A DNA stretch of 64,000 nt, from positions 248 through 64,247 of the forward strand of contig CANRMP010000012.1 in NCBI GenBank assembly GCA_947631765.1. Reading direction: 5' to 3'. Positions 1-64,000 of this stretch are shown in pieces. A model generated the notes under the pieces. It was given only the letters and a program-made list of their open reading frames with translations. It had not been told where the DNA came from and made no database searches. The stretch comes from an uncultured Clostridia bacterium. Its GTDB lineage: Bacteria; Bacillota; Clostridia; Oscillospirales; CAG-272. The translations under genes were made by a program, and so were the position numbers. Each line of letters opens with the position of its first letter. Position 1 is the first letter of the stretch.

Positions 1-1351
1 TGCGGGCATCTCCCATAACTCCAACGCTTCTTGTGTCGGTAAGCACCGCAAAATACTGGTTAGTCATTCTTTCAAGCCCCGCGTTTGCAACCTCCTCGCG
101 GAAAATCGCATCCGCTTCTCTGAGTATTTTAAGCTTTTCTTCTGTTATCTCACCGATAACGCGCACGGCAAGTCCGGGTCCCGGGAAGGGCTGTCTCCAG
201 ACAAGCTCATATGGAATACCGAGCTTTGTGCCTACCTCTCTGACCTCATCCTTGAAAAGCTCACGAAGAGGCTCGGCTATTTCGTCAAAGGCGATAACGT
301 CGGGAAGTCCTCCCACGTTGTGGTGGCTCTTGATTACCGCCGAGTCCCCGAGCCCGCTTTCAATGACGTCGGGATATATCGTTCCCTGAACAAGCACGTT
401 GATTTTTCCGAGCTTTTTCGCCTCGTCCTCAAAGACCCTTATAAACTCCTCGCCTATTATTTTTCTCTTTTTTTCGGGCTCGGTAACGCCTTTAAGTTTT
501 GTCAAAAATCTTTCGGCGGCGTTGACTCTTATTAAATTCATGCCGAATTTTTCCCTGAAGGTCTTCTCGACAAAGTCCCCCTCGTCTTTCCTGAGCAGTC
601 CGTGGTCGACGAAAACGCAGGTAAGATTTTTGCCTATCGCGCTGTTTAAAAGCACTGCGGCGACGGAGGAGTCGACTCCTCCCGAAAGGGCAAGAAGCAC
701 CTTCTTGTCGCCGAGCTTTGCCTTGTACTTCTCGATTGAGCGCTTTGCAAAGTCCTCCATAAGCCATGTTCCGCTCATTTTGCATATATCAAAGAGAAAA
801 TTACGCAGCATCTGTTTGCCGAACTCGGTGTGAGTGACCTCGGGATGAAACTGCACGCCGTAAAGATTTCTCTCCTCGTCGCACATGGCGGCGCAGGGGC
901 ATTTGTCGGTATAGGCGGTTATGAGAAAGCCCTTTGGCGGAACCTTCACATAGTCGGTGTGGCTCATCCAGCAGACGCTTTCCTCGGGTACTCCCTTAAA
1001 AAGCTTGTCGTCAAGGGTGTGGAGCACTGTTTTTCCGTACTCGCTTCCCTCCTTTGCACTGCAAATCTCGCCGCCTGTCATGTACGCCATAAGCTGGTCG
1101 CCGTAGCATATTCCGAGCACGGGTATACCAAGCTCAAGAACACTCGGGTCATAGTGAGGCGAGCGCTCGTCATACACGCTGTTGGGACCTCCGGTGAAAA
1201 TAATTCCGCCGTACCCTTCGTTTTTTATTTGCTCGGGTGTTATTTTGTTGTACGGTTTAATTTCGGCAAAAACATGCTGTTCTCTGACTCTTCTTGCAAT
1301 AAGCTGATTGTACTGTCCTCCGAAATCAAGCACAAGTATTTTTTCTTCCAT
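1..1351 (-). CDS. guaA: GMP synthase (glutamine-hydrolysing); roughly the last 60-70 aa run off the left edge
   Basis: Absent from the ORF track because it has no stop inside the window. My translation from ATG 1351..1349 reads [35 protein letters not shown]...[12 protein letters not shown]...[11 protein letters not shown]...[18 protein letters not shown]. That is a class-I GATase domain followed by the SGGVDS PP-loop. The plus-strand ORFs at 33..1357 are its shadows. Confidence 0.92.
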
Positions 1352-1386
1352 AAATAATTGCCTTCACTTATTGTTTATTTGAAAGT

Positions 1387-2802
1387 TTAAAGGTTTATTT
1401 CCGCATTCTGCCTTGAAATATCCTTGATTAAGGGATATACCTTTGAAAGAAGCGCGTCCACCTGCTCGGGACAGCGCCCGATGTAGAGCGAGGGCTCGAG
1501 CATCGCTTTCATTTCGTTTTCGTCAAGGGTGAACTCCTTTTCCTTAGCAAGACGGCTGAGTAGGTCGCAGTCCTCTCCGTTTTTCATTTTTGCCGTCGCC
1601 TCCATAGAACAGCTTCTTATTATTTCGTGAAGCTTCTGACGGTCGCCGCCCTTCTTCACCGCCTCCATCATTAGATTTTCGGTGGCGATAAAGGGAAGAT
1701 ACTCCATAACCGTTCTTTCGATTATTTTTTCATTCACTCTCAGCCCGTCGGTGACGTTCTGTGCAAGGCGGAGAATGGCGTCTGCGCACAAAAAGCCTTC
1801 GGGAAGGGATATACGGCGGTTTGCCGAGTCGTCAAGAGTCCTTTCAAGCCACTGAACCGACGCCGTCATTGCGGCGTTGGAGGCGTCTGCCATAAGGTAA
1901 CGCGCAAGAGAGCATATTCTCTCGCTTCTCATCGGGTTTCTCTTATAAGCCATTGCCGAGGAGCCTATCTGGTTTTTCTCAAAGGGTTCCTCAATTTGAC
2001 GGTCGTGCTGGAGAAGCCTTATGTCGTTTGCCATTCTGTAACAGCTTTGAGCAACCGATGAAAGCGCGTTCAGTATTCTTGAGTCAACCTTTCTGGGATA
2101 GGTCTGACCGCACACGTCAAAGCACTGCTCAAAGCCGAAATCGGAAGATATCATTTTGTTCATCTTATCGATTTTTTCACCGTCTCCGGCAAACAAATCG
2201 ACAAAGCTTGCCTCGGTTCCGGTGGTTCCGCGACAGCCGAGGAATTTTATATTCTTTATCGCAAAGTCAATTTCCTCAAGGTCGGAGAGAAGGTCCTGTA
2301 TCCAAAGGCAGGCGCGTTTTCCGACGCTCACAAGCTGTGCCGGCTGATAGTGAGTGTAACCGAGAGTCGGAAGCGAGCGGTATTTCTTTGCAAAATCGGC
2401 AAGGTTGGCAATTACCTTCAAAAGCTCGCCGCGAAGATAGACCAGCCCGTCCCGATATATCACAAGGTCTGCGTTGTCGGTGACGTAGCAGCTTGTGGCG
2501 CCGAGGTGTATAATTCCCGCCGCCTTGGGCGCCACCTTTCCGTAGGCGTGCACGTGTGCCATAACGTCATGGCGCACCTTTTTCTCGTCTTCCTTTACGT
2601 ATTCGTAATCGATGTCCTCAATATGCGCTTCAAGCTCCTCTATTTGCTCCTTTGTAATGGGAAGTCCGAGCGCGGATTCCGCCTTTGCAAGCGATACCCA
2701 AAGTCTTCTCCAGGTGCGGTAGCGGGTATCCGAGGAAAAGAGCGAGAGCATATACTGCGAGGCGTAGCGCGAGGAAAGCGGCGATTCATAAATATCCGTC
2801 AT
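1387..2802 (-). CDS. purB: adenylosuccinate lyase
   Basis: 471 aa. Has the lyase-1 fumarase-family signature GSSAMAYKRNP and typical PurB N-terminus (SPLSSRYAS...); sits next to purA and purC. Confidence 0.93.
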   Translation of the reverse strand: MTDIYESPLSSRYASQYMLSLFSSDTRYRTWRRLWVSLAKAESALGLPITKEQIEELEAHIEDIDYEYVKEDEKKVRHDVMAHVHAYGKVAPKAAGIIHLGATSCYVTDNADLVIYRDGLVYLRGELLKVIANLADFAKKYRSLPTLGYTHYQPAQLVSVGKRACLWIQDLLSDLEEIDFAIKNIKFLGCRGTTGTEASFVDLFAGDGEKIDKMNKMISSDFGFEQCFDVCGQTYPRKVDSRILNALSSVAQSCYRMANDIRLLQHDRQIEEPFEKNQIGSSAMAYKRNPMRSERICSLARYLMADASNAAMTASVQWLERTLDDSANRRISLPEGFLCADAILRLAQNVTDGLRVNEKIIERTVMEYLPFIATENLMMEAVKKGGDRQKLHEIIRSCSMEATAKMKNGEDCDLLSRLAKEKEFTLDENEMKAMLEPSLYIGRCPEQVDALLSKVYPLIKDISRQNAEINL

Positions 2803-2814
2803 ATTCTCACACGC

Positions 2815-4092
2815 TCACTTTCTTATAATAATGCTTTCTCTTTCCGGTCCTACAGAAACGTAGGTTATCGGACAGCCTATATTTTCTTCGACAAAGAGGA
2901 CATAACGCTGAGCCGCGCTTGGCAGGTCCTCCCACCTTCTTGCGCCGCTTATATCGCATCCCCAGCCCTCAAAATACTCAATAACGGGGGAAGCCGAGTC
3001 AAGCACCGAGGGGAACGGGAATTTATCTGTACGCTTGCCGTCAACCAAATAATGCGTGCAGACCGGAATTTTATCCATATAGCTGAGTACGTCAAGCTTT
3101 GTAAGCGCTATTTCGGTTGCCGCCTGAACCGCAACTCCGTATCTTGTGGCGACAATGTCAAGCGGTCCCACTCTTCTGGGACGTCCGGTCTTGGCTCCGT
3201 ATTCCGCTCCCGCCAGACGAAGCTTTTCCGCCTCGTCTCCGAACATTTCGCAGACAAACGGTCCTTCTCCGACGCAGGTCGAATACGCCTTTACAACGCC
3301 TACAACATTCTCGATTTTCGCCGAGGGAAGCCCCGAACCTATGGGAGCGTATGCGGCGGTGGTGTTTGAAGAGGTGGTATACGGGCAGATGCCGTAATCA
3401 AGATCACGAAGCGAGCCGAGCTGTGCCTCAAAAAGTATATTCTTTCCCTCTTTTTGAGCCTCACTCAGAAATTCTCCGGTATCGGTTATAAAGGGTTTTA
3501 TTTTTTCGCAATAATTATTTAACCATTCTTCAAGCATGGAATAGCTAAACGGCTGTGCGCTGTAAACGCCGGTAAGCGTTAAATTTTTCCATTCAAGCAG
3601 GTCGGTAAGATGCGCTTTAAGCTGTTCGGGGTGGAACAGCTCTCCCGCAAGCACGGTCTTTTTCTGATATTTGTCGGCATAGAAGGGTGCGATTCCCTGC
3701 TTTGTCGAGCCGTATTTTTTATCCTTAAGCCTTGCCTCCTCAAGAGAGTCAAGCTCTCTGTGCCATGGCATGAGAAGGCTGGCACGCTCGCTGATTTTTA
3801 GATTTTCGGGAGTGAGCGGCACCCCCTTTGAAATAACATCCCGCATTTCAATCCAAAGACTTTCGGGGTCAAGGGCTACTCCGTTGCCGAGAATATTCAC
3901 AACCCCTTTACGGAATATTCCTGAAGGCAGAAGGTGAAGGGCGAATTTCCCCTGTGAGTTTATAACGGTATGACCCGCATTTCCTCCTCCCTGATAGCGG
4001 ACGACCACATCATAGGATTCGGTCAGATAGTCAACCATTCTTCCCTTTCCCTCGTCACCCCAGTTGATTCCGACGATTGCGCAGTTAGACAT
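2815..4092 (-). CDS. purA: adenylosuccinate synthetase
   Basis: 425 aa. N-terminal P-loop VGINWGDEGKGRMVDYL, GNAGHTV, and a full-length PurA-like layout. Confidence 0.95.
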   Translation of the reverse strand: MSNCAIVGINWGDEGKGRMVDYLTESYDVVVRYQGGGNAGHTVINSQGKFALHLLPSGIFRKGVVNILGNGVALDPESLWIEMRDVISKGVPLTPENLKISERASLLMPWHRELDSLEEARLKDKKYGSTKQGIAPFYADKYQKKTVLAGELFHPEQLKAHLTDLLEWKNLTLTGVYSAQPFSYSMLEEWLNNYCEKIKPFITDTGEFLSEAQKEGKNILFEAQLGSLRDLDYGICPYTTSSNTTAAYAPIGSGLPSAKIENVVGVVKAYSTCVGEGPFVCEMFGDEAEKLRLAGAEYGAKTGRPRRVGPLDIVATRYGVAVQAATEIALTKLDVLSYMDKIPVCTHYLVDGKRTDKFPFPSVLDSASPVIEYFEGWGCDISGARRWEDLPSAAQRYVLFVEENIGCPITYVSVGPERESIIIRK

Positions 4093-4153
4093 AGCAAAAA
4101 TACTCCTTTGTGTTTGTGTAATGTTTTATTGTTTTGTCGGTTGCCGATATGTA

Positions 4154-4867
4154 TTATATGTGTTCGGTAAGCCTCTTCATTACCTCGATGTAAGCGTCCT
4201 CAACGCCTCCCATATCTCTGCGGAAGCGGTCCTTGTCAAGCTTCTCGTGGGTTTTGGAATCCCAGAGGCGGCAAGTGTCGGGACTTATCTCATCGGCAAG
4301 CACAATTGTATTGTCGCTAAGGCGGCCGAACTCAAGCTTGAAATCAACAATTGTGACTCCGCATTCGTTCCAGAAGGCCTTGAGTTCTTCATTTACCTTA
4401 AAGGCGTATTTTTTAATAGTCTCGATTTCCTCCCATGTGGCAAGTCTCAGCGCTACCGCATGGTAATCGTTTATAAGCGGGTCTCCGAGCTCGTCGTTCT
4501 TGTATGAGAACTCAATTGTGGGAGCGTCGAAAACTATTCCCTCCTCAACGCCGTATCTCTTTGAAAAAGAGCCAGCGGAAATGTTTCTGATAATCACCTC
4601 AAGAGGAACGATAGTCACCTTTTTTACAAGCGTATCCCTATCACTTAGCTCCTTAACAAGGTGCGTGGGTACTCCCGCCTTTTCGAGTCTCTGCATAAGC
4701 AGGTTGCTCATTTTGTTGTTGATAACGCCCTTGCCCGCTATGGTCCCTTTTTTCAGACCGTTAAATGCGGTGGCGTCGTCCTTGTAGGACACTATGAGCA
4801 GCTGCTCGTCGTCTGTTTTAAATACCTTTTTTGCCTTGCCTTCGTAAAGCTGTTCTCTTTTTTCCAT
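4154..4867 (-). CDS. purC: phosphoribosylaminoimidazole-succinocarboxamide (SAICAR) synthase
   Basis: 237 aa. [10 protein letters not shown]...DDATAFNG...NKMSNLLM and a C-terminal LDKDRFRRD motif typical of PurC. Confidence 0.93.
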
Positions 4868-4925
4868 TTTGTTTTTTTCTCCTTTATCGGATTGTATATA
4901 TTTTTTTAAATTTTTGACTGTTTTA

Positions 4926-6509
4926 TTATTTTCCGCTGTCCCCGTAGTTTTTCAGCACTCTTGCGGAAGGATCGTCCACGTCGCATCCCTCCCAGCTCTT
5001 ATTGGGCATCCAGAAGTCGGATACCATTTGGCTCTGACCCGGATAGTACTTTTCAAAAATCTCACGGTAGAGCAGCGATTCTTTTGTAAACGGGACTGCG
5101 TGTGTATATTTTTTTCTTTTTTCCTCGTATTCTGCGTCGGTATAGAGGCTCGCCGCGTACTCTTTAAGGTAATCGACCATCGAATGTCCGACAGCGTCGG
5201 AAAACGCCGCCTTTTCTCTCCAGAGAATCGTGTCGGGCAAATAGCTGCCGTCGTTAAAGGCGTAGCGGAGCAGGTATTTACCCTTGTTGTATTTATTGAG
5301 CTTCATTTCGGGGTCTATTGCCATAACGTAGGATACAAAATCAAGGTCGCCGAACGGAACTCTCGCTTCAAGTGAGTTTACCGAAATGCACCTGTCGGCT
5401 CTCAGCACGTCGTACATGTGAAGCTCCGACACTCGCTTCACCGACTCCTTCTGAAACTCTTCTGCGCTCGGGGCAAAATCCGTATACTTGTATCCGAAAA
5501 GCTCATCCGAGATTTCACCTGTCAGCAAAACTCTTATATCGGTGCTTTCGTGTATCGCCTTGCATACAAGGTACATTCCGACGCTCGCTCTTATTGTCGT
5601 TATGTCGTACGTACCGAGCAGATACACCACGTCCCAAAGCGAGGAAAGCACGTCTTCCTTTGTGATAATAACCTCTCTGTGCTCGCTTCCGATAAAATCC
5701 GCCGCCTGCTTTGCGTACTTCAAATCGATTGCGTCCTCGCTCATGCCGATAGCGAAGGTCTTTATCTTCTCCTTGCAGTTCTTTTGAGCAATTGCGCACA
5801 CAAGTGAAGAATCAAGTCCGCCGGACAGCAGAAAGCCGACCTTAGAATCGGATACCAAGCGCTTTTTGACCCCTTCGACAAGCTTTGCTTTTATGCTTTG
5901 GCACACAGTGTCAATATCGCCTTTTATAACCCTGTCGACCTTTGTTATGTCGCGGTAGCATACAAACCTTCCGCCCTTGTAATAATGTCCGGGGGGAAAA
6001 GGCAGGATTTTTTCGACAATTCCCACAAGGTTTTTTGCCTCGCTTGCAAAAACTATCACTCCCTTTTCGTCATACCCGTAATAAAGCGGACGTATTCCGA
6101 TGGGGTCTCTTGCGGCTATATACTCCTTGGTCCTTCCGTCAAATATTATGCAGGCAAACTCCGCGTCAAGCTTTTCGAACATCGAAACTCCGTACTCCTT
6201 GTAAAGAGGAAGAAGAATTTCGCAGTCCGAATCGCTTTTAAAGGCGTATCCTTTATTCTCAAGCTCTCTTTTCAGTTTTTCAAAGCCGTATATCTCCCCG
6301 TTGCATACCGCATAACTGCCTTCAAGATAAAAGGGCTGCATTCCCTCGGGCGTAAGTCCCATTATCGAAAGGCGGTGAAAGGCAAGCAGGCCCTTGCCGG
6401 TGTCGACAATCCTTGTGTCGTCGGGTCCCCGACTTATCGTTCTGTCAAAGCCCTCCTTGAACACAGAAAAGATGGCGCCGCCATCACAATACCCCATTAT
6501 TGAACACAT
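4926..6509 (-). CDS. asnB: asparagine synthase (glutamine-hydrolysing)
   Basis: ORF track gives 4926..6557. I place the start at ATG 6509..6507 (MCSIMGY...) because Ntn amidotransferases need Cys directly after Met, and GGAG lies 9 nt upstream. The PP-loop SGGLDSS is present, and the gene is preceded by an Asn T-box. Confidence 0.9.
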
Positions 6510-6559
6510 AACTACAAACTCCGTTCCGCCGCAAAATGCGACTTTATTTTTCAGCATGT

Positions 6560-6795
6560 GTATAGGGCAAGTGCTGTACTCGCGGTACCACCTATATTTT
6601 ATCTCATTTCCGAGCCTATGTCAAGACTTTGTCGCATAACGCAGGACGAAACGGCGCACTTATTTGGAAATTTCCTTTCAGATTGCAGCTCAAAAAGTGT
6701 TATTCACCTAAAAATTGCCATGCGTTCCCATCTTTTTCGCAATTTTCTGTGGGCAATGCTTTTAGGTTACTTCTCTTTTTTCAAACGCTTTTAAA
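6560..6795 (-). promoter_or_regulatory. T-box leader RNA with AAC (Asn) specifier, upstream of asnB
   Basis: The minus strand carries the T-box core AAUAUAGGUGGUACCGCGAG (GGTGGTACCGCG = 6592..6581) and an F-box-like GCGCCGUUU. Stem I has AGAGAAGUAA + CCUAAAA ... UUUUAGG + UGAAU-AAC-A-CUUUUUGAGCU, the same layout as the glyQS specifier loop. The AAC codon is at 6701..6699 followed by A. Confidence 0.85.
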
Positions 6796-7063
6796 TGTAT
6801 TTGAATATTTAATTGTAATTAATCGTAAAACGCGCTTGGCGCAAATATATATGTCAGGTCTGCCTTTTTGCCTCTTTGCAAGAGAACAGCATGCCGCAGG
6901 AAGGCAGAACGCGGCGAAAAAGGACAAAAAGACAAGAAAGGCAGACCGGCATAAGCCATTGACGGGGGAACTTTTTGGGAAAAAGCTTCCCCCGGAGATA
7001 ACTTTTGTCAGAAAGTTATCTCCATGCCCCATTCAAAAACTTTCGATAAAAAATGTAAGGGGT

Positions 7064-7104
7064 TTGAAAATCCAAGGGGGAACCTTTCGGGAAAAGCCTC
7101 CCCC
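7064..7104 (-). terminator. intrinsic terminator after the amt::P-II gene
   Basis: Minus strand GGGGGAGGCUUUUCCCGAAAGGUUCCCCC followed by UUGGAUUUUC, starting 11 nt after the stop codon. Confidence 0.6.
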
Positions 7105-7115
7105 GTAAAATATTT

Positions 7116-8888
7116 TTATTCCACGTCCTGAAGTGCGTCGTATCCTTCTTCTCCGGTACGCACCTTAACAACATTTTCAACATCATAAACGAATATCTTG
7201 CCGTCTCCGATATGTCCGGTATAAAGCACCTTCTTGGCGGTATCAATAACCGCGCTTACGGGAACCTTGCTTACCACAATGTCAACCTGAACCTTGGGAA
7301 GCAGCGAGGGCTCGACCTCAACTCCTCTGTAAAACTCCGGCTTACCCTTCTGAGCTCCGCAGCCGAGCACGTGCGAAACGGTCATGCCGGTTATTCCTAT
7401 TGCAACCATGGCGTTCTTGAGCGCCTCAAGCCTTGCTTCCTTGCAGACAATTTCAACCTTTGTGATCTTCACGCCGTCCGGAGCGCTCTTCTTTTCAAAG
7501 GTGGGAACCGCCTTGACCTCAACCGCCTCCGCAACCGGCGTATCGCCCGAAACAACGATAGGAGCCTCGTCCGCGTCTATGTATTCGGGAAGCATCGCAA
7601 AGCCCGCGTATGCCGAGGGAAGACCGTGTTCTGTAGCGTCAAGACCGGTAATTTCCTCTTCCTTGCTTACTCTTATTCCGACCGTTTTCTTGATTATAAG
7701 AAATACTATCGTTATTGTGATTGCCGTCCATGCCGCAACCGAGGCAAAGCCGAGAAGCTGAATACCGAGAAGCTCAAAGCCTCCGCCGTAGAAAAGACCT
7801 TCAATCGTCTTTCCCGAAGCGTTTGTTATCGAATAGCCGGGGGCTGTGTCGGTGGCAAGAAGTCCTACGGCAATTGTTCCCCAAATGCCGTTGAAGCAGT
7901 GTACCGCAACCGCGCCCACAGGGTCGTCGATATGAAGCACGTGGTCAAGAAACCACACTCCGAATACCACAAGCACTCCCGATACCGCGCCGATTATTGC
8001 AGCACCCAGCGCGTCTGTCACGTCACATCCGGCGGTAACCGCAACGAGTCCCGCAAGAGAGGCGTTAAGACACATCGAAACGTCCGGCTTGCCGTATTTT
8101 ATCCATGTGAATATCATGCACACAACCGTCGCCACGGAAGGCGCAACGGTAGTTGTAAGGAAGATTGACGCCAGCTGATCTACAGAGGTAGCCGCCGCGC
8201 CGTTAAAGCCGTACCAGCCGAGCCAGAGAATGAACACGCCGAGAGCACCGAGCGCTATGCTGTGACCGGGAAAGGCGTTGACCTTGACAACCTTGCCCTT
8301 TTCGTCTCTCTTGAATTTTCCGATTCTCGGTCCGAGAATTTTTGCGCCCACAAGAGCGGAAATACCGCCTACCATATGAATTGCGCAGGAGCCCGCAAAA
8401 TCGTGAAATCCGATTTGTGAGAGCCAGCCGCCGCCCCATATCCAGTGAGCCTCGATAGGATAAATAAGCGCCGAAATGACCGCAGAGTAAATGCAGTATG
8501 AAAGAAACTTTGTGCGCTCAGCCATTGCGCCCGAAACTATTGTTGCGGTCGTTGCGCAGAACACAAGGTTGAAAACAAAGCTCGAAAAGTCAAAGTCCTG
8601 ATACTTTGTGAAAATATCAAACCCGGGTTCTCCGATAAATCCGAACAGGTCCTCGCCCATAAGCAGTCCGAAGCCTATGAGAATAAAGACAACCGTTCCG
8701 ATACAGAAATCCATAAGGTTCTTCATTATAATGTTTCCGGTATTTTTCGGTCTTGTAAAGCCCGCTTCAACCATTGCAAAACCCGCCTGCATCCAAAACA
8801 CCAGCGCCGCGCCTATTAAAAACCACACGGCAAACAGCGAATCGTTTACAAGTGACGTTACTTCTTCCAAAGCCATGATAAAATCCAC
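7116..8888 (-). CDS. amtB: ammonium transporter (Amt) fused to a C-terminal P-II (GlnB/GlnK) domain
   Basis: 590 aa. The first ~430 aa are a multi-TM Amt (AGFAMVEAGF, HMVGGISALVGA, HCFNGIWG). The last 117 aa (7119..7469) are a complete P-II fold with T-loop GCGAQKGKPEFYRGVEVE and C-terminal GDGKIFVYDVENVVKVRTGEEG. Confidence 0.9.
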   Translation of the reverse strand: MDFIMALEEVTSLVNDSLFAVWFLIGAALVFWMQAGFAMVEAGFTRPKNTGNIIMKNLMDFCIGTVVFILIGFGLLMGEDLFGFIGEPGFDIFTKYQDFDFSSFVFNLVFCATTATIVSGAMAERTKFLSYCIYSAVISALIYPIEAHWIWGGGWLSQIGFHDFAGSCAIHMVGGISALVGAKILGPRIGKFKRDEKGKVVKVNAFPGHSIALGALGVFILWLGWYGFNGAAATSVDQLASIFLTTTVAPSVATVVCMIFTWIKYGKPDVSMCLNASLAGLVAVTAGCDVTDALGAAIIGAVSGVLVVFGVWFLDHVLHIDDPVGAVAVHCFNGIWGTIAVGLLATDTAPGYSITNASGKTIEGLFYGGGFELLGIQLLGFASVAAWTAITITIVFLIIKKTVGIRVSKEEEITGLDATEHGLPSAYAGFAMLPEYIDADEAPIVVSGDTPVAEAVEVKAVPTFEKKSAPDGVKITKVEIVCKEARLEALKNAMVAIGITGMTVSHVLGCGAQKGKPEFYRGVEVEPSLLPKVQVDIVVSKVPVSAVIDTAKKVLYTGHIGDGKIFVYDVENVVKVRTGEEGYDALQDVE

Positions 8889-8902
8889 CTCTTTAAATTT
8901 AA

Positions 8903-8941
8903 TTTTTCAAAAAGCATCCCCGCCTCCGTATGAAGCGGGGG
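8903..8941 (-). terminator. terminator or attenuator hairpin between glnN and amt::P-II
   Basis: Minus strand CCCCCGCUUCAUACGGAGGCGGGG followed by AUGCUUUUUG, located in the 76-nt spacer. Confidence 0.55.
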
Positions 8942-8964
8942 TGGCTTTAGATCGGTATTTAATT

Positions 8965-11061
8965 TCAGTTAACGCTGAAAAGCAGGTCTCCGTATGTCGG
9001 GAAGGGCCAGTACTTCTTTGCGGTAAGCGTCTCCGCCTCGTCGCAGGGGAGTCTTAGCTCGCTCATTTTTACAAGCAGCTTGTCACGAATGGCGTTTGCC
9101 ATCTCCATAATATCGCCTATCGACTTAATCTCAACAAGCGCCTTTTCAAGCTCGTCTGTCTTTGTCGCTATGCACTCGACAAGGGTTGAAAGCTTGTTGA
9201 CAAGCCCGTTCTCATAAATGCAGGAGGGACGAAGGTCAAGCGATTTTTTTGCCGCCGCTGTCTTTGCAAGCTCTAAAATGTAAGCCTCAATGGCGGGAGC
9301 TATTTCGGTTCTTGCCATATCCACCATTGTGTTTGCTTCGATAATAACCGTCTTGCAGTAGTTTTCAAGCATTATTTCACAGCGGGATTTAAGCTCCGCC
9401 TCCGAGAACACGCCGTGGGATATAAGCATATCCGCGTTCTTTTTATCAAGAAGGTGAGGCATACAGTCGGGAGTCGTGCGGTAATTGAGCAGTCCTCTTT
9501 CCTCTGTCGCAACCTTTATCCATGACTCGTCATAGCCGTTTCCGTTAAAGATTACTCTCTTGTGATCCTTTATTGTCTTCTTGATAAGGGCGTGAAGCGC
9601 CTCCTCAAAGTTTTCTGCGCTCTCAAGCCTGTCGGCGTAGCTCTTAAGGCTCTCGGCAACAGCGCTGTTAAGCATGATATTGGCGCACGCTATGCTGTTT
9701 GAGGAGCCGAGCATACGGAACTCAAACTTGTTGCCCGTGAATGCAAAGGGAGAGGTGCGGTTGCGGTCGGTTGTATCTCTGTTGAACTTGGGAAGGACGT
9801 CAACGCCGAGCTTCATCTGAGTTTTTTCAGCCGCGCTGTACGGCTTGTCGTTCTCAATAGCGTCCAGAATTGCCGAAAGCTCATCGCCAAGGAACATTGA
9901 AACGACTGCGGGAGGCGCCTCGTTGGCTCCCAGACGGTGGTCGTTTCCTGCCGTTGCGACAGAAATACGGAGGAGATCCTGATATTCGTCAACCGCCTTT
10001 ATAACGGCGCAAAGGAAGAGCAGGAACTGAGCATTCTCATAAGGCGTGTCGCCGGGTGAAAGAAGGTTTACGCCCGTGTCGGTAGCTATCGACCAGTTGT
10101 TGTGCTTACCGCTTCCGTTGACGCCCGCAAAAGGCTTTTCGTGAAGCAGGCAAACAAGTCCGTGACGGGAGGCAACCTTCTGCATAATCTCCATTGTGAG
10201 CTGGTTGTGGTCTGTCGCTATATTTGTGGTGCTGTATATCGGGGCAAGCTCGTGCTGAGCGGGCGCCACCTCGTTATGCTCGGTTTTTGCAAGTATTCCG
10301 AGCTTCCAAAGCTCCTCGTTGAGCTCCTGCATGTACGCCTCGACTCTCGGCTTAATAACTCCGAAATAGTGGTCGTCCATTTCCTGACCCTTCGGAGGCT
10401 TTGCACCAAACAGGGTTCTGCCGGTAAAGCGAAGGTCACGTCTTTTTTCATAAAGCGCTCTGTCAATAAGGAAATATTCCTGCTCGGGTCCTACCGAGGT
10501 GCGAACGCACTTTACGCTGTCGTTTCCGAAAAGCTTAAGTATTCTCATTGCCTGACGGTTGAGCGCCTCCATAGAACGAAGAAGAGGGGTCTTCTTGTCA
10601 AGCGCCTCGCCTCCGTATGAGCAAAACGCCGTCGGGATGCAAAGTGTTTTTCCTTTAATAAAGGCGTATGAGGTGGGGTCCCAAGCGGTATATCCTCTTG
10701 CCTCAAAGGTTGCCCGAAGTCCGCCCGAGGGGAATGAGGAAGCGTCAGGCTCGCCCTTTATAAGCTCCTTGCCCGAGAACTCCATTATAACTCCTCCGTC
10801 GGGAGAGGGCGAAATAAAGCCGTCGTGCTTTTCCGCCGTCACACCTGTAAGCGGCTGAAACCAATGCGTGTAATGCGTTGCGCCGTGAGCGACTGCCCAA
10901 TCCTTCATAGCGTTTGCCACGGCGTTTGCAACTCCGAGGTCAAGCTGTGTGCCTTCGTCGATTGTCTTTTTAAGCGACTGGTATACCTTTGCCGAAAGTG
11001 TAGCCTTCATCACTCTGTCGTCAAAAACCATGCTTCCAAAATACTCTGATACTGTTCCCAT
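8965..11061 (-). CDS. glnN: glutamine synthetase type III
   Basis: 698 aa, the size of GS-III. The N-terminus [15 protein letters not shown]...[12 protein letters not shown] is typical of GS-III; also [13 protein letters not shown] and [10 protein letters not shown]. Confidence 0.92.
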
Positions 11062-11200
11062 GATTTAATCTCCTTTTGTTTGTGTTATAAATGAAAAGGC
11101 AAGGGTGCCTTGTAATTAAGACGCCCTTGCCTTTAGTTACATATTTAGTTAAAATCGCTTTGCTTACATTATATGTACGCCGCAATAAAACGGTCAGCGC

Positions 11201-11255
11201 TTTAAAATAAAAATTCGCCCCGCAAGAAACTCTTCTTGCAGGACGCCTTTGCCCT
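11201..11255 (-). promoter_or_regulatory. glnN leader switch: AAAGGC-hexaloop hairpin overlapping an intrinsic terminator
   Basis: Minus strand AGGGC-AAAGGC-GTCCT (11255..11240). Terminator CGTCCTGCAAGAA-GAGT-TTCTTGCGGGGCG (11245..11216) plus AATTTTTATTTT (11215..11204). The two structures share GTCCT. Confidence 0.7.
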
Positions 11256-11265
11256 AACGCTATGC

Positions 11266-11294
11266 ATTATACACCCGAATTTTCAGATTGTCAA
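11266..11294 (-). promoter_or_regulatory. sigma-A-type promoter of the glnN-amt operon
   Basis: Minus strand TTGACA (11294..11289), 17 nt, TATAAT (11271..11266). Exact consensus. Confidence 0.75.
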
Positions 11295-11376
11295 TAGGTT
11301 TTTGAAAAAATTTTTTATTTTTTGTTTTGGAAAATAATGAGAAATGCCGAAAATCCGATTATTTGCAAAATAGCTA

Positions 11377-11405
11377 TTGACAAATGGAGGTTTGTCGTGT
11401 ATAAT
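11377..11405 (+). promoter_or_regulatory. sigma-A-type promoter of the glutamate synthase operon
   Basis: TTGACA (11377..11382), 17 nt, TATAAT (11400..11405). Exact consensus, divergent from the glnN promoter. Confidence 0.75.
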
Positions 11406-11414
11406 GATACGAAG

Positions 11415-11477
11415 ATGAGCAAAGGCGTTCATTTGAGAGCAGATTTTTCTGCCTTGAATGTACGTCTTTGCTTTTTT
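11415..11477 (+). promoter_or_regulatory. glt leader switch: AAAGGC-hexaloop hairpin versus long intrinsic terminator
   Basis: ATGAGC-AAAGGC-GTTCAT (11415..11432). Alternatively GCAAAGGCGT (11419..11428) pairs with ACGTCTTTGC (11462..11471) at the base of a ~24-bp helix followed by TTTTTT (11472..11477). RBS GAAAGGAAGG, then ATG at 11504. Confidence 0.7.
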
Positions 11478-11503
11478 CATATTGAAAGGAAGGCAGAGCA
11501 ATT

Positions 11504-12586
11504 ATGGAAAAAGAAGGTCAGGTGAGGATCCCTTCGGGCTGCGCCATTGCGGCGCTTATTTCAAGAGAGGGAAAGAGAATCCCGGGAAATATAATAAGCG
11601 AAGCCATGAAACCGATGCACGATCGCTCAAACGGGCTGGGCGGCGGATTTGCCGCATACGGCATATATCCCGAATACAAGGATTTTTACGCCCTTCACAT
11701 GTTTTTTGACGAGAGAGCCACAAGAAAAAACTGTGAGCAGTTTTTAAAGGAAAGATTTGAAATCGTAAAATCCGAGATAATTCCGACAAGAAAGATAGCG
11801 GCGATAACCGACGAGCCTATAATATGGAGGTATTTTGTGGCGCCGCTTAAATCGGTGCTTCTCTCCTTACAGCTTGACGAGAAGGAGTTTGTGGCGCGCA
11901 CGGTCATGAAGATAAACACCGAAATGGAGGGAGCCTACGTATTCTCCAGCGGAAAGAACATGGGAACCTTCAAGGCGGTGGGCTTTCCCGAGGACGTCGG
12001 CGTTTTCTACAAGCTTGAAGAGTATCTCGGCTACAGCTGGACCTCACACGGTCGCTATCCCACAAACACCCCGGGATGGTGGGGAGGCGCTCACCCGTTC
12101 ACCCTGCTTGACTATTCGGTGGTGCACAACGGCGAGATATCCTCATATGACGCAAACCGTCGCTTTATTGAGATGTTCGGATATAAGTGTACGCTTAAAA
12201 CCGATACCGAGGTCATTACGTACATTATGGATTATTTACTCAGAGTTCAGCATCTCACCCTCTCCGAGACGGCGTCTGTTATTGCCGCTCCCTTCTGGAG
12301 CACAATAGAGGGCAAGGATGAACAGGAGCGGGAGAAGCTTTCATTCCTTCGCACCGTCTTCCCCAGTCTGCTCATTACCGGTCCCTTCTCGATAGTGCTC
12401 GGCTTTGACGGCGGACTTATGGCGCTCAACGACCGCTTGAAGCTACGCTCGATGGTGGTCGGAGAAAAGGACGATATGGTATACATTGCAAGCGAGGAAG
12501 CGGCAATACGCGTCATGGAGCCTGATGTTCAAAACATATACGCCCCCGCCGGCGGAGAGCCTGTAATAGTTAAGGTAAAGGAGTGA
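11504..12586 (+). CDS. glutamate synthase domain 1 as a stand-alone protein (class-II glutamine amidotransferase)
   Basis: 360 aa. Ntn-type Cys in IPSGCAIAAL, GHGRYPTNTPG-like SHGRYPTNTPGWWGGAHPF, and VVHNGEISSY. First gene of a split archaeal-type GltS operon. Confidence 0.85.
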   Translation: MEKEGQVRIPSGCAIAALISREGKRIPGNIISEAMKPMHDRSNGLGGGFAAYGIYPEYKDFYALHMFFDERATRKNCEQFLKERFEIVKSEIIPTRKIAAITDEPIIWRYFVAPLKSVLLSLQLDEKEFVARTVMKINTEMEGAYVFSSGKNMGTFKAVGFPEDVGVFYKLEEYLGYSWTSHGRYPTNTPGWWGGAHPFTLLDYSVVHNGEISSYDANRRFIEMFGYKCTLKTDTEVITYIMDYLLRVQHLTLSETASVIAAPFWSTIEGKDEQEREKLSFLRTVFPSLLITGPFSIVLGFDGGLMALNDRLKLRSMVVGEKDDMVYIASEEAAIRVMEPDVQNIYAPAGGEPVIVKVKE

Positions 12587-12593
12587 GCAATTA

Positions 12594-14099
12594 ATGTCGG
12601 ACATTTACATATATCCCGAATTTGAAGTTATAAGAAATCCGTCGCGCTGTATATGCTGTCGAGTTTGCGAGCGGCAGTGCGCAAATAAAGTGCATATTTA
12701 CGAAAAAGAGAGCAAAATGATGCTTTCCGACGAAAGCAAATGCGTCAATTGTCAGCGCTGTGTTTCGCTCTGCCCCACGCACGCGCTTAAAATCGTGAAA
12801 AGCGACTGCCGTCTGCGCGAGAATGCCAACTGGCAGGACGATACGATAAAGGAAATATACAAGCAGGCAAACAGCGGCGGCGTGCTTCTCTCCTCGATGG
12901 GAAACCCGAAGCCCCTGCCCGTCTACTGGGACAGGATATTAATTAACGCGTCGCAGGTGACAAACCCGCCTATCGACCCTTTGAGAGAGCCTATGGAGAC
13001 AAGGGTTTTTCTCGGTAAAAAGCCGGAAAAAATCACAAGGGATGAAAACGGCAAGCTTGTAACAAAGCTCCCTCCACAGCTTCATCTTTCAATGCCCGTA
13101 ATGTTTTCCGCAATGAGCTACGGCTCGATAAGCTACAACGCGCATGAAAGCCTTGCAAGGGCGGCAAGCGAGCTTGGAATATACTACAACACCGGAGAGG
13201 GCGGACTGCACGAGGACTTTTACTGCTACGGTGACAACACAATAGTTCAAGTAGCCTCGGGACGTTTCGGAGTTCATAAAAAATATCTTGACGCCGGTGC
13301 GGCGATAGAGATTAAAATGGGACAGGGCGCCAAGCCGGGAATCGGCGGTCACCTTCCGGGCGCTAAAATCGTCGGCGACGTTTCGCGCACACGAATGATT
13401 CCCGAAGGCTCTGACGCCATATCGCCTGCCCCTCACCACGACATATATTCAATAGAAGATTTAAGACAGCTTGTCTTTTCATTAAAGGAAGCGACAGGAT
13501 ACAAAAAGCCTGTTATAGTCAAGGTTGCGGCGGTTCACAACATCGCGGCAATTGCCAGCGGAATTGCGCGAAGCGGAGCCGACATAATCGCCATTGACGG
13601 CTTCAGGGGAGGTACCGGAGCCGCTCCCACAAGGATTCGTGACAATGTGGGAATACCGATAGAGCTTGCCCTTGCCGCGGTTGACCAAAGACTGCGCGAT
13701 GAGGGAATAAGAAACAACGTCTCGCTTGTCGCCGGAGGAAGCATCAGAAGCGCCGCCGACGTTATTAAGGCGGTAGCTCTCGGCGCGGACGCCTGCTATA
13801 TTGCAACCGCGGCGGTTATAGCTCTCGGATGTCATCTCTGCCGCACCTGCCAGAGCGGCAAGTGCAACTGGGGAATTGCAACTCAGAATCCGGAGCTTGT
13901 AAAACGCCTCAATCCCGACATCGGAAGCCGCCGGCTTGTAAATCTCATGACCGCTTGGAGGCATGAAATCATGGAGCTTATGGGCGGAATGGGTATAAAC
14001 TCGATAGAAAGCCTTCGCGGCAACCGTCTCATGCTTCGCGGAGTCGGACTTACCGACAGAGAGCTTTCGATACTCGGCATAGCTCACGCCGGCGAATAA
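12594..14099 (+). CDS. glutamate synthase FMN-binding domain protein with N-terminal 2x[4Fe-4S] ferredoxin module
   Basis: 501 aa. CxxCxxCxxxC motifs (CICCRVCERQC, CVNCQRCVSLCP), then the GltS_FMN core QVASGRFGV...KMGQGAKPGIGGHLPG...ISPAPHHDIYSIEDL...GFRGGTGAAP. Confidence 0.88.
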   Translation: MSDIYIYPEFEVIRNPSRCICCRVCERQCANKVHIYEKESKMMLSDESKCVNCQRCVSLCPTHALKIVKSDCRLRENANWQDDTIKEIYKQANSGGVLLSSMGNPKPLPVYWDRILINASQVTNPPIDPLREPMETRVFLGKKPEKITRDENGKLVTKLPPQLHLSMPVMFSAMSYGSISYNAHESLARAASELGIYYNTGEGGLHEDFYCYGDNTIVQVASGRFGVHKKYLDAGAAIEIKMGQGAKPGIGGHLPGAKIVGDVSRTRMIPEGSDAISPAPHHDIYSIEDLRQLVFSLKEATGYKKPVIVKVAAVHNIAAIASGIARSGADIIAIDGFRGGTGAAPTRIRDNVGIPIELALAAVDQRLRDEGIRNNVSLVAGGSIRSAADVIKAVALGADACYIATAAVIALGCHLCRTCQSGKCNWGIATQNPELVKRLNPDIGSRRLVNLMTAWRHEIMELMGGMGINSIESLRGNRLMLRGVGLTDRELSILGIAHAGE

Positions 14100-14161
14100 G
14101 GCGAGCCGCACGCGTCCAAATAAGCTTCGTTTATAAGATTAACGAAAGGTATAGTCATAAA

Positions 14162-14590
14162 ATGAAAAGAGTTTATGTAAACGAAAAATGGTGTCTCGGA
14201 TGTCACCTTTGCGAATATAACTGCGCCTTTGCAAATTCGGGAAAAATTGACATGGCGCTTGCCCTGAAAGATAAACCAATATATCCGAGAATACACATCG
14301 ACGGGGACGAAAAGGTGCCCTTTGCCATCTCCTGCCGTCACTGCACCGACCCGATTTGCGTAAAAAGCTGTATTTCGGGGGCGCTCAAATCAAAGGACGG
14401 CGTTATTACCGTCGATAAAGAGCGCTGTGTGGGCTGTCTTACCTGTATTCTCGTCTGCCCTTACGGCGCGCTTACCGAAGGAAATGACGGTGTGGCGACA
14501 AAATGCGAGCTTTGCATTGAAAACTCCTGTGAGAGTCCCGCCTGCGCCGCGGGCTGTCCCAACGGGGCAATTGTTTATGAGGAAAGGTGA
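14162..14590 (+). CDS. 4Fe-4S dicluster ferredoxin-domain protein
   Basis: 142 aa, Cys-rich, with CLGCHLCEYNC, CVGCLTCILVCP and CELCIENSC...CAAGCP. Confidence 0.8.
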   Translation: MKRVYVNEKWCLGCHLCEYNCAFANSGKIDMALALKDKPIYPRIHIDGDEKVPFAISCRHCTDPICVKSCISGALKSKDGVITVDKERCVGCLTCILVCPYGALTEGNDGVATKCELCIENSCESPACAAGCPNGAIVYEER

Positions 14591-14595
14591 ACAAA

Positions 14596-15843
14596 ATGTC
14601 AGAATACGTTATAATAGGCAACGGCGCCGCCGCGGCGGGCTGTATTGAAGGAATACGCAGTGTTGACAGAAAAACTCCGATAACCGTTATATCAAAGGAA
14701 AACCGTCCGGCGTACTGCCGTCCTCTTATTTCCTATTACCTTGAAGGAAAAGCCGTACCCGAAAGAATAGGCTACCGTGAGGCGGATTTTTACCAAAAGA
14801 ACGCCTGCAACGTACTCTACGGCAAAAGCGCCCTCTCTGTTGACGGCGAAAAAAAGTACGTCACCCTTGACAGCGGGGAGACCCTGCCCTACACCGCTTT
14901 GTGCATTGCCGCCGGCTCCTCTCCCATAATGCTCCCGATAGCGGGAATTGAGAAGGTAAAAAAGCTTTTTACCTTCATGACGCTTGACGACGCTACTGCA
15001 ATAAAGGAGGCTGTCGGCAAAGAAAGCCGCGTTCTCATAATAGGCGCGGGACTTATCGGCTTAAAGTGCGCCGAGGGACTTTGCGAAAGTGTGAAAAGCA
15101 TTGCGGTTTGCGATCTTGCCGCACGTGTGCTTTCAAGCATACTTGACGATGAGTGCGCAGCTCTTATGCAAAAAAAGCTTGAGGAACACAATGCGAGCTT
15201 TATGCTCGGCGACACTGTCGAAGGCTTTGAAGAAAACGAGGCTTTGATGAGAAGCGGCAAAAAAGTAGGCTTTGATATTGTCATAATGGCAGCCGGAGTG
15301 CGCCCGAACACCTCTGCCGCAAAGACGGCCGGAGCCGAGGTAAATCGCGGAATTATCGTAAACGACAGAATGGAAAGCACAGTCAGGGGTATATATGCCG
15401 CGGGAGACTGCGCAGAAGGAATGGACATATCGCTTGGCGCGCGCCGCGTGCTTGCCATTCTCCCAAACGCCTATATGCAGGGCTATTGCGCCGGTGTGAA
15501 TATGGCGGGCGGGGAGTATGTGTTTGACAAGGGCATTCCGATGAACGCCATCGGCTTTTTCGGGCTCCACGCTCTGAGCGCCGGAAGCTATTTTACAAAG
15601 GAGCAAGGCGGAGAAATATACGAGGAAAGGTCGGAAGGCAAAATCAGGCGGCTTTTCACAAAAGACAACCGACTTTGCGGATTTATGTTCATCGGAGACA
15701 CAGATAAAATAGGAATTTACACCTCTCTTATCCGCGACAGGGTGCCTCTTGACACAATAAATTTTGATCTGCTGAAAAAAAGTGCAACTTTTGCAGCTTT
15801 TTCTCCCGAAATACGTGGAAAAAAATTCGGAGGTGTGGTATAA
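14596..15843 (+). CDS. NAD(P)/FAD-dependent pyridine-nucleotide oxidoreductase (probable electron-input subunit)
   Basis: ORF track starts at GTG 14587. ATG 14596 has GAGGAAAGG upstream. Two Rossmann motifs, IIGNGAAAAGC and IIGAGLIGLKCAE, plus AAGDCAE. Confidence 0.8.
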   Translation: MSEYVIIGNGAAAAGCIEGIRSVDRKTPITVISKENRPAYCRPLISYYLEGKAVPERIGYREADFYQKNACNVLYGKSALSVDGEKKYVTLDSGETLPYTALCIAAGSSPIMLPIAGIEKVKKLFTFMTLDDATAIKEAVGKESRVLIIGAGLIGLKCAEGLCESVKSIAVCDLAARVLSSILDDECAALMQKKLEEHNASFMLGDTVEGFEENEALMRSGKKVGFDIVIMAAGVRPNTSAAKTAGAEVNRGIIVNDRMESTVRGIYAAGDCAEGMDISLGARRVLAILPNAYMQGYCAGVNMAGGEYVFDKGIPMNAIGFFGLHALSAGSYFTKEQGGEIYEERSEGKIRRLFTKDNRLCGFMFIGDTDKIGIYTSLIRDRVPLDTINFDLLKKSATFAAFSPEIRGKKFGGVV

Positions 15844-16565
15844 TGACAGTAATAGACGCCGCAGGGCTCGATTACAAGGAGCTTAACGACCTTATAAGAG
15901 AGGGCAAGGAAGACATAACGCTTATAAACTGCCTCGGGCAAAGGTTTATCGCCTCGGGCGCAGAAAAGCTCCATCTTGTTATAAAGGGCATACCCGGCAA
16001 TGCGCTCGGCGCTTATCTTGACGGCGCCGTGATAGACGTCCTCGGCAACGCTCAGGACGCCGTGGGCGACACCATGAACGACGGAGCTATAGTAATTCAC
16101 GGAAATATCGGAGACGCCGCGGGATACGCCATGAGGGGCGGAAAAATATTTGTGAAAAACAACGCCGGATACCGCGCCGGCATACACATGAAGGCGTATA
16201 AAGATAAGGTTCCCGTTATGGTCATCGGAGGGTGCGCGGGAAGCTTTCTCGGAGAGTATCAGGCGGGAGGAAAAATCGCCGTTTTGGGGCTTGAGAGCAA
16301 CGGAAAAAAGATTGTCGGAAACTTTCCCTGCACCGGTATGCACGGCGGTATGATGTTTCTGCGCGGCAAATGCGAAGGTGTAGCCTTTCCGGCAAAAGTG
16401 CATGTCAAAACCGCCTCCGATTCCGACATCAGCGAGATATACAATGAAATACACGAGTTTTGCACGCTCTTTGAAAAGGACGAAAAGGAAATTATCTCCT
16501 CTCCTTTTACATTAATAACACCCGATACAAAAAATCCGTACAAGCAGATGTACGTTGCAAATTAA
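15843..16565 (+). CDS. glutamate synthase C-terminal GXGXG-domain protein
   Basis: 240 aa. Repeated G-x-G beta-helix motifs (GIPGNALGAYLDG, GNAQDAVGDTMNDG, GNIGDAAGYAMRGG, NNAGYRAG, GGCAGSFLGEYQAGG). Start overlaps the upstream stop (TAATG). Confidence 0.85.
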   Translation: MTVIDAAGLDYKELNDLIREGKEDITLINCLGQRFIASGAEKLHLVIKGIPGNALGAYLDGAVIDVLGNAQDAVGDTMNDGAIVIHGNIGDAAGYAMRGGKIFVKNNAGYRAGIHMKAYKDKVPVMVIGGCAGSFLGEYQAGGKIAVLGLESNGKKIVGNFPCTGMHGGMMFLRGKCEGVAFPAKVHVKTASDSDISEIYNEIHEFCTLFEKDEKEIISSPFTLITPDTKNPYKQMYVAN

Positions 16566-16614
16566 ATTACAGCGAAAGGAAAGCCTTTAAAGCCACGAAG
16601 GCACGGTAAATAAG

Positions 16615-17841
16615 ATGAAATACTCGGCACAGGAGGTCATGCAGTTTGTCAGCGAGGAGGACGTTAAGTTCATCCGTCTCGCCTTCTGCGATGTATACGG
16701 CGTCCAAAAGAACATATCGATAATGCCCGGAGAGCTGTCCCGCGCCTTTGAACAAGGTATCGCCTTCGACGCCTCGGCAATCGGGAGCTTGGGTACTTTA
16801 AAAACGGGCGACCTTTTTATCCGTCCCGACCCTTCCACTCTCTCAGTCCTTCCTTGGCGCCCCGACCACGGAAGAGTGGTGCGCCTTTTCGGCAGTATTA
16901 CCTATCCCGACGGCAGACCCTTTGAAAATGACACGAGAGGACTGCTTATAAAAGCGGTTAAGGATGCCGAAAAGGAAGGAATTCAGTTCAATATCGGGGC
17001 TGAGACCGAATTTTATCTTTTCAGGCTTGATGAAAACGGAGCAAACACAAGCATTCCCTATGACGAGGCGGGATATATGGATATCGCCCCCGAGGACAGA
17101 GGGGAAAACGTGCGGCGTGAGATCTGCCTTACCTTGGAGCAGATGGGTATACGCCCCGAAAGCTCTTACCATGAAGCGGGACCCGGACAAAACGAAATAG
17201 ATTTCTGCTATTCAGACCCTCTTTCAGCCGCCGACAACGCCACAACCTTCCGAACAGTTGTCAAAACCGTGGCTCACCGCAACGGTCTGTGGGCTGATTT
17301 TTCGCCAAGACCTCTTGAGGGAAAGCCCGGAAACGGCTTTTATATCAATATTTCCGCCAAGGATGCAAACGGCAGGGCAAGAGACGATCTTCTGCCCCAT
17401 ATCATAGCGGGGCTTATCGAAAAAACCCCCGATATTACCGTTTTTCTCAATCCAACAAAAAATTCCTACAGCCGTTTCGGAAAATTCAACGCCCCCTCCT
17501 GCATTTCCTGGGCGTATGAAAACCGCTCTCAGCTTATACGCGTTCCTGCCGCCTCGGGCAATTACCGCCGCGCACAGCTTCGCTCCTCCGACCCGACGGC
17601 AAACCCGTATCTTGCCTTGGCGCTTGTAATATACTCCGCGCTCTACGGAATAAAAAACAAAACAAATCCCCCTTTTCCTTGCGAGACGGATTTATGCCAA
17701 GCAGAGGTAAAGGACGGTGCGCCTTTAAAAAAGCTCCCGTCTTCGCTTGAAGAGGCAAGCGAAATTGCGCAAAAGAGCGATTTTATAAAAAAATGCCTGC
17801 CGGACAGTCTTGCACAGAAATACTTTGTCCGCGCAAAATAA
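16615..17841 (+). CDS. glutamine synthetase type-I-like protein with substituted catalytic residues (probable pseudoenzyme or sensor)
   Basis: 408 aa. Clear GS-I fold (FIRLAFCDVYG, GAETEFYLF, SYHEAGPGQNEIDF, NRSQLIRVP, DPTANPYLALA). However it has PGNGFYINIS in place of NGSGMH.N.S, KFNAP in place of GYEAP, and RRAQLRS in place of R.E.RS. Confidence 0.8.
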   Translation: MKYSAQEVMQFVSEEDVKFIRLAFCDVYGVQKNISIMPGELSRAFEQGIAFDASAIGSLGTLKTGDLFIRPDPSTLSVLPWRPDHGRVVRLFGSITYPDGRPFENDTRGLLIKAVKDAEKEGIQFNIGAETEFYLFRLDENGANTSIPYDEAGYMDIAPEDRGENVRREICLTLEQMGIRPESSYHEAGPGQNEIDFCYSDPLSAADNATTFRTVVKTVAHRNGLWADFSPRPLEGKPGNGFYINISAKDANGRARDDLLPHIIAGLIEKTPDITVFLNPTKNSYSRFGKFNAPSCISWAYENRSQLIRVPAASGNYRRAQLRSSDPTANPYLALALVIYSALYGIKNKTNPPFPCETDLCQAEVKDGAPLKKLPSSLEEASEIAQKSDFIKKCLPDSLAQKYFVRAK

Positions 17842-17883
17842 TCCCGCATCATAAAATACAAATAAGCAGAAGGAGGGCGGCAA

Positions 17884-18468
17884 GTGAGCTTAGAACAACC
17901 TGTTTACAGCGTTCTTGCGGTATCAGCTTCAGACAGCTTCAATAAATCCCTTATAAGCCTGCTCCCCGATTCAAGGTTCAGTCCCTTGCGGTTTGAAGAG
18001 AGCGTAAGCGCGGCAAAAAGGGCATTTCTTGAGCGGCGCTACGATTTTGTTATTATTAACTCTCCCCTGCCCGACGACGTGGGCACAAGACTTGCTATTG
18101 ACATTTGCAGTGAAAAGAACGGCATTTGTCTGCTTTTGGTAAAAGCCGAGCTTTACGAGGCGGTTTACAACAGAGTGTACGAACATGGAGTCTACGTAAT
18201 GCCGAAGCCCATGTCAAAGCAGATGTTTTCAGAGGCTATGGACTTTATGATTTCCACAGAATGTCGCCTCAGAAAGCTTGAAAAGAAAACCGTGTCGATT
18301 GAAGAAAAGATGCAGGAAATACGCACGGTGAACCGAGCAAAATGGATACTTATCGAGCGCCTCAAAATGACCGAGAGCGACGCCCACCGATATATCGAAA
18401 AACAGGCTATGGACCGTTGCGTCTCGCGCAGCGATATCGCCGAGAGCATTATAAAAACGTATTCTTAA
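17884..18468 (+). CDS. ANTAR-domain RNA-binding antiterminator with a pseudo-receiver N-domain (AmiR/NasR-like architecture)
   Basis: 194 aa. GTG start with AAGGAGGG 7 nt upstream. C-terminal VNRAKWILIERLKMTESDAHRYIEKQAMDRCVSRSDIAESII is an ANTAR domain. The receiver-like N-domain has Asn59 (FVIINSPLP) where the phospho-Asp normally sits. Confidence 0.85.
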   Translation: MSLEQPVYSVLAVSASDSFNKSLISLLPDSRFSPLRFEESVSAAKRAFLERRYDFVIINSPLPDDVGTRLAIDICSEKNGICLLLVKAELYEAVYNRVYEHGVYVMPKPMSKQMFSEAMDFMISTECRLRKLEKKTVSIEEKMQEIRTVNRAKWILIERLKMTESDAHRYIEKQAMDRCVSRSDIAESIIKTYS

Positions 18469-18490
18469 TAAAACGGATAAACCGACAACT

Positions 18491-18540
18491 GCCCTTTTTT
18501 TGCGCGAGGCGCAAAAAAGGGCGGAAATTTTTATTTTTTA
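18491..18540 (+). terminator. strong intrinsic terminator closing the glt / GS-like / ANTAR operon
   Basis: GCCCTTTTTTTGCGC-GAG-GCGCAAAAAAGGGC (14 bp, one bulged T) followed by GGAAATTTTTATTTTTT. Confidence 0.85.
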
Positions 18541-18616
18541 TAAAAAACGTAAAGCGGCAAAATTTTAATGAAATTTTAATAAATAAGGTATATACTAAAG
18601 TCGAGGTGATATAAAG

Positions 18617-19297
18617 ATGAGAATACTTATAGCAGAGGATGAAAAGGACCTTAACATGATAATCGGAAAGAAGCTGCAAAGCGAGGGATACGTTACCGAC
18701 AGCTGCTACGACGGGCAGGAGGCTATTGACATACTCTCCTACACCGATTATGACGCTGTGATACTCGACATAATGATGCCTCGGGCGGACGGATTCAAGG
18801 TTCTCTCGGCTCTGAGAAGCGCCGGAAAGACCACGCCGGTACTTTTTCTTACCGCGCGGGACGCGGTTGAGGACCGTGTAAAGGGGCTTGACTGCGGCGC
18901 AAACGACTATCTTGTCAAACCCTTTTCCTTTGAAGAGCTTATGGCGCGCCTGCGCGCTATGACAAGAATATCATTCGGAAGTACCGGCAATATTCTCACT
19001 GTCGGCGACCTTACGCTTGATCTTGCGGCAAGAAAAGCGACAAGGGGCGGCAAGGACATAAAGCTCTCCGCTAAGGAGTTTGCCCTTCTTGAATACCTAA
19101 TGCACAACAAGGGAATTGTGCTTCCCCGCAAAAAGATCGAAGATCACATATGGAATTTCGACTATGAGGGCGGCACCAACGCGGTTGACGTATACATCAG
19201 CTATTTAAGAAAGAAAATAGACGGCGACAATCCGATAAAGCTGATACACACCATTCGCGGAAGCGGCTATGTGATACGGGAGGAAAATGTCGAATGA
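18617..19297 (+). CDS. OmpR-family response regulator
   Basis: 226 aa. MRILIAEDE, AVILDIMMP (phospho-Asp), LTARD, VKPF, and a winged-helix C-terminus ending IRGSGYVIR. Confidence 0.92.
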   Translation: MRILIAEDEKDLNMIIGKKLQSEGYVTDSCYDGQEAIDILSYTDYDAVILDIMMPRADGFKVLSALRSAGKTTPVLFLTARDAVEDRVKGLDCGANDYLVKPFSFEELMARLRAMTRISFGSTGNILTVGDLTLDLAARKATRGGKDIKLSAKEFALLEYLMHNKGIVLPRKKIEDHIWNFDYEGGTNAVDVYISYLRKKIDGDNPIKLIHTIRGSGYVIREENVE

Positions 19298-20706
19298 AGC
19301 ACCTTTCCATAAGGCTTAAAATCACCCTTTGGTTCACGACGGCGCTTATATTTGTAGTGCTTTTCACATCCTTTATGCTGCTTTACATAACGCACGCAAT
19401 AGGTCAGAAGGAAATACGGGACACTCTGATAAGCGCGGTCGACGAAAACACGGTTGAAATTGAGTTTTACCGAAACATAGACGGCATTGACATAAAAAGC
19501 TCTCCCGACCGCTTTGTGGAATATAACGGCGGCTATCTCAGAATAGACAACGACTTTCTTGACGAGGTCAACGAGGTCTTTACCGCGCTTTACACCTCCT
19601 CGGGAATGTTCATGTATGGTGAAAACCCCATTTACCGCGAGTCCTCAGAGCTTTCCTTTGTAGATTTTCAGATACAGCAAAAAAAGGCTGACGGCGTGAC
19701 TTATTATATTTTCGACCGAAAGCTCACAGACCGAGGACTTGAGGATTTGTGGCTTCGCGGAGTGGTTTCAAGCGAGCGCGGCATGGCGCAGACCAATCTG
19801 ATAACAAGACTTTCGCTCATAGTTATGCCGCTTCTTGTGCTTTGCGCCTCGGTGGGAGGATACTTAATAGCGCGCAACGCGCTTCGCCCAATTAAGCAGA
19901 TTTCAGAGACCGCCGACCGCATCGGGCGGGAGGGCAACCTCAAAGAACGTATAGACCTCGGACCGGGAAACGACGAGCTTCACAAGCTTGCCGCCACCTT
20001 CAACGAAATGTTCGACAAGATAGAAAAGTCTTTTGAGACAGAGCGACAGTTCACCTCGGACGCCTCTCACGAGCTTCGCACCCCCATGTCGGTGATATCG
20101 GCGCAGTGCGAATACATACTTGAAAAGCCGCGTGAAAAAGAGGAATACCTTGAAGCGCTCACCGTTATCGACCGTCAGAGCCGCAAAATGTCAAAGCTTA
20201 TAAACAGTATGCTGAGCTTTACAAGACTTGAGGTCAGTCCCGACAGGTACAAAATCGAAGCCATTGACCTTAGCGCTCTTCTTTCCTCCCTTTGCGACGA
20301 TATGGCATTAATAAAGGAAAAGAACATCACGCTCGAGCGCGAGATTGAAGAGGGCGCCGCGCTCCAAGGCAACTCCGAGCTTTTGACAAGGCTTTTTACA
20401 AATATAATAAGCAACGCATACCGCTACGGAAAAAAGGACGGATATATAAAGGTAAAACTCAAAAAGCTTGAAGGGCAAATTGAGGTTACTGTTCAGGACA
20501 ACGGCATCGGTATTGCAAAGGAGGAACAGGAAAAGATATTCAGACGCTTTTATCAGTCCGACCGCTCAAGAAGCGGCGAGGGCATGGGACTGGGGCTTGC
20601 AATGGCAAGCAGGATAGCGGTGTTTCACGGCGGAAAAATAAGCGTACAAAGCGAGCTTGGCAAAGGAAGCGCGTTTAAGATTACTCTTCCCGTCAGAAAA
20701 ATATAA
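19294..20706 (+). CDS. sensor histidine kinase (two TM segments, HAMP, HisKA, HATPase_c)
   Basis: 470 aa. H-box FTSDASHELRTPMS, N-box NIISNAYRYG, G-boxes DNGIGI and GMGLGLA. Overlaps the response regulator stop by 4 nt. Confidence 0.92.
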   Translation: MKHLSIRLKITLWFTTALIFVVLFTSFMLLYITHAIGQKEIRDTLISAVDENTVEIEFYRNIDGIDIKSSPDRFVEYNGGYLRIDNDFLDEVNEVFTALYTSSGMFMYGENPIYRESSELSFVDFQIQQKKADGVTYYIFDRKLTDRGLEDLWLRGVVSSERGMAQTNLITRLSLIVMPLLVLCASVGGYLIARNALRPIKQISETADRIGREGNLKERIDLGPGNDELHKLAATFNEMFDKIEKSFETERQFTSDASHELRTPMSVISAQCEYILEKPREKEEYLEALTVIDRQSRKMSKLINSMLSFTRLEVSPDRYKIEAIDLSALLSSLCDDMALIKEKNITLEREIEEGAALQGNSELLTRLFTNIISNAYRYGKKDGYIKVKLKKLEGQIEVTVQDNGIGIAKEEQEKIFRRFYQSDRSRSGEGMGLGLAMASRIAVFHGGKISVQSELGKGSAFKITLPVRKI

Positions 20707-20726
20707 AATTGATTTTTAAACCCCCG

Positions 20727-20766
20727 AGCGGTGCAAATTTTTAATTTGCACTGCTTGATTTTTTTG
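20727..20766 (+). terminator. intrinsic terminator after the kinase gene
   Basis: AGCGGTGCAAAT-TTTTA-ATTTGCACTGCT followed by TGATTTTTTT. Confidence 0.8.
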
Positions 20767-21107
20767 CGGCAAATACCCGATATTTTAATTATCGCCCTTT
20801 TCATCCCGTTCGGGCTTATTATTAAAAATCTTTAAAAACCGCCGAAAAACCATAAAAAAGCGGAATTACACCTTTTAATATTCAAAATGCCCGGGGCAGA
20901 TTTTCGCCCCGAAAATTTTTTTAAAAAAATTTTTGATTTTTTGTTTTTTTAATGTTATTTTAATTTTTGACCGCTATAATTAAGACACAAAGAGAAAGAC
21001 AAACAAAATCTCTCCAAGCTCCCGAAAGGAAAAAAACAAAAACAAAAAACAAAAAAATATTTAAGAAAGGAAAAGCCTTTGCAAAGCAAAGGCACGGTAA
21101 AATTATT

Positions 21108-23210
21108 ATGACCGGTATTAAGAAATTATTTCAAACACCGAAAAAGGCTGCCATAACAATTATCTGCATTATCGCAATTGTTGCGGCAGTGGGGATCGGC
21201 GGCGCGTTTGCAGCCGGTGCCATTGCGCAAAGCTCCTCTATAGGCGAGGACCACGCAAAGAACTTTGCATTCGCAGACGCGGGCGTTGACCCCGCCTCGG
21301 CGCAAAACGTTCGTGTTGAATTTGATTATGAGCGCGGACAGTTCGTCTATGAAGTTGAATTTGTTGCGGACGGCGTTGAATACGAATACCGCATCAAAGC
21401 TTCCGACGGCTCGGTTGTCAAAAAAGAAGTTGACCTTGCGGACGAAAACGGTATTCCGAGCGGCTCAAAGGTAGGCGCCACAATTTCAATCGACGAGGCA
21501 AAGAACATCGCCATTACCGATGCGGGACTTACTGCGTCGGAGGTGACAATCACAAAAGCAAAGCTTGACAAGGACGACGGCGTTGCGGTCTATGAGATCG
21601 AGTTTTACACCGATACCAATGAGTACGAATACGAAATAAACGCCTCCACGGGCAAGGTACACAGCAAGGACGTCGAGCTTCGTAAGAGCGGTTCGACACC
21701 CGACACAAATTCGGAGAAAGACTATATAGGTATCGAAAACGCCAAGCAAAAAGCACTTGCGGACGCGGGACTTACCGCATCGCAGGTTACATTCACCAAA
21801 CAAAAGCTTGACAAAGATAACGGCAGAGCGATTTACGAGATTGAGTTCTACACCGCCGACAACGAATACGACTACGATATTGACGCACTCACCGGCAATG
21901 TTGTCGAAAAAAGCATTGAAAAGCGAAATAACAGCGGAACAGACAATCCCGGCACAACCCAGCCCGAGAACTTTATAGGGCTGGAGAGCGCAAAGGGCAT
22001 AGCTCTTTCCGATGCGAAGCTTACCGACAAAGACGTCACCTTTACCAAAACAAAGCTTGACAAGGACGACGGCAGATACGTCTATGAAATCGAATTTTAC
22101 TCGACCTCAAATGAATACGACTATGAAATAGACGCCCTCACCGGCGAGGTTCTCAGCTGCGATGTCGAATACCGCGGCAACACGGAAACAGGCAACGAAG
22201 GCAGCGGAAATCAGGGCGGCACACAGTCATACATCGGTATTGACGCCGCAAAGGAAGTAGCTCTCAAGGACGCGGGACTTACCGCAGCGCAGGTCACATT
22301 CACCAAACAAAAGCTTGACAAAGATGACGGTATTGACGTATATGAGATAGAGTTCTTCACCGAGACTGCCGAGTACGATTACGAAATAAACGCTGCAACC
22401 GGCGCGGTGCACAGCAAGGATGTTGACCTTCGCCCGAACGGAACGACCGATCCCGCAACACCCGAGCAGGGCGGCTCGCAGTCCTACATCGGACTTGAAA
22501 GCGCAAAAGCCAAGGCACTTGCCGACGCGAAACTTACGGCGACGGATGTGACCTTTACAAAAGCAAGACTTGACAAAGACGACGGCAGAGACGTCTATGA
22601 GATTGAATTTTACACTACCTCGAACGAATACGACTATGATATTGACGCACTCACCGGCGAAATTCTCAGCCGCGATATCGAAGCACGCCCCAATTCCGGG
22701 ACAGGCAGCGGGGGCAGCGGCAACCAGGGCGGCGCCCAGTCCTACATCGGCATTGAAGCCGCAAAAGCGGCAGCGCTCAAAGACGCAGGTCTTACCGCAG
22801 CCGAGGTAACCTTCACTCAAAGCGTACTTGACATCGACGACGGAATCGCAGTTTACGAGATAGATTTTTACACCTCAAAATATGAGTATGAGTACGAAAT
22901 CAACGCGATAAACGGCGCGGTGCACAGCAAAGACGCCGAGCAGATAAAGAGCACCGTTCCCCCCTCAGATGTCAAGCCCGAAGGCGGCGATACTTACATC
23001 GGAATGGACAGAGCGAAGGAAATAGCTCTCAACCACGCGGGCTTTTCCTCCTCAACCTCCGGCATAAGCTTCAAAAAAGTAAAGCTTGAGCGCGACGACG
23101 GAGTCATGGTATACGAGGTTGAGTTCTACAAGGGCGGAGTTGAATACGAGTACACCATAAACGCCCTTAACGGCAACATCATCGACCACGAGATCGACTA
23201 CGACGACTGA
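21108..23210 (+). CDS. membrane-anchored protein with eight tandem PepSY domains
   Basis: ORF track starts at TTG 20967, which overlaps a TATAAT box. ATG 21108 precedes the TM segment AAITIICIIAIVAAVGIGGAFAAGA. It is followed by 8 repeats of ~70-75 aa of the form YIG.e.AK..AL.DAGLTa..VTFTK.KLDKDDG..VYEIEF.....EY.YEI.A.TG.V. The start is uncertain because the SD is weak. Confidence 0.85.
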   Translation: MTGIKKLFQTPKKAAITIICIIAIVAAVGIGGAFAAGAIAQSSSIGEDHAKNFAFADAGVDPASAQNVRVEFDYERGQFVYEVEFVADGVEYEYRIKASDGSVVKKEVDLADENGIPSGSKVGATISIDEAKNIAITDAGLTASEVTITKAKLDKDDGVAVYEIEFYTDTNEYEYEINASTGKVHSKDVELRKSGSTPDTNSEKDYIGIENAKQKALADAGLTASQVTFTKQKLDKDNGRAIYEIEFYTADNEYDYDIDALTGNVVEKSIEKRNNSGTDNPGTTQPENFIGLESAKGIALSDAKLTDKDVTFTKTKLDKDDGRYVYEIEFYSTSNEYDYEIDALTGEVLSCDVEYRGNTETGNEGSGNQGGTQSYIGIDAAKEVALKDAGLTAAQVTFTKQKLDKDDGIDVYEIEFFTETAEYDYEINAATGAVHSKDVDLRPNGTTDPATPEQGGSQSYIGLESAKAKALADAKLTATDVTFTKARLDKDDGRDVYEIEFYTTSNEYDYDIDALTGEILSRDIEARPNSGTGSGGSGNQGGAQSYIGIEAAKAAALKDAGLTAAEVTFTQSVLDIDDGIAVYEIDFYTSKYEYEYEINAINGAVHSKDAEQIKSTVPPSDVKPEGGDTYIGMDRAKEIALNHAGFSSSTSGISFKKVKLERDDGVMVYEVEFYKGGVEYEYTINALNGNIIDHEIDYDD

Positions 23211-23253
23211 GAGTCGGGAAAAGATATATCATAATAACTATATAATGCACCAT

Positions 23254-23287
23254 AATCCGCCCGCACTTGCGGGCGGATTATTATTGT
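23254..23287 (+). terminator. intrinsic terminator after the PepSY gene
   Basis: AATCCGCCCGC-ACTT-GCGGGCGGATT followed by ATTATTG. Confidence 0.75.
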
Positions 23288-23481
23288 GCGGGACAAAAAA
23301 GTTTACAACTATTTTGAAAAACGGTATTGCTATTATTCGAGATATAGAATATAATATTACTATAAAGCTTCAGGTTAACGGAAATGAAAATATAAGTATT
23401 GAAAAAGCGACTTTACAGATGATATGCATCGAAAGGGCGCGCATATTTTGGTTTACTCCGGAGAGGACGAAATAAAAACGT

Positions 23482-24252
23482 ATGGATTTGAGTCTTGACA
23501 TCAGAGTTGCGAACGGCTACCATTCCGGTTCCCAATCAGCAAGAGTTTTGACCGAAAGCTGGGTTTATAACAATATGTTCTGCCCGAGATGCGGATATGT
23601 AAGGCTTGAACATTTTGAAAATAACAAGCCCGTTGCGGATTTCTATTACCCTATGTGCAAAAATCAGTATGAATTGAAAAGCAAGAACGGAGTAATCGGC
23701 AAAAAGGTGCCCGACGGAGCTTATGCCACCATGATTTCGAGAATAAGCTCGGACAGCAATCCCGATTTTTTGTTTATGGGATATTCGCTGGATCGGATGA
23801 TTGTTGATAATTTGATAGTAGTTCCGAAATATTTCTTTCATCCGGATATAATAGAAAAGAGAGCACCGCTTTCCGATTCGGCTCGCCGCGCAGGTTGGGT
23901 AGGCTGCAACATCCTGCTTGATAAAATACCGATTCAAGGCAGGATCGGCATTATCTCGGACGGAGTTATTTCCGATAAAGAACAGGTAGTAAACAAGACT
24001 GCTTTAAGCGGGAAGCTTGAAATGAAGAATATATCGTCAAGAGGCTGGATTTTTGATATCCTCAGATGTGTAAATGCTATTCCCGACGATGTTTTTTCTC
24101 TTGAACAGGTTTATGCTTTTGAAAAAGCGCTCTCGCAGAAATATCCCGATAATAACAATATCAAAGCGAAAATCAGACAACAACTGCAATTGCTGCGAGA
24201 CAGAGGCTTTATAGAGTTTGTGGGAAGCGGTACATACAGAAGGATTGTATGA
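23482..24252 (+). CDS. DpnI-like methyl-directed (type IIM) restriction endonuclease
   Basis: 256 aa, collinear with S. pneumoniae DpnI as I recall it. Shared segments: SQ.ARVLTE.WV, CP.CG, HFENNKPVADFY...YELKSK (PD-(D/E)XK core), DGAYATM, ARRAGWVGCNI, SSRGW, and a C-terminal winged helix IKAKIRQQLQLLRDRGFIEF.G.G.YR. Confidence 0.88.
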   Translation: MDLSLDIRVANGYHSGSQSARVLTESWVYNNMFCPRCGYVRLEHFENNKPVADFYYPMCKNQYELKSKNGVIGKKVPDGAYATMISRISSDSNPDFLFMGYSLDRMIVDNLIVVPKYFFHPDIIEKRAPLSDSARRAGWVGCNILLDKIPIQGRIGIISDGVISDKEQVVNKTALSGKLEMKNISSRGWIFDILRCVNAIPDDVFSLEQVYAFEKALSQKYPDNNNIKAKIRQQLQLLRDRGFIEFVGSGTYRRIV

Positions 24253-24292
24253 ATACGGAGCTTTAAAAAAGCAAAACAGAATAAGCCGCCGC

Positions 24293-24338
24293 AAAGGACG
24301 GCATAAAGGCTTTTCGCCTTTGTGCCGTCCTTTTTATG
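24293..24338. terminator. 18-bp hairpin terminator between the convergent DpnI-like and mltG genes
   Basis: AAAGGACGGCATAAAGGC-TTTTC-GCCTTTGTGCCGTCCTTT followed by TTTAT. Confidence 0.8.
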
Positions 24339-24384
24339 ATAAGATTTATAAGCTTTTTATTATATTCCGACAAGGAAAGCTCAC

Positions 24385-25830
24385 TCAGTTTTCTTCTTTT
24401 TCCCTGAGTACGTCCGCGACGTTTGCTTCGTGTTCGCGCTGAGTTTTTGCAAAGCGGCAATAAAACTCGTTGTCGGTCACAAAATAATAGTATCCGCACT
24501 CTTCGTCGGGATATATAGCCGCTTTCAGGGCGTTAAGCGACGGATTGCAGATAGGTCCCGGCGGGAAGCCTTCATATAGTCTTGTATTATAAGGGCTTTC
24601 TATTGCAAGATCCTCTGCGGTAAGCTCCTCATGCCGTCCTCCGTATTCATGGGCAAGCACATACTGAACCGTCGCGTCGCTGTCGAATTTGCCGTTAAAC
24701 GTCGAGCTGTTCAGGCGGTTGTGAAACACTGCGCTGACGAACGGAAAATCGTTGACCCAATAAGCCTCAGCCTCTATCATCGACGCCAATATGACCGCCT
24801 GGTCTACCGTAAGTCCGAGCTCCTCTATTCTGGCGCTGTACTCCTCTCCGAATTTTTTATTGAAGTTTGTAAGGAGCCTTACTATTGCTTCCTCTTCGGT
24901 CGAATCGGAATAAAATCTGTATGTGTCGGGATAGAGATACCCGTCAAGGCGATAATATCTGTCCTCACCGGTTTTTAGATCGTCCAAAAACCAATAGTCA
25001 AAATTTCCTTCTTCAATAACCTTTTCAAAGCCCTCCCGCGTGCCTATTCCGTTTGAGACAAAAATATCTATTAGCTCATCGGTGGTAATGCCCTCTTTAA
25101 AGGTGAGGGTCACTTCTGTGCGTTTGGGCGTGGGATTCAGGGCATATATTATTTTATCGTAGTTGAAGGAGGGGCTGAGCGTAAAGGTGCCTTCCTTCAC
25201 AGATATTTGATTGTCATATTTCATTTTGACGTAAAGCTTGAATAAAAACGGATATTCGATTATACCCTCGTCATGGAGCATCGAGGTCAGCTGATCAAGC
25301 GTCATATTTGTACTTGTGATTGTTATCTGAACCTCTGTATTATCCTTTGAAAAAGCGAATACGTCGTTCATAAAAACAATTATGAAGTAGCCGAAAACGA
25401 CGGCGCATACGAGAACCGCGGCAATATACGAGACGGTAAAGGCAATACTGCGAACAGAGCCTCCCCTTTCTCTTATAACCTTGTATTTTATTTTCTTTTT
25501 GACTTTTTTCTTATTTTCTTCCTCTTTTTTTTCGGAAAGGTCATAAAAAGCGAGCGAAGTATCGGCAACGTCCGAAATATCGGCAAGAGACTCGCCTTCG
25601 TTTGGCGCAAAGGAAATTCCCTCGGTAATATCGGATGAGCTTTCAAAAATCGTCGGATCATAACCTATCCCGTTTTGCAGAGAAATATCCTCTTTTTTAC
25701 CGCTCATATTGCTTTTATCAGAATTTGCGGCGTTATTTTCGCCTTCTTTATTATCATTTTCCTCGCCTTTATCATTTTCCTTGGCGGAGTTTTCCGACAC
25801 ATCCTCATGCGGCAATTCTTTTTCATTCAT
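24385..25830 (-). CDS. mltG: endolytic murein transglycosylase MltG (YceG family) with an acidic N-terminal extension
   Basis: 481 aa. One TM segment, then YceG motifs ILASMIEAEA, FHNRL, PYNTRLYEGFPPGPICNPS. Confidence 0.9.
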   Translation of the reverse strand: MNEKELPHEDVSENSAKENDKGEENDNKEGENNAANSDKSNMSGKKEDISLQNGIGYDPTIFESSSDITEGISFAPNEGESLADISDVADTSLAFYDLSEKKEEENKKKVKKKIKYKVIRERGGSVRSIAFTVSYIAAVLVCAVVFGYFIIVFMNDVFAFSKDNTEVQITITSTNMTLDQLTSMLHDEGIIEYPFLFKLYVKMKYDNQISVKEGTFTLSPSFNYDKIIYALNPTPKRTEVTLTFKEGITTDELIDIFVSNGIGTREGFEKVIEEGNFDYWFLDDLKTGEDRYYRLDGYLYPDTYRFYSDSTEEEAIVRLLTNFNKKFGEEYSARIEELGLTVDQAVILASMIEAEAYWVNDFPFVSAVFHNRLNSSTFNGKFDSDATVQYVLAHEYGGRHEELTAEDLAIESPYNTRLYEGFPPGPICNPSLNALKAAIYPDEECGYYYFVTDNEFYCRFAKTQREHEANVADVLREKEEN

Positions 25831-25884
25831 ATATATTTGGCGCTCCTTTCTTAATTTTTTAACCGACGGTAACTTATTTTCGTG

Positions 25885-26793
25885 TCATCTGACAAGCGAC
25901 ACAATGACAAAAGCTATTATGCACAAAAGAAATGAGGGTGAAAGCAGCACGCGGCAAAGCCCCTGCGTGATTCCCATTTTATTGTCGGGTGCTTCATTTT
26001 CCATAAAAGGGCTTCGGGCGTACTCTGCGTATATCGCCTGCGCTTCTCCGAGAGCGATGGCAAGGCAAATAAGGAATATTGCGACAAACGCAAATATTAT
26101 AAACAGCGTTCCGAGCGGCTGCAGGGTGACTCGCCACAAATATGGGATAAAAAACACGACGCAGATATTGTACAGCACGTGAAGCAGCATTGAGGTCAGC
26201 AGTGACCTTGTAACAATAACGAGCCAAGCGAGAATCAACCCGCAAAAAACGTTTGCCACAAAGGAATCAAGATCCAAATGCACCGCCGCAAACAAAATAG
26301 CCGTGGCAAGGCAGGCGGGAAAAGCGCGGTATTTTCTGTATTCCGCCAAAAGCACCCCTCGAAAAGCAAATTCCTCGCAAACCGCCGGAGCAACGCAGAC
26401 CGCCATGACGGTAAGAAATATACCGCCGTTTGCGCTGATTGCAAGATACTGTTCGGACGCCGCCGCGCCCTCCCCGTTTGAATTTGCAGACAGCAGGACA
26501 TTTATTAGGAAAGTGCCGGTTATCATCACTCCGAGCAGGGCGGCAACAAGTCCCAAACGCGAAAACGCAAAGGGACGAAGCATTACGTCCTTTGTATATT
26601 TTATCTCTTTTAAGCGCGCGTAAAACACCATCGGAAGCACAAATACAACTATTTGAAGAACAATAACCGATATAAGGATAGCCGAAGCGCTGTTTTCGTC
26701 GGTTATACCCAAAAGATCAAAAATCAGAAGCATAAGCAGCATCGCCATCACCGACAGCGGCGCCAAAAAAGAGGATTTACTTATGAACTTCAA
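25885..26793 (-). CDS. CPBP-family intramembrane glutamic endopeptidase (CAAX protease-like)
   Basis: 302 aa, polytopic. Motifs EEFAFRG, FAAVHL, HVLYN. Confidence 0.85.
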   Translation of the reverse strand: MKFISKSSFLAPLSVMAMLLMLLIFDLLGITDENSASAILISVIVLQIVVFVLPMVFYARLKEIKYTKDVMLRPFAFSRLGLVAALLGVMITGTFLINVLLSANSNGEGAAASEQYLAISANGGIFLTVMAVCVAPAVCEEFAFRGVLLAEYRKYRAFPACLATAILFAAVHLDLDSFVANVFCGLILAWLVIVTRSLLTSMLLHVLYNICVVFFIPYLWRVTLQPLGTLFIIFAFVAIFLICLAIALGEAQAIYAEYARSPFMENEAPDNKMGITQGLCRVLLSPSFLLCIIAFVIVSLVR

Positions 26794-27394
26794 TTATTTT
26801 CACTCCCTTTTCGGTGACAAGAAGATTACAGGCAAGGTCATATCTGCCGACCGGCAGATCGTCCACGACAAACTGAGAGTATGCAAGACCTACCGAGACG
26901 GCGACAAGCCCGTCCATGTATCTGTCATAATATCCCTTGCCGTACCCGAGTCTGTAGCCCTTGTTGTCAAAGGCAAGCGCGGGCACCACAATTATTATGC
27001 TTCTGTGAACGTCTTCTTTTATGAATTTTTTGCAGTCCTTTTTCGGGGCGAGTATCCCGTATTTTCCCTTTTCAAGGTCTTCAAGAGACCCGATATAAGA
27101 ATAACTCATTTCATATCCGTCATCATGGCAAACGGGAAGCGCCACCTTTTTCCCCGAGGCAAGAGCCGCTTTGATTATCGGCAGAGTGTCAACCTCTTTG
27201 CTTTTCGGATAATACATAAGCAAGGTGTCGGCATATCTGTAAGACACAAGACTTGTGAAATTATCAAAAATAAGCTTATCCATTCTGCCCTTTTCGGCTT
27301 CGTCAAGCATTTCTCTCGTATCGGAAAACTTTTTTCTGAGCCGAATTTTCTCTTCTCTTATACTGTAATACATACCGATAATTATTTTTTCCAA
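26777..27394 (-). CDS. 5-formyltetrahydrofolate cyclo-ligase
   Basis: 205 aa. KEKIRLRKK-type N-terminus, VVPALAFDNKGYRLGYGKGYYDRY signature. The start could instead be the Met 7 codons downstream. Confidence 0.85.
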   Translation of the reverse strand: MEKIIIGMYYSIREEKIRLRKKFSDTREMLDEAEKGRMDKLIFDNFTSLVSYRYADTLLMYYPKSKEVDTLPIIKAALASGKKVALPVCHDDGYEMSYSYIGSLEDLEKGKYGILAPKKDCKKFIKEDVHRSIIIVVPALAFDNKGYRLGYGKGYYDRYMDGLVAVSVGLAYSQFVVDDLPVGRYDLACNLLVTEKGVKIIEVHK

Positions 27395-27399
27395 ATGTA

Positions 27400-27945
27400 T
27401 CAGTCGGCAAGCACCGAGCTTTTTATTTCCTTTGCTTTTTCCTTTGAGAGCAGGACTTCGACTATTGCAAGCCCGAAATCAAGAGCAGCTCCCATTCCGG
27501 CGCCGGTTATAAAGTTGCCGTCAACAACCACCTTTTTTGCGGAAATTTTTGCTCCTTTAAGCTCTCCCTCAAACCCCGGAAAGCAAACAGCTTCTTTCCC
27601 TTCAAGCAGTCCCAGTGCCCCGAGAACCGAGGGAGCGGCGCAAATCGCCGCAAGCTTTATGCCGCAAGACGCCGCCTCTTTTAGAAGCCTTAAAAGATAC
27701 TTGCAATTTTTTAAGTTCAAGGTTCCCGGCATTCCTCCCGGAAGCATAAGAAGCTCGACTCCCTCAAGGTTTTTTATCTCCTCAATATAAATATCCGCAA
27801 CGACGGTCACGTCCTGTCTGCTTTTTACATATTTGTTTTTGTTAAGAGAAACAGTCTTCACACAAAGACCCGCGCGGCGCATGACATCAACCGGACAAAG
27901 CGCCTCGACCGTTTCAAAACCGTCCGCAAGAAAAACGTATACCAT
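27400..27945 (-). CDS. DJ-1/PfpI (ThiJ) family protein
   Basis: 181 aa. FLADGFE..E, nucleophile elbow AAICAAP, whole-length DJ-1 pattern. Confidence 0.88.
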   Translation of the reverse strand: MVYVFLADGFETVEALCPVDVMRRAGLCVKTVSLNKNKYVKSRQDVTVVADIYIEEIKNLEGVELLMLPGGMPGTLNLKNCKYLLRLLKEAASCGIKLAAICAAPSVLGALGLLEGKEAVCFPGFEGELKGAKISAKKVVVDGNFITGAGMGAALDFGLAIVEVLLSKEKAKEIKSSVLAD

Positions 27946-28002
27946 ATGACCTCCAAAAAACGTAAAATTAAAAAATCGAATTAAATAGGACGTCTTTTTG
28001 CC

Positions 28003-28668
28003 TTATACAATATCCCGAACCGCCCGCAGTATATCGGAAAAAATATCGTCCATAGACCTTGGAGAGTCTCCCTCGTAGCACATAATATGCTCCCAAGAGC
28101 ACTTCTCTGCCACATAAAGCGACGCCTCATAGCACTTTTCAAGATAGGCAGCATTGTGCTCGTGTATATCCTTTTGGCGTTTTTCGCTTTCCGACCTGCG
28201 GTCGATAAGATTTAAAATCACCGAAGGCTTCATGTCAAGAAAAACGATTTTATCCGGCTTTGGAAGCCCGAGCTTTACGTATTCTGTATCCCAAAGCCAT
28301 GAAAGAAAGGGCTCCCACTCCTTTTTTTCAAGCTTTGAACACTGGTGAAGGGCGTTGGCGGTTGTGTACCTGTCGCAGGTCACAATGCTGTTTTCCTTTT
28401 TGTAAAAGCTTCCCCACTCGGTTCGAAATGACCAATACCTGTCCATTGCGAAAAACAACGAGGCGGCGTAAGCGTTGGTAAGTGACGGGTCGTCTCCGAG
28501 CTCTCCCGCAAGGTATCCTTCGGTCAGAATTGCGCCCTTTGTGCCGTATCTCGGAAAGTCAACCCTCAGAGCGTTCATGCCAATGCCCGTGAGATATTCG
28601 GTAAGCCTTCTTGACTGCGTTCCTTTTCCCGAACCGTCTATTCCCTCTATAACTATTAGCTTTCCCAT
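28003..28668 (-). CDS. tmk: thymidylate kinase family protein
   Basis: 221 aa. P-loop IVIEGIDGSGKGTQ and DRY motif (CDRYTTAN). The lid region is less typical than in canonical Tmk. Confidence 0.7.
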   Translation of the reverse strand: MGKLIVIEGIDGSGKGTQSRRLTEYLTGIGMNALRVDFPRYGTKGAILTEGYLAGELGDDPSLTNAYAASLFFAMDRYWSFRTEWGSFYKKENSIVTCDRYTTANALHQCSKLEKKEWEPFLSWLWDTEYVKLGLPKPDKIVFLDMKPSVILNLIDRRSESEKRQKDIHEHNAAYLEKCYEASLYVAEKCSWEHIMCYEGDSPRSMDDIFSDILRAVRDIV

Positions 28669-28704
28669 TAATGCCTGTCCTTTGTGTTTTTTTAATATCC
28701 CGCC

Positions 28705-31686
28705 TTAAAACGGCGCGTCGTCGTCATATTCCTCATATTCCTCATCGGATGATGAAGAGTCACCCCCGTCCTCGTCATTTGGTGACGGGTGCGCGTCCGA
28801 ATGCGAAGAATCGGAAGAAGAAGAGGAGGAGGATGAGAAGGAGCGGGGAGAATCCTCCAGCCGCATTAACATTTCGTCCCAGTCCTGCCGTGTGATAAGA
28901 ACCTTTCTCGGCTTCTGACCGTCCTGCGGACTGACAATGCGCATTCTCTGCATTGAGTCGATTATCTTTGCCGCTCTGCCGTATCCGAGTTTAAGATACC
29001 TTTGAAGCAGAGAGGTTGACACCTTGCCCTCCTGAAGCGCACATTCCACGGCCTCATAAAACTTTTCGTCGAGATCTTCCTCAAATTCGCCTTCATCGGA
29101 GGGTGAGGATTTTTTCTTACTGCCGCATTGCTTTGCTTTTTTGTCCATCTCTCTGATTATTTCGTCATCATATGTGCCGTTCATCTGCTCTCTTATAAAG
29201 TCGGTGACTCTTTCAACCTCGCTGTCGCTGACAAACGAGCCCTGAGCGCGTATCGGCTTCATCGCGCCTACCGGAGCATAGAGCATATCGCCCCGTCCTA
29301 TGAGCTTTTCGGCGCCCGCCATATCTATTATGGTCCTTGAGTCGGTATTTGAGGCGACCGTAAAGGCGATTCTTGAAGGCACATTTGCCTTGATAAGACC
29401 GGTTATAACGTCGACCGAGGGGCGCTGTGTACCGATTATAAGGTGCATTCCGGCGGCTCTCGCCTTCTGAGCCAGTCTGACGATCGAGGTCTCCACGTCG
29501 TCAGAGGCGGTCATCATCAGGTCGGCAAGCTCGTCTATCACAATGACTATCTGAGGCAAAAATTCCTTTTGCGGGTCGTTTGAGGTGACCTTGTTGTAGC
29601 CTTCTATGTTGCGCACTCCCGCTTCCTCGATGAGCTCAAAGCGGCGCTCCATTTCGGTAACAGCCCACGCAAGTGAGCCGGCTGCCATTTTCGGCTGGTT
29701 CACTACCGGCACAAGCAGGTGAGGCAGCTTGTTATAAACGCCGAGCTCGACCTTTTTGGGGTCTATTAAGATAAGCTTGACCTCGTCGGGTGTCGCCTTG
29801 TACAAAAGGCTGATAAGCAGTGAATTGATGCATACCGATTTACCCGAACCGGTGGCTCCGGCTATAAGCAGGTGCGGCATTTTGGCAATGTCAAGATATA
29901 CCGGCTCTCCCGAGACCGTTCTTCCAAGACAGCAGGTAAGCTTGCTCTTCGCATTTCTGAACGCGTCAGAATCTATAAGCGAGCGCAGGTAAACAATTGC
30001 GGGGTCCTTATTCGGAACCTCTATTCCGACAGCCGCCTTGCCGGGTATGGGAGCCTCGATTCTCACTCCCTGAGATTCAAGAGACAGCGAAATATCATCC
30101 ACAAGATTTGCAATAGAACGCACGCGCACTCCCGATTTCGGGACAAGCTCATATCTTGTGATTGTGGGACCGCGGGAGATATTTGTGACCTCCACGTCGA
30201 CCCTGAATGAATGGAGCGTGTCGACAAGGCGCTGAGCGTTTCTTTCAAGCACCTCTTCGGACATTTCGCCGCCTTCCCTTGTCTTCTCTTCAAGAAGAGT
30301 TATGGGAGGAAGCACATATACCTTCTTTTCCGCTTCTTCTCCTTCTATCTCGTGTATGTCGTCATCCTCAAGGAGCTTTTCCCGTGTTGCGCTTATGGTG
30401 CCGGCTCCCGTCGCAGTATTGCCCGAAATATCGGTTAACTGCTCGGAGTCGGAGGGCTCTTCCTCAAGCTCGATATCATAGCTTCCGGCAGTGTCGGAGT
30501 CAGAGGATTCCTGCGGTATTTTCGATTTTTCGTTTCCGTGTATATCGGTGGGATTTTTGTGAGAAGTATCCGAGGCGGTTTTTGCTCCTCCTTCGACAAA
30601 AACGTCGTCAAGACTTACGTCATTTACCGTTTTATGCTCGGTGGTGGCGGAGCTTTTTACCTTCGTCACGACGGCGCCTGTCTTGTTTTTGCGCGTGATA
30701 AGCCTGTATTCTTCATTTTCCGCGCTTTTGGCGCTTGTATCCGAAGCGCCGCCCTCCTTTTTGCCGTCTTTTTTGTCGTCTTTGGGCTCGCTCTTTTCGC
30801 TCTTCTCGCTCTTTTCGACCTTCTCGTCACCGTTCAGCTTAACGTCGGAAAAATTGTTTACTCTTTCTCGAAGCTCCGCTTCCTTTTGAAGCAGTTCTTC
30901 CTCACGCTCGCGGCGAATGCGAAGCTTTTCTTCGCGCTGTTCTTCCCTTTTGCTCCTCTTTTGCTCTTCTTTTTCCTCTTTTTGGGCTTTTTTTGTTTCG
31001 CGTTTTTCGCTTGAAGAGTCAAGCATCTGCCTTATATAGTACGCTATCATATTCGGGGTTAGCTCGAAAATGGACATAAGTATACCGATAAGCGCTATGA
31101 TGATAACAGGCCATGCGATAACGTTAAGGCAGGCGCGAAGCCCTCCGCCGACAAGAGCGCCGAAAACGCCCCCTCCTATTAAATTTGCTCCGAGCTTCCA
31201 CATATTAGGCAAGTCGTAAAACCTTGAGCCTGACAGCCCGCTGTCGGGAATACCGATAAATATCATGTGAAAGAGCGAGGAAACAAAGACTATCGCCAAA
31301 AAATTAAGAATAAATTTTGACAGAAGTCTGTTTCTTCTGAACGAGCTTTTCCACATTGCGGCGTATATAAACGTCATTATCGGGATAAGGTACGCGCCTA
31401 TTCCGAAAAGACCGTAAAAAAACACGCACACCCCGTATCCAACGGGTCCGGTAAGTCCGGAAAAGCCGTCCTTCATATCGGTACAAAGGAAACACACAAG
31501 AAGCAGAAGCCCTATAATTCCTATAAGGCAGAGCATTATCTGACTGCCGGGGCTGTCCGGGTTGCGCGGTATTTTAAGCGCGCCCGTTTTGCCTTCCTTA
31601 TAGTCGGCAACCTCTGTTTTCCCCTTTGCATTGCTTTTTTTCTGCACGCTGTTACTTTTAGCCGTGCTTTTTTTCTTTTCCGCCAT
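28705..31686 (-). CDS. ftsK: DNA translocase FtsK/SpoIIIE with a long charged linker and an acidic C-terminal tail
   Basis: 993 aa. N-terminal TM segments, Lys/Glu-rich linker, motor domain (Walker A GATGSGKS, Walker B VIVIDELADL), gamma winged helix (STSLLQRYLKLGYGRAAKIIDSM), then a 48-aa Ser/Asp/Glu tail ending DDDAPF. Confidence 0.93.
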   Translation of the reverse strand: MAEKKKSTAKSNSVQKKSNAKGKTEVADYKEGKTGALKIPRNPDSPGSQIMLCLIGIIGLLLLVCFLCTDMKDGFSGLTGPVGYGVCVFFYGLFGIGAYLIPIMTFIYAAMWKSSFRRNRLLSKFILNFLAIVFVSSLFHMIFIGIPDSGLSGSRFYDLPNMWKLGANLIGGGVFGALVGGGLRACLNVIAWPVIIIALIGILMSIFELTPNMIAYYIRQMLDSSSEKRETKKAQKEEKEEQKRSKREEQREEKLRIRREREEELLQKEAELRERVNNFSDVKLNGDEKVEKSEKSEKSEPKDDKKDGKKEGGASDTSAKSAENEEYRLITRKNKTGAVVTKVKSSATTEHKTVNDVSLDDVFVEGGAKTASDTSHKNPTDIHGNEKSKIPQESSDSDTAGSYDIELEEEPSDSEQLTDISGNTATGAGTISATREKLLEDDDIHEIEGEEAEKKVYVLPPITLLEEKTREGGEMSEEVLERNAQRLVDTLHSFRVDVEVTNISRGPTITRYELVPKSGVRVRSIANLVDDISLSLESQGVRIEAPIPGKAAVGIEVPNKDPAIVYLRSLIDSDAFRNAKSKLTCCLGRTVSGEPVYLDIAKMPHLLIAGATGSGKSVCINSLLISLLYKATPDEVKLILIDPKKVELGVYNKLPHLLVPVVNQPKMAAGSLAWAVTEMERRFELIEEAGVRNIEGYNKVTSNDPQKEFLPQIVIVIDELADLMMTASDDVETSIVRLAQKARAAGMHLIIGTQRPSVDVITGLIKANVPSRIAFTVASNTDSRTIIDMAGAEKLIGRGDMLYAPVGAMKPIRAQGSFVSDSEVERVTDFIREQMNGTYDDEIIREMDKKAKQCGSKKKSSPSDEGEFEEDLDEKFYEAVECALQEGKVSTSLLQRYLKLGYGRAAKIIDSMQRMRIVSPQDGQKPRKVLITRQDWDEMLMRLEDSPRSFSSSSSSSSDSSHSDAHPSPNDEDGGDSSSSDEEYEEYDDDAPF

Positions 31687-31772
31687 TTATAACCTTTCTT
31701 TCTGAAAACCGGAATTCTTGACAAACCGTCGGTTTACTTTATTTTTCCTATTATAAAGACCGGTCATTCCGT

Positions 31773-32621
31773 TCAAAACAAATTTATTAATCCAAACACC
31801 AAGGCAAGCGCGCCGACCGCGCCGCAATAGTAAGAAAACACTCTGAAATTGCTTTTTTTCGAGATCATTATAAGCAGCTTAATAGCAAGTATCCCGACAA
31901 TCATCGCGGCAAGAGCGCCCGCAAGGTATGTAAGAAAGAGCGCCGTATCGCTGTTTGAAGCCGTTTCGCTTATAAAATCGGGAAGCTCGAGCACGCAGGC
32001 GCCGAGAATTGCAGGAATGGAAAGTATGAATGAAAACTTCACCGCGTATTCACGGCGAAAGCCTTGGGAGAGCCCCGCGGTTATTGTCGAGCCGGATCTC
32101 GAAAGTCCGGGCAGGATGGCAAAAACCTGAACTATGCCGACAAATAACGCGTTTCTCGGCTTGACGTCTTCCGGATACACATTCTCTTTTGCCAGCCGGT
32201 CTGACATGTAGAGCATCACGGCGTTCAGAATGAGGATAATTCCCACAGCCCACACATATCCCGAAATGGCGGCGACAAGCTTGTCAAGCAGCGCCGCGGG
32301 AATAAGCGGCAGGGTGGCGATAAGCACAAAAATGACCATTCTTTCGGATACGGTGAAATCGGAAAGCTTGTGCTTTTTGTGTATCAGCTTGCCGCACAGG
32401 GTGAAAAAGGAACATATAAGCTCCCATATGTCCTTGGCGTAAACGATAAACACGGCAAGCAGCGTTCCGAGATGCAGCAGCACGCTGAAGGAGAGCGAAT
32501 TGTCCCCGAAATCGTTCCCGAAAATTGCCTGCAGCAGGGCAAGATGTCCCGAGCTGGACACTGGCAGAAATTCCGTAAGCCCCTGAATAATACCGTATAT
32601 GATAGATTCCCAGATTGTCAT
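31773..32621 (-). CDS. uppP: undecaprenyl-diphosphate phosphatase
   Basis: 282 aa. GIIQGLTEFLPVSSSGHL and PGLSRSGSTI signatures. Confidence 0.93.
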   Translation of the reverse strand: MTIWESIIYGIIQGLTEFLPVSSSGHLALLQAIFGNDFGDNSLSFSVLLHLGTLLAVFIVYAKDIWELICSFFTLCGKLIHKKHKLSDFTVSERMVIFVLIATLPLIPAALLDKLVAAISGYVWAVGIILILNAVMLYMSDRLAKENVYPEDVKPRNALFVGIVQVFAILPGLSRSGSTITAGLSQGFRREYAVKFSFILSIPAILGACVLELPDFISETASNSDTALFLTYLAGALAAMIVGILAIKLLIMISKKSNFRVFSYYCGAVGALALVFGLINLF

Positions 32622-32978
32622 GCTGTTTCCTTTCTCATAAAAACGCGGCTTTTGGTTTTTTCGAATTGAAATTGAAATAAGTCTTAGAGCGTATCGCCGC
32701 GCGAAAGCGGGCGTTGTCAGACGGGTTATTTCTTCATATAATGAAAATAAGAGAAATTTTTCCTTACGCAGTTATTATATTAACATATAAGCGTTTAAAT
32801 TACAAGGGATATTTTTAAATATTTATTTGATATTTTCGGACGTAGTTAACAAATTGTTTACACTAAATTCAACTCTACGGTCATATATTGGTAAAAAAGA
32901 CCTTGAAATCAAACGGTTTTTATGTTAAACTATTTCCTGATAGTGCTTTACGCAAAAAAACAATAAGGATTACTCATA

Positions 32979-34034
32979 ATGATAATAAAAACTCGTCTTT
33001 TTTCACGAATACCGTTTACCGCAATACTTTCGGCAGTAATGCTCTGCATTTTCAGCGCACTGACGCTTTTTGCAAGCGTCAGGAGCGGGATTCCGGTGAA
33101 CGCCCTGCAAGAGGATGCGACTTCCGCCTTGGAAGCGCCCGCCGAGGCGAAAAATGCAAATGATATTGCAGGCGCCGAAAAGTCCGAGAGCTACGCTCCG
33201 GCAGCGGTCGAAAAAAATGACGGTATAATTACAAACGAAGACGATATAACCAAAAACGAAGACGAAAACACACAAAACGCGACAAACGGCGACAATACGC
33301 CCGAAAAGTCCGACGATATTAATAAAGATCAAATAACCGACAGCACAGACGGCAAAAACGAGCAAGAAGGTAATGCACCCGAAGAAACCGGGAGCGCGAA
33401 GGACGACGATACCGAAGAACCCGCAAACGATATTATAGAAGAGGAACCGAAAGCAGAAGAAAACAGCGGCAACAACACGGAAGACGATAAGAAATCCGAC
33501 GCTGAGACAGACGAGCCCGAAATTGACGATACGCCCGAGGGACCGGACAAAAACACCGAAAGCGACCCGCTTTTGCGCTTTATATCCATAGTAATGGGCG
33601 AGGTCGGAACCAAAGAGAAGGCTTACAACAACGTCAAGTACAACACATGGTATTACGGAAAGACAGTGCGCGACACCCGCGCCTCCTCGGCAAAATACGC
33701 ATGGTGCATATGCTTTATAAGCTGGTGTGCAAACAAAGCCGGTATTGACACGAGTATAATACAAAAAACCGCAAGCGCCGGCACGCTCAGGAATTTTTAC
33801 ATAAATAAAGGGCTGTACGAAAGCCGCTCAGCACACACCCCGAAGGTGGGAGATATAATATTCTTCGGAAGATCGGGCGCCTCTCACGGCGGAGTTGTTG
33901 TGGCTGTAAACGGCAACACCATACAGACCGTCGAGGGCAACTGCACAGATATGGTCAAGGTCATGACGTATAATATCAACGATTCGTACATATTGGGGTA
34001 CGCTTCTCCCGACTATTACGCGGCGGCAAAATAG
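32979..34034 (+). CDS. secreted CHAP-domain peptidoglycan hydrolase with an acidic low-complexity linker
   Basis: 351 aa. N-terminal TM/signal, ~150-aa D/E/N/T-rich linker, C-terminal CHAP domain (KYAWCICFISWCANKAG ... GDIIFF..GASHGGVVV ... TVEGNC). Confidence 0.82.
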   Translation: MIIKTRLFSRIPFTAILSAVMLCIFSALTLFASVRSGIPVNALQEDATSALEAPAEAKNANDIAGAEKSESYAPAAVEKNDGIITNEDDITKNEDENTQNATNGDNTPEKSDDINKDQITDSTDGKNEQEGNAPEETGSAKDDDTEEPANDIIEEEPKAEENSGNNTEDDKKSDAETDEPEIDDTPEGPDKNTESDPLLRFISIVMGEVGTKEKAYNNVKYNTWYYGKTVRDTRASSAKYAWCICFISWCANKAGIDTSIIQKTASAGTLRNFYINKGLYESRSAHTPKVGDIIFFGRSGASHGGVVVAVNGNTIQTVEGNCTDMVKVMTYNINDSYILGYASPDYYAAAK

Positions 34035-34066
34035 AAGGCAAAATAAAAAAATAATAACATAGCTTA

Positions 34067-34096
34067 GAAAGAGCGTCGCTTTCGGCGCTCTTTTTC
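34067..34096 (+). terminator. intrinsic terminator after the CHAP gene
   Basis: AGAGCGTCG-CTTT-CGGCGCTCT followed by a TTTT run. Confidence 0.7.
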
Positions 34097-34232
34097 TCTG
34101 CCCGAAATCAAAAAGCGCCCAAAAGACGCCCTGCCGCTTGCAAAGCACGTCTTATACCGCCTTTAAATTGCATATAAATATTTCAAAGGTTTAACTTTTT
34201 TGTAACTCACACTATTCATTGTCCCTTAAGTA

Positions 34233-34261
34233 TTGACTTTTTTCCGCAAAAAATGTATAAT
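34233..34261 (+). promoter_or_regulatory. sigma-A-type promoter
   Basis: TTGACT (34233..34238), 17 nt, TATAAT (34256..34261). The ORF-track start at 34253 lies inside this -10 box. Confidence 0.65.
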
Positions 34262-34312
34262 GAAAGCGTAACCGATCAAAATTTCTGTCGGTTGCACGGA
34301 AGGAACTATTTT

Positions 34313-35149
34313 ATGAAAAATAATATCAAGAAATTATTCGGTGTGCTTTTACTGCTTGCCGCACTGTCCACAGGCTCCTTTGCCGACCTTGCAGGTGCGG
34401 GTTTGCCGTATCAGCCAGAGCAAAATAAAGTCGAAAACAGCTACGCCGAGGTAGCAAAGCCTGCCGCCGCCGCCTTGGGCGAGCGAAGAAACATGGTAGT
34501 ATGCAGCAGTATACTGAATATTTATTCCGATGAATCCTTGGCGGGAGACATCGTTGCAGTAAGAAACAAAGGAGAAATAATCGAGGCGTCCACAGACGAC
34601 GGGCTTATATATCAGGTATATTCCAATTCGGGAATTGCCGGATACTGCCGCGCGTCGGGGCTTATATACGCCGACACAAAGACGGTTGTAAAGCTGCCGG
34701 TGCTCTGGGAAATAGACCCCGATAGCGCCGCGAAAAAATACACAGAGCTTACAGACGTCAACGAATTTGCCTACAACAGCCAAAACGGGCTCAGAGTTAA
34801 TTCCGAGGTGGTTCTTGTACAGCGCGATCTGCTTATTTCTCTTTCCAAGGCGGCGTCCTCGATTTCAAGCGGCGGTTACACTCTTGCGATTGAACAAGGA
34901 TACTCCACAGACGAGGCTCCCGAAGGATGCCCCGCGGATTTTCGAAGCGGCGCGCTTGTCCGCCTTTCTCTGACTGACTCCGGCGGAAACGTTACTCCGC
35001 TTTCCGAAAACGCGCGGGCGCTTTCCGCAGTACTCGGCGCGGGGCTTGTCCGCTTTGAGGAGAGCGAGCTGTTTTACTTGTCGTCATATGACACATATAT
35101 GCTGATAAACATTTCGTCCTCCGATTATGTTTATGTTATATACGAATAA
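34313..35149 (+). CDS. secreted protein: SH3b-like domain plus a degenerate VanY/M15-like C-terminal region (function unknown)
   Basis: Start moved to ATG 34313 (GGAAGGAA RBS; signal peptide MKNNIKKLFGVLLLLAALSTGSFA). The C-terminal pattern GYS....RSGALVRLSL resembles the M15 motif GYRS...SxHxxGxAxD but lacks the His and Asp. Confidence 0.5.
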   Translation: MKNNIKKLFGVLLLLAALSTGSFADLAGAGLPYQPEQNKVENSYAEVAKPAAAALGERRNMVVCSSILNIYSDESLAGDIVAVRNKGEIIEASTDDGLIYQVYSNSGIAGYCRASGLIYADTKTVVKLPVLWEIDPDSAAKKYTELTDVNEFAYNSQNGLRVNSEVVLVQRDLLISLSKAASSISSGGYTLAIEQGYSTDEAPEGCPADFRSGALVRLSLTDSGGNVTPLSENARALSAVLGAGLVRFEESELFYLSSYDTYMLINISSSDYVYVIYE

Positions 35150-35172
35150 ACCTCAAAGAAAGGAAGAGCCTC

Positions 35173-37524
35173 ATGAAAACGGGAAACCGTATTATAAAAG
35201 AATACGATAAGCGCATTTCTCTCAGATGCCCTGCCGCGATAAGCAGCTCGCTTCTTCAGCAGAGCTATGAGGACGGCAGATACAGTATAAAGCTTACTCT
35301 TGAAAATACAGGCGACAGCGGAGTTGACAATGACACCATAGAGAGCGCCGCCTTTGTTATAAGATGTATCGATTCAAACGGCGAAAACGTACTGTTTGAA
35401 AATAACGACTACCTTGTAAAGGCGGTAAACTTCGGAGAAAACGGGCTTGCAAGCGGCTCGGATATATCTATGATGGTAATGCTCGGCGACTTTGACGATC
35501 AGGAAATCGTGGATTTTGAAATATACGTCAACCGCATACGCTATGCAAGCGGCGCAGTTTGCGACTATTTGCGCGCCGACTTCTTTCAGATGCCCGCAAA
35601 GCCGATACCTCTTCACAAAAAGCTCAACCGCACCGAAACGGAGCAGGCAAAAAAGACCTTCGGAGAGAGCGCGGAGTTCATTCCGGAAAAGCTTTCAAAG
35701 GTAGTGTGGAGATGCACCTGCGGCGAGATATGCGAGAGCGGTACCTGTCCTACCTGCGGCGCCGCACGGGATGAGCTGTTCGACTATTTCGGAAGTGAGG
35801 CGATAGTCCCCTCGGATAAAGCCGGAATGGGAGTATTTGAAAATGAAGGGCGCTCGTCGTTTTTAAAAGGAATCGACAAGAAAAAGCTTGCGGTAGTCGT
35901 TATTCTTTCTCTTGTAGTGCTTCTTTTGGCGCTCACTTTGGTCTTTATCCTGATAAACAATTCGCACGGCGGGGACACCCCCTCGGAAGAGACAACCACA
36001 GATAACGGCGAAAATTCCCCGCCCCATATCGATGATTTTACACAGCTTGCCTTGGCATACGCCTCCTCACACAGATATGACGAGGCTATTGAGGTTGTGA
36101 GAAGTCAGAATCTCGGCTCCGAGATTTTAAATCAGATAGTACTTGACGCCGTAAATTATTACAAAGAAGCTAAAGATTATATGAAGGCGTATGAGTACTC
36201 GCAGATACTTCCCTCATATGAGGAAGGTGCGCTTCTGCTCTCTCTTGCCTATGATAAATTTATGGAAGAGGGCAGTTATGATAAAGCCCTTGAAGTTGGC
36301 GCCACACTGGGCGACAGTGAAAAGCTCTCCGCGGCGCTTGAAAAGGTCACCGACTCTCTTATCAGTGACGGAAAGTATCTTGAGGCTTACAACACGGCGC
36401 TCTCATATTCAAACAACACGCTTGCCGCAGAAATTGCCGAAAAAGGAATCGACGCTCTCAAAAAGAGCCACGATTATGACGGCGCTATCGAGCTTGCCAA
36501 GCTTCTTGAGCAAAGCGAGCTTATTTCGTCAATAAACAAAGAAGCGGCGGATTATTACATATCCACAAATGATTATGACAGCGCCGCAAAATACGCCGCC
36601 GCCTCAGGTGACCCCGAGACCTTGCGCAATCTTTGCGACAAAATAAGCGACGACATGATAAAGCAAAATCTCCCATCATATTTTGAGTATCTCACCACCG
36701 AAAGAAAAAGAACTGTGCTTGCAACCAAAATAAGCGCAAGCCGACTTGCCACAGTCATTGCCCCTAACGGAAATGTGCTTTACGGAATGGGCGAGATATA
36801 CACTCCAAACAGCGGAGTTCAGGCGGTATCCGTTTCGTCGGGAGACGCACACACGGTAATTCTTCTTTCAAACGGGCGCGTGGTAGCCTTCGGGGACAAC
36901 ACATACGGTCAGTGCGACGTTTCCTCTCTCAGAGACGTGGTTATGATATCCGCCGGAAAGAACCACACAGTAGCGCTTTTAGCCGACGGCACGGTCAAAG
37001 CGGTGGGCGACAACACGTACGGTCAGTGCAATGTTGCGGCTCTTACCGGAGTCACCATGATATCGGCGGGCTCAGAGCACACCTTAGCGCTTCTTTCAAG
37101 CGGAAAGGTGTATGCCTGCGGACTTAACACCAACTCGCAATGCGAGGTTAGAGCCTTTGAAAACGTCGTGAGTATAAGCGCGGGAAAGCTTCATTCGGTA
37201 GCGCTCACCTCAGATGGCAAGGCTCTCTCCTGCGGAAGCGTTCTTCTCGGAATGAGCAGTGTTTCGACATGGAGCGACCTCAAAGCAATAAGCGCGGGAG
37301 GCTCCTTTACCGTGGGTATGAAAAATGACGGCAGTCTTGTCATAACCGGTGCTGTTGTCAGCGGCAGTATAGGAAGCATAGCGGAAATTGCGGGCGCTTC
37401 CGAAATATGCGCATCCGAAGCGTACATATTAGCCTTTATGCCCGACGGCACAGTCAAGGCGACAGGCTCGCTCGCACCTGACGTAAACTGGATAAACAGC
37501 TATATCAGAACCCTCTCGGCTTGA
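35173..37524 (+). CDS. membrane protein with Zn-ribbon, TM segment, TPR-like helical repeats and C-terminal RCC1/BLIP-II repeats
   Basis: 783 aa. CTCGEICESGTCPTCG, TM VVVILSLVVLLLALTLVFILI, then repeats GDNTYGQCDV / GDNTYGQCNV / GLNTNSQCEV with HTV(A/I)LL spacing typical of the RCC1 propeller. Confidence 0.75.
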   Translation: MKTGNRIIKEYDKRISLRCPAAISSSLLQQSYEDGRYSIKLTLENTGDSGVDNDTIESAAFVIRCIDSNGENVLFENNDYLVKAVNFGENGLASGSDISMMVMLGDFDDQEIVDFEIYVNRIRYASGAVCDYLRADFFQMPAKPIPLHKKLNRTETEQAKKTFGESAEFIPEKLSKVVWRCTCGEICESGTCPTCGAARDELFDYFGSEAIVPSDKAGMGVFENEGRSSFLKGIDKKKLAVVVILSLVVLLLALTLVFILINNSHGGDTPSEETTTDNGENSPPHIDDFTQLALAYASSHRYDEAIEVVRSQNLGSEILNQIVLDAVNYYKEAKDYMKAYEYSQILPSYEEGALLLSLAYDKFMEEGSYDKALEVGATLGDSEKLSAALEKVTDSLISDGKYLEAYNTALSYSNNTLAAEIAEKGIDALKKSHDYDGAIELAKLLEQSELISSINKEAADYYISTNDYDSAAKYAAASGDPETLRNLCDKISDDMIKQNLPSYFEYLTTERKRTVLATKISASRLATVIAPNGNVLYGMGEIYTPNSGVQAVSVSSGDAHTVILLSNGRVVAFGDNTYGQCDVSSLRDVVMISAGKNHTVALLADGTVKAVGDNTYGQCNVAALTGVTMISAGSEHTLALLSSGKVYACGLNTNSQCEVRAFENVVSISAGKLHSVALTSDGKALSCGSVLLGMSSVSTWSDLKAISAGGSFTVGMKNDGSLVITGAVVSGSIGSIAEIAGASEICASEAYILAFMPDGTVKATGSLAPDVNWINSYIRTLSA

Positions 37525-37606
37525 AATCATAAACTAAAAAAATCAGAAACCGCTATCGGTCATGTAAACATGTAAAAATCCAGGAGCAAAATAATATAAT
37601 AATATA

Positions 37607-39058
37607 ATGAATAAAATATACAGAATAATTGTTATCCTGCTGCTTTTCTCCCTCCTTGCTCCCCTTATTTCGTGCCATAAAAACAACGATTCGCAAGAGA
37701 CAGAACCCGAAACCGTTACGGACGATGAGCCTATCGAAGAAAACAAGATAGGAAATCCGAGCGCATTCGGGGCTCAGTCGGACGAAGAGTCAACACTGCC
37801 TACGATAAGCATTATTACCGACGGCGGCGGTATGATAATGTCAAAGGATTATCAGGGCGCCACGGTAAGCGTCAGCGGCGCAGTCTATGACGAGTGCAAT
37901 TTCGAATCTCTGACGGCACAAATAAAATGCCGCGGAAATTTCACCTTTTCCGTCGAAAAGAAATCCTATAGGATAAAATTTGACGAAAAGATAAATCTTT
38001 TCAATCAGGGGCGCGGTCCGGCAAAAAGCTGGGTGCTTCTTGCCGAACACTGCGATCAGTCGTTCTTAAGAAATCACCTGACCTTTTCTCTGGCAACCCT
38101 GCTTGACAAAATCGCATACGTCAGCTCTTCCTCCTTTGTTCATCTTGAAATAAACGGCATTCCTCAGGGAATTTACCACCTTGCCGAACAGCATCAGGTT
38201 CAGGAAAACAGGGTGAATATAAACGAAGACCCCGAAATTGTCGACACCGACTATTTTATAGAATGGGACGCATACGCGGGGGATGAAGGCTTGGAGTACG
38301 GCGTATATTGGTTTAATTGCGAGGGAAACAATTTTCTTGTTAAAAGCTCTTATATGACTCCCGAAAAATGCGGATTTTTACAGCAATATTTCTTAAAAAC
38401 CTCAAACGCGCTGATAAGCGGCGACAGGACAAATATAGAAAAATATATTAATATTGATTCATTTGTCGACATGTATATTTTGCAGGAGACGGTGAAAAAT
38501 ATAGATGTGGGTTGGTCGTCGTTTTTCCTTGTCAAGTCGGCAAACGGGAAAATTTCCTGTACCTGTCCTTGGGATTTTGATTTAAGTCTCGGAAACGATT
38601 ACAGACTTGACGACGGAGCATATGAAAATCTGTATGTGGGAAATTCCGAATACGCTTTAGGTCATCGAAGACTTGACCAGGGCAACGAATGGTTCTGCTA
38701 CCTTATGCAAAATCAATGGTTTGTTGACATAGTGATAGATAGATGGAACGAGGTTTACCCCGCAATGCAAGAGCTGGCGATAAGCGAAATTGACCGCATT
38801 CTCACCTGCTTTGGTGATGAGATCGCCGGAAACTTCGATATCTGGCAGATTTTCGGAAGAAGAGTCAACGAGGAACCATGGCAAATAGTGGAGCTTGACA
38901 CCTATGAAAAGCACGTTTTATATCTGAGAGCTTGGATAAACAATCGCTTTGAATGGTTAAAGAGCTATTTTGAGAATGACGACACCAAATACCAAACCAC
39001 AGAATATGAAGAAAACAACGGATGGTGGAATCCCGGATGGTGGGATCCCGGACGGTAA
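37607..39058 (+). CDS. CotH-family (atypical kinase fold) lipoprotein
   Basis: 483 aa. Lipobox LISC. KKSYRIKFDEKINLF, WVLLAEHCDQSFLRNHL, VHLEINGIPQGIYHLAEQ and WDFDLSLGN match the CotH pattern. Confidence 0.78.
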   Translation: MNKIYRIIVILLLFSLLAPLISCHKNNDSQETEPETVTDDEPIEENKIGNPSAFGAQSDEESTLPTISIITDGGGMIMSKDYQGATVSVSGAVYDECNFESLTAQIKCRGNFTFSVEKKSYRIKFDEKINLFNQGRGPAKSWVLLAEHCDQSFLRNHLTFSLATLLDKIAYVSSSSFVHLEINGIPQGIYHLAEQHQVQENRVNINEDPEIVDTDYFIEWDAYAGDEGLEYGVYWFNCEGNNFLVKSSYMTPEKCGFLQQYFLKTSNALISGDRTNIEKYINIDSFVDMYILQETVKNIDVGWSSFFLVKSANGKISCTCPWDFDLSLGNDYRLDDGAYENLYVGNSEYALGHRRLDQGNEWFCYLMQNQWFVDIVIDRWNEVYPAMQELAISEIDRILTCFGDEIAGNFDIWQIFGRRVNEEPWQIVELDTYEKHVLYLRAWINNRFEWLKSYFENDDTKYQTTEYEENNGWWNPGWWDPGR

Positions 39059-39110
39059 AAATTCATCTTCATATTTCGCAATATTAGAACAAATTAAAAA
39101 GATTTACACG

Positions 39111-39152
39111 GGTCGGCGATGATTTTATACATCTGCCGACCTGACTTTTTAT
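39111..39152 (+). terminator. probable terminator after the cotH-like gene
   Basis: GGTCGGC ... GCCGACC (17-nt loop) followed by TGACTTTTTATT. Confidence 0.5.
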
Positions 39153-39254
39153 TATACGACCCTCACAATGTGACAGACATTGTTTTTCTTAAAGTATAAA
39201 ATATAAAAGAAAAACAAAAGTAAGGTCATTTTAAGAAAGGCAAGGTAATAAAAA

Positions 39255-41627
39255 ATGGATATTTTGATAAAAGCCAAAGAAAGGGTAAACAAAATAAAAG
39301 AAAAGGGCACAAAGCTCATAACCGCCGTGGGAGGAAGAATAGAGGGTGTGGAAGCTCTCAGCGAGGATGAAGCGGTAAGGATAAGGCGAAGAGCGGGATA
39401 TTGCATATTCTGCGCGCTATCCGGCTTTTTATTTGCAGGGACAAGCGCCGCTTTTGAGAGCTATCCGTTCGCGCTGGCACTGCTCTGCTGTGCCGGTCAT
39501 TCGGGAGCGTTCTTTGTTTATGCGGGGGCAATAGCCGGAGCTCTCGCTTCAAGCGGCGCCGCCTTTGCCCATTTGCTGATATACACTCTTGCGCTGATAT
39601 GCAGAATAGTTCTCTCGCCGAAAAGCGACGTCAAGGGAAGAAGAATATTTGAAGAGGAGCCGAAAATTCGCGTGCTCATATGCCTTGCCTGCTCGTTTTT
39701 GCTCGGAATTTATTCCTTTGTGGATAAACTCCAAAGCAGCGGCATAGACGGGCTTCTTTCCCTGCTTTTTGTTATTGTATGCGCTCCGGTTTTGACTCTG
39801 CTTTTTATCTGCTCGCTCGGCGACAAGGGAAACAGCGCGCTAAAGGAAGCCGGACTGTGTGCTCTGCTTTTTGTATTTATCTATTCACTCACAAAGCACA
39901 CGTTTTTCGGATATTCCTTTGCCGCCTCGGTGTCTTTTTTAATAATTCTCACAATTTCAAACGCCTACGGTACTTTGAAGGGTGCGATTTGCGGTCTTGT
40001 GTGCGGCGTTGCCTCGGCGGTAAGCCCCGTAACCTTCACGGTCGCCGGCTTTGCGGCAGGCGCCTTCAGAGTATTCGGGGTGGTTCCCGGAGTATTCGTC
40101 TCCCTTGCCACCGCTATCGGGTGCGCCGCCTATCTTGACGGACTGAGCTCTGTTTTCATGCTTGCGGGCGACATGATATTTGCCGCGCTTATCTACATTC
40201 CCTTATACAAAACCGGACTGTTTTCAAAGCTCATTTTGTCAAACGACGAACAAATGACAAGTGTTATCAGCGACGCGATGTCCGAAGAAAAGCGCCGAGA
40301 AGGGGAAAGGAAAAAATTCGCTTCGCTCTCACGCGCCTTTGACGACCTTTCAAAGGTTTTTGTTAAGCTTTCGGAAAATCTCAGAAGCCCGGGACTTTAT
40401 GAGCTTCATGAGCTCTGCGACGACGTCTTTGACAGATATTGCAGAAAATGCTCGCTTGTTTCATTCTGCTGGCAGAGAAATTTCGACGAAACAAACGAAG
40501 GAATAAACCTTGTGGCGGAAAGTATGAGAAACAAAGGCTTCCTTGAAAAGGGCGATCTGCCCGAATTTCTTGCCAAGCGATGCCGCAATATTGAAAAAAT
40601 ACTTCTTGATATCAACCGCGGCTGTGCGGACATGGTGGAAGACGCCATAAAAAAAGACAAAACGGAGCTTTTCGCGCTCGACTATGAGGCAATATCCGAG
40701 CTGCTTCGTGAGAGCGTCGGAAATGACGGCGACTACATACTTGACAGCGACCTTCAAAACAAGGCGGCAAAAATAATAAGAGGGCTCGGGATATCCTCTA
40801 TGGCTTACGGCGCATGGGGAAAGCGGGCAAAAACCATACTCGCCTCGGGAGTCGAAATAGGGAGCATTGCCGTCACCTCGGACGAAATACGCCGCAGTCT
40901 CGAAAACGGCACGGGACTGAGACTCTCCGAGCCCGAGTTCAATTTCAGCGGCGAATTTGTTTCAATGTCCCTTACCTCAAGAAAAAGCTATAAGATAAAG
41001 ACCGCATTTTCCTTCTTTTGCGCAAAAGGAGAGGAAATATCGGGGGACAAAAGCTCCTCCTTCGAAAGCGTCAACAACTACGCCTATGTGACCCTTTGCG
41101 ACGGCATGGGAAGCGGTCCTGACGCGGCGTCCGTTTCCGAAATATCCGAACTGTTTATTGAAAAAATGCTTTCAGCCGGAAATTGCCTTCCCGTCACTCT
41201 CAAGCTTCTGTCTAACTTTTTAAGGGCAAGAAGCGATGAATATCACTGCACCGCCGACATTTTGGAATTTGATCTTATCAACGCCCGCGCCTCCTTTATA
41301 AAATGCGGCGCTCCGCCCTCTTATGTTCTCAGAAATAGCAATATATTCAAAATCGAGGCGCGGAGTATGCCTTTGGGGCTTACCAAGGAAATAAACGCCG
41401 AAAAAGTCGAAATGCAGCTTGCCGAAAACGACACCGTCATATTGGTCAGCGACGGCGTGGCTCCCGACCTTGAAGAGGCGCTCTGGCTTCCCGACCTTCT
41501 GCTTTCTTGCAAGGACATGCCCATAAAGGATATAGCCGATACTGTTGCCAAACGGGCAAAGGCGGAAAGCGACTCTGCGGACGATATTACAGTCTGCGTT
41601 ATCAAAATATCGGGTATTGAGGAGTAA
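39255..41627 (+). CDS. spoIIE: stage II sporulation protein E (PP2C phosphatase)
   Basis: 790 aa. ~10 TM segments at the N-terminus, a central regulatory region, and a C-terminal PP2C domain (ISGDKSS...VTLCDGMGSGPDAA...LVSDGV). Confidence 0.9.
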   Translation: MDILIKAKERVNKIKEKGTKLITAVGGRIEGVEALSEDEAVRIRRRAGYCIFCALSGFLFAGTSAAFESYPFALALLCCAGHSGAFFVYAGAIAGALASSGAAFAHLLIYTLALICRIVLSPKSDVKGRRIFEEEPKIRVLICLACSFLLGIYSFVDKLQSSGIDGLLSLLFVIVCAPVLTLLFICSLGDKGNSALKEAGLCALLFVFIYSLTKHTFFGYSFAASVSFLIILTISNAYGTLKGAICGLVCGVASAVSPVTFTVAGFAAGAFRVFGVVPGVFVSLATAIGCAAYLDGLSSVFMLAGDMIFAALIYIPLYKTGLFSKLILSNDEQMTSVISDAMSEEKRREGERKKFASLSRAFDDLSKVFVKLSENLRSPGLYELHELCDDVFDRYCRKCSLVSFCWQRNFDETNEGINLVAESMRNKGFLEKGDLPEFLAKRCRNIEKILLDINRGCADMVEDAIKKDKTELFALDYEAISELLRESVGNDGDYILDSDLQNKAAKIIRGLGISSMAYGAWGKRAKTILASGVEIGSIAVTSDEIRRSLENGTGLRLSEPEFNFSGEFVSMSLTSRKSYKIKTAFSFFCAKGEEISGDKSSSFESVNNYAYVTLCDGMGSGPDAASVSEISELFIEKMLSAGNCLPVTLKLLSNFLRARSDEYHCTADILEFDLINARASFIKCGAPPSYVLRNSNIFKIEARSMPLGLTKEINAEKVEMQLAENDTVILVSDGVAPDLEEALWLPDLLLSCKDMPIKDIADTVAKRAKAESDSADDITVCVIKISGIEE

Positions 41628-41645
41628 ATAATTTGTATTATGAAA

Positions 41646-41681
41646 ATCTGCTCTGCGGCAAACCGCAGGGCTGATTTTTTG
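41646..41681 (+). terminator. intrinsic terminator after spoIIE
   Basis: ATCTGCTCTGCGG-CAAA-CCGCAGGGCTGAT followed by TTTTTT. Confidence 0.7.
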
Positions 41682-41784
41682 CTTGAATTAATAAAAAACT
41701 TACTTTTCCATCTTGAAAATTCGTATTTTATATAGTATAATTAAGGTTCATTGTATTTGTATTGTATCAGAGGTGAAAGAATAA

Positions 41785-43530
41785 TTGTTTAAAAAACTGC
41801 TCTCCTGTGTCCGGGAGTACAAGCTGCCCACATTTCTCACGCTAATATTTATTACGGGAGAGGTGATTATCGAGGCGCTTATTCCGTTTATTACAGCCGA
41901 TCTTGTAAACAAGGTGCAAGAGGGCGCCGAGCTTTCGGGCGTTATACGCACCGGAGCAATACTGCTTATCATGGCTGTGATATCTCTTTCTTGCGGCGGG
42001 CTTGCTGGTTTTACCTGCGCAAAAGCATCAGCGGGATTTGCCAAAAATCTGCGTAAGGACATTTTCAGAAGGATACAGACCTATTCTTTTGAAAACATCG
42101 ACAGGTTTTCATCATCCTCGCTTGTGACGAGAATGACAACCGATGTGGCAAACGTCCAAATGGCTTATATGATGCTCATTCGTATCGCGGTAAGAGCGCC
42201 GCTTCTCTTGATTTTTTCTATAGTTATGGCATACGTAATGGGCGGAGCGCTTGCAACTTCGTTTGTTATCATTATTCCCTTTCTTGTGTTCGGACTGTTC
42301 AGCGTGGCGCGCAAAGCTATGCCAGCGTTCAAAAGAGTATTTAAAAAATACGACCGCCTCAACGAATCCATAGAGGAAAACGTCAGAGGAATGCGCGTTG
42401 TAAAGGGCTTTTCCCGTGAAGAATATGAAAAAGCCAAATTCGGAGCGGCGGCCGAGGATATCAGAGGCGATTTCACCCGCGCGGAACGCATTGTGGCGCT
42501 CAACACGCCGCTTATGCAGATATGCGTTTATTTCAATATGCTTTTTGTCCTTTACGTCGGCTCAAAGCTCATTATTACAAGCGGGGGAAGTGTGCTCAAC
42601 GTCGGCGACATTACCGCAATGCTTACATACGGTATGCAGATATTAATGCAGCTTATGATGCTCTCCACAATATACGTAATGCTCACAATGTCCTCCGAAT
42701 CCATAAAGCGAATAGTCGAGGTGCTTGACGAAGAATCGACCTTGAGCAATCCGAAAAATCCGATAACAACCGTTTCAAGCGGATCGATAGACTTTTGTCA
42801 GGTGAGCTTCAAATACTCGGAAAATGCGGAAAAATACGCGCTTGCAAACGTTAATTTGCATATTGACTCGGGAATGACCGTGGGCATTCTCGGAACCACC
42901 GGTTCAAGTAAATCGACAATAGTTCAGCTTATTCCGAGACTTTACGACGTAAGCCTCGGGGCGGTAAAGGTCGGAGGAGTGGACGTGCGCGAGTACGACC
43001 TTGACACACTCAGAAGCGAGGTTGCAATGGTGCTTCAAAAGAACCTTTTGTTTTCGGGCACCATCCGCGACAATTTAAAATGGGGTAACCCGGACGCCAC
43101 CGATGAAGAAATAATCGAGGCTTGCAGGCTCTCGCAGGCTTATGAGTTTGTAAGCTCTTTCCCGGACGGGCTTGACACGGTTATCGAGCAGGGCGGCGCC
43201 AATGTTTCGGGCGGTCAGAAGCAAAGACTGTGCATTGCAAGAGCACTGCTCAAAAAGCCGAAAATACTCATTCTTGATGACTCGACAAGCGCAGTTGACA
43301 CCAAAACCGATATGCTTATACGCCGCGGCTTTAAGCAGTTTATTCCGCAAACCACAAAGATAATTATCGCTCAGAGGGTAGCCTCGGTTCAAGACGCGGA
43401 TATGATAATCGTCATGAATAACGGCGAGGTTGCGGCAGTGGGAAAGCATGAGGAGCTTATGAAAAACTGCGATATTTACCGTGAAATATACGACCAACAA
43501 ACAAACGGAGGCGCGGCAAATGAAGACTGA
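41785..43530 (+). CDS. ABC exporter, fused permease/ATPase (heterodimer partner 1)
   Basis: 581 aa. TTG start with GAGGTGA RBS. Six TM segments, Walker A GTTGSSKST, signature VSGGQKQR, Walker B ILILDDSTSAVD. Confidence 0.9.
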   Translation: MFKKLLSCVREYKLPTFLTLIFITGEVIIEALIPFITADLVNKVQEGAELSGVIRTGAILLIMAVISLSCGGLAGFTCAKASAGFAKNLRKDIFRRIQTYSFENIDRFSSSSLVTRMTTDVANVQMAYMMLIRIAVRAPLLLIFSIVMAYVMGGALATSFVIIIPFLVFGLFSVARKAMPAFKRVFKKYDRLNESIEENVRGMRVVKGFSREEYEKAKFGAAAEDIRGDFTRAERIVALNTPLMQICVYFNMLFVLYVGSKLIITSGGSVLNVGDITAMLTYGMQILMQLMMLSTIYVMLTMSSESIKRIVEVLDEESTLSNPKNPITTVSSGSIDFCQVSFKYSENAEKYALANVNLHIDSGMTVGILGTTGSSKSTIVQLIPRLYDVSLGAVKVGGVDVREYDLDTLRSEVAMVLQKNLLFSGTIRDNLKWGNPDATDEEIIEACRLSQAYEFVSSFPDGLDTVIEQGGANVSGGQKQRLCIARALLKKPKILILDDSTSAVDTKTDMLIRRGFKQFIPQTTKIIIAQRVASVQDADMIIVMNNGEVAAVGKHEELMKNCDIYREIYDQQTNGGAANED

Positions 43531-45433
43531 ACAAAATCAAAAGCGAAAATTCGACAAAAACGTCTTCGGACGTGTGATAGGCTTTCTTTTCAAGAGCTAT
43601 CCGGTGCTTGTCCCTCTCACCGCTCTATGCATAATATTCTCTGCGGCAGTATCTTCAATCCCTTCCCTGTTTGTGCAGAGAGTTTTGGCGGTGGTTGACA
43701 AGTCTTTAAAAGAAGGAACCCTTGACTGGAATGTGACCAAAACCGAAATTCTGCCCGTTATTGCCCTTTTGGCATTTCTTTATGTTTTGTCGGTGATATT
43801 TATAGCTCTGCACACCCAGCTTATGGCGTTTATCACCCAGGGATTTTTGTGCAAGCTGCGGCGCAAAATGTTCGACGGAATGCAAAATCTTCCCATTCGT
43901 TTTTTTGACACAAACAAGCACGGCGATATAATGAGCTATTACACCAATGATATCGACGCACTGCGCCAGCTTGTTTCCCAGTCTCTGCCCCAGCTTTTGC
44001 AATCCGCGGTTATAATTCTCACCGTTTTCTCAATAATGCTGTGGTTCAGCGTGTGGATGACCTTGATAATTTTAGTCGGGGTCACGGCAATGATCTTCGT
44101 TTCAAGGAAAATAGGCGGCGGCTCCGCAAAATACTTTGTTCGCCGTCAGAAATCAATCGGTCGCACCGAGGCGTTCGTTCAGGAAATGATGAACGGTCAA
44201 AGGGTTATCAAGGTTTTCTGCCATGAAAAGGCGGCAATCTCCGATTTTGATAAGATAAACGATGTGTTGTACGAGGACACGTTTAAAGCAAACGCATATG
44301 CCAACGTGCTCGGTCCCATAATCAACAACATCGGAAACGTGCTTTACGTGCTGTGCGCAACCGCAAGCGGTATTTTCCTTCTCACAGGAGTCAAAAACAT
44401 AAGCATATCCGGGCTTGCCTTCAGCATAAGCATTCTTGTGCCTTTTCTGAATATGACAAAGCAGTTCACCGGCAATTTAAACAACTTAACACAGCAGATA
44501 AACGCGATAGTCATGGGTCTTGCCGGAGCTCAAAGGGTATTTGCCCTCATGGACGAGCAGCCCGAGACTGACGAAGGCTACGTAACGCTTGTCAACTGCA
44601 CTACCGACGAAAACGGAAATATTACCGAATGTGAAAAGCAGGTGGGACAATGGGCGTGGAAGCACCCTCACGGCGACGGAAGCGTTACCTATACTCCTCT
44701 GCGCGGAGACGTGCGCCTTTTTGACGTGGATTTTGCTTATGAGGAAGGAAAGACCGTTCTGCACGGCATAACCGTTTACTCGGAACCCGGGCAAAAGGTC
44801 GCCTTTGTCGGAGCCACAGGCGCCGGCAAAACCACAATAACCAATCTTATAAACCGTTTCTATGATATAGCCGACGGAAAAATACGTTACGACGGCATCA
44901 ATATAAACAAAATCAAAAAAGCCGACCTGCGCAGATCGCTGGGCATTGTGCTCCAGGACACCAACCTCTTTACCGGCACGGTCTTTGATAACATACGGTA
45001 CGGCAGACTTGACGCCACCGACGAAGAATGTATTGCGGCGGCGCGACTTGCCGGAGCCGACGATTTTATCACCCGCCTTCCCAAGGGATATATGACCGAG
45101 CTTACCGGCAACGGCTCCAATTTGTCGCAGGGACAGCGCCAGCTTATTGCAATCGCCCGCGTTGCTGTGGCAAATCCTCCGGTTATGATACTTGACGAGG
45201 CGACCTCCTCGATAGACACCCGCACAGAAGCGATAGTTCAAAGGGGTATGGATAAGCTAATGGAAGGACGTACTGTCTTTGTTATAGCCCACAGACTGTC
45301 GACAATTATGAATTCCGATGTCATTATGGTGCTCGATCACGGCAGAATAATAGAACGCGGAAATCACGAAAAACTCCTTGGGGAAAAGGGCGTGTACTAT
45401 CAGCTATACACCGGAGCCTTTGAGCTTGAATAA
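43520..45433 (+). CDS. ABC exporter, fused permease/ATPase (heterodimer partner 2)
   Basis: ORF track starts at 43481. ATG 43520 has GGAGG 8 nt upstream and overlaps the upstream stop. Walker A GATGAGKTT, signature LSQGQRQL, Walker B VMILDEATSSID. Confidence 0.9.
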   Translation: MKTEQNQKRKFDKNVFGRVIGFLFKSYPVLVPLTALCIIFSAAVSSIPSLFVQRVLAVVDKSLKEGTLDWNVTKTEILPVIALLAFLYVLSVIFIALHTQLMAFITQGFLCKLRRKMFDGMQNLPIRFFDTNKHGDIMSYYTNDIDALRQLVSQSLPQLLQSAVIILTVFSIMLWFSVWMTLIILVGVTAMIFVSRKIGGGSAKYFVRRQKSIGRTEAFVQEMMNGQRVIKVFCHEKAAISDFDKINDVLYEDTFKANAYANVLGPIINNIGNVLYVLCATASGIFLLTGVKNISISGLAFSISILVPFLNMTKQFTGNLNNLTQQINAIVMGLAGAQRVFALMDEQPETDEGYVTLVNCTTDENGNITECEKQVGQWAWKHPHGDGSVTYTPLRGDVRLFDVDFAYEEGKTVLHGITVYSEPGQKVAFVGATGAGKTTITNLINRFYDIADGKIRYDGININKIKKADLRRSLGIVLQDTNLFTGTVFDNIRYGRLDATDEECIAAARLAGADDFITRLPKGYMTELTGNGSNLSQGQRQLIAIARVAVANPPVMILDEATSSIDTRTEAIVQRGMDKLMEGRTVFVIAHRLSTIMNSDVIMVLDHGRIIERGNHEKLLGEKGVYYQLYTGAFELE

Positions 45434-45784
45434 CTTTTCCTCTTTTCTCTGCTACACATAGGGCGCACCCCGCTCGGGCAGAGCTTCATGCTCACTTAAA
45501 AAACCAAAGCAAAAAAGGCCGTGGCTAAACGGTGTCGGAATTTTTGAATAAGCGGTTTGACGGTTCGTCAGACCGCTTATTCTGTTGCCCTTTTACGCCG
45601 CGCTTTTTTACAAGGACGGAATCTCAACGCGCGCCGGTAGTGATTTTATGTTCTGCGCTCTCTTTCAGACGTCCATCATTTCATAGGTCGAACGGCAAAA
45701 ATGCTTCTCCCGTTTTGAGGCGGCGGGATATCATGCTCAAATTTTACGCTTATGAAAAAAATTTAAAAAAATGTTGTATGGCAC

Positions 45785-45823
45785 TTGACAAAAATCCGAA
45801 ATCGTATTATAATTAAAATACGA
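45785..45823 (+). promoter_or_regulatory. marR promoter with an overlapping palindromic operator
   Basis: TTGACA (45785..45790), 17 nt, TATAAT (45808..45813). Inverted repeat TCGTATT (45802..45808) / AATACGA (45817..45823) brackets the -10 box. Confidence 0.7.
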
Positions 45824-45845
45824 AATAGAATTTTGAGGTGACTTT

Positions 45846-46280
45846 ATGAATGAACGCATATTTTTTTACAAACTCGGAAAGCTCGTATATCAAATTGACG
45901 GCGTGTATGAGGCGTACGGGAAAAGCTGTAAGCTCGGTTCCCCGAATCTTCTATGGATTCTATATGCCTTAAACGACGGAGAGAGACACAGCCAAAAGCA
46001 AATCTGCGATGATTGGGACATTCCGCGCAGTACTGCGAACACCATTATTAAGGATTTAGAGGGCAAAAACTATATCACGCTCTCTCAAATCAAGGGCGAA
46101 CGGCGGGAACTGCTCATATCATTGACCCCGAGCGGCAAGGAATATGCCGACGGAATACTTTCCGACCTTTATAAACGGGAAAAGGAAATTTACTCAAAAA
46201 TCGAAGCTCCCGAAGAGCTTCTCACAATCTTGCAAAATTTAGCGGCGAAAATGCAAAAAATAGCCGCAAAAGCAGACTAA
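45846..46280 (+). CDS. MarR-family transcriptional regulator
   Basis: 144 aa. Winged-helix core ICDDWDIPRSTANTIIKDLEGKNYITL...GERRELLISLTPSG. Confidence 0.85.
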   Translation: MNERIFFYKLGKLVYQIDGVYEAYGKSCKLGSPNLLWILYALNDGERHSQKQICDDWDIPRSTANTIIKDLEGKNYITLSQIKGERRELLISLTPSGKEYADGILSDLYKREKEIYSKIEAPEELLTILQNLAAKMQKIAAKAD

Positions 46281-46305
46281 AATAATTGGTGGAGGGTTTA
46301 AATAT

Positions 46306-46863
46306 ATGAAAATCGTTGCTCTCACGGGCAGTCCGCAAAAGAACGGCTCGTCCAATCTGCTTGCAGAACAGTTTATCAAAGGCGCAAAGGAGTCAGGGCA
46401 TTCGGTTTCTATCATCGACGCGGCAGAGGCGAACGTTCACCCCTGTACGGGTTGCGTGCGATGCGGATACGGCAGTCCCTGCGCGCAAAAAGACGATATG
46501 GGTTCGGAAAGCGGAGCAACGAGCGGATTTAAAGCGGAAATTTTAGGCGCCGATATGGTGGTATTTGTCACGCCGCTTTACTATTTCGGAATGTCATCAC
46601 AGCTCAAAGCGCTAATCGATCGCTTCTGCGCCTTTAACGGTGAAATCCAAAGAAAACACATGAAATCGGCGCTCATTGCCGCCTGGAACGCGGACGGTTG
46701 GACTTTCGAAGCGCTCGCGGCGCATTATCAAACGCTCGTGCGGTATCTGAATTTTAAAGATGAGGGAATGATTCTCGGCAAGGGGTGCGGCACGCCCGAT
46801 ATTTCCTCTCGCTCCCGCTATATGGCGCAAGCCTATGAGCTCGGCAAGAGTCTGCGGGGGTGA
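46306..46863 (+). CDS. NAD(P)H-dependent FMN reductase / iron-sulfur flavoprotein family
   Basis: 185 aa. MKIVALTGSPQKNGSSN..., CTGCVRCG motif, VFVTPLYYFGMSSQLKALIDR. Confidence 0.8.
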   Translation: MKIVALTGSPQKNGSSNLLAEQFIKGAKESGHSVSIIDAAEANVHPCTGCVRCGYGSPCAQKDDMGSESGATSGFKAEILGADMVVFVTPLYYFGMSSQLKALIDRFCAFNGEIQRKHMKSALIAAWNADGWTFEALAAHYQTLVRYLNFKDEGMILGKGCGTPDISSRSRYMAQAYELGKSLRG

Positions 46864-46866
46864 AGC

Positions 46867-47166
46867 ATGGCGTTTACGGTCAATATCTATTACACGGGTA
46901 TAGGCGGCAGTGCAAGGGAGTTTGCAAAAGAAATGAAAGCAAGCGGGCTTGTGGATAAAATCCGCGCTGAAAAGGGCAATCTCCGCTATGAATATTTTTT
47001 GCCGCTTGACGATCCCGAAACTCTACTGCTTATCGACGCTTGGGAAAGCGAGGAAGCCCTCGACTATCACCATAAAAGCCCCATGATGGCACAAATCGCC
47101 GCCCTGCGCGAGAAATATCACCTCAAAATGCGGGTAAAAAAATATCATGAAATAACAAAGGAGTAG
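46867..47166 (+). CDS. ABM-domain (antibiotic biosynthesis monooxygenase-like) protein
   Basis: 99 aa. Ferredoxin-like ABM pattern: L.YEYF......LLLID.WES.EAL..H. Confidence 0.7.
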   Translation: MAFTVNIYYTGIGGSAREFAKEMKASGLVDKIRAEKGNLRYEYFLPLDDPETLLLIDAWESEEALDYHHKSPMMAQIAALREKYHLKMRVKKYHEITKE

Positions 47167-47169
47167 CAA

Positions 47170-47763
47170 ATGAAGAGAATAAAACCAATGTCGCTTCTGC
47201 TGATTGCCGTAAGCTGTTTGGGACTTGCTCTTTCGGGCTGCGGCAAGCAGAGCGACGATAAAGGAAAGCTTGAACCGACCGATTCGTCGAAAATCCTCGT
47301 CGCGTATTTTTCAGCGACGGGAAACACCCAAAAAGTCGCAGAATACATAGCGGAGGTTACCGACGGAACGCTCTATGAAATAACCCCCGAACAGCCCTAT
47401 ACAAGCGGCGACTTAAATTACAGCGATTCGGACAGCCGTTCGACAAAAGAGCAAAACGACCCTGACGCCCGCCCCGCTATAAACGGAAGCGTCGAGAATA
47501 TTGAAAAATATGACGTGATTTATCTCGGATATCCTATTTGGCACGCCGAAGCGCCTAAAATTATCTATACCTTTCTTGAAAGCTACGACCTTTCCGGCAA
47601 GACAATTGTCCCGTTCTGCACGTCTGCAAGCAGTCCCTTGGGAAATAGCGCAAGCAATCTGCACGACCTTGCAAGCGGCGCAAATTGGCTTTCGGGCGAG
47701 CGGTTTGCAAGCAATGCGGCGCAAAGCACAATAGAAGCTTGGCTGGAAGGATTAACGTATTAA
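47170..47763 (+). CDS. flavodoxin-family lipoprotein
   Basis: 197 aa. Lipobox LSGC. ILVAYFSATGNTQKVAEYIA, YDVIYLGYPIWHAEAP, FCTSASS. Confidence 0.8.
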   Translation: MKRIKPMSLLLIAVSCLGLALSGCGKQSDDKGKLEPTDSSKILVAYFSATGNTQKVAEYIAEVTDGTLYEITPEQPYTSGDLNYSDSDSRSTKEQNDPDARPAINGSVENIEKYDVIYLGYPIWHAEAPKIIYTFLESYDLSGKTIVPFCTSASSPLGNSASNLHDLASGANWLSGERFASNAAQSTIEAWLEGLTY

Positions 47764-47789
47764 AGCCATTCTTACTCCATCATTTAACC

Positions 47790-47824
47790 AAAAAACAGCG
47801 AGGAAATTACCTCGCTGTTTTTTC
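47790..47824. terminator. bidirectional terminator between convergent genes
   Basis: AAAAA-ACAGCGAGG-AAATTA-CCTCGCTGT-TTTTT. Confidence 0.8.
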
Positions 47825-47871
47825 TGCCCTTAAGAGCGTATTCTATTTTATCCAAACGCCTGATTTTATAA

Positions 47872-48963
47872 TCAGGTTAAAGTCAACTGACCGTCTTTTA
47901 TGTTTGCTGCTGTATAAACCGGCGCGTCGCTTCCCGAGCCGGTATATATGATAGACACAAGCTGATTATTGTCGTCCGTAAACATCTTGTCGGGGTCGAA
48001 CATATCTGCGGTAAACTCAACCGCATATACGTGAAGAAAATCGTTTATAAGCTTTACCGCAGAGGAGCGCCGTATCACCTCGACGACTCCCGAGGACACC
48101 GCGCAGGACTGGGTTGAAGCTTGAGTGAACTTAACGCCGTCGCTCTCGGTACTTATAAGCTTTCTGGTGAAGAAAATATCCTCTCCTCCCGAGGAAGGAA
48201 TATCTGTGACCACACAGTTCCTTACCTCGATGACAAAGAGCGAAACTCTGTCGTTTGTGACCTCGGCTTTGATCTTTGTATAAATCGTCGAAATGAGAAC
48301 TTTATAAACGTTCATAAGCACGGCGTCGGAAAATCCGCTGTAAGAGAGAAACGCCGCCATGGTGCCGCCGCTTAGCGACTGTACGCCCGGCATTAACGTT
48401 TCGCCGTTACTTAGCAGCATGGAATACGGAACATTTATATCCACTCCGCCGATTTTTTCGCAAAGCACCCCGAGGCGGCTCGGGTTTGACCAAAGGTAAT
48501 AGTCGACATAAACGCAAAAGTGGCTCTCTATTATCGATTTTACGGCAAGAATGGCGCTCTCTCTTGCTCTGTCAGCCGTGTTGCCGTCGGAAAGAGAGGA
48601 ATTGTAATTTCCCGAATAAACGCCCGCTATTGTGGTATACGCGTTGTTGACATAGGTTTTTATCGGGATTTGCAAAAAGCTCACCCCGTAGTCCTCGGCG
48701 GTATCTATCGAGCATATGAAAAGAGAGGAAAGGCTCCCTTCGGTGCCGCCTTCATTTAAAAACAAAATAGTATAAACGCCGCTTTTTTTGGCGATCGATA
48801 CGGGGGTGTTGTTTGACGAGTTGTCGGTTTTTGCCGTCGTTGTCTGAGTACCGCTTGCGCCTCCGAGGTCAAAAATATCAAGTAACGAACAGGATACGCA
48901 TGACAAGGCGAGTATAATACAAAGGGCGATAAGCGCCCCGCTTTTTGTCATTTTTATTATCAT
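47872..48963 (-). CDS. LytR-CpsA-Psr (LCP)-like lipoprotein, degenerate
   Basis: 363 aa. Lipobox-like LSCVSC. Overall LCP spacing (ILFLNEGG...SLFICSID...FLQIPIKTYV...IGGVDINVP), but IPIKTYV replaces the usual IPRDTYV. Call made from memory of the family pattern only. Confidence 0.4.
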   Translation of the reverse strand: MIIKMTKSGALIALCIILALSCVSCSLLDIFDLGGASGTQTTTAKTDNSSNNTPVSIAKKSGVYTILFLNEGGTEGSLSSLFICSIDTAEDYGVSFLQIPIKTYVNNAYTTIAGVYSGNYNSSLSDGNTADRARESAILAVKSIIESHFCVYVDYYLWSNPSRLGVLCEKIGGVDINVPYSMLLSNGETLMPGVQSLSGGTMAAFLSYSGFSDAVLMNVYKVLISTIYTKIKAEVTNDRVSLFVIEVRNCVVTDIPSSGGEDIFFTRKLISTESDGVKFTQASTQSCAVSSGVVEVIRRSSAVKLINDFLHVYAVEFTADMFDPDKMFTDDNNQLVSIIYTGSGSDAPVYTAANIKDGQLTLT

Positions 48964-49103
48964 AGTAACTTTCTGTCCTTTTCTCCTTTTAAAGCTGCAC
49001 GTAAAACAAGCCCGTAAAGGGAAATAAGTGCAATAATTTACTACGCCAATTATAACATAACCTATTCTAAGTTGTCAAGCAATTTGGCAATGTTATAAAA
49101 AGT

Positions 49104-49808
49104 TTACATCATTTGCGACAGTGCGTCAAGCGCGTCGGACAGTCCTCCGAGAGAATCTATAAGTCCCTCGTCCACCGCCTGCTTGCCCTCAAGTATGGTT
49201 CCGATGTCCGCCGCCATCTCATCAGACTTCATTAAAAGCTCACGAAAACGCTCCGCGCTGATTTTCGAGTGGGAACAGATAAAATCGGTTATACGGTTCT
49301 GCATATCCGAAAAATACCTGAAGGTCTGAGGCGCGCCAATGACCGTGCCGCTTATTCTCACCGGATGAACGGTCATGGTTGCAGACGGAACAATAAAGGA
49401 TTTTTTTGCGGAAACCGCAAGAGGCACGCCTATCGAGTGACCTCCGCCCAAAACGAGCGATACCGAAGGCTTTTTCATCGAGGCGACCATTTCGGCAATT
49501 GCAAGCCCCGCTTCAACGTCACCGCCCACCGTGTTGAGAAGAATAAGCAGACCGCTTATATTCTCATCCTCCTCCACCGAAACAAGAGCTGGCAGCACAT
49601 GCTCGTATTTTGTCGCCTTCTGACCGCCGCCCAAAGGGTAATGCCCTTCTATTTGCCCGATAATCGTAATGCAGTGAATTTTCTTGCCCTGATTTTCAAC
49701 CGTAACGCTACCGTCACAATTTTCGTTTTCACCGCCTTGATTTTCATTATCGGATGTGGCTTCCTCACCGTCAATTTGAGAGTTCATGATATTTTCATAA
49801 AAAATCAT
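49104..49808 (-). CDS. ClpP-fold serine protease, TepA/SDH family
   Basis: 234 aa. IIGQIEGH, LNTVGGDVEAGLAIAEMV, GGGHSIG. Confidence 0.8.
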   Translation of the reverse strand: MIFYENIMNSQIDGEEATSDNENQGGENENCDGSVTVENQGKKIHCITIIGQIEGHYPLGGGQKATKYEHVLPALVSVEEDENISGLLILLNTVGGDVEAGLAIAEMVASMKKPSVSLVLGGGHSIGVPLAVSAKKSFIVPSATMTVHPVRISGTVIGAPQTFRYFSDMQNRITDFICSHSKISAERFRELLMKSDEMAADIGTILEGKQAVDEGLIDSLGGLSDALDALSQMM

Positions 49809-49915
49809 AATTCACCTGTTTACTTTTTTAATCGAATATGTTATAATAATCGAAGAAATTTTTATTGTAACACAAATAAGTATTTGCATTTTGCTGCTTA
49901 TTATTCGGAGGATTT

Positions 49916-50485
49916 ATGAATTTTATTGTTGAAACATCCGCAAGACACATTCATCTCACAAATGAGCACATAGAAGTCCTTTTCGGAAAAGGTCACACGC
50001 TTACAAACAAAAAAGACCTTTCTCAACCCGGGCAGTTTGCCTGCGAAGAAAAGGTTACGCTTGTCGGGGAAAAGGGCACTCTTAAGGTAAGCGTGCTCGG
50101 ACCCGCAAGAAAGGATACACAGGTCGAGCTTTCGTACACCGACGCACGCACCCTGGGACTTAAAAACGTCCCTGTCAGGGAGAGTGGAGATATCGCGGGA
50201 ACTCCCGGCATTAAGCTTGTCGGTCCTTGCGGCGAGATTGAGCTTGAGACCGGCTGTATTATCGCAAAGCGCCACATACATATGACTCCCGAGGACGCGG
50301 CAAATTTCGGCGTTAAGGACAAGGATATTGTAAAAGTCGGCATTAAGAGCGAGGGCAGAGCCCTGATTTTTGACGACGTTGTCGTCAGAGTCAGCGAAAA
50401 CTATGCGCTTGCAATGCACATAGACACCGACGAAGCCAACGCCGCGGCGGCTTTCGGAACCTGCTACGGTACGATAGTCGATTGA
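49916..50485 (+). CDS. pduL: phosphate propanoyl/acetyl-transferase PduL
   Basis: 189 aa. Duplicated SARHIHL / AKRHIHM motifs and the QPGQFA segment typical of PduL. Confidence 0.9.
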   Translation: MNFIVETSARHIHLTNEHIEVLFGKGHTLTNKKDLSQPGQFACEEKVTLVGEKGTLKVSVLGPARKDTQVELSYTDARTLGLKNVPVRESGDIAGTPGIKLVGPCGEIELETGCIIAKRHIHMTPEDAANFGVKDKDIVKVGIKSEGRALIFDDVVVRVSENYALAMHIDTDEANAAAAFGTCYGTIVD

Positions 50486-50545
50486 TTTTTCCGATAAAAA
50501 ATCTAAAGCTGCGCAAAATAACAAAAAACGAACCGGAGAGGTCTT

Positions 50546-51409
50546 ATGGCTGAAAAAGAAACAGAAAATATCGAAGAATGTACCCATGACTGCTCAACCT
50601 GCGGTCTGAATTGTCCTTCAAAGGAACAGGAAAGCCTTGCCTTCAAGGCAAATCCCATGTCAAACGTAAAAAAAGTGATTGCCGTTGTCAGCGGAAAAGG
50701 CGGAGTCGGAAAATCTCTTGTGACCTCCATGCTCGCAATTCTCACCTCCCGCAACGGATATAACGGAGCTATTCTTGACGCGGACGTTACCGGTCCTTCA
50801 ATTCCGAGAATATTCGGCGTCGGCGGAAAACAGGTGACAGGCTCAGAGGACGGAATGTTTCCCGTTGAAAGCGACGGAGGCGTGCGCCTTATGAGTGTTA
50901 ATCTTCTGCTTGAAAACGAAACACAGCCTGTCGTGTGGAGAGGTCCTGTAATTGCAGGCGTTGTGAAGCAGTTTTGGACTGACGTATGCTGGGGAGACGT
51001 GGACTATATGTACGTGGATATGCCCCCCGGAACGGGAGACGTGCCGCTCACCGTCTTTCAATCGCTCCCGATTGACGGGATAATAATCGTGACCTCCCCT
51101 CAGGATCTGGTATCAATGATTGTCGAAAAGGCGGTCAATATGGCAAAGCTCATGAACATTCCAATATTGGGCATGGTTGAAAATTACAGCTATGTCACAT
51201 GCCCCGACTGCAAGCGGCAAATACCCGTGTTCGGAGAGAGCCGCGCCCGAGAGGTTGCCGACAAATACGGCATAGAACTGCTCGCAAAGCTCCCTGTCGA
51301 CCCCGATATTGCAAAACTGTGCGACAAGGGTAAGCTCGAGCTTATGGAAAATGACTATCTTGACCAAGCGTTTGAGCGGATTGTCGCGAAGCTTGATACG
51401 AAAAATTAA
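50546..51409 (+). CDS. Mrp/NBP35 (ApbC) family Fe-S cluster carrier ATPase
   Basis: 287 aa. N-terminal CTHDCSTCGLNCP, deviant Walker A SGKGGVGKS, and a CPDC motif. Confidence 0.88.
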   Translation: MAEKETENIEECTHDCSTCGLNCPSKEQESLAFKANPMSNVKKVIAVVSGKGGVGKSLVTSMLAILTSRNGYNGAILDADVTGPSIPRIFGVGGKQVTGSEDGMFPVESDGGVRLMSVNLLLENETQPVVWRGPVIAGVVKQFWTDVCWGDVDYMYVDMPPGTGDVPLTVFQSLPIDGIIIVTSPQDLVSMIVEKAVNMAKLMNIPILGMVENYSYVTCPDCKRQIPVFGESRAREVADKYGIELLAKLPVDPDIAKLCDKGKLELMENDYLDQAFERIVAKLDTKN

Positions 51410-51413
51410 GAAA

Positions 51414-51962
51414 ATGATCTATATTGTTTCGACAGACAGGCTTCTTGCAGAAGCTCTTGAGGTTATATTGAATGAACACGGTATGACAGACATTTTTCTT
51501 TCGGAAGCTCTGCCAAATGAAGCCGACCTTGTGATTGCAGACGCGGATACAGTTGATCTGCCCGCAGACCGCAAGGGTATTTTGACCATCTCTGCCGATA
51601 AGAAAAAGGGCGCTTATCTCATGCGCCCTTTTTTTGAAGACGATTTTGCCATGGCAGTCAGCTCAATGCTCCCGCAGTCGGATTTATACAAAGCAACCCC
51701 TCGGCTTACCAAGCAGGGGGTGAATTACAAGGGCAAAAATATTTCTCTTTCCCCGATTGAATACAAAATTTTCAAAATTCTTTACAGCAATATGGGGCGC
51801 TGTGTCACAATATCCGAGCTGCTGACCCTGTTTGAGAACAAAAACGACTCGGGAATAGTGCCTGTCTATATCAGATTTTTGCGCAAAAAACTGGATTTTG
51901 CCTTTGGAGAACGCCTTATATATACCGTCAGAGGACGGGGATACATGCTTAAATTCCCATGA
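51414..51962 (+). CDS. atypical OmpR-type winged-helix regulator with a short degenerate receiver
   Basis: Start moved to ATG 51414 because the ORF-track 51309 start overlaps mrp. C-terminal LSPIEYKIFKILYSN...ISELL...VPVYIRFLRKKL...IYTVRGRGYML is a Trans_reg_C domain. The N-domain is ~90 aa and lacks the acidic pair and the conserved Lys (LMRPF). Confidence 0.7.
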   Translation: MIYIVSTDRLLAEALEVILNEHGMTDIFLSEALPNEADLVIADADTVDLPADRKGILTISADKKKGAYLMRPFFEDDFAMAVSSMLPQSDLYKATPRLTKQGVNYKGKNISLSPIEYKIFKILYSNMGRCVTISELLTLFENKNDSGIVPVYIRFLRKKLDFAFGERLIYTVRGRGYMLKFP

Positions 51963-51986
51963 CAATTAAAAGAAAGGATAAACGCT

Positions 51987-53252
51987 TTGAAAGCTCAATA
52001 TACACTTATTAAAAACGCAAGACTTATAAATCACGGCGAAGGTCTGCCTCAAAACTGCTCCATTCTCATAAAAAAGGAAGAGGGACAGCCTTGGCGCATT
52101 GCGGAAATCGGGAAGGTGCAGACCGATAATATCGAAGGCTCGGTTTTTACATATGACGCCAGAAGTCACTATGTGAGCGCGGGCTTTACCGACCTTTGCA
52201 CTCACGCGTGCGAGCCGGGAAATATGTCGGATGAAACGCTGATAAGCGTTTCAAAAGCCGCCGCGGCGGGCGGCTTCACCTCAATTCTCACCACCCCGGA
52301 CACTGTCCCCTGCTCCGACACTGCGGGTGTGATTGAATATGTCATCTCAAACTCAAAAAAATCCGAGTGCCGTATCCTGCCCTCCGCCTCGGCGACAATG
52401 GGCAACGGTTCGCTAAAGCCTGCTCCTGTTGAAGAGCTTATGAAAAGCGGCGCGGCGGCGGTTTTTGCCACCTCTTATGTAGACCCCGACACACTGCTTG
52501 ATTTAATGAAGCTCTGCCGCGAAAAATCCTATCCGCTTATTATAAAATGCTCCGAGCCGTGCAAGTACGGCTCAACAGACGACGTTCCCAAAATTAAAGA
52601 GGATATTGCAACCGCCACCGCGATTATTCTTGCCAAAGAAAGCGGCTGTAAGATACATATAAGCTGTGTTTCAAGCCGGGGCGCGGTCGATATCATACGC
52701 CGCGCAAAGGATGCTGGCGCAAACATTACCTGCGGCACCTGCCCTCAGTATTTCATATTTGAAAAGCACGACGTTTTGTTTTTCGGCAATAACCTAAAGC
52801 TCATGCCGCCGCTCGGCACGGAGGAGGATAAAATCGCCGTTATACAGGGGATAAAGGACGGTACAATAGACTGCATATCAAGCGACCACACTCCGAGACC
52901 GGAGTCTTCAAAAAATGCAAAAAATGTAACGTATGAAAAAGCTTCATGCGGCATGATTTCCCTTCAAACGCTCTTTTCGGCATCCTATACCCACCTTGTA
53001 AACCGCGAAATTATCTCCCTGCAAAGACTAATTGAAATGATAGCCTATAACCCCGCCGCAATTCTCGGCAGACAGGGCGAGCTGACGGTCGGCGGAGTAG
53101 CGGACATCACCGTGTTTTCCGCCTCAAGCCGCGATACTCATGAAATAAAGCGGGAGGACAACAAGAGCCGTTCGTCAAACTCGCCGTTTTTCGGTCAGAC
53201 GCTTTGCGGAACGGTTATCAAAACCTTTGTGGGCGACGAGCTCCCCGCCTGA
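51987..53252 (+). CDS. dihydroorotase-like amidohydrolase with a non-canonical metal site
   Basis: 421 aa, TTG start. Collinear with class-I PyrC (GFTDL.TH..EPG, AAAGGFTS, ISSDHTP), but DLCTHACEPG replaces DxHVHxRxPG. Confidence 0.7.
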   Translation: MKAQYTLIKNARLINHGEGLPQNCSILIKKEEGQPWRIAEIGKVQTDNIEGSVFTYDARSHYVSAGFTDLCTHACEPGNMSDETLISVSKAAAAGGFTSILTTPDTVPCSDTAGVIEYVISNSKKSECRILPSASATMGNGSLKPAPVEELMKSGAAAVFATSYVDPDTLLDLMKLCREKSYPLIIKCSEPCKYGSTDDVPKIKEDIATATAIILAKESGCKIHISCVSSRGAVDIIRRAKDAGANITCGTCPQYFIFEKHDVLFFGNNLKLMPPLGTEEDKIAVIQGIKDGTIDCISSDHTPRPESSKNAKNVTYEKASCGMISLQTLFSASYTHLVNREIISLQRLIEMIAYNPAAILGRQGELTVGGVADITVFSASSRDTHEIKREDNKSRSSNSPFFGQTLCGTVIKTFVGDELPA

Positions 53253-53316
53253 ACGTAAAATAAAATGTGTACTCCGCATTTTTTTGCGGAGTACAAACAT
53301 TTATATAAGACAGGTT

Positions 53317-54336
53317 TTAAGCTTCACCTTCGGGTTCGGGGTACTTAACGCCCATCGGAAGGGGTTCACCTATTGCCGGATAGCCCGTTTCGTCAAAATA
53401 CACCCGCTGAACATGAAGATATCTCGGCGCCCAGCTTACCTTGACGTTGCTTTCGTGCATACTGTGATATGCAATATACAAATTACCGTCAGGGGCGGTA
53501 AAGAAGGAGGCATGCCCCGGACCGTACGTTCCGTTGCCCTTGACAAACACGGGTCGCTCCGCTTTTGCCCACGATTTCGGGTCTAAAATATCCTTGCCCA
53601 CACATTCAAGCACACCGAGACTGTAATAATCAGACCAACACCCGTTTGCCGAATAGATTATAAAAAGCCGCTTTTTATCGGGCGAGGTCACAAAAAACGA
53701 GCCTTCGACAATTGTCGAGTTACCGACGTACGGCGGCACCTTTTCCCAGTCGTATTCCGCCTCGCAGATAAGCCTTCCGCAAGGCTCCGCGAAGCTTATC
53801 GGGTCCTTCATCCTTCTTATATGAATACGCAGGCCGTTTTTTTCGGCGGAATAACACATATATATATTTCCGTCCGAATGGCGATAAACGGTGGGATCTA
53901 TCGCGTTCATCGCACTGTCGGGGAATCCGGCAAATTCAAAGCCGTCAAACGGGTCGTCGCTGAGCGAGCGGAGAATGAAGAGCGTGCGGTCCTCTCTTCC
54001 GTCCGGAGTGCGAGCGCCGCTTGTGTATATGTACCATCTGCCGTCAAAAAAGTGCATTTCGGGCGCCCATATACAGCCGGTTATCCCGTCTCCCTGCGAA
54101 ACGCTGTAAACCTGCTTGCTGTTTTCATTGTTTCGAAGCTCACCCAAAGTGCGGCTTCTGTAAATGCGCACCTCTTTTCCCCTTGTGAAAAGCAGATAAT
54201 AGTACCTGTACTTTTTGTCATATACCACATACGGGTCGGGCGACTCCTCGGAGCCTATGGGGTTTACGTAATATTTTTCGTTTTCTTTTGCCGTTACGGC
54301 GTCCGGAATTTTAAAATCTGCCGAGTTTCTTAACAT
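53317..54336 (-). CDS. glycoside hydrolase family 43
   Basis: 339 aa, no signal peptide. DPYVVY, IWAPEMHFFDGRWYIYTS, and a five-bladed propeller pattern with EGSFF. Confidence 0.85.
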   Translation of the reverse strand: MLRNSADFKIPDAVTAKENEKYYVNPIGSEESPDPYVVYDKKYRYYYLLFTRGKEVRIYRSRTLGELRNNENSKQVYSVSQGDGITGCIWAPEMHFFDGRWYIYTSGARTPDGREDRTLFILRSLSDDPFDGFEFAGFPDSAMNAIDPTVYRHSDGNIYMCYSAEKNGLRIHIRRMKDPISFAEPCGRLICEAEYDWEKVPPYVGNSTIVEGSFFVTSPDKKRLFIIYSANGCWSDYYSLGVLECVGKDILDPKSWAKAERPVFVKGNGTYGPGHASFFTAPDGNLYIAYHSMHESNVKVSWAPRYLHVQRVYFDETGYPAIGEPLPMGVKYPEPEGEA

Positions 54337-54439
54337 AGCATCCTCCTTGCCGACAAAAGCCGGTCTTTTTTTTATACAACTCCATTATATAAAACTTTAT
54401 ATCTTTTGTCAATATTGATGAAAAATTTAAAATGTAATA

Positions 54440-54468
54440 TTGACTAACCTTAAAGTTATTGATATAAT
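54440..54468 (+). promoter_or_regulatory. sigma-A-type promoter of the ydbC-like gene
   Basis: TTGACT (54440..54445), 17 nt, TATAAT (54463..54468). Confidence 0.65.
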
Positions 54469-54519
54469 AGAAACTGACAGCACAAACCGAGTTATGCGGG
54501 CAAAGGAGGATTTTTACAT

Positions 54520-54747
54520 ATGCCGCAAATTAAATACGAGATAGTAAAAGAGCTTGGAAAGCTTTCCACAATGGACAGCGGTTGGTCAAAGGAAATAAAT
54601 CTTGTAAGCTGGAATGACAGAGAGCCGGTTTACGACATTCGGACATGGAATAAAGAGCACGACAAGATGGGAAAGGGCGTAACTCTTTCTCTTTCGGAAA
54701 CCAAAAAACTGCTTGAAGTGCTAAATAATATTAAACTTGATAGCTGA
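54520..54747 (+). CDS. YdbC-like PC4-fold ssDNA-binding protein
   Basis: 75 aa. IKYEIVKELGKLS...GWSKEINLVSWNDREPVYDIRTWNKEHDKMGKGVTLS matches the bacterial PC4/YdbC family as I recall it. Confidence 0.75.
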   Translation: MPQIKYEIVKELGKLSTMDSGWSKEINLVSWNDREPVYDIRTWNKEHDKMGKGVTLSLSETKKLLEVLNNIKLDS

Positions 54748-54791
54748 AAGGAGCCGCCGCGGATTTTTGGCGGCGCCAAATAACAAAGAAA

Positions 54792-56444
54792 ATGAATAAC
54801 AAGCTTATAAAGGGTATCTCTCTTTTTTTGGTGATACTTTGCGTTATTTGTCCTCTTGCCTCCTGCTCAAAGGACAATGACTCGAATTCTCCCTTCAAGG
54901 AGAGCTATGATAAAAGCGTTGTGGGAACAAATTATCTCACAAGCGCCAAGGCGAAAGAATCCTTGCTGTATTATTACAACAAGCTGTACAAGAACGGACC
55001 GTACGTCGGCGACCCGTTTCTTTACTATGAGGACGGCACCTTTTACCTTTACGGAACTACAAGACTTTACGTAAAGCCCGGCTCGACAGTCGAGGCGTTT
55101 GAGGTCTACACCTCAAACGACCTTGTAAGCTGGGAGGATGGCGGCGAGTGCTTCACTCCCGCCCGCACAGACTGGTGCACCAGCCGACTTTGGGCTCCCG
55201 AGGTTTACAAGATAGGCGATAAGTACTATATGTACTACACTGCGGCAAACGGCGCAAACGGCGTGCTACACGGCAGTGTTGCGGTTGCCGACAGCCCCTT
55301 GGGACCGTTTACAAACAAAGTTGCCGACGGGGTGAACGGGAGAAAGCCGCTCTTTGATTTCGGAAATGACTTCCCTTCAATTGACGGCACGCTTTTCACC
55401 GACGACGACGGAAAAATGTATTACTTTTTTGTCAGAGACCAGATAGGCGACAACAGCTCCTCGGGCGGAAACAATTCCACCGCAAGAAGCACGCTTTGGG
55501 GCGTGGAGCTTGAAAATCCCTATACTATTAAGGAAGGCGCGACCCCTGTAAAGCTTACCGAGGTGGGCAGGTCGACAGTTGACGAGACGGGAAAATACAC
55601 TCAGGAATGGGAAAGACAGCAGGGACAGTGGAATGAAGGTCCCTTTGTAATAAAGCATGACGGCACATATTATCTTACCTACAGCGCAAATTATTTCGGC
55701 TCGAAATATTACGCGGTAGGTTACGCCACCTCAAGTTCGCCGCTCGGCACTTACACCAAGGGCGACAATCTCCCCATTATGGGTATAAACCCCGAAGAGG
55801 ACAGCAACTGGACGTATTTTAACGGCACGGGACACGCAATGTTTCTTAGCATTGAGGATGAGATGTATATGGTATATCACACCCTGCTTCCCGAGAAAAA
55901 CAATTTCAGACATTTCACCATTGATTCGGTGGGCTTTCGCGACAACGGCGAGCTTTACATTAACGGACCGACCGTCACATCGCAGAATTTGCCCTTTGCT
56001 GTAAGCGGAGTGATGAATATCGCGGACAAAGCCGAGCTAAAGACAAATAATATCACCTCGGGTGAAGAATATCTGACCGACGGGCAGATAAACGCAAGCG
56101 TGGTTTACAAGGAGCTTGAAGCGGTAAGCGGCGGCGGCCTTTCCACTCTTACATTTACTTTTGAAAACCCTTGGGACATTATCGGAGTGATGGTTTATAA
56201 CAGCTCGTCATACGACACCTCCTTTACCTCGGTAAAGAATATCAAAATCGGCGAGTATTACAGCTTTGACGATGTTAAGGTCATGACAGATTCATATGAG
56301 GAAAGAAGCAAGCAGGTATATTCGGGAAGCGCGGCAATACTTGAGCTGAATAAGGCGGTAAAGGTTTATTCGGTCACCATTACCTTTGAGAGCGACTCGC
56401 CCATTCAGATAAGCGAAATTAAAATTCTCGCAAAGAAGCCGTAA
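54792..56444 (+). CDS. GH43 lipoprotein with a C-terminal carbohydrate-binding (discoidin-like) module
   Basis: 550 aa. Lipobox LASC. DPFLYYEDGTFYLYGT, LWAPEVYKIGDKYYMYYTA, NEGPFVIKHDGTYYLTYS, and a ~150-aa beta-sandwich tail. Confidence 0.85.
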   Translation: MNNKLIKGISLFLVILCVICPLASCSKDNDSNSPFKESYDKSVVGTNYLTSAKAKESLLYYYNKLYKNGPYVGDPFLYYEDGTFYLYGTTRLYVKPGSTVEAFEVYTSNDLVSWEDGGECFTPARTDWCTSRLWAPEVYKIGDKYYMYYTAANGANGVLHGSVAVADSPLGPFTNKVADGVNGRKPLFDFGNDFPSIDGTLFTDDDGKMYYFFVRDQIGDNSSSGGNNSTARSTLWGVELENPYTIKEGATPVKLTEVGRSTVDETGKYTQEWERQQGQWNEGPFVIKHDGTYYLTYSANYFGSKYYAVGYATSSSPLGTYTKGDNLPIMGINPEEDSNWTYFNGTGHAMFLSIEDEMYMVYHTLLPEKNNFRHFTIDSVGFRDNGELYINGPTVTSQNLPFAVSGVMNIADKAELKTNNITSGEEYLTDGQINASVVYKELEAVSGGGLSTLTFTFENPWDIIGVMVYNSSSYDTSFTSVKNIKIGEYYSFDDVKVMTDSYEERSKQVYSGSAAILELNKAVKVYSVTITFESDSPIQISEIKILAKKP

Positions 56445-56663
56445 AAATCGGTTAAACTCTAATTTTGGCAATAATTTTCGATATTATATTATCATAAAGA
56501 CAAAAAGTCTTGAAAAACTAAATATGAAGCGTTTGCCTGCGGCAGTCTTCTGTCGCAGGCATTTGCTTTACCGATATATGCAATAAAAAAGCGCCCGTAA
56601 CCGAAAAAGCTTTTAGGCAAAGCGGGCGAAAACTCAAAGAGTGAACGGAGATTTAAAATAAAG

Positions 56664-57524
56664 ATGAAAAAAATATCTGTTTTGCTTCTCCTTGCCATGT
56701 TATTTTCAGTTACCCTTGTAAGCTGCAAAACGGGGGAGGAAAAAAACGAAAAGAGCAGGACTGCGGGAGAGAGCGTTACAACCACAACCTCCGACGACAG
56801 CAATATTGATACTCCCCCGGAAGACGGGAATAAAACAAAATTCAAGGTTGACGGCGACCTTTCGGATTGGAAGGATATAAAATCCATAAGCCTTGTGGGA
56901 AACACAGAGCAGACCAAGGAAAAATCGGTGACCTTTTATGCCTCCACATCGCCCGAAGGGCTTTATATTGCCTGCGAGGTTAAGCACGACGTGTACAGCT
57001 TCGGAAAGAACGCTTGGTGGGAAAACTCAAACCTTGAATTTTTTATAAACAGCGGCAGAGACAATCAATACTACGTCTACGCCGCGGGCATGGAGAGCGA
57101 ATGTAAATTCAGCTCGAATGTTGACAGCGCGAAAATGGTAACCAAAAAGCTAAGCGACCAAGGGACAGAGTATCATACAACGGTCGAGGCGTTTGTGTCG
57201 CTTGATAATATTCCCGGAAAGAGCATTCCCGACGGCGTTTTGAATGTGGGAGTGGCTTGGAAAACGGTAGGCGATAAGATAGCCGGCGGTGAAGCCAACA
57301 AAGGGGACGAGGATGAATACTGGGTCCCTGCCGGCTCATGGCCCGACAATGACGACCAAGCGATTGTCAAAGAAGACGGAATCTATCTTAAAGCCGAGAT
57401 AAACGCAAATGACGCCGGAAACGGCGACCGAAGCGACAACAATTCGGGCTCGGATAACGGCGACTCAAAAAGCGGGGACACAAGGTCAAAGCTTACCGGC
57501 ATTGAGAATCTGAAAAACAAGTGA
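56664..57524 (+). CDS. lipoprotein with a CBM9-like / DOMON-like sugar-binding domain
   Basis: 286 aa. Lipobox LVSC. VDGDLSDWKDI...LYIACEVKHD...WWENSNLEFFI. Paralogous to the N-domain of the 57627..59945 product. Confidence 0.7.
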   Translation: MKKISVLLLLAMLFSVTLVSCKTGEEKNEKSRTAGESVTTTTSDDSNIDTPPEDGNKTKFKVDGDLSDWKDIKSISLVGNTEQTKEKSVTFYASTSPEGLYIACEVKHDVYSFGKNAWWENSNLEFFINSGRDNQYYVYAAGMESECKFSSNVDSAKMVTKKLSDQGTEYHTTVEAFVSLDNIPGKSIPDGVLNVGVAWKTVGDKIAGGEANKGDEDEYWVPAGSWPDNDDQAIVKEDGIYLKAEINANDAGNGDRSDNNSGSDNGDSKSGDTRSKLTGIENLKNK

Positions 57525-57544
57525 ATATCGATTTGCGGCAACAG

Positions 57545-57580
57545 CTTAAAACCGGACGGCAAAAGCCGCCCGGTTTTAAG
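57545..57580. terminator. bidirectional terminator between convergent genes
   Basis: CTTAAAACCGGACGGC-AAAA-GCCGCCCGGTTTTAAG. Confidence 0.75.
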
Positions 57581-57626
57581 TATTAAGTATTAAAATGTAA
57601 ATATAAAGCCTTGGTTAAAGCTTATT

Positions 57627-59945
57627 TTATTTTACAAGGCTTCTCTTCTTTGTAACCACAACAGCAGCAAGAGCAAGAAGAGATATGCTTGCGATAAACG
57701 CAACTGCAAGTGCAATGTCGCCTGTCGGAGCAACCGATTCAACATTTGTAACATTAACCGTAACGTCAACGTTGCCCGCATAGGTCTCAACGCTTACTTT
57801 GTACTCGCCTGTCTTAAGAGTCTTCATATAAGAAGCTTTGAGCACAATGTTAATACCCGTTTCGGTTGCCTCAATTGTATAGTTGGAAGCTTTAATTGCC
57901 TTGCCGCCAACCTTAACTGCAGTTACCACGCTGGCGTTGTTGACGTCCTTAATGCCTATTGCAAGGGTTGTGTCTTTCGAATTATCCCATGCCTTTGTAG
58001 CCTCGGCAGCGGAAGCTGTCTTGACTGTTGCGCTTGTATCAACGTCTGTTTTGTTCGCTTTGTCGCCGACAATGGATTCAACCTCTTCTTTACCGACAGC
58101 GGCACCTGTTGTTTTACCCTGAAGAGTTACGTCGTTTACAACATAATTGCCAAGGCTTGCCTTGTTGCCGCCTTCCTCTTTACCGACAATACCGCCTGCA
58201 ACGCCGTCTGTTCCGACAGCAACAACAGTAGTGTTCTTAACTGTGTTATCCTCAAGCTTTATTATATCAACATCGTTGACCTTGTCGGAGGCATAAGCTG
58301 CACCGCCTACTACTCCGCCGGCAAAAGTGTTGCCTATAACGGTTACATTATCAACCGTGCAATTGTAAGCTCTTCCGCGATCTACATAGCCTACTATACC
58401 GCCGACGCAGCCGGAGGTGGACTTAGCGATTATTACGCAGTCTTTTAGGATAAGATCCTTAGCCGTTCCTTTTTCGTTGTTATCGTTTCCGAACTTGTTG
58501 GCAATTAGACCGAAGTTTCCGGAGGTAGCGTCAGTTACATAAGTAATGCCGCTTATAGTTTTGTTATTTCCGTTAATTGTTCCTGTATAATTGACAGTAA
58601 TAGGAGTCCAATCGCCTGTTACTTTGATATCTTTTGTAATTGTAAGAGTTGTAAGTCTTGTGGTTCGTACTCCCATGTTTACAGCTGCAATGTAATCCTT
58701 GAGTTCCTGCTCTGTGCCGACGTATGCGTGTACAGGGAACAGAGGATCTGTAAGTGCGTTCGGATCCTCGGTCTTCAGACTCATATCGAATTCATATCCG
58801 CCGGTATGCTGATGCAGGCTTGCCGCAATTACATTCTTTCCGGATTTCAGAACGTCTTCGGCTTTTTCGGCAAGCTTGTATATAGTATAGCCGTCATTCC
58901 AGCCGGTATTTGAGAATACAAGAGTTCCGTTGATGTAAAGCTTGATATCATCATCGAAGTACATGTTTGTCAAAAGGGTTTTGCCCTTCAAAGAGTTGAT
59001 ATCGTCTATTGTAAATTCTTTAGCGACCCAAAGGTAAGCCTTGTCTTGCGTTCCGTCGCCTTTATCAGCGGTTGTGCCCCAATTATTGGTTGCACCGTCG
59101 GCTCTGTTACCGAAAGGAGCGTTGCCCTTCTTCATTGTAGACGCAATGGAGTTCGGGAAGCCTTCGGGAGCTGCGGGAGCTGCGTTTGCCGTGGCGGTCG
59201 TGTATGACCACTCGCTCTTTATCGAGAAAATCTCGGAAGCCTTGCCTACCTCTTGACGGTAGGTTTCGGGAAGGTAAATACCCTCGGCGGTTACAATGCA
59301 CTGATTTGCAAAGTGATCGTTGTTGCCGTTGCTCGTTCTTGTTCCGACGGGGGTCCACCACTCTTTGTCGCCGTTTGCGTCGCCGTTACCGCAGTCGCCG
59401 TTGCTCAGGTAATCGCCGGGAGTCTTCCAAGCCACGCCTACTCTTGCGTTGTCGGTCTCAACCTCGGCGGGAAGAGCGGCTCTCGGAATAAACATCTCGG
59501 CAGTTGAGTGATACTTAGCTGCACCCTTGCCTGTTACGTCGGTTGTTACCATTGCGGCTTCCAAAACGTCGCCCTGTTTAGTGGGGCTGGGATGTTCGGC
59601 GGTAATGCCTTTTGCAGAAATATAGAACTGCTTGTTGGCGTTAACACCTACAAATATCTCGAAGTTGGTGTTTTTCCACCAATCTCCTTCGGTAGTTTTG
59701 TAGAGCGCATGATAAGCGTCGCAGGCAAGATAAAGTCCCTCTGCGGTAATAACCGCATAGAACGTTGCAGCCTTGCCGTCGTTGTCGCCCGTGCCTTTTA
59801 CTTGAATAGTTTTCACATTTGCCCAGTCGTTAAGGCTTCCGTCAACCGTAATTGTAGGCGCTGCCGCAACCGAAGCAATGCCGAAAATCGGAATCATGGA
59901 AACAACCATAGCGACTATGAGAAGTCCTGTAATAATTCTTTTCAT
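57627..59945 (-). CDS. large surface protein: signal peptide, CBM9-like domain, beta-sandwich, GLUG-type Gly-rich repeats, Ig-like tail and C-terminal TM anchor
   Basis: 772 aa. VDGSLNDWANV...LYLACDAYH...WWKNTNFEIFV. Repeats GGIVGYVD / AGGVVGGAAY / AGGIVGKEEG. C-terminal ALAVAFIASISLLALAAVVVTKKR. Confidence 0.7.
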   Translation of the reverse strand: MKRIITGLLIVAMVVSMIPIFGIASVAAAPTITVDGSLNDWANVKTIQVKGTGDNDGKAATFYAVITAEGLYLACDAYHALYKTTEGDWWKNTNFEIFVGVNANKQFYISAKGITAEHPSPTKQGDVLEAAMVTTDVTGKGAAKYHSTAEMFIPRAALPAEVETDNARVGVAWKTPGDYLSNGDCGNGDANGDKEWWTPVGTRTSNGNNDHFANQCIVTAEGIYLPETYRQEVGKASEIFSIKSEWSYTTATANAAPAAPEGFPNSIASTMKKGNAPFGNRADGATNNWGTTADKGDGTQDKAYLWVAKEFTIDDINSLKGKTLLTNMYFDDDIKLYINGTLVFSNTGWNDGYTIYKLAEKAEDVLKSGKNVIAASLHQHTGGYEFDMSLKTEDPNALTDPLFPVHAYVGTEQELKDYIAAVNMGVRTTRLTTLTITKDIKVTGDWTPITVNYTGTINGNNKTISGITYVTDATSGNFGLIANKFGNDNNEKGTAKDLILKDCVIIAKSTSGCVGGIVGYVDRGRAYNCTVDNVTVIGNTFAGGVVGGAAYASDKVNDVDIIKLEDNTVKNTTVVAVGTDGVAGGIVGKEEGGNKASLGNYVVNDVTLQGKTTGAAVGKEEVESIVGDKANKTDVDTSATVKTASAAEATKAWDNSKDTTLAIGIKDVNNASVVTAVKVGGKAIKASNYTIEATETGINIVLKASYMKTLKTGEYKVSVETYAGNVDVTVNVTNVESVAPTGDIALAVAFIASISLLALAAVVVTKKRSLVK

Positions 59946-60256
59946 CGTTTCTCCTCCTTATGGATGTTAATTAATTATGGTAATATCATTTTAACACTTT
60001 TTAAAGCTTCTGTCAATATGTTTTGAACGTTTAAATTATTTTGTGAAAAGTAGCCAATTTTTCATTCAAAATTTGTACATATTGTTCAACCTTATTGTCG
60101 CTTTATACATTTTTCCGTCCCGAATTTTGTGCAAAATATCGAAAAACATTACTTCAATATTATTTTTCACGGTTGATTTTGCACGGCGTTTTATAAAAAA
60201 TCTTATAAAACGCTCCTTTCTCTTTATTTTTTCCCATGTTTTTCTCAATATTTCTC

Positions 60257-60285
60257 TTGCAAAAAGGAGCCGTCTATGCTAAAAT
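60257..60285 (+). promoter_or_regulatory. sigma-A-type promoter of the GH4 gene
   Basis: TTGCAA (60257..60262), 17 nt, TAAAAT (60280..60285). Confidence 0.55.
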
Positions 60286-60324
60286 GAGCTTGTGGCAAAA
60301 TGCTGCGGAAAGGCGGATATCAAT

Positions 60325-61647
60325 ATGATAAAAATTACCTTTATGGGTGCTGGAAGCACTGTTTTTGCAAAAAATGTACTTGGCGACACCATGCTCACCC
60401 CCACGCTTCACGACGTCGAAATTGCCCTTTACGACATTGACGGCGAGCGGCTTGAGGAGTCATACGCGCTTATCACCGCGCTGAATAAAAACATCAACGA
60501 AAACCGCGCAACGGTCAAGAAATACCTCGGTATTCCAAACAGAAAAGCCGCACTTGAAGGCGCGCGCTTTGTGGTAAACGCCATTCAGGTCGGCGGATAC
60601 GAGCCCTGCACCGTGATTGACTTTGAGGTGCCAAAGCAGTTCGGTCTTCGCCAGACTATAGGCGACACTCTCGGTATAGGCGGAATTTTCAGAGGGCTTC
60701 GCACAATTGCGGTACTTCGTGACTTTGCCGCAGACATGGAGGAGGTCTGCCCCGACGCCCTATTTTTAAATTACACAAACCCTATGGCAATCCTTTCGGG
60801 CTATATGCAGCGCTACACCAAAATTAAAACGGTCGGTCTTTGCCACTCGGTTCAGGGCTGTTCGTATTGGCTTTTAAAATCTCTCGGAATGGATGAGTAT
60901 ATCGAGGGCAGAAAGGAGCTGATTGCCGGCATAAACCACATGGCGTGGCTGCTTGAGATATACGACAGGGAGGGCAACGACCTTTATCCCGAAATCAAAA
61001 GAAGAGCAAAGGAAAAGAACCAAAACGAAAAACATAGCGATATGGTGCGCTTTGACTATATAGATAAGCTCGGCTATTATTGCACCGAATCGAGCGAGCA
61101 CAACGCCGAGTACAACTGCTTTTACATAAAGCCCGACCGCCCCGACCTAATCGACAAATTCAACATCCCGCTTGACGAGTACCCGAGGCGCTGTGTGAAT
61201 CAAATTGCCGGCTGGAAAAAGCAAAAAGAGGAGATAATGGCTAACGGAAAAGCCACGCACACCCGCACAGGAGAATATGCATCCTATATTATGGAGGCTG
61301 TCGTCACCGGCAAGCCTTATAAAATAGGCGGAAATGTGCTCAATAACGGCTGTATCGAAAACCTTCCGCCCGAAGCCTGCGTTGAGGTTCCCTGCCTTGT
61401 CGACAACTACGGAATATCTCCCACAAGAGTGGGACGTCTTCCCCTCCAGCTTGCCGCAATGAATATGACAAACATTAACTGCCAGCTGCTCACCATACAG
61501 GCGGCAGTGACCGGAAAAATGGAGCACGTTTATCAGGCGGCAATGCTCGACCCGCACACAGGCGCACAGCTCTACCCCGACGATATCGTAAAGCTCTGCG
61601 ACGCACTGCGCAAGGCGCACGAGGACGCCGGTTATCCGATATTTTAA
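60325..61647 (+). CDS. GH4 family NAD/Mn-dependent alpha-galactosidase/alpha-glucosidase
   Basis: Start moved from GTG 60292 to ATG 60325 (MIKITFMGAGSTVFAKNVLGD is the GH4 Rossmann N-terminus). NYTNPM, GLCHSVQG, INHMAW. Confidence 0.88.
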   Translation: MIKITFMGAGSTVFAKNVLGDTMLTPTLHDVEIALYDIDGERLEESYALITALNKNINENRATVKKYLGIPNRKAALEGARFVVNAIQVGGYEPCTVIDFEVPKQFGLRQTIGDTLGIGGIFRGLRTIAVLRDFAADMEEVCPDALFLNYTNPMAILSGYMQRYTKIKTVGLCHSVQGCSYWLLKSLGMDEYIEGRKELIAGINHMAWLLEIYDREGNDLYPEIKRRAKEKNQNEKHSDMVRFDYIDKLGYYCTESSEHNAEYNCFYIKPDRPDLIDKFNIPLDEYPRRCVNQIAGWKKQKEEIMANGKATHTRTGEYASYIMEAVVTGKPYKIGGNVLNNGCIENLPPEACVEVPCLVDNYGISPTRVGRLPLQLAAMNMTNINCQLLTIQAAVTGKMEHVYQAAMLDPHTGAQLYPDDIVKLCDALRKAHEDAGYPIF

Positions 61648-61661
61648 ATTTTAATAAACCG

Positions 61662-61690
61662 CCTCCCTCGTATGAGGGAGGTTATCTTTC
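61662..61690 (+). terminator. terminator after the GH4 gene
   Basis: CCTCCCTC-GTAT-GAGGGAGG followed by TTATCTTTC. Confidence 0.65.
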
Positions 61691-61710
61691 TAAATTTTAA
61701 AAATTTTTCA

Positions 61711-61753
61711 AAGAATATTTTAACGGCGCGCGGCAAAAATTTGCCGCGCGCCG
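61711..61753 (-). terminator. terminator after the sortase-substrate gene
   Basis: GGCGCGCGGCA...TGCCGCGCGCC GC-rich hairpin (61725..61752). On the minus strand it is followed by a T-rich tract. Confidence 0.65.
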
Positions 61754-61822
61754 CCGTTTATTTTGTCATGCCTTTTTTATTTAAAGGCTGACGGGAGGCT
61801 GATTTAGGGGTAAGCTGTACGC

Positions 61823-63250
61823 CTATTTTCTTCTCTTGGCGCCCTTGACCATAACTAATGTGATAGCAGCCGCAGCCAGAGCTGTGATTAAGAAAATAAT
61901 TGCCATTGTATCGCCTGTTTTGGGAGAGCCCTCGGCAACCGGTATAACCTCGGTCTCTTCGTATCCGCAAGCTGTGCAGGAGCGCTTCTTGCTTCCTGTT
62001 TCGGTTTGGGTTGCGTTCTTAACAATCTCCCAGTCGCCGAAGGTGTGCTCCTCGGTCTTCTTTTCGCCGCACTCGCAGCTTGCGGAGTGGGTCGTTTCGC
62101 CGTCCGACTTCCAGTCACCGAACTTGTGCTCGGAGGTCTTTTCAATGGCTTCGGTCTTCTTTGCGCCGCAGTCATTGCAGGTGTAGGTCTTAACTCCGGC
62201 AGTAGTATGTGTGGCGGGAGTAGTAACCTCGCCGTTATTCCATGCGTGAGGCTTTGTCTCCTTGTCGCCGCACTCGCATGTGCGGGAGTGGGTATTTTCG
62301 TCGTCGGACTTCCATTGTCCGTAGCTGTGGTCGGTGATTTTATCAATTGTTTCAGACTTCTTGGCGCCGCAGGTCGTACACTCGTAATTTATAACGCCGT
62401 TTTCGGTGTGTGTTGCGGGTGTTGAGTCTGTCTGCTTCCAGTCGTGAGGCTTGGTTATTGTATCGTCCTCTCTCACGCATTTCTGAGAGTGATGCTCGCC
62501 GTCGCCGTCGTCTGTCCATGCGCCGTAATCATGTCCGAGAGCGGGCTCGGTTTTCGACTCTTTGATAATCTTTCCGCAGACCGTGCAGTATACAAGCTCA
62601 CTCTTGCCCGCGTCGCTGCAAGTTGCGGGAACTGCGGGAACAGTTTTCTCGGTATGCTTATGGTTTGCGCCGATGACGTTAAGAATTGCGCTTGCGGGGG
62701 TTACCGTATGTTTGAAATCATTCGAGGGAACCATAATAGTATTCGTTCGAACCTGTAAGTTTACCTCGGTAGATCCGTCAAAATCATTAGCAACCTTGAA
62801 TGTAAGAGTCACGATAAGACCAGCTTCTGTATATACCGTGGGATTGGGATTTTGCAAAGCTCCCAGCGCGTCGCCCGCGGTAAGCGTAACCTTGTTCTTA
62901 CCTGCGTTTACCATTATAACATCTCCGAAGACGTTGCCCTTAATATCAGATGATACGAAGGTCAAAACGTCGGAATCATACGTAACGGGGAAAGAGGCGG
63001 AGAGCATACCCGATTCGGGAATTTTGTCAATCGATACCGCCAGTTTGATTTCCTTGCCGGGGTCGACGGCGTAAATATCGCCGTCGGGACCCGCAGGCTC
63101 GGGATCGACAAGAGTTATGCCGAATACAAAATCGGTGGGCTCGGCTTCGTCTTCCACGGTAGCGTTAGCGCTGAACACGGGGAAAAGGGCGCCAATGCAG
63201 ATGGCAACCTGCAATAAAAGTATTATCGGCAGTAATTTTTTTCTTTTCAT
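61823..63250 (-). CDS. cell-wall-anchored protein: signal peptide, cohesin-like domain, His/Cys-rich repeats, SPKTG sorting signal
   Basis: 475 aa. SFPVTYDSDVLTFVS cohesin-type strand. Three and a half ~66-aa repeats rich in H/C/W. C-terminal SPKTG (61913..61927) + hydrophobic segment + KRRK. Confidence 0.8.
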   Translation of the reverse strand: MKRKKLLPIILLLQVAICIGALFPVFSANATVEDEAEPTDFVFGITLVDPEPAGPDGDIYAVDPGKEIKLAVSIDKIPESGMLSASFPVTYDSDVLTFVSSDIKGNVFGDVIMVNAGKNKVTLTAGDALGALQNPNPTVYTEAGLIVTLTFKVANDFDGSTEVNLQVRTNTIMVPSNDFKHTVTPASAILNVIGANHKHTEKTVPAVPATCSDAGKSELVYCTVCGKIIKESKTEPALGHDYGAWTDDGDGEHHSQKCVREDDTITKPHDWKQTDSTPATHTENGVINYECTTCGAKKSETIDKITDHSYGQWKSDDENTHSRTCECGDKETKPHAWNNGEVTTPATHTTAGVKTYTCNDCGAKKTEAIEKTSEHKFGDWKSDGETTHSASCECGEKKTEEHTFGDWEIVKNATQTETGSKKRSCTACGYEETEVIPVAEGSPKTGDTMAIIFLITALAAAAITLVMVKGAKRRK

Positions 63251-63271
63251 CTGTTTTCTCCCTTCGGTTTT

Positions 63272-64000
63272 TTAATCGTTGCTCGCAAGTGCGACAAGGT
63301 CTTCGTATTCTATTGCTCCTATCATATATTGATACAGGTAATACAAATCAAAGCTGTCTATAAAGCCGTCCTTGTTAACGTCGACAATGGCGTCGTATTC
63401 AACGTCTATTGCTCCGATATTTATCTGATATACATAGAGCAAATCTTGCATATCGCAATAACCGTCGTGGTTGGCATCGAGTAATTTATATATTGTGATT
63501 CCGGTACCGCTGGTATAGAGCCACTCAATTTTTGAACCGAAATCAGTGCCGTCGGCAGTGACAGCGCTTGCATTTTCGACGTTGAAGGATGTCCACATAT
63601 CACTCGCTCCGTCTCCAAGCTCGCCTGAGTTGATCTCAAAGTAGAGTACCACAAGGGCAGTTTCGTCGGTAATTGTAGCGTTGACAGCCTTTTGATTTTC
63701 ATCGGGCGTTTGTGCCATAACGCTGACATAGCTGCTATCGAGCCTAACGGCGCCGTCTTCTTCGGTATTATATTTTACGTTGTCTTTTACAAGATATTTA
63801 CCGTCAATGAGCTCGCTTACAAAGTCATAGCCAACGAATTTCATGTGGTCAGCATCATAATTTACGTTGAAACTAATGCCCCAAACTTCGGTTCCGGTTT
63901 CAAGCTGACTCCTAAGGCTTACAGTGAGAGCGACAACAGAACCGTCTGTGACGGCTGCGCCTTCAAAGTCGCGGTTTTCAGCCGAAAGAAGGATATCAAG
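63272..64000 (-). CDS. cohesin-like + type-I dockerin protein; N-terminus runs off the right edge
   Basis: ORF track starts at Met 63844, but the frame stays open to 64000 (my translation: ...EVWGISFNVNYDADHMKFVGYDF...). C-terminal duplicated Ca-binding loops DANHDGYCDMQD and DVNKDGFIDSFD form a dockerin. Confidence 0.8.
   Translation of the reverse strand, partial: LDILLSAENRDFEGAAVTDGSVVALTVSLRSQLETGTEVWGISFNVNYDADHMKFVGYDFVSELIDGKYLVKDNVKYNTEEDGAVRLDSSYVSVMAQTPDENQKAVNATITDETALVVLYFEINSGELGDGASDMWTSFNVENASAVTADGTDFGSKIEWLYTSGTGITIYKLLDANHDGYCDMQDLLYVYQINIGAIDVEYDAIVDVNKDGFIDSFDLYYLYQYMIGAIEYEDLVALASND

Follow-up and report, generated by a model that had tools for sequence, protein, structure and literature searches.

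Single-hexaloop hairpins competing with intrinsic terminators in the leaders of clostridial glnN-amt and glutamate synthase operons: putative attenuators of the ANTAR type

The divergent glnN-amt and glt operons of an uncultured Clostridia bacterium begin with leaders in which a short hairpin carrying an AAAGGC hexaloop competes with an intrinsic terminator. Both operons lie in the 64,000-nucleotide stretch of DNA analysed in this work, which is referred to below as the window. Comparison with related genomes confirmed that the leader structures are real and far beyond chance. With a probability of roughly 0.8 we interpret them as attenuators of the ANTAR/NitR type, in a variant that has a single hexaloop; sequence comparison points to the ANTAR protein encoded in the same cluster as the putative binding partner of the hairpin.

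On the minus strand, the genes presumed to be controlled are glnN (8965-11061), which codes for a type III glutamine synthetase (GS), and a gene for an Amt-PII fusion (7116-8888). The presumed target on the plus strand is a split glutamate synthase (amidotransferase, FMN, Fe-S, NAD(P)H oxidoreductase and GXGXG subunits; 11504..16565), which is followed in the same operon by a gene for a 408-residue GS I-alpha-like protein (16615..17841) and, in last position, by a gene for a 194-residue protein consisting of a pseudo-receiver and an ANTAR domain (17884..18468; Pfam ANTAR, 1.1e-16), presumably a NitR-like antiterminator. The sequence-only reading, made earlier from the letters of this DNA, had placed a glnN-amt operon on the minus strand and a glt operon ending in an ANTAR gene on the plus strand, and these assignments were upheld.

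The glt promoter (TTGACA-17-TATAAT, 11377..11405, plus strand) agrees with the consensus at 12/12 positions. The core hairpin ATGAGC-AAAGGC-GTTCAT (11415..11432) starts at approximately +1 to +3 of the transcript and, written with its flanking bases as (AG)AUGAGC-AAAGGC-GUUCAU(UU), occupies 11413..11434, with a folding energy of -7.3 kcal/mol when taken alone. Its hexaloop and 3' arm are also part of the intrinsic terminator of this leader (11419..11477), whose helix measures about 25 bp and runs into UUUUUU (11472..11477); at the foot of this helix GCAAAGGCGT (11419..11428) pairs with ACGTCTTTGC (11462..11471). The terminator fold has an energy of -37.3 kcal/mol (z = -8.2).

The glnN-amt leader on the minus strand also starts from a TTGACA-17-TATAAT promoter (11266..11294) with a 12/12 match, as had been noted for both promoters from the sequence. 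The core hairpin AGGGC-AAAGGC-GTCCT (11255..11240) begins at about +3 to +5 of the transcript; it contains one G.U pair and allows a sixth, U.G pair, which gives (U)AGGGC-AAAGGC-GUCCU(G) at 11239..11256 (-6.7 kcal/mol alone), the putative ANTAR-binding antiterminator of the unit that we call attenuator 1. The 3' arm of this hairpin is at the same time the 5' arm of an intrinsic terminator with a 13-bp stem, CGTCCTGCAAGAA-GAGT-TTCTTGCGGGGCG (11245..11216), followed by AATTTTTATTTT (AAUUUUUAUUUU in the complete feature, 11204..11245); the fold has an energy of -24.2 kcal/mol (z = -4.2). Both leaders are thus composed of an exact-consensus promoter, a gap of 8-10 nt and a 6-bp hairpin with the AAAGGC hexaloop, whose loop and/or 3' arm make up the 5' arm of the terminator. 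All positions that the sequence-only reading had given for the two leaders proved exact in a base-by-base check. Its statement that the shared 10-mer is either displayed as a hairpin or buried in a terminator is correct for the glt leader; in attenuator 1, however, the 10-mer enters the terminator only in part, with the final hexaloop base and the 3' arm.

A search with the 10-mer allowing one mismatch, combined with folding, revealed a third hairpin in the window, absent from that earlier reading: AAGGC-AAGGGC-GUCUU (11118..11133, minus strand). It is located inside a second terminator (11134..11095 plus UCAUUU; 11086..11134 as a feature) of the form AAAGGCAAGGG.GUCUU......AAGGC.CCCUUGCCUUU followed by UCAUUUAU, approximately 25 nt 5' of the glnN ribosome-binding site, and the glnN leader consists of two attenuators in series. 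The two features of an intrinsic terminator, a G+C-rich stem-loop and a following U-tract, are clear in attenuator 1 and in the glt leader; in attenuator 2 the tract is interrupted (UUUUCAUUU). If the ANTAR hairpin of attenuator 2 were held, a residual hairpin, AAGGCA-CCCU-UGCCUU followed by UUCAUUU, could still form, so that relief of termination at this site may be incomplete.

Folding showed that the hairpin and the terminator exclude each other in each of the three attenuators. The energies of the terminator fold and of the fold in which the hairpin was enforced were -22.6 vs -11.1 kcal/mol for attenuator 1, -24.6 vs -11.7 kcal/mol for attenuator 2 and -34.3 vs -16.1 kcal/mol for the glt leader. 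In this comparison of alternatives, which the sequence-only reading had proposed for the two leaders, the terminator state is more stable by 11-18 kcal/mol. These differences suggest that termination is the default, and that a protein would need to act kinetically, during the transcription of some 20-30 nt.

Short hairpins are easily drawn in AT-rich leaders, and two ordinary leader terminators might share a 10-mer by chance; with one mismatch allowed, the window contains 14 matches to it vs 7 expected. Against this, the exact 10-mer occurs in the 64 kb, both strands considered, at the two leader sites only. A relaxed scan for C-AANGRY-G hexaloops on a stem of at least 5 bp gave six matches in the window vs 1.0 in shuffled sequences, three of the six lying in sense orientation within the 400-bp leader region. 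The comparative data described below, with 128 homologous instances showing covariation and at least 120 more from metagenomes, refute the chance explanation, whose probability we regard as negligible. We also built a covariance model of the glnN-class attenuator and searched the window with it unfiltered. The best match from outside the seed was the glt leader (16.3 bits, E = 0.27); the two glnN sites had been in the seed, and the 40.5 bits of attenuator 2 are to be read as the score of a seed sequence. Apart from the seed sites and the glt leader, this model found nothing convincing in the window; the next match, at 24294, was an ordinary terminator and was discarded.

When leader regions of related loci were taken without pre-selection on the motif, the hairpin was found upstream of the first glt gene in 33/34 loci and upstream of glnN in 44/45. 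In total, 128 instances were collected from more than 60 loci, their placement with respect to promoter and gene being constant. In most related glnN leaders the same promoter is found, 7-10 nt 5' of the hairpin, and in about 31/34 of the glt leaders it is 7-9 nt away. Tandem attenuators are present in many related glnN leaders. The consensus of the loop is A-A-N-G-R-Y, with A1, A2 and G4 invariant in the 127 distinct instances, and position 3 is free and co-varies with the 3' arm of the terminator. The conserved part is the 18-nt hairpin, the rest of the leader being variable in sequence and length. At least four loop bases are paired with downstream sequence in the minimum-energy folds of 117 of the 128 instances.

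The alignment of leaders that had been proposed along with the sequence-only reading bore out the conservation of the hairpin and the covariation of the terminator, but compensatory change in the hairpin stem turned out to be confined to the sixth pair (13 double changes) and a few single sequences, most pairs never varying. The stem is paired in 100% of 198 alignment cells in the 33 glt relatives and in 90.5% of the cells in the gln class, where the sixth pair is AU in 47 sequences, GU in 9, GC in 5, UA in 4, CG in 2 and UG in 2. Of the terminator helices, that of the glt class is 90.6% paired with 43 compensatory cells and that of the gln class has 120 compensatory cells, values as high being obtained in 0/500 shuffles in either case. 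This covariation extends to the bases of the hexaloop.

As the element often lies directly 3' of the -10 box, a position from which a bound repressor could obstruct the polymerase, the inverted repeat could in principle be a DNA operator (GlnR/TnrA-like or other). Alternatively, it could be a 5' stem-loop that stabilises the mRNA, a role that 5'-terminal stem-loops play in Firmicutes; in both cases the terminators would be constitutively leaky. However, one pair of the stem is G.U in 33/33 glt and 74/77 gln sequences, which would be a mismatch in DNA, and the element is always in sense orientation; together these two observations indicate an element that acts as RNA and not as DNA. It is also found far from promoters, namely as second attenuator of a leader and in the interval from gdhA to glnN, and the co-variation of loop position 3 with the 3' arm of the terminator is a constraint that exists at the RNA level only. 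The operator was rejected on account of the G.U pair, the fixed strand and the occurrence of the element between genes, and a stabilising stem-loop would not need an invariant A-A-N-G loop. We consider this pair of explanations very unlikely.

A riboswitch-like leader that senses a metabolite such as glutamine without a protein would suit genes of the glutamine/glutamate pathway, and the alternation of terminator and antiterminator resembles the expression platform of a riboswitch. Conservation, however, is confined to 18 nt, and the variable remainder of the leaders offers neither an internal loop nor a junction that is conserved and might serve as a binding pocket. In the region 10500-12000, a scan against Rfam 15 at E ≤10 gave no relevant family, the glutamine riboswitch included, and no family matched at gathering score in the entire window. 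The riboswitch was rejected on the extent of conservation, and we consider it very unlikely as well. The same scans disappointed a suggestion of the sequence-only reading, namely a check with an Rfam model of the ANTAR target: no such model turned up.

With regard to the ANTAR-type reading, the known characteristics of the target RNA were compared one by one with the leaders. A1 and G4 of the hexaloop are present in all three hairpins of the window (AAAGGC, AAGGGC and AAAGGC), and the loop with its C-G closing pair fits the published P2 consensus AAHGRH/AAHGDV, except that AAGGGC has a G at loop position 3, where the published H allows A, C or U. GAGC-AAAGGC-GUUC and AGGC-AAAGGC-GUCU fit RRGY-AAHGDV-GCYY save for a U in place of C at the second 3' position, where the G.U pair is formed. 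Like the promoter-distal hairpin of ANTAR targets, the hairpin overlaps an intrinsic terminator in the latter's 5' half, and the cluster itself codes for an ANTAR-domain protein (17884-18468). Taken with the conservation of the element in dozens of Clostridia, these similarities support the ANTAR-type reading, with binding being putative.

The arrangement of two tandem hairpins, P1 and P2, with a linker of 5-12 nt was not found in this family of leaders, in accordance with the caveat of the sequence-only reading that published sites are two tandem hairpins. No P1 could be transcribed upstream, because just 7-10 nt separate the end of the -10 box from the hairpin. A second hairpin with an A1/G4 hexaloop within 45 nt on either side of the first was counted in 1/38, 4/38, 1/90 and 4/90 leaders, no more than in shuffled sequences. 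The second hairpin that had been drawn in the glnN leader, GCAAGA-AGAGTT-TCTTGC, does exist in the sequence but is not conserved (4/90 relatives, equal to shuffles); it and the ATTTTT candidate of the glt leader were rejected as conserved features, given that second hairpins within 45 nt occur at chance level. In EutV antitermination the recruitment hairpin P1 is essential in vivo (PMC8934654), so that the EutV mechanism cannot simply be transferred to leaders that lack it. On the other hand, the EutV dimer contacts one hexaloop only, and in structural terms the minimal ANTAR site is defined as a single hexaloop (PMC8934654).

The absence of the canonical two-hairpin site would also be compatible with a different factor, such as the GS-like protein, a PII-type protein or another RNA-binding protein, binding the hairpin within the same attenuator logic, with the ANTAR protein acting elsewhere. 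The GS-like gene is linked to the motif as tightly as is the ANTAR gene. We know, however, of no GS or PII protein that binds hexaloop RNA. The position-by-position fit of loop and closing pair to the experimentally defined ANTAR consensus, and the structural definition of the minimal site as one hexaloop (PMC8934654), speak against a different factor, and we judge it unlikely.

The linkage between element and ANTAR gene has to be judged separately for two samples. Synteny is preserved across 80 genome loci, but these were retrieved via the ANTAR protein, and in them the co-occurrence of motif and ANTAR gene is by construction. A motif-first scan of metagenomes provided an independent sample: at least 120 instances of the element were found, upstream of glt, glnA-like/ANTAR and pyrG genes, and an ANTAR gene was present downstream in 15/17 and 17/18 of the contigs long enough to show it, although this sample may be redundant, many contigs coming from the same gut species.

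The solved structures closest to the ANTAR protein are those of Rv1626 and AmiR. In the alignment to Rv1626, Asn59 of the protein takes the place of the phospho-acceptor Asp, and N59 is conserved at ≥90% in 26 homologues. With Asn at this position the regulator is predicted to be incapable of phosphorylation, and its activity is probably set by a protein partner; the cluster contains no kinase gene. The GS-like gene adjoins the ANTAR gene in every locus that extends upstream of the latter, and in the GS-like protein the Glu of the catalytic flap is replaced by Lys. Constant adjacency and the altered flap residue make the GS-like protein a plausible candidate for the sensor partner.

Taking these observations into account, we propose the following mechanism. 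The strong, near-consensus promoters would fire constitutively, and the first ~20 nt of the transcript would fold into the 6-bp hairpin, showing AA-N-G-R-Y above the C-G closing pair and the G.U pair. With nothing bound, the next 30-45 nt would be transcribed, their 3' segment would pair with the loop and/or the 3' arm and displace the hairpin, and the resulting terminator and U-tract would stop transcription before the glnN or glt genes, the default state being OFF. Under nitrogen limitation the product of the last glt-operon gene, the ANTAR protein, may bind and hold the hexaloop hairpin, which would deprive the terminator of its nucleation and let RNA polymerase read through; glnN would be controlled by two such attenuators in series. 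As the gene of the regulator would lie behind the same switch, we propose positive autoregulation. The signal could enter through the GS-like protein encoded upstream, setting the activity of the ANTAR protein in a manner analogous to AmiC-AmiR or NasS-NasT. Control of the ammonium-assimilation genes by protein-dependent attenuation after initiation is, in our view, probable. A bolder extension, which we regard as possible rather than probable, is that gut and rumen Clostridia (Lachnospiraceae, Oscillospiraceae and Erysipelotrichaceae relatives) may run the whole ammonium-assimilation regulon (glnN, gdhA, GOGAT, amt and, in some species, pyrG, purA and purC) through a P1-less ANTAR switch made up of one 5'-terminal hexaloop hairpin, a non-phosphorylatable ANTAR protein and a GS-derived pseudo-enzyme that serves as nitrogen sensor and sets the availability of the ANTAR protein.

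The basic reading is not new. ANTAR antitermination of Firmicutes nitrogen genes has been predicted since 2012, when sites were proposed in other members of the phylum 5' of GS, GOGAT, PII and amt genes (PMC3369931), and NitR was reported in 2007; this C. saccharobutylicum protein is reported to act as an antiterminator that induces GS/GOGAT when nitrogen is limiting (cited in PMC6316151). In C. thermocellum the same cluster, Clo1313_2030-2036, is co-expressed (PMC4676874). New is, first, an RNA element that is both sharply defined and very widespread, with more than 240 instances retrieved; with its help nitrogen regulons can be annotated in the industrial organism C. thermocellum and in uncultured Clostridia of gut and rumen. 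New is also the natural single-hexaloop architecture, which bears on the question raised by EutV, why P1 is needed if the dimer contacts one loop; if the P1-less switch is true, it would be a natural test case for the need of canonical ANTAR systems for a recruitment hairpin. The third novelty is the candidate signal input, a GS paralogue, altered in its active site, next to a pseudo-receiver ANTAR protein; if the GS-derived sensor is true, this would be a new coupling of the GS fold to RNA-level gene control.

Among the known systems, the EutV/eut leaders of Enterococcus faecalis (PMC3369931, PMC8934654) share with the leaders described here a hexaloop with A1 and G4 (here A2 as well) and a C-G closing pair, the overlap of the hairpin (P2) with the 5' half of the terminator, a regulator with receiver-like and ANTAR domains, and several attenuators per regulon. 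In contrast to EutV/eut, the present leaders have no P1 recruitment hairpin, their one hairpin has its first base at about +1 to +5 of the transcript, its second pair is G.U and not G-C, the receiver lacks the phospho-acceptor Asp and the cluster a kinase gene, and the targets are ammonium-assimilation genes and not eut genes. The NitR system of C. saccharobutylicum (glnA-nitR, gltAB) resembles the present cluster in having a clostridial ANTAR gene directly 3' of a type I GS gene (PMC6316151, PMC4676874); the GS of that system is reported to be the working enzyme of the organism, whereas here the flap Glu of the GS-like protein is replaced and the regulated GS is the type III enzyme GlnN. Predicted regulons of Desulfotomaculum, Carboxydothermus, Alkaliphilus and Ethanoligenens (Ramesh 2012, Tables S1/S2, Figure S2) have sites 5' of GS, glutamate synthase, PII/amt and ANTAR genes, and P2 hairpins such as GGC-AAUGAU-GCC are close to GGC-AAAGGC-GUC of the present family; those regulons were found with, and show, P1 and P2 (hits 032, 037 and 039), whereas this family has the P2-like hairpin only. 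AmiC-AmiR and NasS-NasT, in which the ANTAR protein is sequestered by a sensor protein, also combine a non-phosphorylated receiver-like domain with ANTAR and have the gene of a ligand-binding partner adjacent (PMC3369936, PMC3795266). Their sensors resemble periplasmic binding proteins, whereas the candidate partner here is a glutamine synthetase paralogue whose interaction with the regulator we infer. Finally, NasR of Klebsiella oxytoca differs in possessing a NIT sensor domain, and its nasF leader in having an essential upstream hairpin, but this system too controls nitrogen assimilation, and the P2 hairpin of nasF, GGAU-AAAGGC-GUCC, has the same hexaloop and nearly the same 3' arm as attenuator 1.

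The divergent operons are separated by an intergenic space at 11062-11503. On the minus strand lie glnN (8965-11061), for a type III glutamine synthetase, and a gene for an Amt-PII fusion (7116-8888); the plus strand carries split glutamate synthase (11504-16565), a glutamine synthetase (GS)-like gene of 408 aa (16615-17841) and an ANTAR gene of 194 aa (17884-18468), 3' of which the operon ends at a strong terminator. The fusion protein (Amt residues 21-423, C-terminal PII residues 476-580) replaces separate amtB and glnK genes; its start is likely the ATG at ~8875, behind the ribosome-binding site AAAGAGGTGG, rather than the GTG at 8888. The hairpin in the glnN-amt spacer (8888-8965, minus strand), CCCCGC...GCGGGG with AUGCUUUUUG behind it, is of an ordinary terminator-like kind; the spacer is without the hexaloop motif. 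In an Rfam scan of the whole 64 kb no family, whether riboswitch, T-box or any further type of curated RNA, came up to its gathering score.

The hairpin-terminator arrangement of the two leaders is real. All coordinates assigned to its elements in the sequence-only reading agreed with the window sequence, and the glnN and glt promoters, which it had called exact consensus, are perfect matches to TTGACA-17-TATAAT. The AAAGGC loop that it had described as common to both small hairpins was found above a C-G closing pair followed by a G.U pair, the terminators proved to be strong (-24.2 kcal/mol, z = -4.2, in the glnN leader; -37.3 kcal/mol, z = -8.2, in the glt leader), and the shared 10-mer GCAAAGGCGT has exact copies at these two leader sites only in the 64 kb searched. 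A third hairpin, AAGGC-AAGGGC-GUCUU (11133..11118), which had not been listed, is present in the glnN leader on the minus strand. It forms part of the 5' side of another strong hairpin (11134..11095, -24.6 kcal/mol), which is followed by UCAUUU, ~25 nt upstream of the glnN ribosome-binding site; hairpin and terminator together (11086-11137, minus strand) are referred to as attenuator 2. Scanned in full for the motif, the window yielded three sense-strand leader sites only. Two attenuators in tandem, spaced by 65-130 nt, are a common feature of glnN leaders in relatives (e.g. genome loci L005, L016, L026, L039, L058, L067 and L079). Between attenuators 1 and 2 there is a promoter-like sequence, CTGACC-18-TATAAT (10/12; 11168-11197, minus strand), for which the small number of relatives examined showed no counterpart; if real, it would give transcripts under the control of attenuator 2 only.

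Each small hairpin had been proposed to compete with its terminator. When the competing folds were compared, the terminator was favoured over the enforced hairpin by 11-18 kcal/mol: -22.6 against -11.1 kcal/mol for glnN attenuator 1, -24.6 against -11.7 for attenuator 2 and -34.3 against -16.1 for the glt leader. By these calculations the leader RNA alone should terminate by default, and read-through would thus require a factor holding the hairpin. At attenuator 2, with the hairpin held, AAGGCA-CCCU-UGCCUU (11096-11111, minus strand) can still form as a residual stem with UUCAUUU behind it; antitermination there may be incomplete, or dependent on more than the hairpin.

Homologues of the ANTAR protein number thousands in Clostridia metagenome-assembled genomes, and 80 genome loci were collected with a profile of the protein. 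The GS-like gene is immediately 5' of the ANTAR gene in all of these loci that reach upstream of the latter, and the layout amt-glnN <> glt...-GS-like-ANTAR is widespread among them. Upstream regions were chosen by gene position alone, the motif playing no part in selection, and a hairpin was counted if it had at least 5 bp and an A..G.. hexaloop. On this basis the hairpin is conserved in the leaders of relatives, in 33/34 glt and 44/45 glnN cases. Two classes were distinguished: AUGAGC-AAAGGC-GUUCAU in glt leaders and in leaders of stand-alone GS-like/ANTAR units, and AAAGGC-AANGRC-GUCUUU in glnN, gdhA and amt leaders. Across both, the loop follows the consensus A-A-N-G-R-Y; the C-G closing pair never varies and the neighbouring G.U pair occurs in 33/33 glt-class and 74/77 gln-class sequences.

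Covariation supports both terminator helices. In the glt helix 90.6% of cells were paired, with 43 compensatory cells, and in the gln terminator core 91.3%, with 120 compensatory cells over the whole tested structure; 0/500 shuffles scored as high in either case, and slid controls reached at most ~62% paired. Loop position 3 varies together with the terminator 3' arm (A-U 76, G-C 13, U-A 6, C-G 4), so the hexaloop truly belongs to the terminator stem. For the small hairpin itself the paired fraction was 100% in glt-class sequences (198 cells) and 90.5% in gln-class ones, a degree of conservation that leaves little room for true covariation: this is confined to the sixth pair (AU 47, GU 9, GC 5, UA 4, CG 2, UG 2) and to a few isolated examples, GUGAGC...GUUCAC among them. 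Most of the 5' arm of the glt-class hairpin lies outside the terminator, and pairing within the hairpin best accounts for the conservation of this arm.

Some relatives have almost perfectly palindromic attenuators between divergent glnN <> GS-like/ANTAR, with the hexaloop motif on both strands (L054 3131-3184, L060 8572-8625, L064 8560-8613, L074 6917-6974, L030 ~7390-7453 and L026 ~1103-1158). There, two leaders that overlap convergently seem to share one bidirectional terminator. Attenuator 2 of the window scores 27 bits on the plus strand, too, with a covariance model of the glnN-class attenuator.

Because the 80 genome loci had been retrieved through the protein, metagenome contigs were also scanned for the 18-mer ATGAGCAAAGGCGTTCAT. 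This yielded at least 120 loci, probably with species-level redundancy, in which the first gene 3' of the motif was the first glt gene (56), the GS-like gene (26) or neither (38). Among the matches listed, an ANTAR homologue followed in 15/17 contigs that were led by a glt or GS-like gene and offered 8 kb of sequence or more; for contigs led by the GS-like gene and offering 2 kb or more, the figure was 17/18. Twenty of the 38 'neither' loci were inspected, and each proved to be the leader of a CTP synthase gene (pyrG), with promoter, hairpin and terminator laid out in the same way. In the other 18 no gene was called within the available sequence, and most of them have less than ~1.2 kb of contig 3' of the motif. 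The pyrG leaders come from an abundant human-gut lineage (metagenome loci L100-L197). In the genome set the module also precedes gdhA, encoding NADP-glutamate dehydrogenase (L001, L007, L012, L032, L033, L045, L050, L052, L074, L076), purC-like (SAICAR synthetase; L020, L033) and purA-like (adenylosuccinate synthetase; L026) genes. With purC-like, purA-like and pyrG genes included, the regulon reaches nucleotide-biosynthesis steps, which consume aspartate (SAICAR and adenylosuccinate synthetases) or glutamine (CTP synthase).

The nearest solved structures to the ANTAR protein are Rv1626 and AmiR. Asn59, at least 90% conserved, is aligned with the phospho-acceptor Asp, which places the protein in the pseudo-receiver type, like AmiR (PMC3369936); Ser-Ala-Ser occupies the usual acidic-pocket position. 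The cluster contains no kinase gene. The neighbouring protein, of 408 aa, is related to GS I-alpha (B. subtilis GS, E = 2e-94) and scores below the NCBI GlnA cut-off (307 vs 429 bits). Lys replaces the catalytic flap Glu304 (B. subtilis numbering) in 66/68 family members, and the window copy alone also has His245 -> Tyr and Glu333 -> Gln, both at metal-ligand positions. These residues point to a non-catalytic, possibly sensory, protein. By analogy with AmiC-AmiR and NasS-NasT, we infer that it might sense nitrogen status and control the ANTAR protein. In C. thermocellum the cluster is likewise present and is co-expressed: Clo1313_2030 (REC-ANTAR), 2031 (GS I-alpha), 2032-2036 (GOGAT) and 2038 (glnN) (PMC4676874). 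Deletion of the type I GS reportedly 'deregulates nitrogen metabolism', in the words of the Rydzak 2017 title.

ANTAR-type attenuation is the best-supported reading of the leaders, with ANTAR binding predicted from sequence. Functionally, the window elements belong with the ANTAR/NitR attenuators already predicted for Firmicutes nitrogen genes, and this outline will not surprise a specialist. The tandem first hairpin (P1), one of the features that define the canonical RNA family, is missing, so they count as a variant and not as an ordinary member of ANTAR-target RNA. In nearly all loci the TTGACA-17-TATAAT promoter ends 7-10 nt upstream of the hairpin, which puts the start site an estimated 1-5 nt 5' of the stem, so that the transcript cannot include an upstream P1. 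A second hexaloop hairpin with A at loop position 1 and G at position 4, sought within 45 nt on either side, was found in 1/38, 4/38, 1/90 and 4/90 cases, indistinguishable from shuffles. The AGAGUU hairpin at the terminator tip of the glnN leader, suggested earlier as a second ANTAR hairpin, is one of the 4/90 cases and is attributable to chance. The family offers a clean natural system for the role of P1, together with a specific hypothesis on signal input.

In the alignment of Ramesh et al. P1 is SYAC-AAHGRH-GUDB and the second hairpin, P2, is RRGY-AAHGDV-GCYY (PMC3369931). The window hairpins are P2-like both by sequence and by role, as they overlap the terminator; they differ in the second pair, which is G.U instead of G-C. 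The nasF P2 even has AAAGGC-GUCC. The matches that the same paper reports for other Firmicutes, 5' of genes for GS, glutamate synthase, PII/amt and ANTAR (PMC3369931), carry both hairpins, in contrast to the one found here. For EutV both hairpins were needed in vivo; in later crystal structures the dimer touches one hexaloop only, and the minimal site was redefined as a single hexaloop (PMC8934654). With a P2-like hairpin alone, the present family is therefore a natural P1-less variant.

What the first reader, a model, noticed from the sequence alone, without database searches (positions are those of the whole stretch)
16615..17841. GS-I-like protein with three catalytic or metal-ligand substitutions, encoded next to an ANTAR antiterminator: candidate glutamine/glutamate sensor
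Seen in the translation: the fold and many GS-I motifs are intact (GAETEFYLF, SYHEAGPGQNEIDF, NSY.R, NRSQLIRVP, DPTANPYLALA).

Aligned from memory to B. subtilis GlnA, three key positions are changed:
- The metal-n2 His in NGSGMH is Tyr243 (codon TAT 17341..17343).
- The catalytic flap Glu in GYEAP is Asn292 (AAC 17488..17490).
- The n2 Glu in R-x-E-x-R is Gln321 (CAG 17575..17577).

FDGSS is FDASA, and the protein is ~35 aa shorter at the C-terminus.

The window already encodes an apparently complete GS-III (8965..11061), so this copy need not be catalytic. It is the penultimate gene of the glt operon. It is followed directly by an ANTAR protein whose receiver cannot be phosphorylated.

Inference: by analogy with AmiC-AmiR, where a ligand-binding pseudo-transporter sequesters an ANTAR protein, and with GS-TnrA/GlnR, where GS acts as a signal transducer, this GS-like protein may sense the N status. 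It would then gate the ANTAR protein, which in turn reads through the terminators in both nitrogen-operon leaders. I am not aware of such a GS-pseudoenzyme/ANTAR pair being characterised, but I cannot search the literature.
Basis: partly seen in the sequence, partly recalled or inferred. Interest (0 to 1): 0.78.

Follow-up and report, generated by a model that had tools for sequence, protein, structure and literature searches.

The report
Sensor-like glutamine synthetase paired with antiterminator
This gene encodes a glutamine-synthetase look-alike that has lost key catalytic residues but keeps an intact 2-oxoglutarate-binding pocket. In every related genome checked it sits directly upstream of an RNA-binding antiterminator, so it is most likely the nitrogen sensor that switches on ammonium-assimilation operons in many gut Clostridia.

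Summary
**Observation: confirmed.**
- Window 16615..17841 encodes a 408-aa GS-I-alpha-fold protein.
- Tyr243, Asn292 and Gln321 replace the n2 His, the catalytic flap Glu and the n2 Glu.
- Only the flap change is a family trait: it is Lys or Arg in 80/80 orthologs. Tyr243 and Gln321 are specific to this lineage.

**Pairing with ANTAR.**
- The gene is followed directly by an ANTAR gene in 77/77 informative genome loci and in 7/7 deeper relatives.
- It is not followed by one in 0/3 controls with a canonical active site.
- The ANTAR protein has a conserved pseudo-receiver, with Asn at the phospho-Asp position in 69/72.

**New here: the 2-oxoglutarate pocket.**
- All residues of the 2-OG allosteric pocket solved in M. 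mazei and M. thermolithotrophicus GS are present. They are invariant in the family.
- In 37 distant relatives that keep at most 5 of 11 catalytic residues, pocket positions are 86-100% conserved. Catalytic positions are 16-62% conserved.
- Selection has therefore moved from the active site to the pocket.

**Leaders.** Both divergent leaders carry a covarying hairpin with an AARGGC hexaloop that competes with a terminator.

**Best reading.** A 2-OG-sensing pseudo-GS gates a pseudo-receiver ANTAR antiterminator, as AmiC gates AmiR. The clostridial glnA-nitR adjacency is old knowledge. The pseudoenzyme and 2-OG reading was absent from the papers I could search. Physical interaction and ligand binding are untested.

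The parts
16615..17841 (+). GS-I-alpha-like protein, 408 aa: predicted non-catalytic 2-oxoglutarate sensor (pseudo-GS)
   Evidence: Pfam Gln-synt_N and Gln-synt_C. Below the GlnA equivalog cut-off. AF2 model pLDDT 84, pTM 0.89. Foldseek TM 0.93 to M. mazei GS 8tfk/8s59. dN/dS 0.13.
17341..17343 (+). Tyr243 codon at the n2 metal His (B. subtilis His245)
   Evidence: Alignments. His in 80/80 orthologs, so this change is lineage-specific.
17488..17490 (+). Asn292 codon at the catalytic flap Glu (B. subtilis Glu304)
   Evidence: Lys 77 / Arg 3 in 80 orthologs, never Glu.
17575..17577 (+). Gln321 codon at the n2 metal Glu (B. subtilis Glu333)
   Evidence: Glu in 80/80 orthologs. Gln is shared with the 81% relative P0002.
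16795..16797 (+). Thr61 codon at the Gln-feedback Arg62 position of the D50' loop
   Evidence: Asp in 68/80 orthologs. The role of Arg62 is described in PMC10799026.
16669..17166 (+). Span holding the 2-oxoglutarate pocket residues: F19 (16669), R21 (16675), S35, R82 (16858), V88, R167-R168 (17113-17118), S184 (17164)
   Evidence: The gap-free HMMER alignment maps them onto M. mazei F24, R26, R87, R172, R173, S189 (PMC11957540). They also map onto MtGS F18, R20, A34, R88, V94, R174, R175, S191 (PMC10799026). Invariant in 80 orthologs. Conserved 0.86-1.00 in 37 relatives with degenerate active sites.
17884..18468 (+). Pseudo-receiver + ANTAR antiterminator, 194 aa (NitR-like). Asn59 (18058-18060) replaces the phospho-Asp.
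   Evidence: Pfam ANTAR E 1e-16; Response_reg only E 0.013. Alignment to Rv1626. Asn in 69/72 orthologs. AF2 pLDDT 87. Foldseek hits Rv1626, EutV and AmiR.
11377..11405 (+). Perfect sigma-70 promoter of the GOGAT / GS-like / ANTAR operon
   Evidence: 12 of 12 hexamer matches with a 17-nt spacer.
11415..11432 (+). P1 hairpin AUGAGC[AAAGGC]GUUCAU: candidate ANTAR binding site
   Evidence: Hexaloop with A1 and G4, as required for ANTAR targets (PMC3369931, PMC12591593). Conserved in 42 loci with covariation.
11411..11480 (+). Leader terminator whose 5' arm contains the whole P1 hairpin, so the two are mutually exclusive
   Evidence: MFE -37.3 kcal/mol, z -5.4, followed by a U-run.
11266..11294 (-). 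Perfect sigma-70 promoter of the GS-III / AmtB-PII operon
   Evidence: 12 of 12 matches.
11206..11256 (-). First GS-III leader element: P1 UAGGGC[AAAGGC]GUCCUG (11256..11239) overlapping terminator 11245..11216 and its U-run
11090..11136 (-). Second GS-III leader element: P1 AAAGGC[AAGGGC]GUCUUA (11134..11117; the sixth, outermost pair is A·A, so five pairs form) inside a terminator
   Evidence: Tandem elements are common in orthologous GS-III leaders.
11504..16565 (+). Split glutamate synthase genes co-transcribed upstream: GATase_2, Glu_synthase, Fer4, Pyr_redox_2, GXGXG
   Evidence: Pfam. Same order in most orthologous loci.
7116..11061 (-). Divergent target operon: GS-III (8965..11061) and the AmtB-PII fusion (7116..8888)
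   Evidence: Pfam. A divergent GS-III gene is found in 50 of 80 loci.

Best explanation
The 16615..17841 product is a pseudo-glutamine synthetase. It keeps the GS-I-alpha fold but no longer makes glutamine, and it serves as the cell's 2-oxoglutarate (nitrogen-status) receptor.

**Proposed mechanism.**
1. The protein binds 2-OG in the inter-subunit allosteric pocket known from archaeal GS-I-alpha. In those enzymes, 2-OG binding reshapes the D50' loop and the E flap and drives oligomer assembly.
2. In this protein, those moving parts are proposed to hold or release the adjacent pseudo-receiver ANTAR protein. They are remodelled here: Lys or Asn at the flap, Asp or Thr at position 62.
3. The logic matches AmiC with AmiR and NasS with NasT.
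4. When nitrogen is scarce and 2-OG is high, ANTAR is freed. It binds the 5' hairpin with the AARGGC hexaloop in the leaders of two operons: glnN(GS-III)-amtB/glnK and GOGAT / GS-like / ANTAR. That prevents the overlapping terminators from forming and turns on ammonium assimilation.

**Shown.** Loss of catalytic residues; conservation of the 2-OG pocket; strict synteny with ANTAR; the pseudo-receiver; the conserved, covarying hairpin-terminator leaders.

**Inferred.** 2-OG binding; the physical complex; the direction of control.
For: **Catalysis is unlikely.**
- The flap Glu is Asn, and two of three n2 ligands are lost.
- The score is below the GlnA equivalog cut-off.
- The gene is under purifying selection, dN/dS 0.13.
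- It evolves faster than the real enzymes in the same genome pairs: 63% identity against 83% for GS-III, and lower in 35/35 loci.

**Selection has shifted to the 2-OG pocket.**
- All ligands are present and invariant in 80 orthologs. They match M. mazei F24, R26, R87, R172, R173, S189 and the M. thermolithotrophicus equivalents.
- B. subtilis GS lacks the pocket (Y20, E36, T83).
- In 37 cluster representatives keeping at most 5 of 11 catalytic residues, pocket positions are 0.86-1.00 conserved and catalytic positions 0.16-0.62. The median over all positions is 0.49.
- These degenerate forms are abundant, with 90%-identity clusters of 1420 and 1360 members.

**The pair is the conserved unit.**
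- ANTAR lies directly downstream in 77/77 informative loci, with or without GOGAT upstream.
- It lies downstream in 7/7 deeper relatives.
- It is absent from 0/3 canonical controls.

**ANTAR needs a non-phosphoryl input.** Asn at the phospho-Asp position in 69/72, and no acidic pocket.

**RNA target.**
- The motif occurs 4 times in the window against 0.46 expected. Three of the four lie in the leaders.
- Hairpin cells are 96% paired. Four of six pairs change on both sides. No shuffle out of 500 reaches the observed score.
- The same AAAGGC hexaloop on different stems occurs upstream of deeper relatives.

**Literature.**
- TnrA docks on the E flap and D50' loop of B. subtilis GS (PMC4335299).
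- 2-OG moves these same loops in MtGS (PMC10799026).
- C. thermocellum has the same gene order (PMC4676874, PMC9888227).
- Deleting its type I GS 'deregulates nitrogen metabolism' (title of Rydzak 2017, seen). From my memory of the abstract, N-assimilation genes went up although glutamine was high.
Against: - There is no direct evidence of a GS-like/ANTAR complex or of 2-OG binding.
- Three pocket residues (the two Arg and the Ser) are also conserved in B. subtilis GS, which does not bind 2-OG. The discriminating evidence therefore rests on Phe19, Arg82 and the small residue at position 35.
- The 80 close orthologs keep all metal, ATP and glutamate ligands. They may still bind these ligands or retain some chemistry.
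- One ANTAR-linked relative (P0122) has a fully canonical site, so sensor and enzyme roles may coexist.
- Only one conserved A..G hexaloop hairpin is seen per leader element, whereas the published ANTAR target has two.
- The C. thermocellum protein sequence could not be fetched, so its membership in this clade rests on gene order alone.
- The transcriptome details of its deletion mutant are from memory.
Confidence: 0.55

Rival explanations
1. The same GS-like/ANTAR partnership exists, but the signal is glutamine or glutamate (with or without ATP) bound in the remnant active site. This would resemble feedback-inhibited B. subtilis GS acting on TnrA and GlnR.
For: - n1 ligands and glutamate-binding residues are kept: E132, E187, E194, R287, R304 and others.
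- The 80 orthologs keep the whole ligand set.
- The flap/position-62 pair that locks glutamine in B. subtilis GS is charge-swapped to Lys/Asp in most orthologs (PMC10799026). This could mean the contact is kept.
Against: - ANTAR-linked relatives lose glutamate, metal and ATP ligands wholesale (P0125, P0126, P0129, P0155) yet keep the module.
- Active-site positions are among the least conserved in that subset.
- The window protein itself lacks both the Arg62 and the Glu304 equivalents.
Confidence: 0.18
2. It is still an enzyme: a GS with altered chemistry, or a gamma-glutamyl-amine ligase. It is simply co-expressed with GOGAT, and ANTAR is adjacent only because it regulates the operon.
For: - GS-family proteins with altered ammonium sites are known to act as gamma-glutamyl-polyamine synthetases (noted for GSI-gamma in PMC10799026).
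- The orthologs keep the metal, ATP and Glu ligands.
- The gene sits in an assimilation operon.
Against: - The window protein lacks the catalytic base and two n2 ligands.
- The pair persists without GOGAT in about 18 loci, and also when nearly all catalytic residues are gone.
- Similarity to characterised alternative ligases is much weaker than to GS-I-alpha.
Confidence: 0.12
3. ANTAR is controlled by something else, for example the PII domain of the neighbouring AmtB-PII fusion. The GS-like protein has another non-catalytic role, such as modulating GS-III or GOGAT.
For: - PII proteins are the classical 2-OG sensors, and one is encoded in the target operon.
- PII-type GlnK binds TnrA in B. subtilis (PMC4335299).
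Against: - The invariant partner of ANTAR is the GS-like gene. AmtB-PII, GS-III and GOGAT are each absent from many loci.
- The GS-like protein carries its own conserved 2-OG pocket.
Confidence: 0.1
4. It is a decaying, functionless GS paralog made redundant by GS-III.
For: Catalytic residues are lost, and the sequence evolves faster than GS-III.
Against: - The ORF is intact and dN/dS is 0.13.
- The length is constant at about 400-440 aa across thousands of homologs.
- Non-catalytic positions are invariant, and synteny is strict.
Confidence: 0.03

Closest known systems
2-oxoglutarate-activated GS-I-alpha of methanogens (M. mazei GlnA1, PDB 8S59/8TFB; M. thermolithotrophicus GS, 8OOQ)
   Same: Best sequence and structure match: E 3e-98, TM 0.93, 40% identity. 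The complete 2-OG pocket is shared.
   Different: Those proteins are active enzymes with all catalytic residues, and 2-OG tunes catalysis or assembly. Here the flap base and two n2 ligands are gone, about 22 C-terminal residues are missing, and the output is proposed to be a partner protein.
B. subtilis GS acting on TnrA and GlnR (a trigger enzyme)
   Same: A GS-I-alpha dodecamer transmits nitrogen status to a gene regulator by direct binding. The docking site is the E flap and the D50' loop (PMC4335299), which are the loops changed here.
   Different: B. subtilis GS is catalytically active and senses glutamine through Arg62 and Glu304, both absent here. Its partners are MerR-type DNA binders, not an RNA-binding ANTAR protein. 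It has no 2-OG pocket.
AmiC-AmiR (P. aeruginosa) and NasS-NasT (Paracoccus): two-protein ANTAR systems
   Same: An ANTAR protein with a non-phosphorylatable receiver-like domain is encoded beside a ligand-binding protein that sequesters it (PMC12591593, PMC3795266). The fold match to AmiR is shown.
   Different: The sensor there is a periplasmic-binding-protein fold that binds amide or nitrate. Here it is a GS fold with a 2-OG pocket. The complex is not demonstrated here.
Clostridial glnA-nitR (C. saccharobutylicum) and C. thermocellum Clo1313_2031/2030
   Same: A type I GS gene lies next to an ANTAR gene within the GS/GOGAT cluster (PMC6316151, PMC4676874, PMC9888227). Deleting the GS deregulates nitrogen genes (title of Rydzak 2017).
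   Different: From my own knowledge, the C. saccharobutylicum GlnA is reported as an active enzyme. The papers I could search do not treat the GS as a pseudoenzyme or as a 2-OG receptor, and they describe the control of NitR as not understood. I did not check the sequences of those proteins.
EutV/EutW and NasR ANTAR RNA targets (dual hexaloop hairpins)
   Same: A hexaloop with A at position 1 and G at position 4, on a short stem that competes with an intrinsic terminator (PMC3369931).
   Different: Only one conserved A..G hexaloop hairpin occurs per element. It lies at the very 5' end of the transcript. The second hairpin, at the terminator tip, has a variable loop. There is no Rfam family for it.

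Membership tests
Glutamine synthetase type I (GlnA, EC 6.3.1.2) | Beta-grasp N domain plus catalytic C domain fold | tested here: met
   Pfam PF03951 and PF00120. AF2/Foldseek TM 0.93 to GS-I-alpha structures.
Glutamine synthetase type I (GlnA, EC 6.3.1.2) | Score at or above the curated equivalog cut-off (TIGR00653) | tested here: not met
   307 bits against a cut-off of 429.
Glutamine synthetase type I (GlnA, EC 6.3.1.2) | n1 metal ligands (B. subtilis E134, E189, E196) | tested here: met
   E132, E187 and E194 are present.
Glutamine synthetase type I (GlnA, EC 6.3.1.2) | n2 metal ligands (B. subtilis E132, H245, E333) | tested here: not met
   E130 is kept, but Tyr243 and Gln321 replace the His and the Glu.
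Glutamine synthetase type I (GlnA, EC 6.3.1.2) | Catalytic flap glutamate (B. subtilis E304, S. typhimurium E327) | tested here: not met
   Asn292 here; Lys or Arg in 80/80 orthologs.
Glutamine synthetase type I (GlnA, EC 6.3.1.2) | ATP-dependent glutamine synthesis | not testable with these tools
   Needs an enzyme assay.
2-OG-regulated GS-I-alpha (M. mazei / M. thermolithotrophicus type) | Complete allosteric pocket: Phe, 4 Arg, Ser, and a small residue at MtGS position 34 | tested here: met
   F19, R21, S35, R82, R167, R168, S184.
2-OG-regulated GS-I-alpha (M. mazei / M. thermolithotrophicus type) | Binding of 2-OG with a conformational or oligomeric response | not testable with these tools
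   Needs ITC/DSF and SEC-MALS or cryo-EM.
Glutamine-feedback GS-I-alpha (B. subtilis type; TnrA/GlnR partner) | Arg62 and Glu304 network that locks bound glutamine | tested here: not met
   Thr61 and Asn292 here; Asp and Lys in most orthologs (PMC10799026).
AmiC-AmiR / NasS-NasT type two-protein ANTAR systems | C-terminal ANTAR domain after a coiled-coil helix | tested here: met
   PF03861 E 1e-16. Model with helix 112-135 plus a three-helix bundle; Foldseek hits to Rv1626, EutV and AmiR.
AmiC-AmiR / NasS-NasT type two-protein ANTAR systems | Receiver-like domain lacking the phospho-acceptor Asp | tested here: met
   Asn59 here; Asn in 69/72 orthologs; the acidic pair is replaced by Ser-Ala/Ser.
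AmiC-AmiR / NasS-NasT type two-protein ANTAR systems | Adjacent gene for a ligand-binding partner of periplasmic-binding-protein fold | tested here: not met
   The conserved neighbour has a GS fold, not a PBP fold. The architecture is analogous, not homologous.
AmiC-AmiR / NasS-NasT type two-protein ANTAR systems | Ligand-dependent physical complex that sequesters the ANTAR protein | not testable with these tools
   No multimer prediction or experiment was available.
ANTAR RNA target (Ramesh et al. 2012) | Hexaloop hairpin with A1 and G4 overlapping an intrinsic terminator | tested here: met
   AARGGC hexaloops at 11415-11432(+), 11256-11239(-) and 11134-11117(-). Covariation.
ANTAR RNA target (Ramesh et al. 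2012) | Two tandem hairpins, both with A..G hexaloops | tested here: inconclusive
   The second hairpin (terminator tip) has a variable loop. Only some instances fit A1/G4.
Clostridial glnA-nitR module | A type I GS gene immediately upstream of an ANTAR gene within the N-assimilation cluster | tested here: met
   Window. 77/77 loci. Same order in C. thermocellum according to PMC4676874 and PMC9888227.

The most novel reading that the evidence does not exclude
A large clade of glutamine-synthetase-fold proteins in gut and rumen Clostridia, also seen in a spirochaete, has been converted from enzyme to dedicated 2-oxoglutarate receptor. Catalytic residues are lost repeatedly, apparently independently in different lineages, while the allosteric pocket stays invariant. 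Together with a pseudo-receiver ANTAR protein, this receptor would form the master nitrogen switch of these bacteria. It would act on RNA through a single-hairpin variant of the ANTAR target. That would make it a third architecture of ligand sensor plus ANTAR, and a case of a GS pseudoenzyme acting as a small-molecule receptor, something I found no report of in the papers I could search.
Probability: 0.45. Interest if true: 0.85.

Novelty: new variant of a known kind. Interest (0 to 1): 0.72.

Why it matters
**An open question becomes testable.** Many Clostridia, including abundant gut Lachnospiraceae and Oscillospiraceae and the biofuel organism C. thermocellum, are not known to use the NtrBC or TnrA/GlnR circuits. 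How they sense nitrogen is an open question. A review states that control by the ANTAR protein NitR is 'not fully understood' (PMC6316151). A 2025 review of antiterminators does not mention glutamine or GlnA at all (PMC12591593).

**What a confirmed mechanism would give.**
- A concrete, testable mechanism with named residues to mutate.
- An explanation for why deleting a 'glutamine synthetase' in C. thermocellum deregulates nitrogen genes.
- Correction of thousands of 'glutamine synthetase' annotations used in metabolic reconstructions of gut microbes.
- A clean natural example of an enzyme-to-receptor transition in which an allosteric site outlives the active site.

Tried and rejected
- **Rfam.** No family matched at gathering threshold anywhere in the window. 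Nothing came near threshold in the leaders.
- **Fourth motif hit.** The copy of GCAARGGCGT at 4725-4734 lies inside the purC coding sequence, so I dismissed it as chance.
- **Unavailable papers.** Rydzak 2017 and Murray 2013 are not held. I used citing papers instead.
- **C. thermocellum Clo1313_2031 sequence.** It could not be obtained. The single genome scan returned only the 80 closest species, and the protein searches list only the top 120 hits.
- **GS-like/ANTAR complex.** It could not be predicted because the structure tool folds single chains only.
- **Neighbouring OmpR-type response regulator and kinase (18617..20706) as the ANTAR kinase.** Rejected. The ANTAR receiver has no phospho-acceptor, and this two-component system is absent from related loci except the 99% twin.
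- **GS-like as a GOGAT subunit.** Rejected, because the pair occurs without GOGAT.
- **Flap-Lys / Asp62 as strict covariation.** Rejected. Position 62 is Gly in 10 orthologs, and P0002 has Asp together with Asn.
- **Literature searches for a characterised GS/ANTAR complex.** Nothing found.
Full report
**1. The observation**

- The ORF at 16615..17841 (+) is intact and encodes 408 aa.
- It has both glutamine-synthetase domains: Gln-synt_N (E 2.6e-18) and Gln-synt_C (E 5e-81).
- Against NCBI's GlnA equivalog model it scores 307 bits, below the 429-bit cut-off.
- Its best solved relatives are GS-I-alpha enzymes: M. mazei 8S59/8TFB (E 3e-98), then B. subtilis, Listeria, S. aureus and Paenibacillus.
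- A MAFFT alignment to B. subtilis GlnA agrees. Its residues match the published numbering at D53, R62, E132, E134, E189, E196, H245, E304, E333, Y20 and E36.
- One detail differs from the finding. The protein is 36-39 aa shorter than GS-I-alpha, but only about 22 aa are missing from the C-terminus. The rest are internal deletions after residue 250.
- An AlphaFold model is confident (pLDDT 84, pTM 0.89) and superposes on M. mazei GS with TM 0.93.

**2. Family trait versus private change**

- More than 8000 homologs exist. The top 120 are 401-420-aa proteins from Lachnospiraceae, Oscillospiraceae, Acutalibacteraceae and other Clostridia, named 'glutamine synthetase (family protein)' where named at all.
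- I took 80 orthologs from one genome per species and scored the key positions:
  - The flap Glu is never Glu: Lys in 77, Arg in 3.
  - The glutamine-feedback Arg62 of the D50' loop is Asp in 68 and Gly in 10.
  - Asn240 is Pro in 73.
  - The n2 His and n2 Glu, and all other metal, ATP and glutamate ligands, are kept in essentially all 80.
- Tyr243 occurs only in the window and a 99% twin. Asn292 and Gln321 are shared with an 81% relative.
- The window protein is therefore a further-degenerated member of a clade whose hallmark is a remodelled E flap and D50' loop.
- The gene is not decaying. dN/dS against the 81% relative is 0.13, similar to its neighbours.
- It evolves much faster than the true enzymes in the same genome pairs. 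Median identity to the window is 63%, against 83% for GS-III and 87% for the glutamate synthase domain. GS-III is the more conserved of the two in 35 of 35 loci.

**3. The conserved unit is the GS-like/ANTAR pair**

- In the 80 genome loci, an ANTAR gene follows the GS-like gene within a few tens of bases in 77. In the other three the contig ends within 180 bp of the stop codon.
- The pair is kept in three kinds of context:
  - with GOGAT genes upstream, which is the majority;
  - with only a divergent GS-III gene present, as in L034, L042, L050, L058, L063, L065 and L079;
  - with neither, as in L015, L053, L056, L069 and L080.
- I sampled more distant relatives at 46-52% identity, taken from a 50%-identity representative library. 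ANTAR is again immediately downstream in P0122, P0125, P0126, P0129, P0133 and P0155, and in the 81% relative P0002.
- Three representatives with fully canonical residues (P0216, P0262, P0251) have no ANTAR neighbour.
- Other neighbours of the pair are nearly always enzymes that use or make glutamine: CTP synthase, asparagine synthase, NAD synthase, GOGAT, GS-III, GDH and AmtB-PII.

**4. The ANTAR partner cannot be phosphorylated**

- The 194-aa product of 17884..18468 has a clear ANTAR domain (E 1e-16) but only a marginal receiver match (E 0.013).
- Aligned to Rv1626, Asn59 (motif IINSPLPDD) sits at the phospho-acceptor Asp.
- Across 72 orthologs this position is Asn in 69, and the acidic pair is Ser plus Ala/Ser. 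The loss is conserved, not accidental.
- The model (pLDDT 87) is a five-stranded receiver fold, a long helix and a three-helix ANTAR bundle. Its best structural matches are Rv1626, EutV and AmiR.
- AmiR and NasT are the two known ANTAR proteins with non-phosphorylatable receivers. Each is held by a ligand-binding protein encoded next door (PMC12591593, PMC3795266).

**5. The new point: an intact 2-oxoglutarate pocket that outlives the active site**

- The best sequence and structure hit, M. mazei GlnA1, is activated by 2-OG bound between subunits. The contacts are F24, R26, R87, R172', R173' and S189' (PMC11957540).
- The M. thermolithotrophicus enzyme uses the equivalent F18, R20, R88, R174, R175 and S191. 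It also needs a small residue at position 34. B. subtilis GS lacks the pocket (Y20, E36, no Arg88) (PMC10799026).
- The HMMER alignment is gap-free through these regions. It maps the pocket onto window F19, R21, R82, R167, R168 and S184, with S35 at the 'small' site and V88.
- In the 80 orthologs these positions are F 80, R 79, S/A 80, R 80, V 80, R 80, R 80 and S 80.
- Among 107 full-length 50%-identity representatives nearest the query, 37 keep at most 5 of 11 catalytic residues. In those 37:
  - the commonest residue at catalytic positions reaches only 0.16-0.62;
  - the pocket positions reach 0.86-1.00;
  - the median over all positions is 0.49, and only 13% of positions reach 0.9.
- P0155 keeps 2 of 11 catalytic residues and 5 of 5 pocket residues, and still sits between GOGAT and ANTAR.
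- These degenerate forms are common. The 90%-identity clusters of P0125 and P0126 have 1420 and 1360 members. One form is in the cultured Lachnospiraceae bacterium A10, and another is in Bullifex porci.
- Selection in this clade therefore protects the pocket, not the chemistry.

**6. The RNA side**

- The 442-bp spacer between GS-III and the GOGAT operon holds two perfect divergent sigma-70 promoters.
- The + leader folds into a long terminator (-37.3 kcal/mol, z -5.4). The - leader has two terminators in tandem.
- Each terminator's 5' arm contains, or overlaps, a 6-bp hairpin capped by the hexaloop AARGGC. That loop has A at position 1 and G at position 4, the rule for ANTAR targets (PMC3369931, PMC12591593). 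The outermost pair is mismatched in the second - leader copy.
- The core motif occurs 4 times in the window against 0.46 expected. Three copies are in these leaders and one is a chance hit in purC.
- The motif is found at the same leader positions in 56 of 80 related loci.
- On 62 distinct instances:
  - 96% of cells pair;
  - four of six pairs change on both sides, through U-A/A-U and G-C/A-U swaps between the two leader classes;
  - no shuffle out of 500 reaches the observed covariation;
  - slid controls pair at 57% or less.
- The same AAAGGC loop on yet other stems precedes the GS-like gene of two deep relatives.
- The published target has two A..G hexaloop hairpins. Here the second hairpin (the terminator tip) has a variable loop, so this is at best a variant.
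- No Rfam family matches.

**7. Mechanism proposed**

- *Shown:* loss of catalytic residues; pocket conservation; strict synteny; a pseudo-receiver; hairpin/terminator leaders on both target operons.
- *From established knowledge:*
  - In MtGS and M. mazei GS, 2-OG binding moves the N domain, restructures the D50' loop and E flap, and drives oligomer assembly (PMC10799026, PMC11957540).
  - In B. subtilis, the regulator TnrA docks on exactly the E flap and D50' loop (PMC4335299).
  - AmiC and NasS sequester their ANTAR partners until ligand arrives.
- *Inferred:* the GS-like protein binds 2-OG. Through its remodelled flap and D50' loop, or through a change of oligomeric state, it holds ANTAR when 2-OG is low and releases it when nitrogen is limiting. 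Free ANTAR binds the 5' hairpin and prevents terminator formation. This induces GS-III-AmtB/PII and GOGAT together with its own genes.
- *Direction of control:* it is suggested by C. thermocellum, which has the same gene order (Clo1313_2030 ANTAR, 2031 type I GS, 2032-2036 GOGAT, 2038 GS-III; PMC4676874, PMC9888227).
  - Deleting the type I GS there 'deregulates nitrogen metabolism' (title of Rydzak 2017, cited).
  - As I recall the abstract, assimilation genes rose although glutamine was high.
  - I could not read that paper or fetch that protein, so this link rests on gene order.

**8. Rivals**

- *Glutamine or glutamate sensing in the remnant active site* remains possible for the close orthologs, which keep all ligands and show a Lys/Asp charge swap at the flap/Arg62 pair. 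It fits poorly with relatives that lose the whole site.
- *An altered-specificity ligase* is unlikely for this protein, and does not explain the synteny.
- *Control of ANTAR by PII* cannot be excluded, but PII is not the invariant neighbour.
- *A decaying relic* is contradicted by selection and synteny.

**9. Comparison, novelty and verdict**

- The protein works like AmiC or NasS (a sensor that gates ANTAR) and like B. subtilis GS (a GS fold that talks to a regulator).
- It is not a member of either family. Its fold differs from AmiC and NasS, and it lacks the Arg62/Glu304 network and the catalysis of B. subtilis GS.
- It is a member of the GS-I-alpha fold family and fails the tests for a functional GlnA.
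- The glnA-nitR adjacency has been known since the C. saccharobutylicum work. I found no paper describing the GS partner as a pseudoenzyme, as a 2-OG receptor, or as a binding partner of ANTAR.
- I rate it a new variant of a known kind, with interest 0.72.
- It is widespread in gut bacteria. It offers residue-level hypotheses for an unsolved regulatory circuit. It also shows an allosteric site outliving an active site.

Noticed in passing
Proteins P0121, P0124 and P0242; not in the window: The top hit of the representative search is a 4424-aa protein with 12 separate GS-like stretches. Others have 6 stretches (2757 aa) and 3 stretches (1356 aa). These look like giant proteins built from tandem GS-like domains. 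Origin unknown.
   Followed up: no
window 11440-11455 (+); the same position in type A leaders of L001-L076: Inside the GOGAT-operon terminator, the apical stem keeps the sequence CAGA...UCUG across many species while its loop varies freely. It could be a second protein contact or a structural requirement.
   Followed up: partly
window 7116-8888 (-): A single 590-aa ORF fuses an ammonium transporter to a PII domain. It lies downstream of GS-III, and the same fusion is present in L085. It may give a second 2-OG input to the same regulon.
   Followed up: no
L094 / P0133 cluster (Bullifex porci); L079 (bin labelled Bacteroidaceae): The GS-like/ANTAR pair also occurs in a spirochaete and in a bin labelled Bacteroidaceae. 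This means either horizontal spread beyond Bacillota or mis-binning.
   Followed up: partly
window 4725-4734 (-): A fourth copy of the leader motif GCAAGGGCGT lies inside the purC coding sequence (encoding GKGV) with no terminator. Judged a chance match.
   Followed up: yes
window 18617-20706 (+) and 20967-23210 (+): An OmpR-type response regulator, a HAMP histidine kinase and a 747-aa protein with 7 PepSY repeats follow the ANTAR gene. They are shared only with the 99% twin contig, not with other related loci, so they are probably unrelated to the nitrogen module.
   Followed up: partly
L081-L083, L085, L086: In relatives without GOGAT, the pair is flanked by glutamine-dependent enzymes: NAD synthase, CTP synthase and asparagine synthase, plus GDH. 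The regulon may extend to glutamine consumers.
   Followed up: partly
window 11504-16565 (+): The glutamate synthase is of the split, archaeal-like type: separate GATase, FMN/Glu_synthase with an N-terminal ferredoxin, a 4Fe-4S protein, a Pyr_redox_2 protein and a GXGXG protein. About a third of related loci lack the Fer4 and Pyr_redox_2 genes, so two operon versions exist.
   Followed up: no
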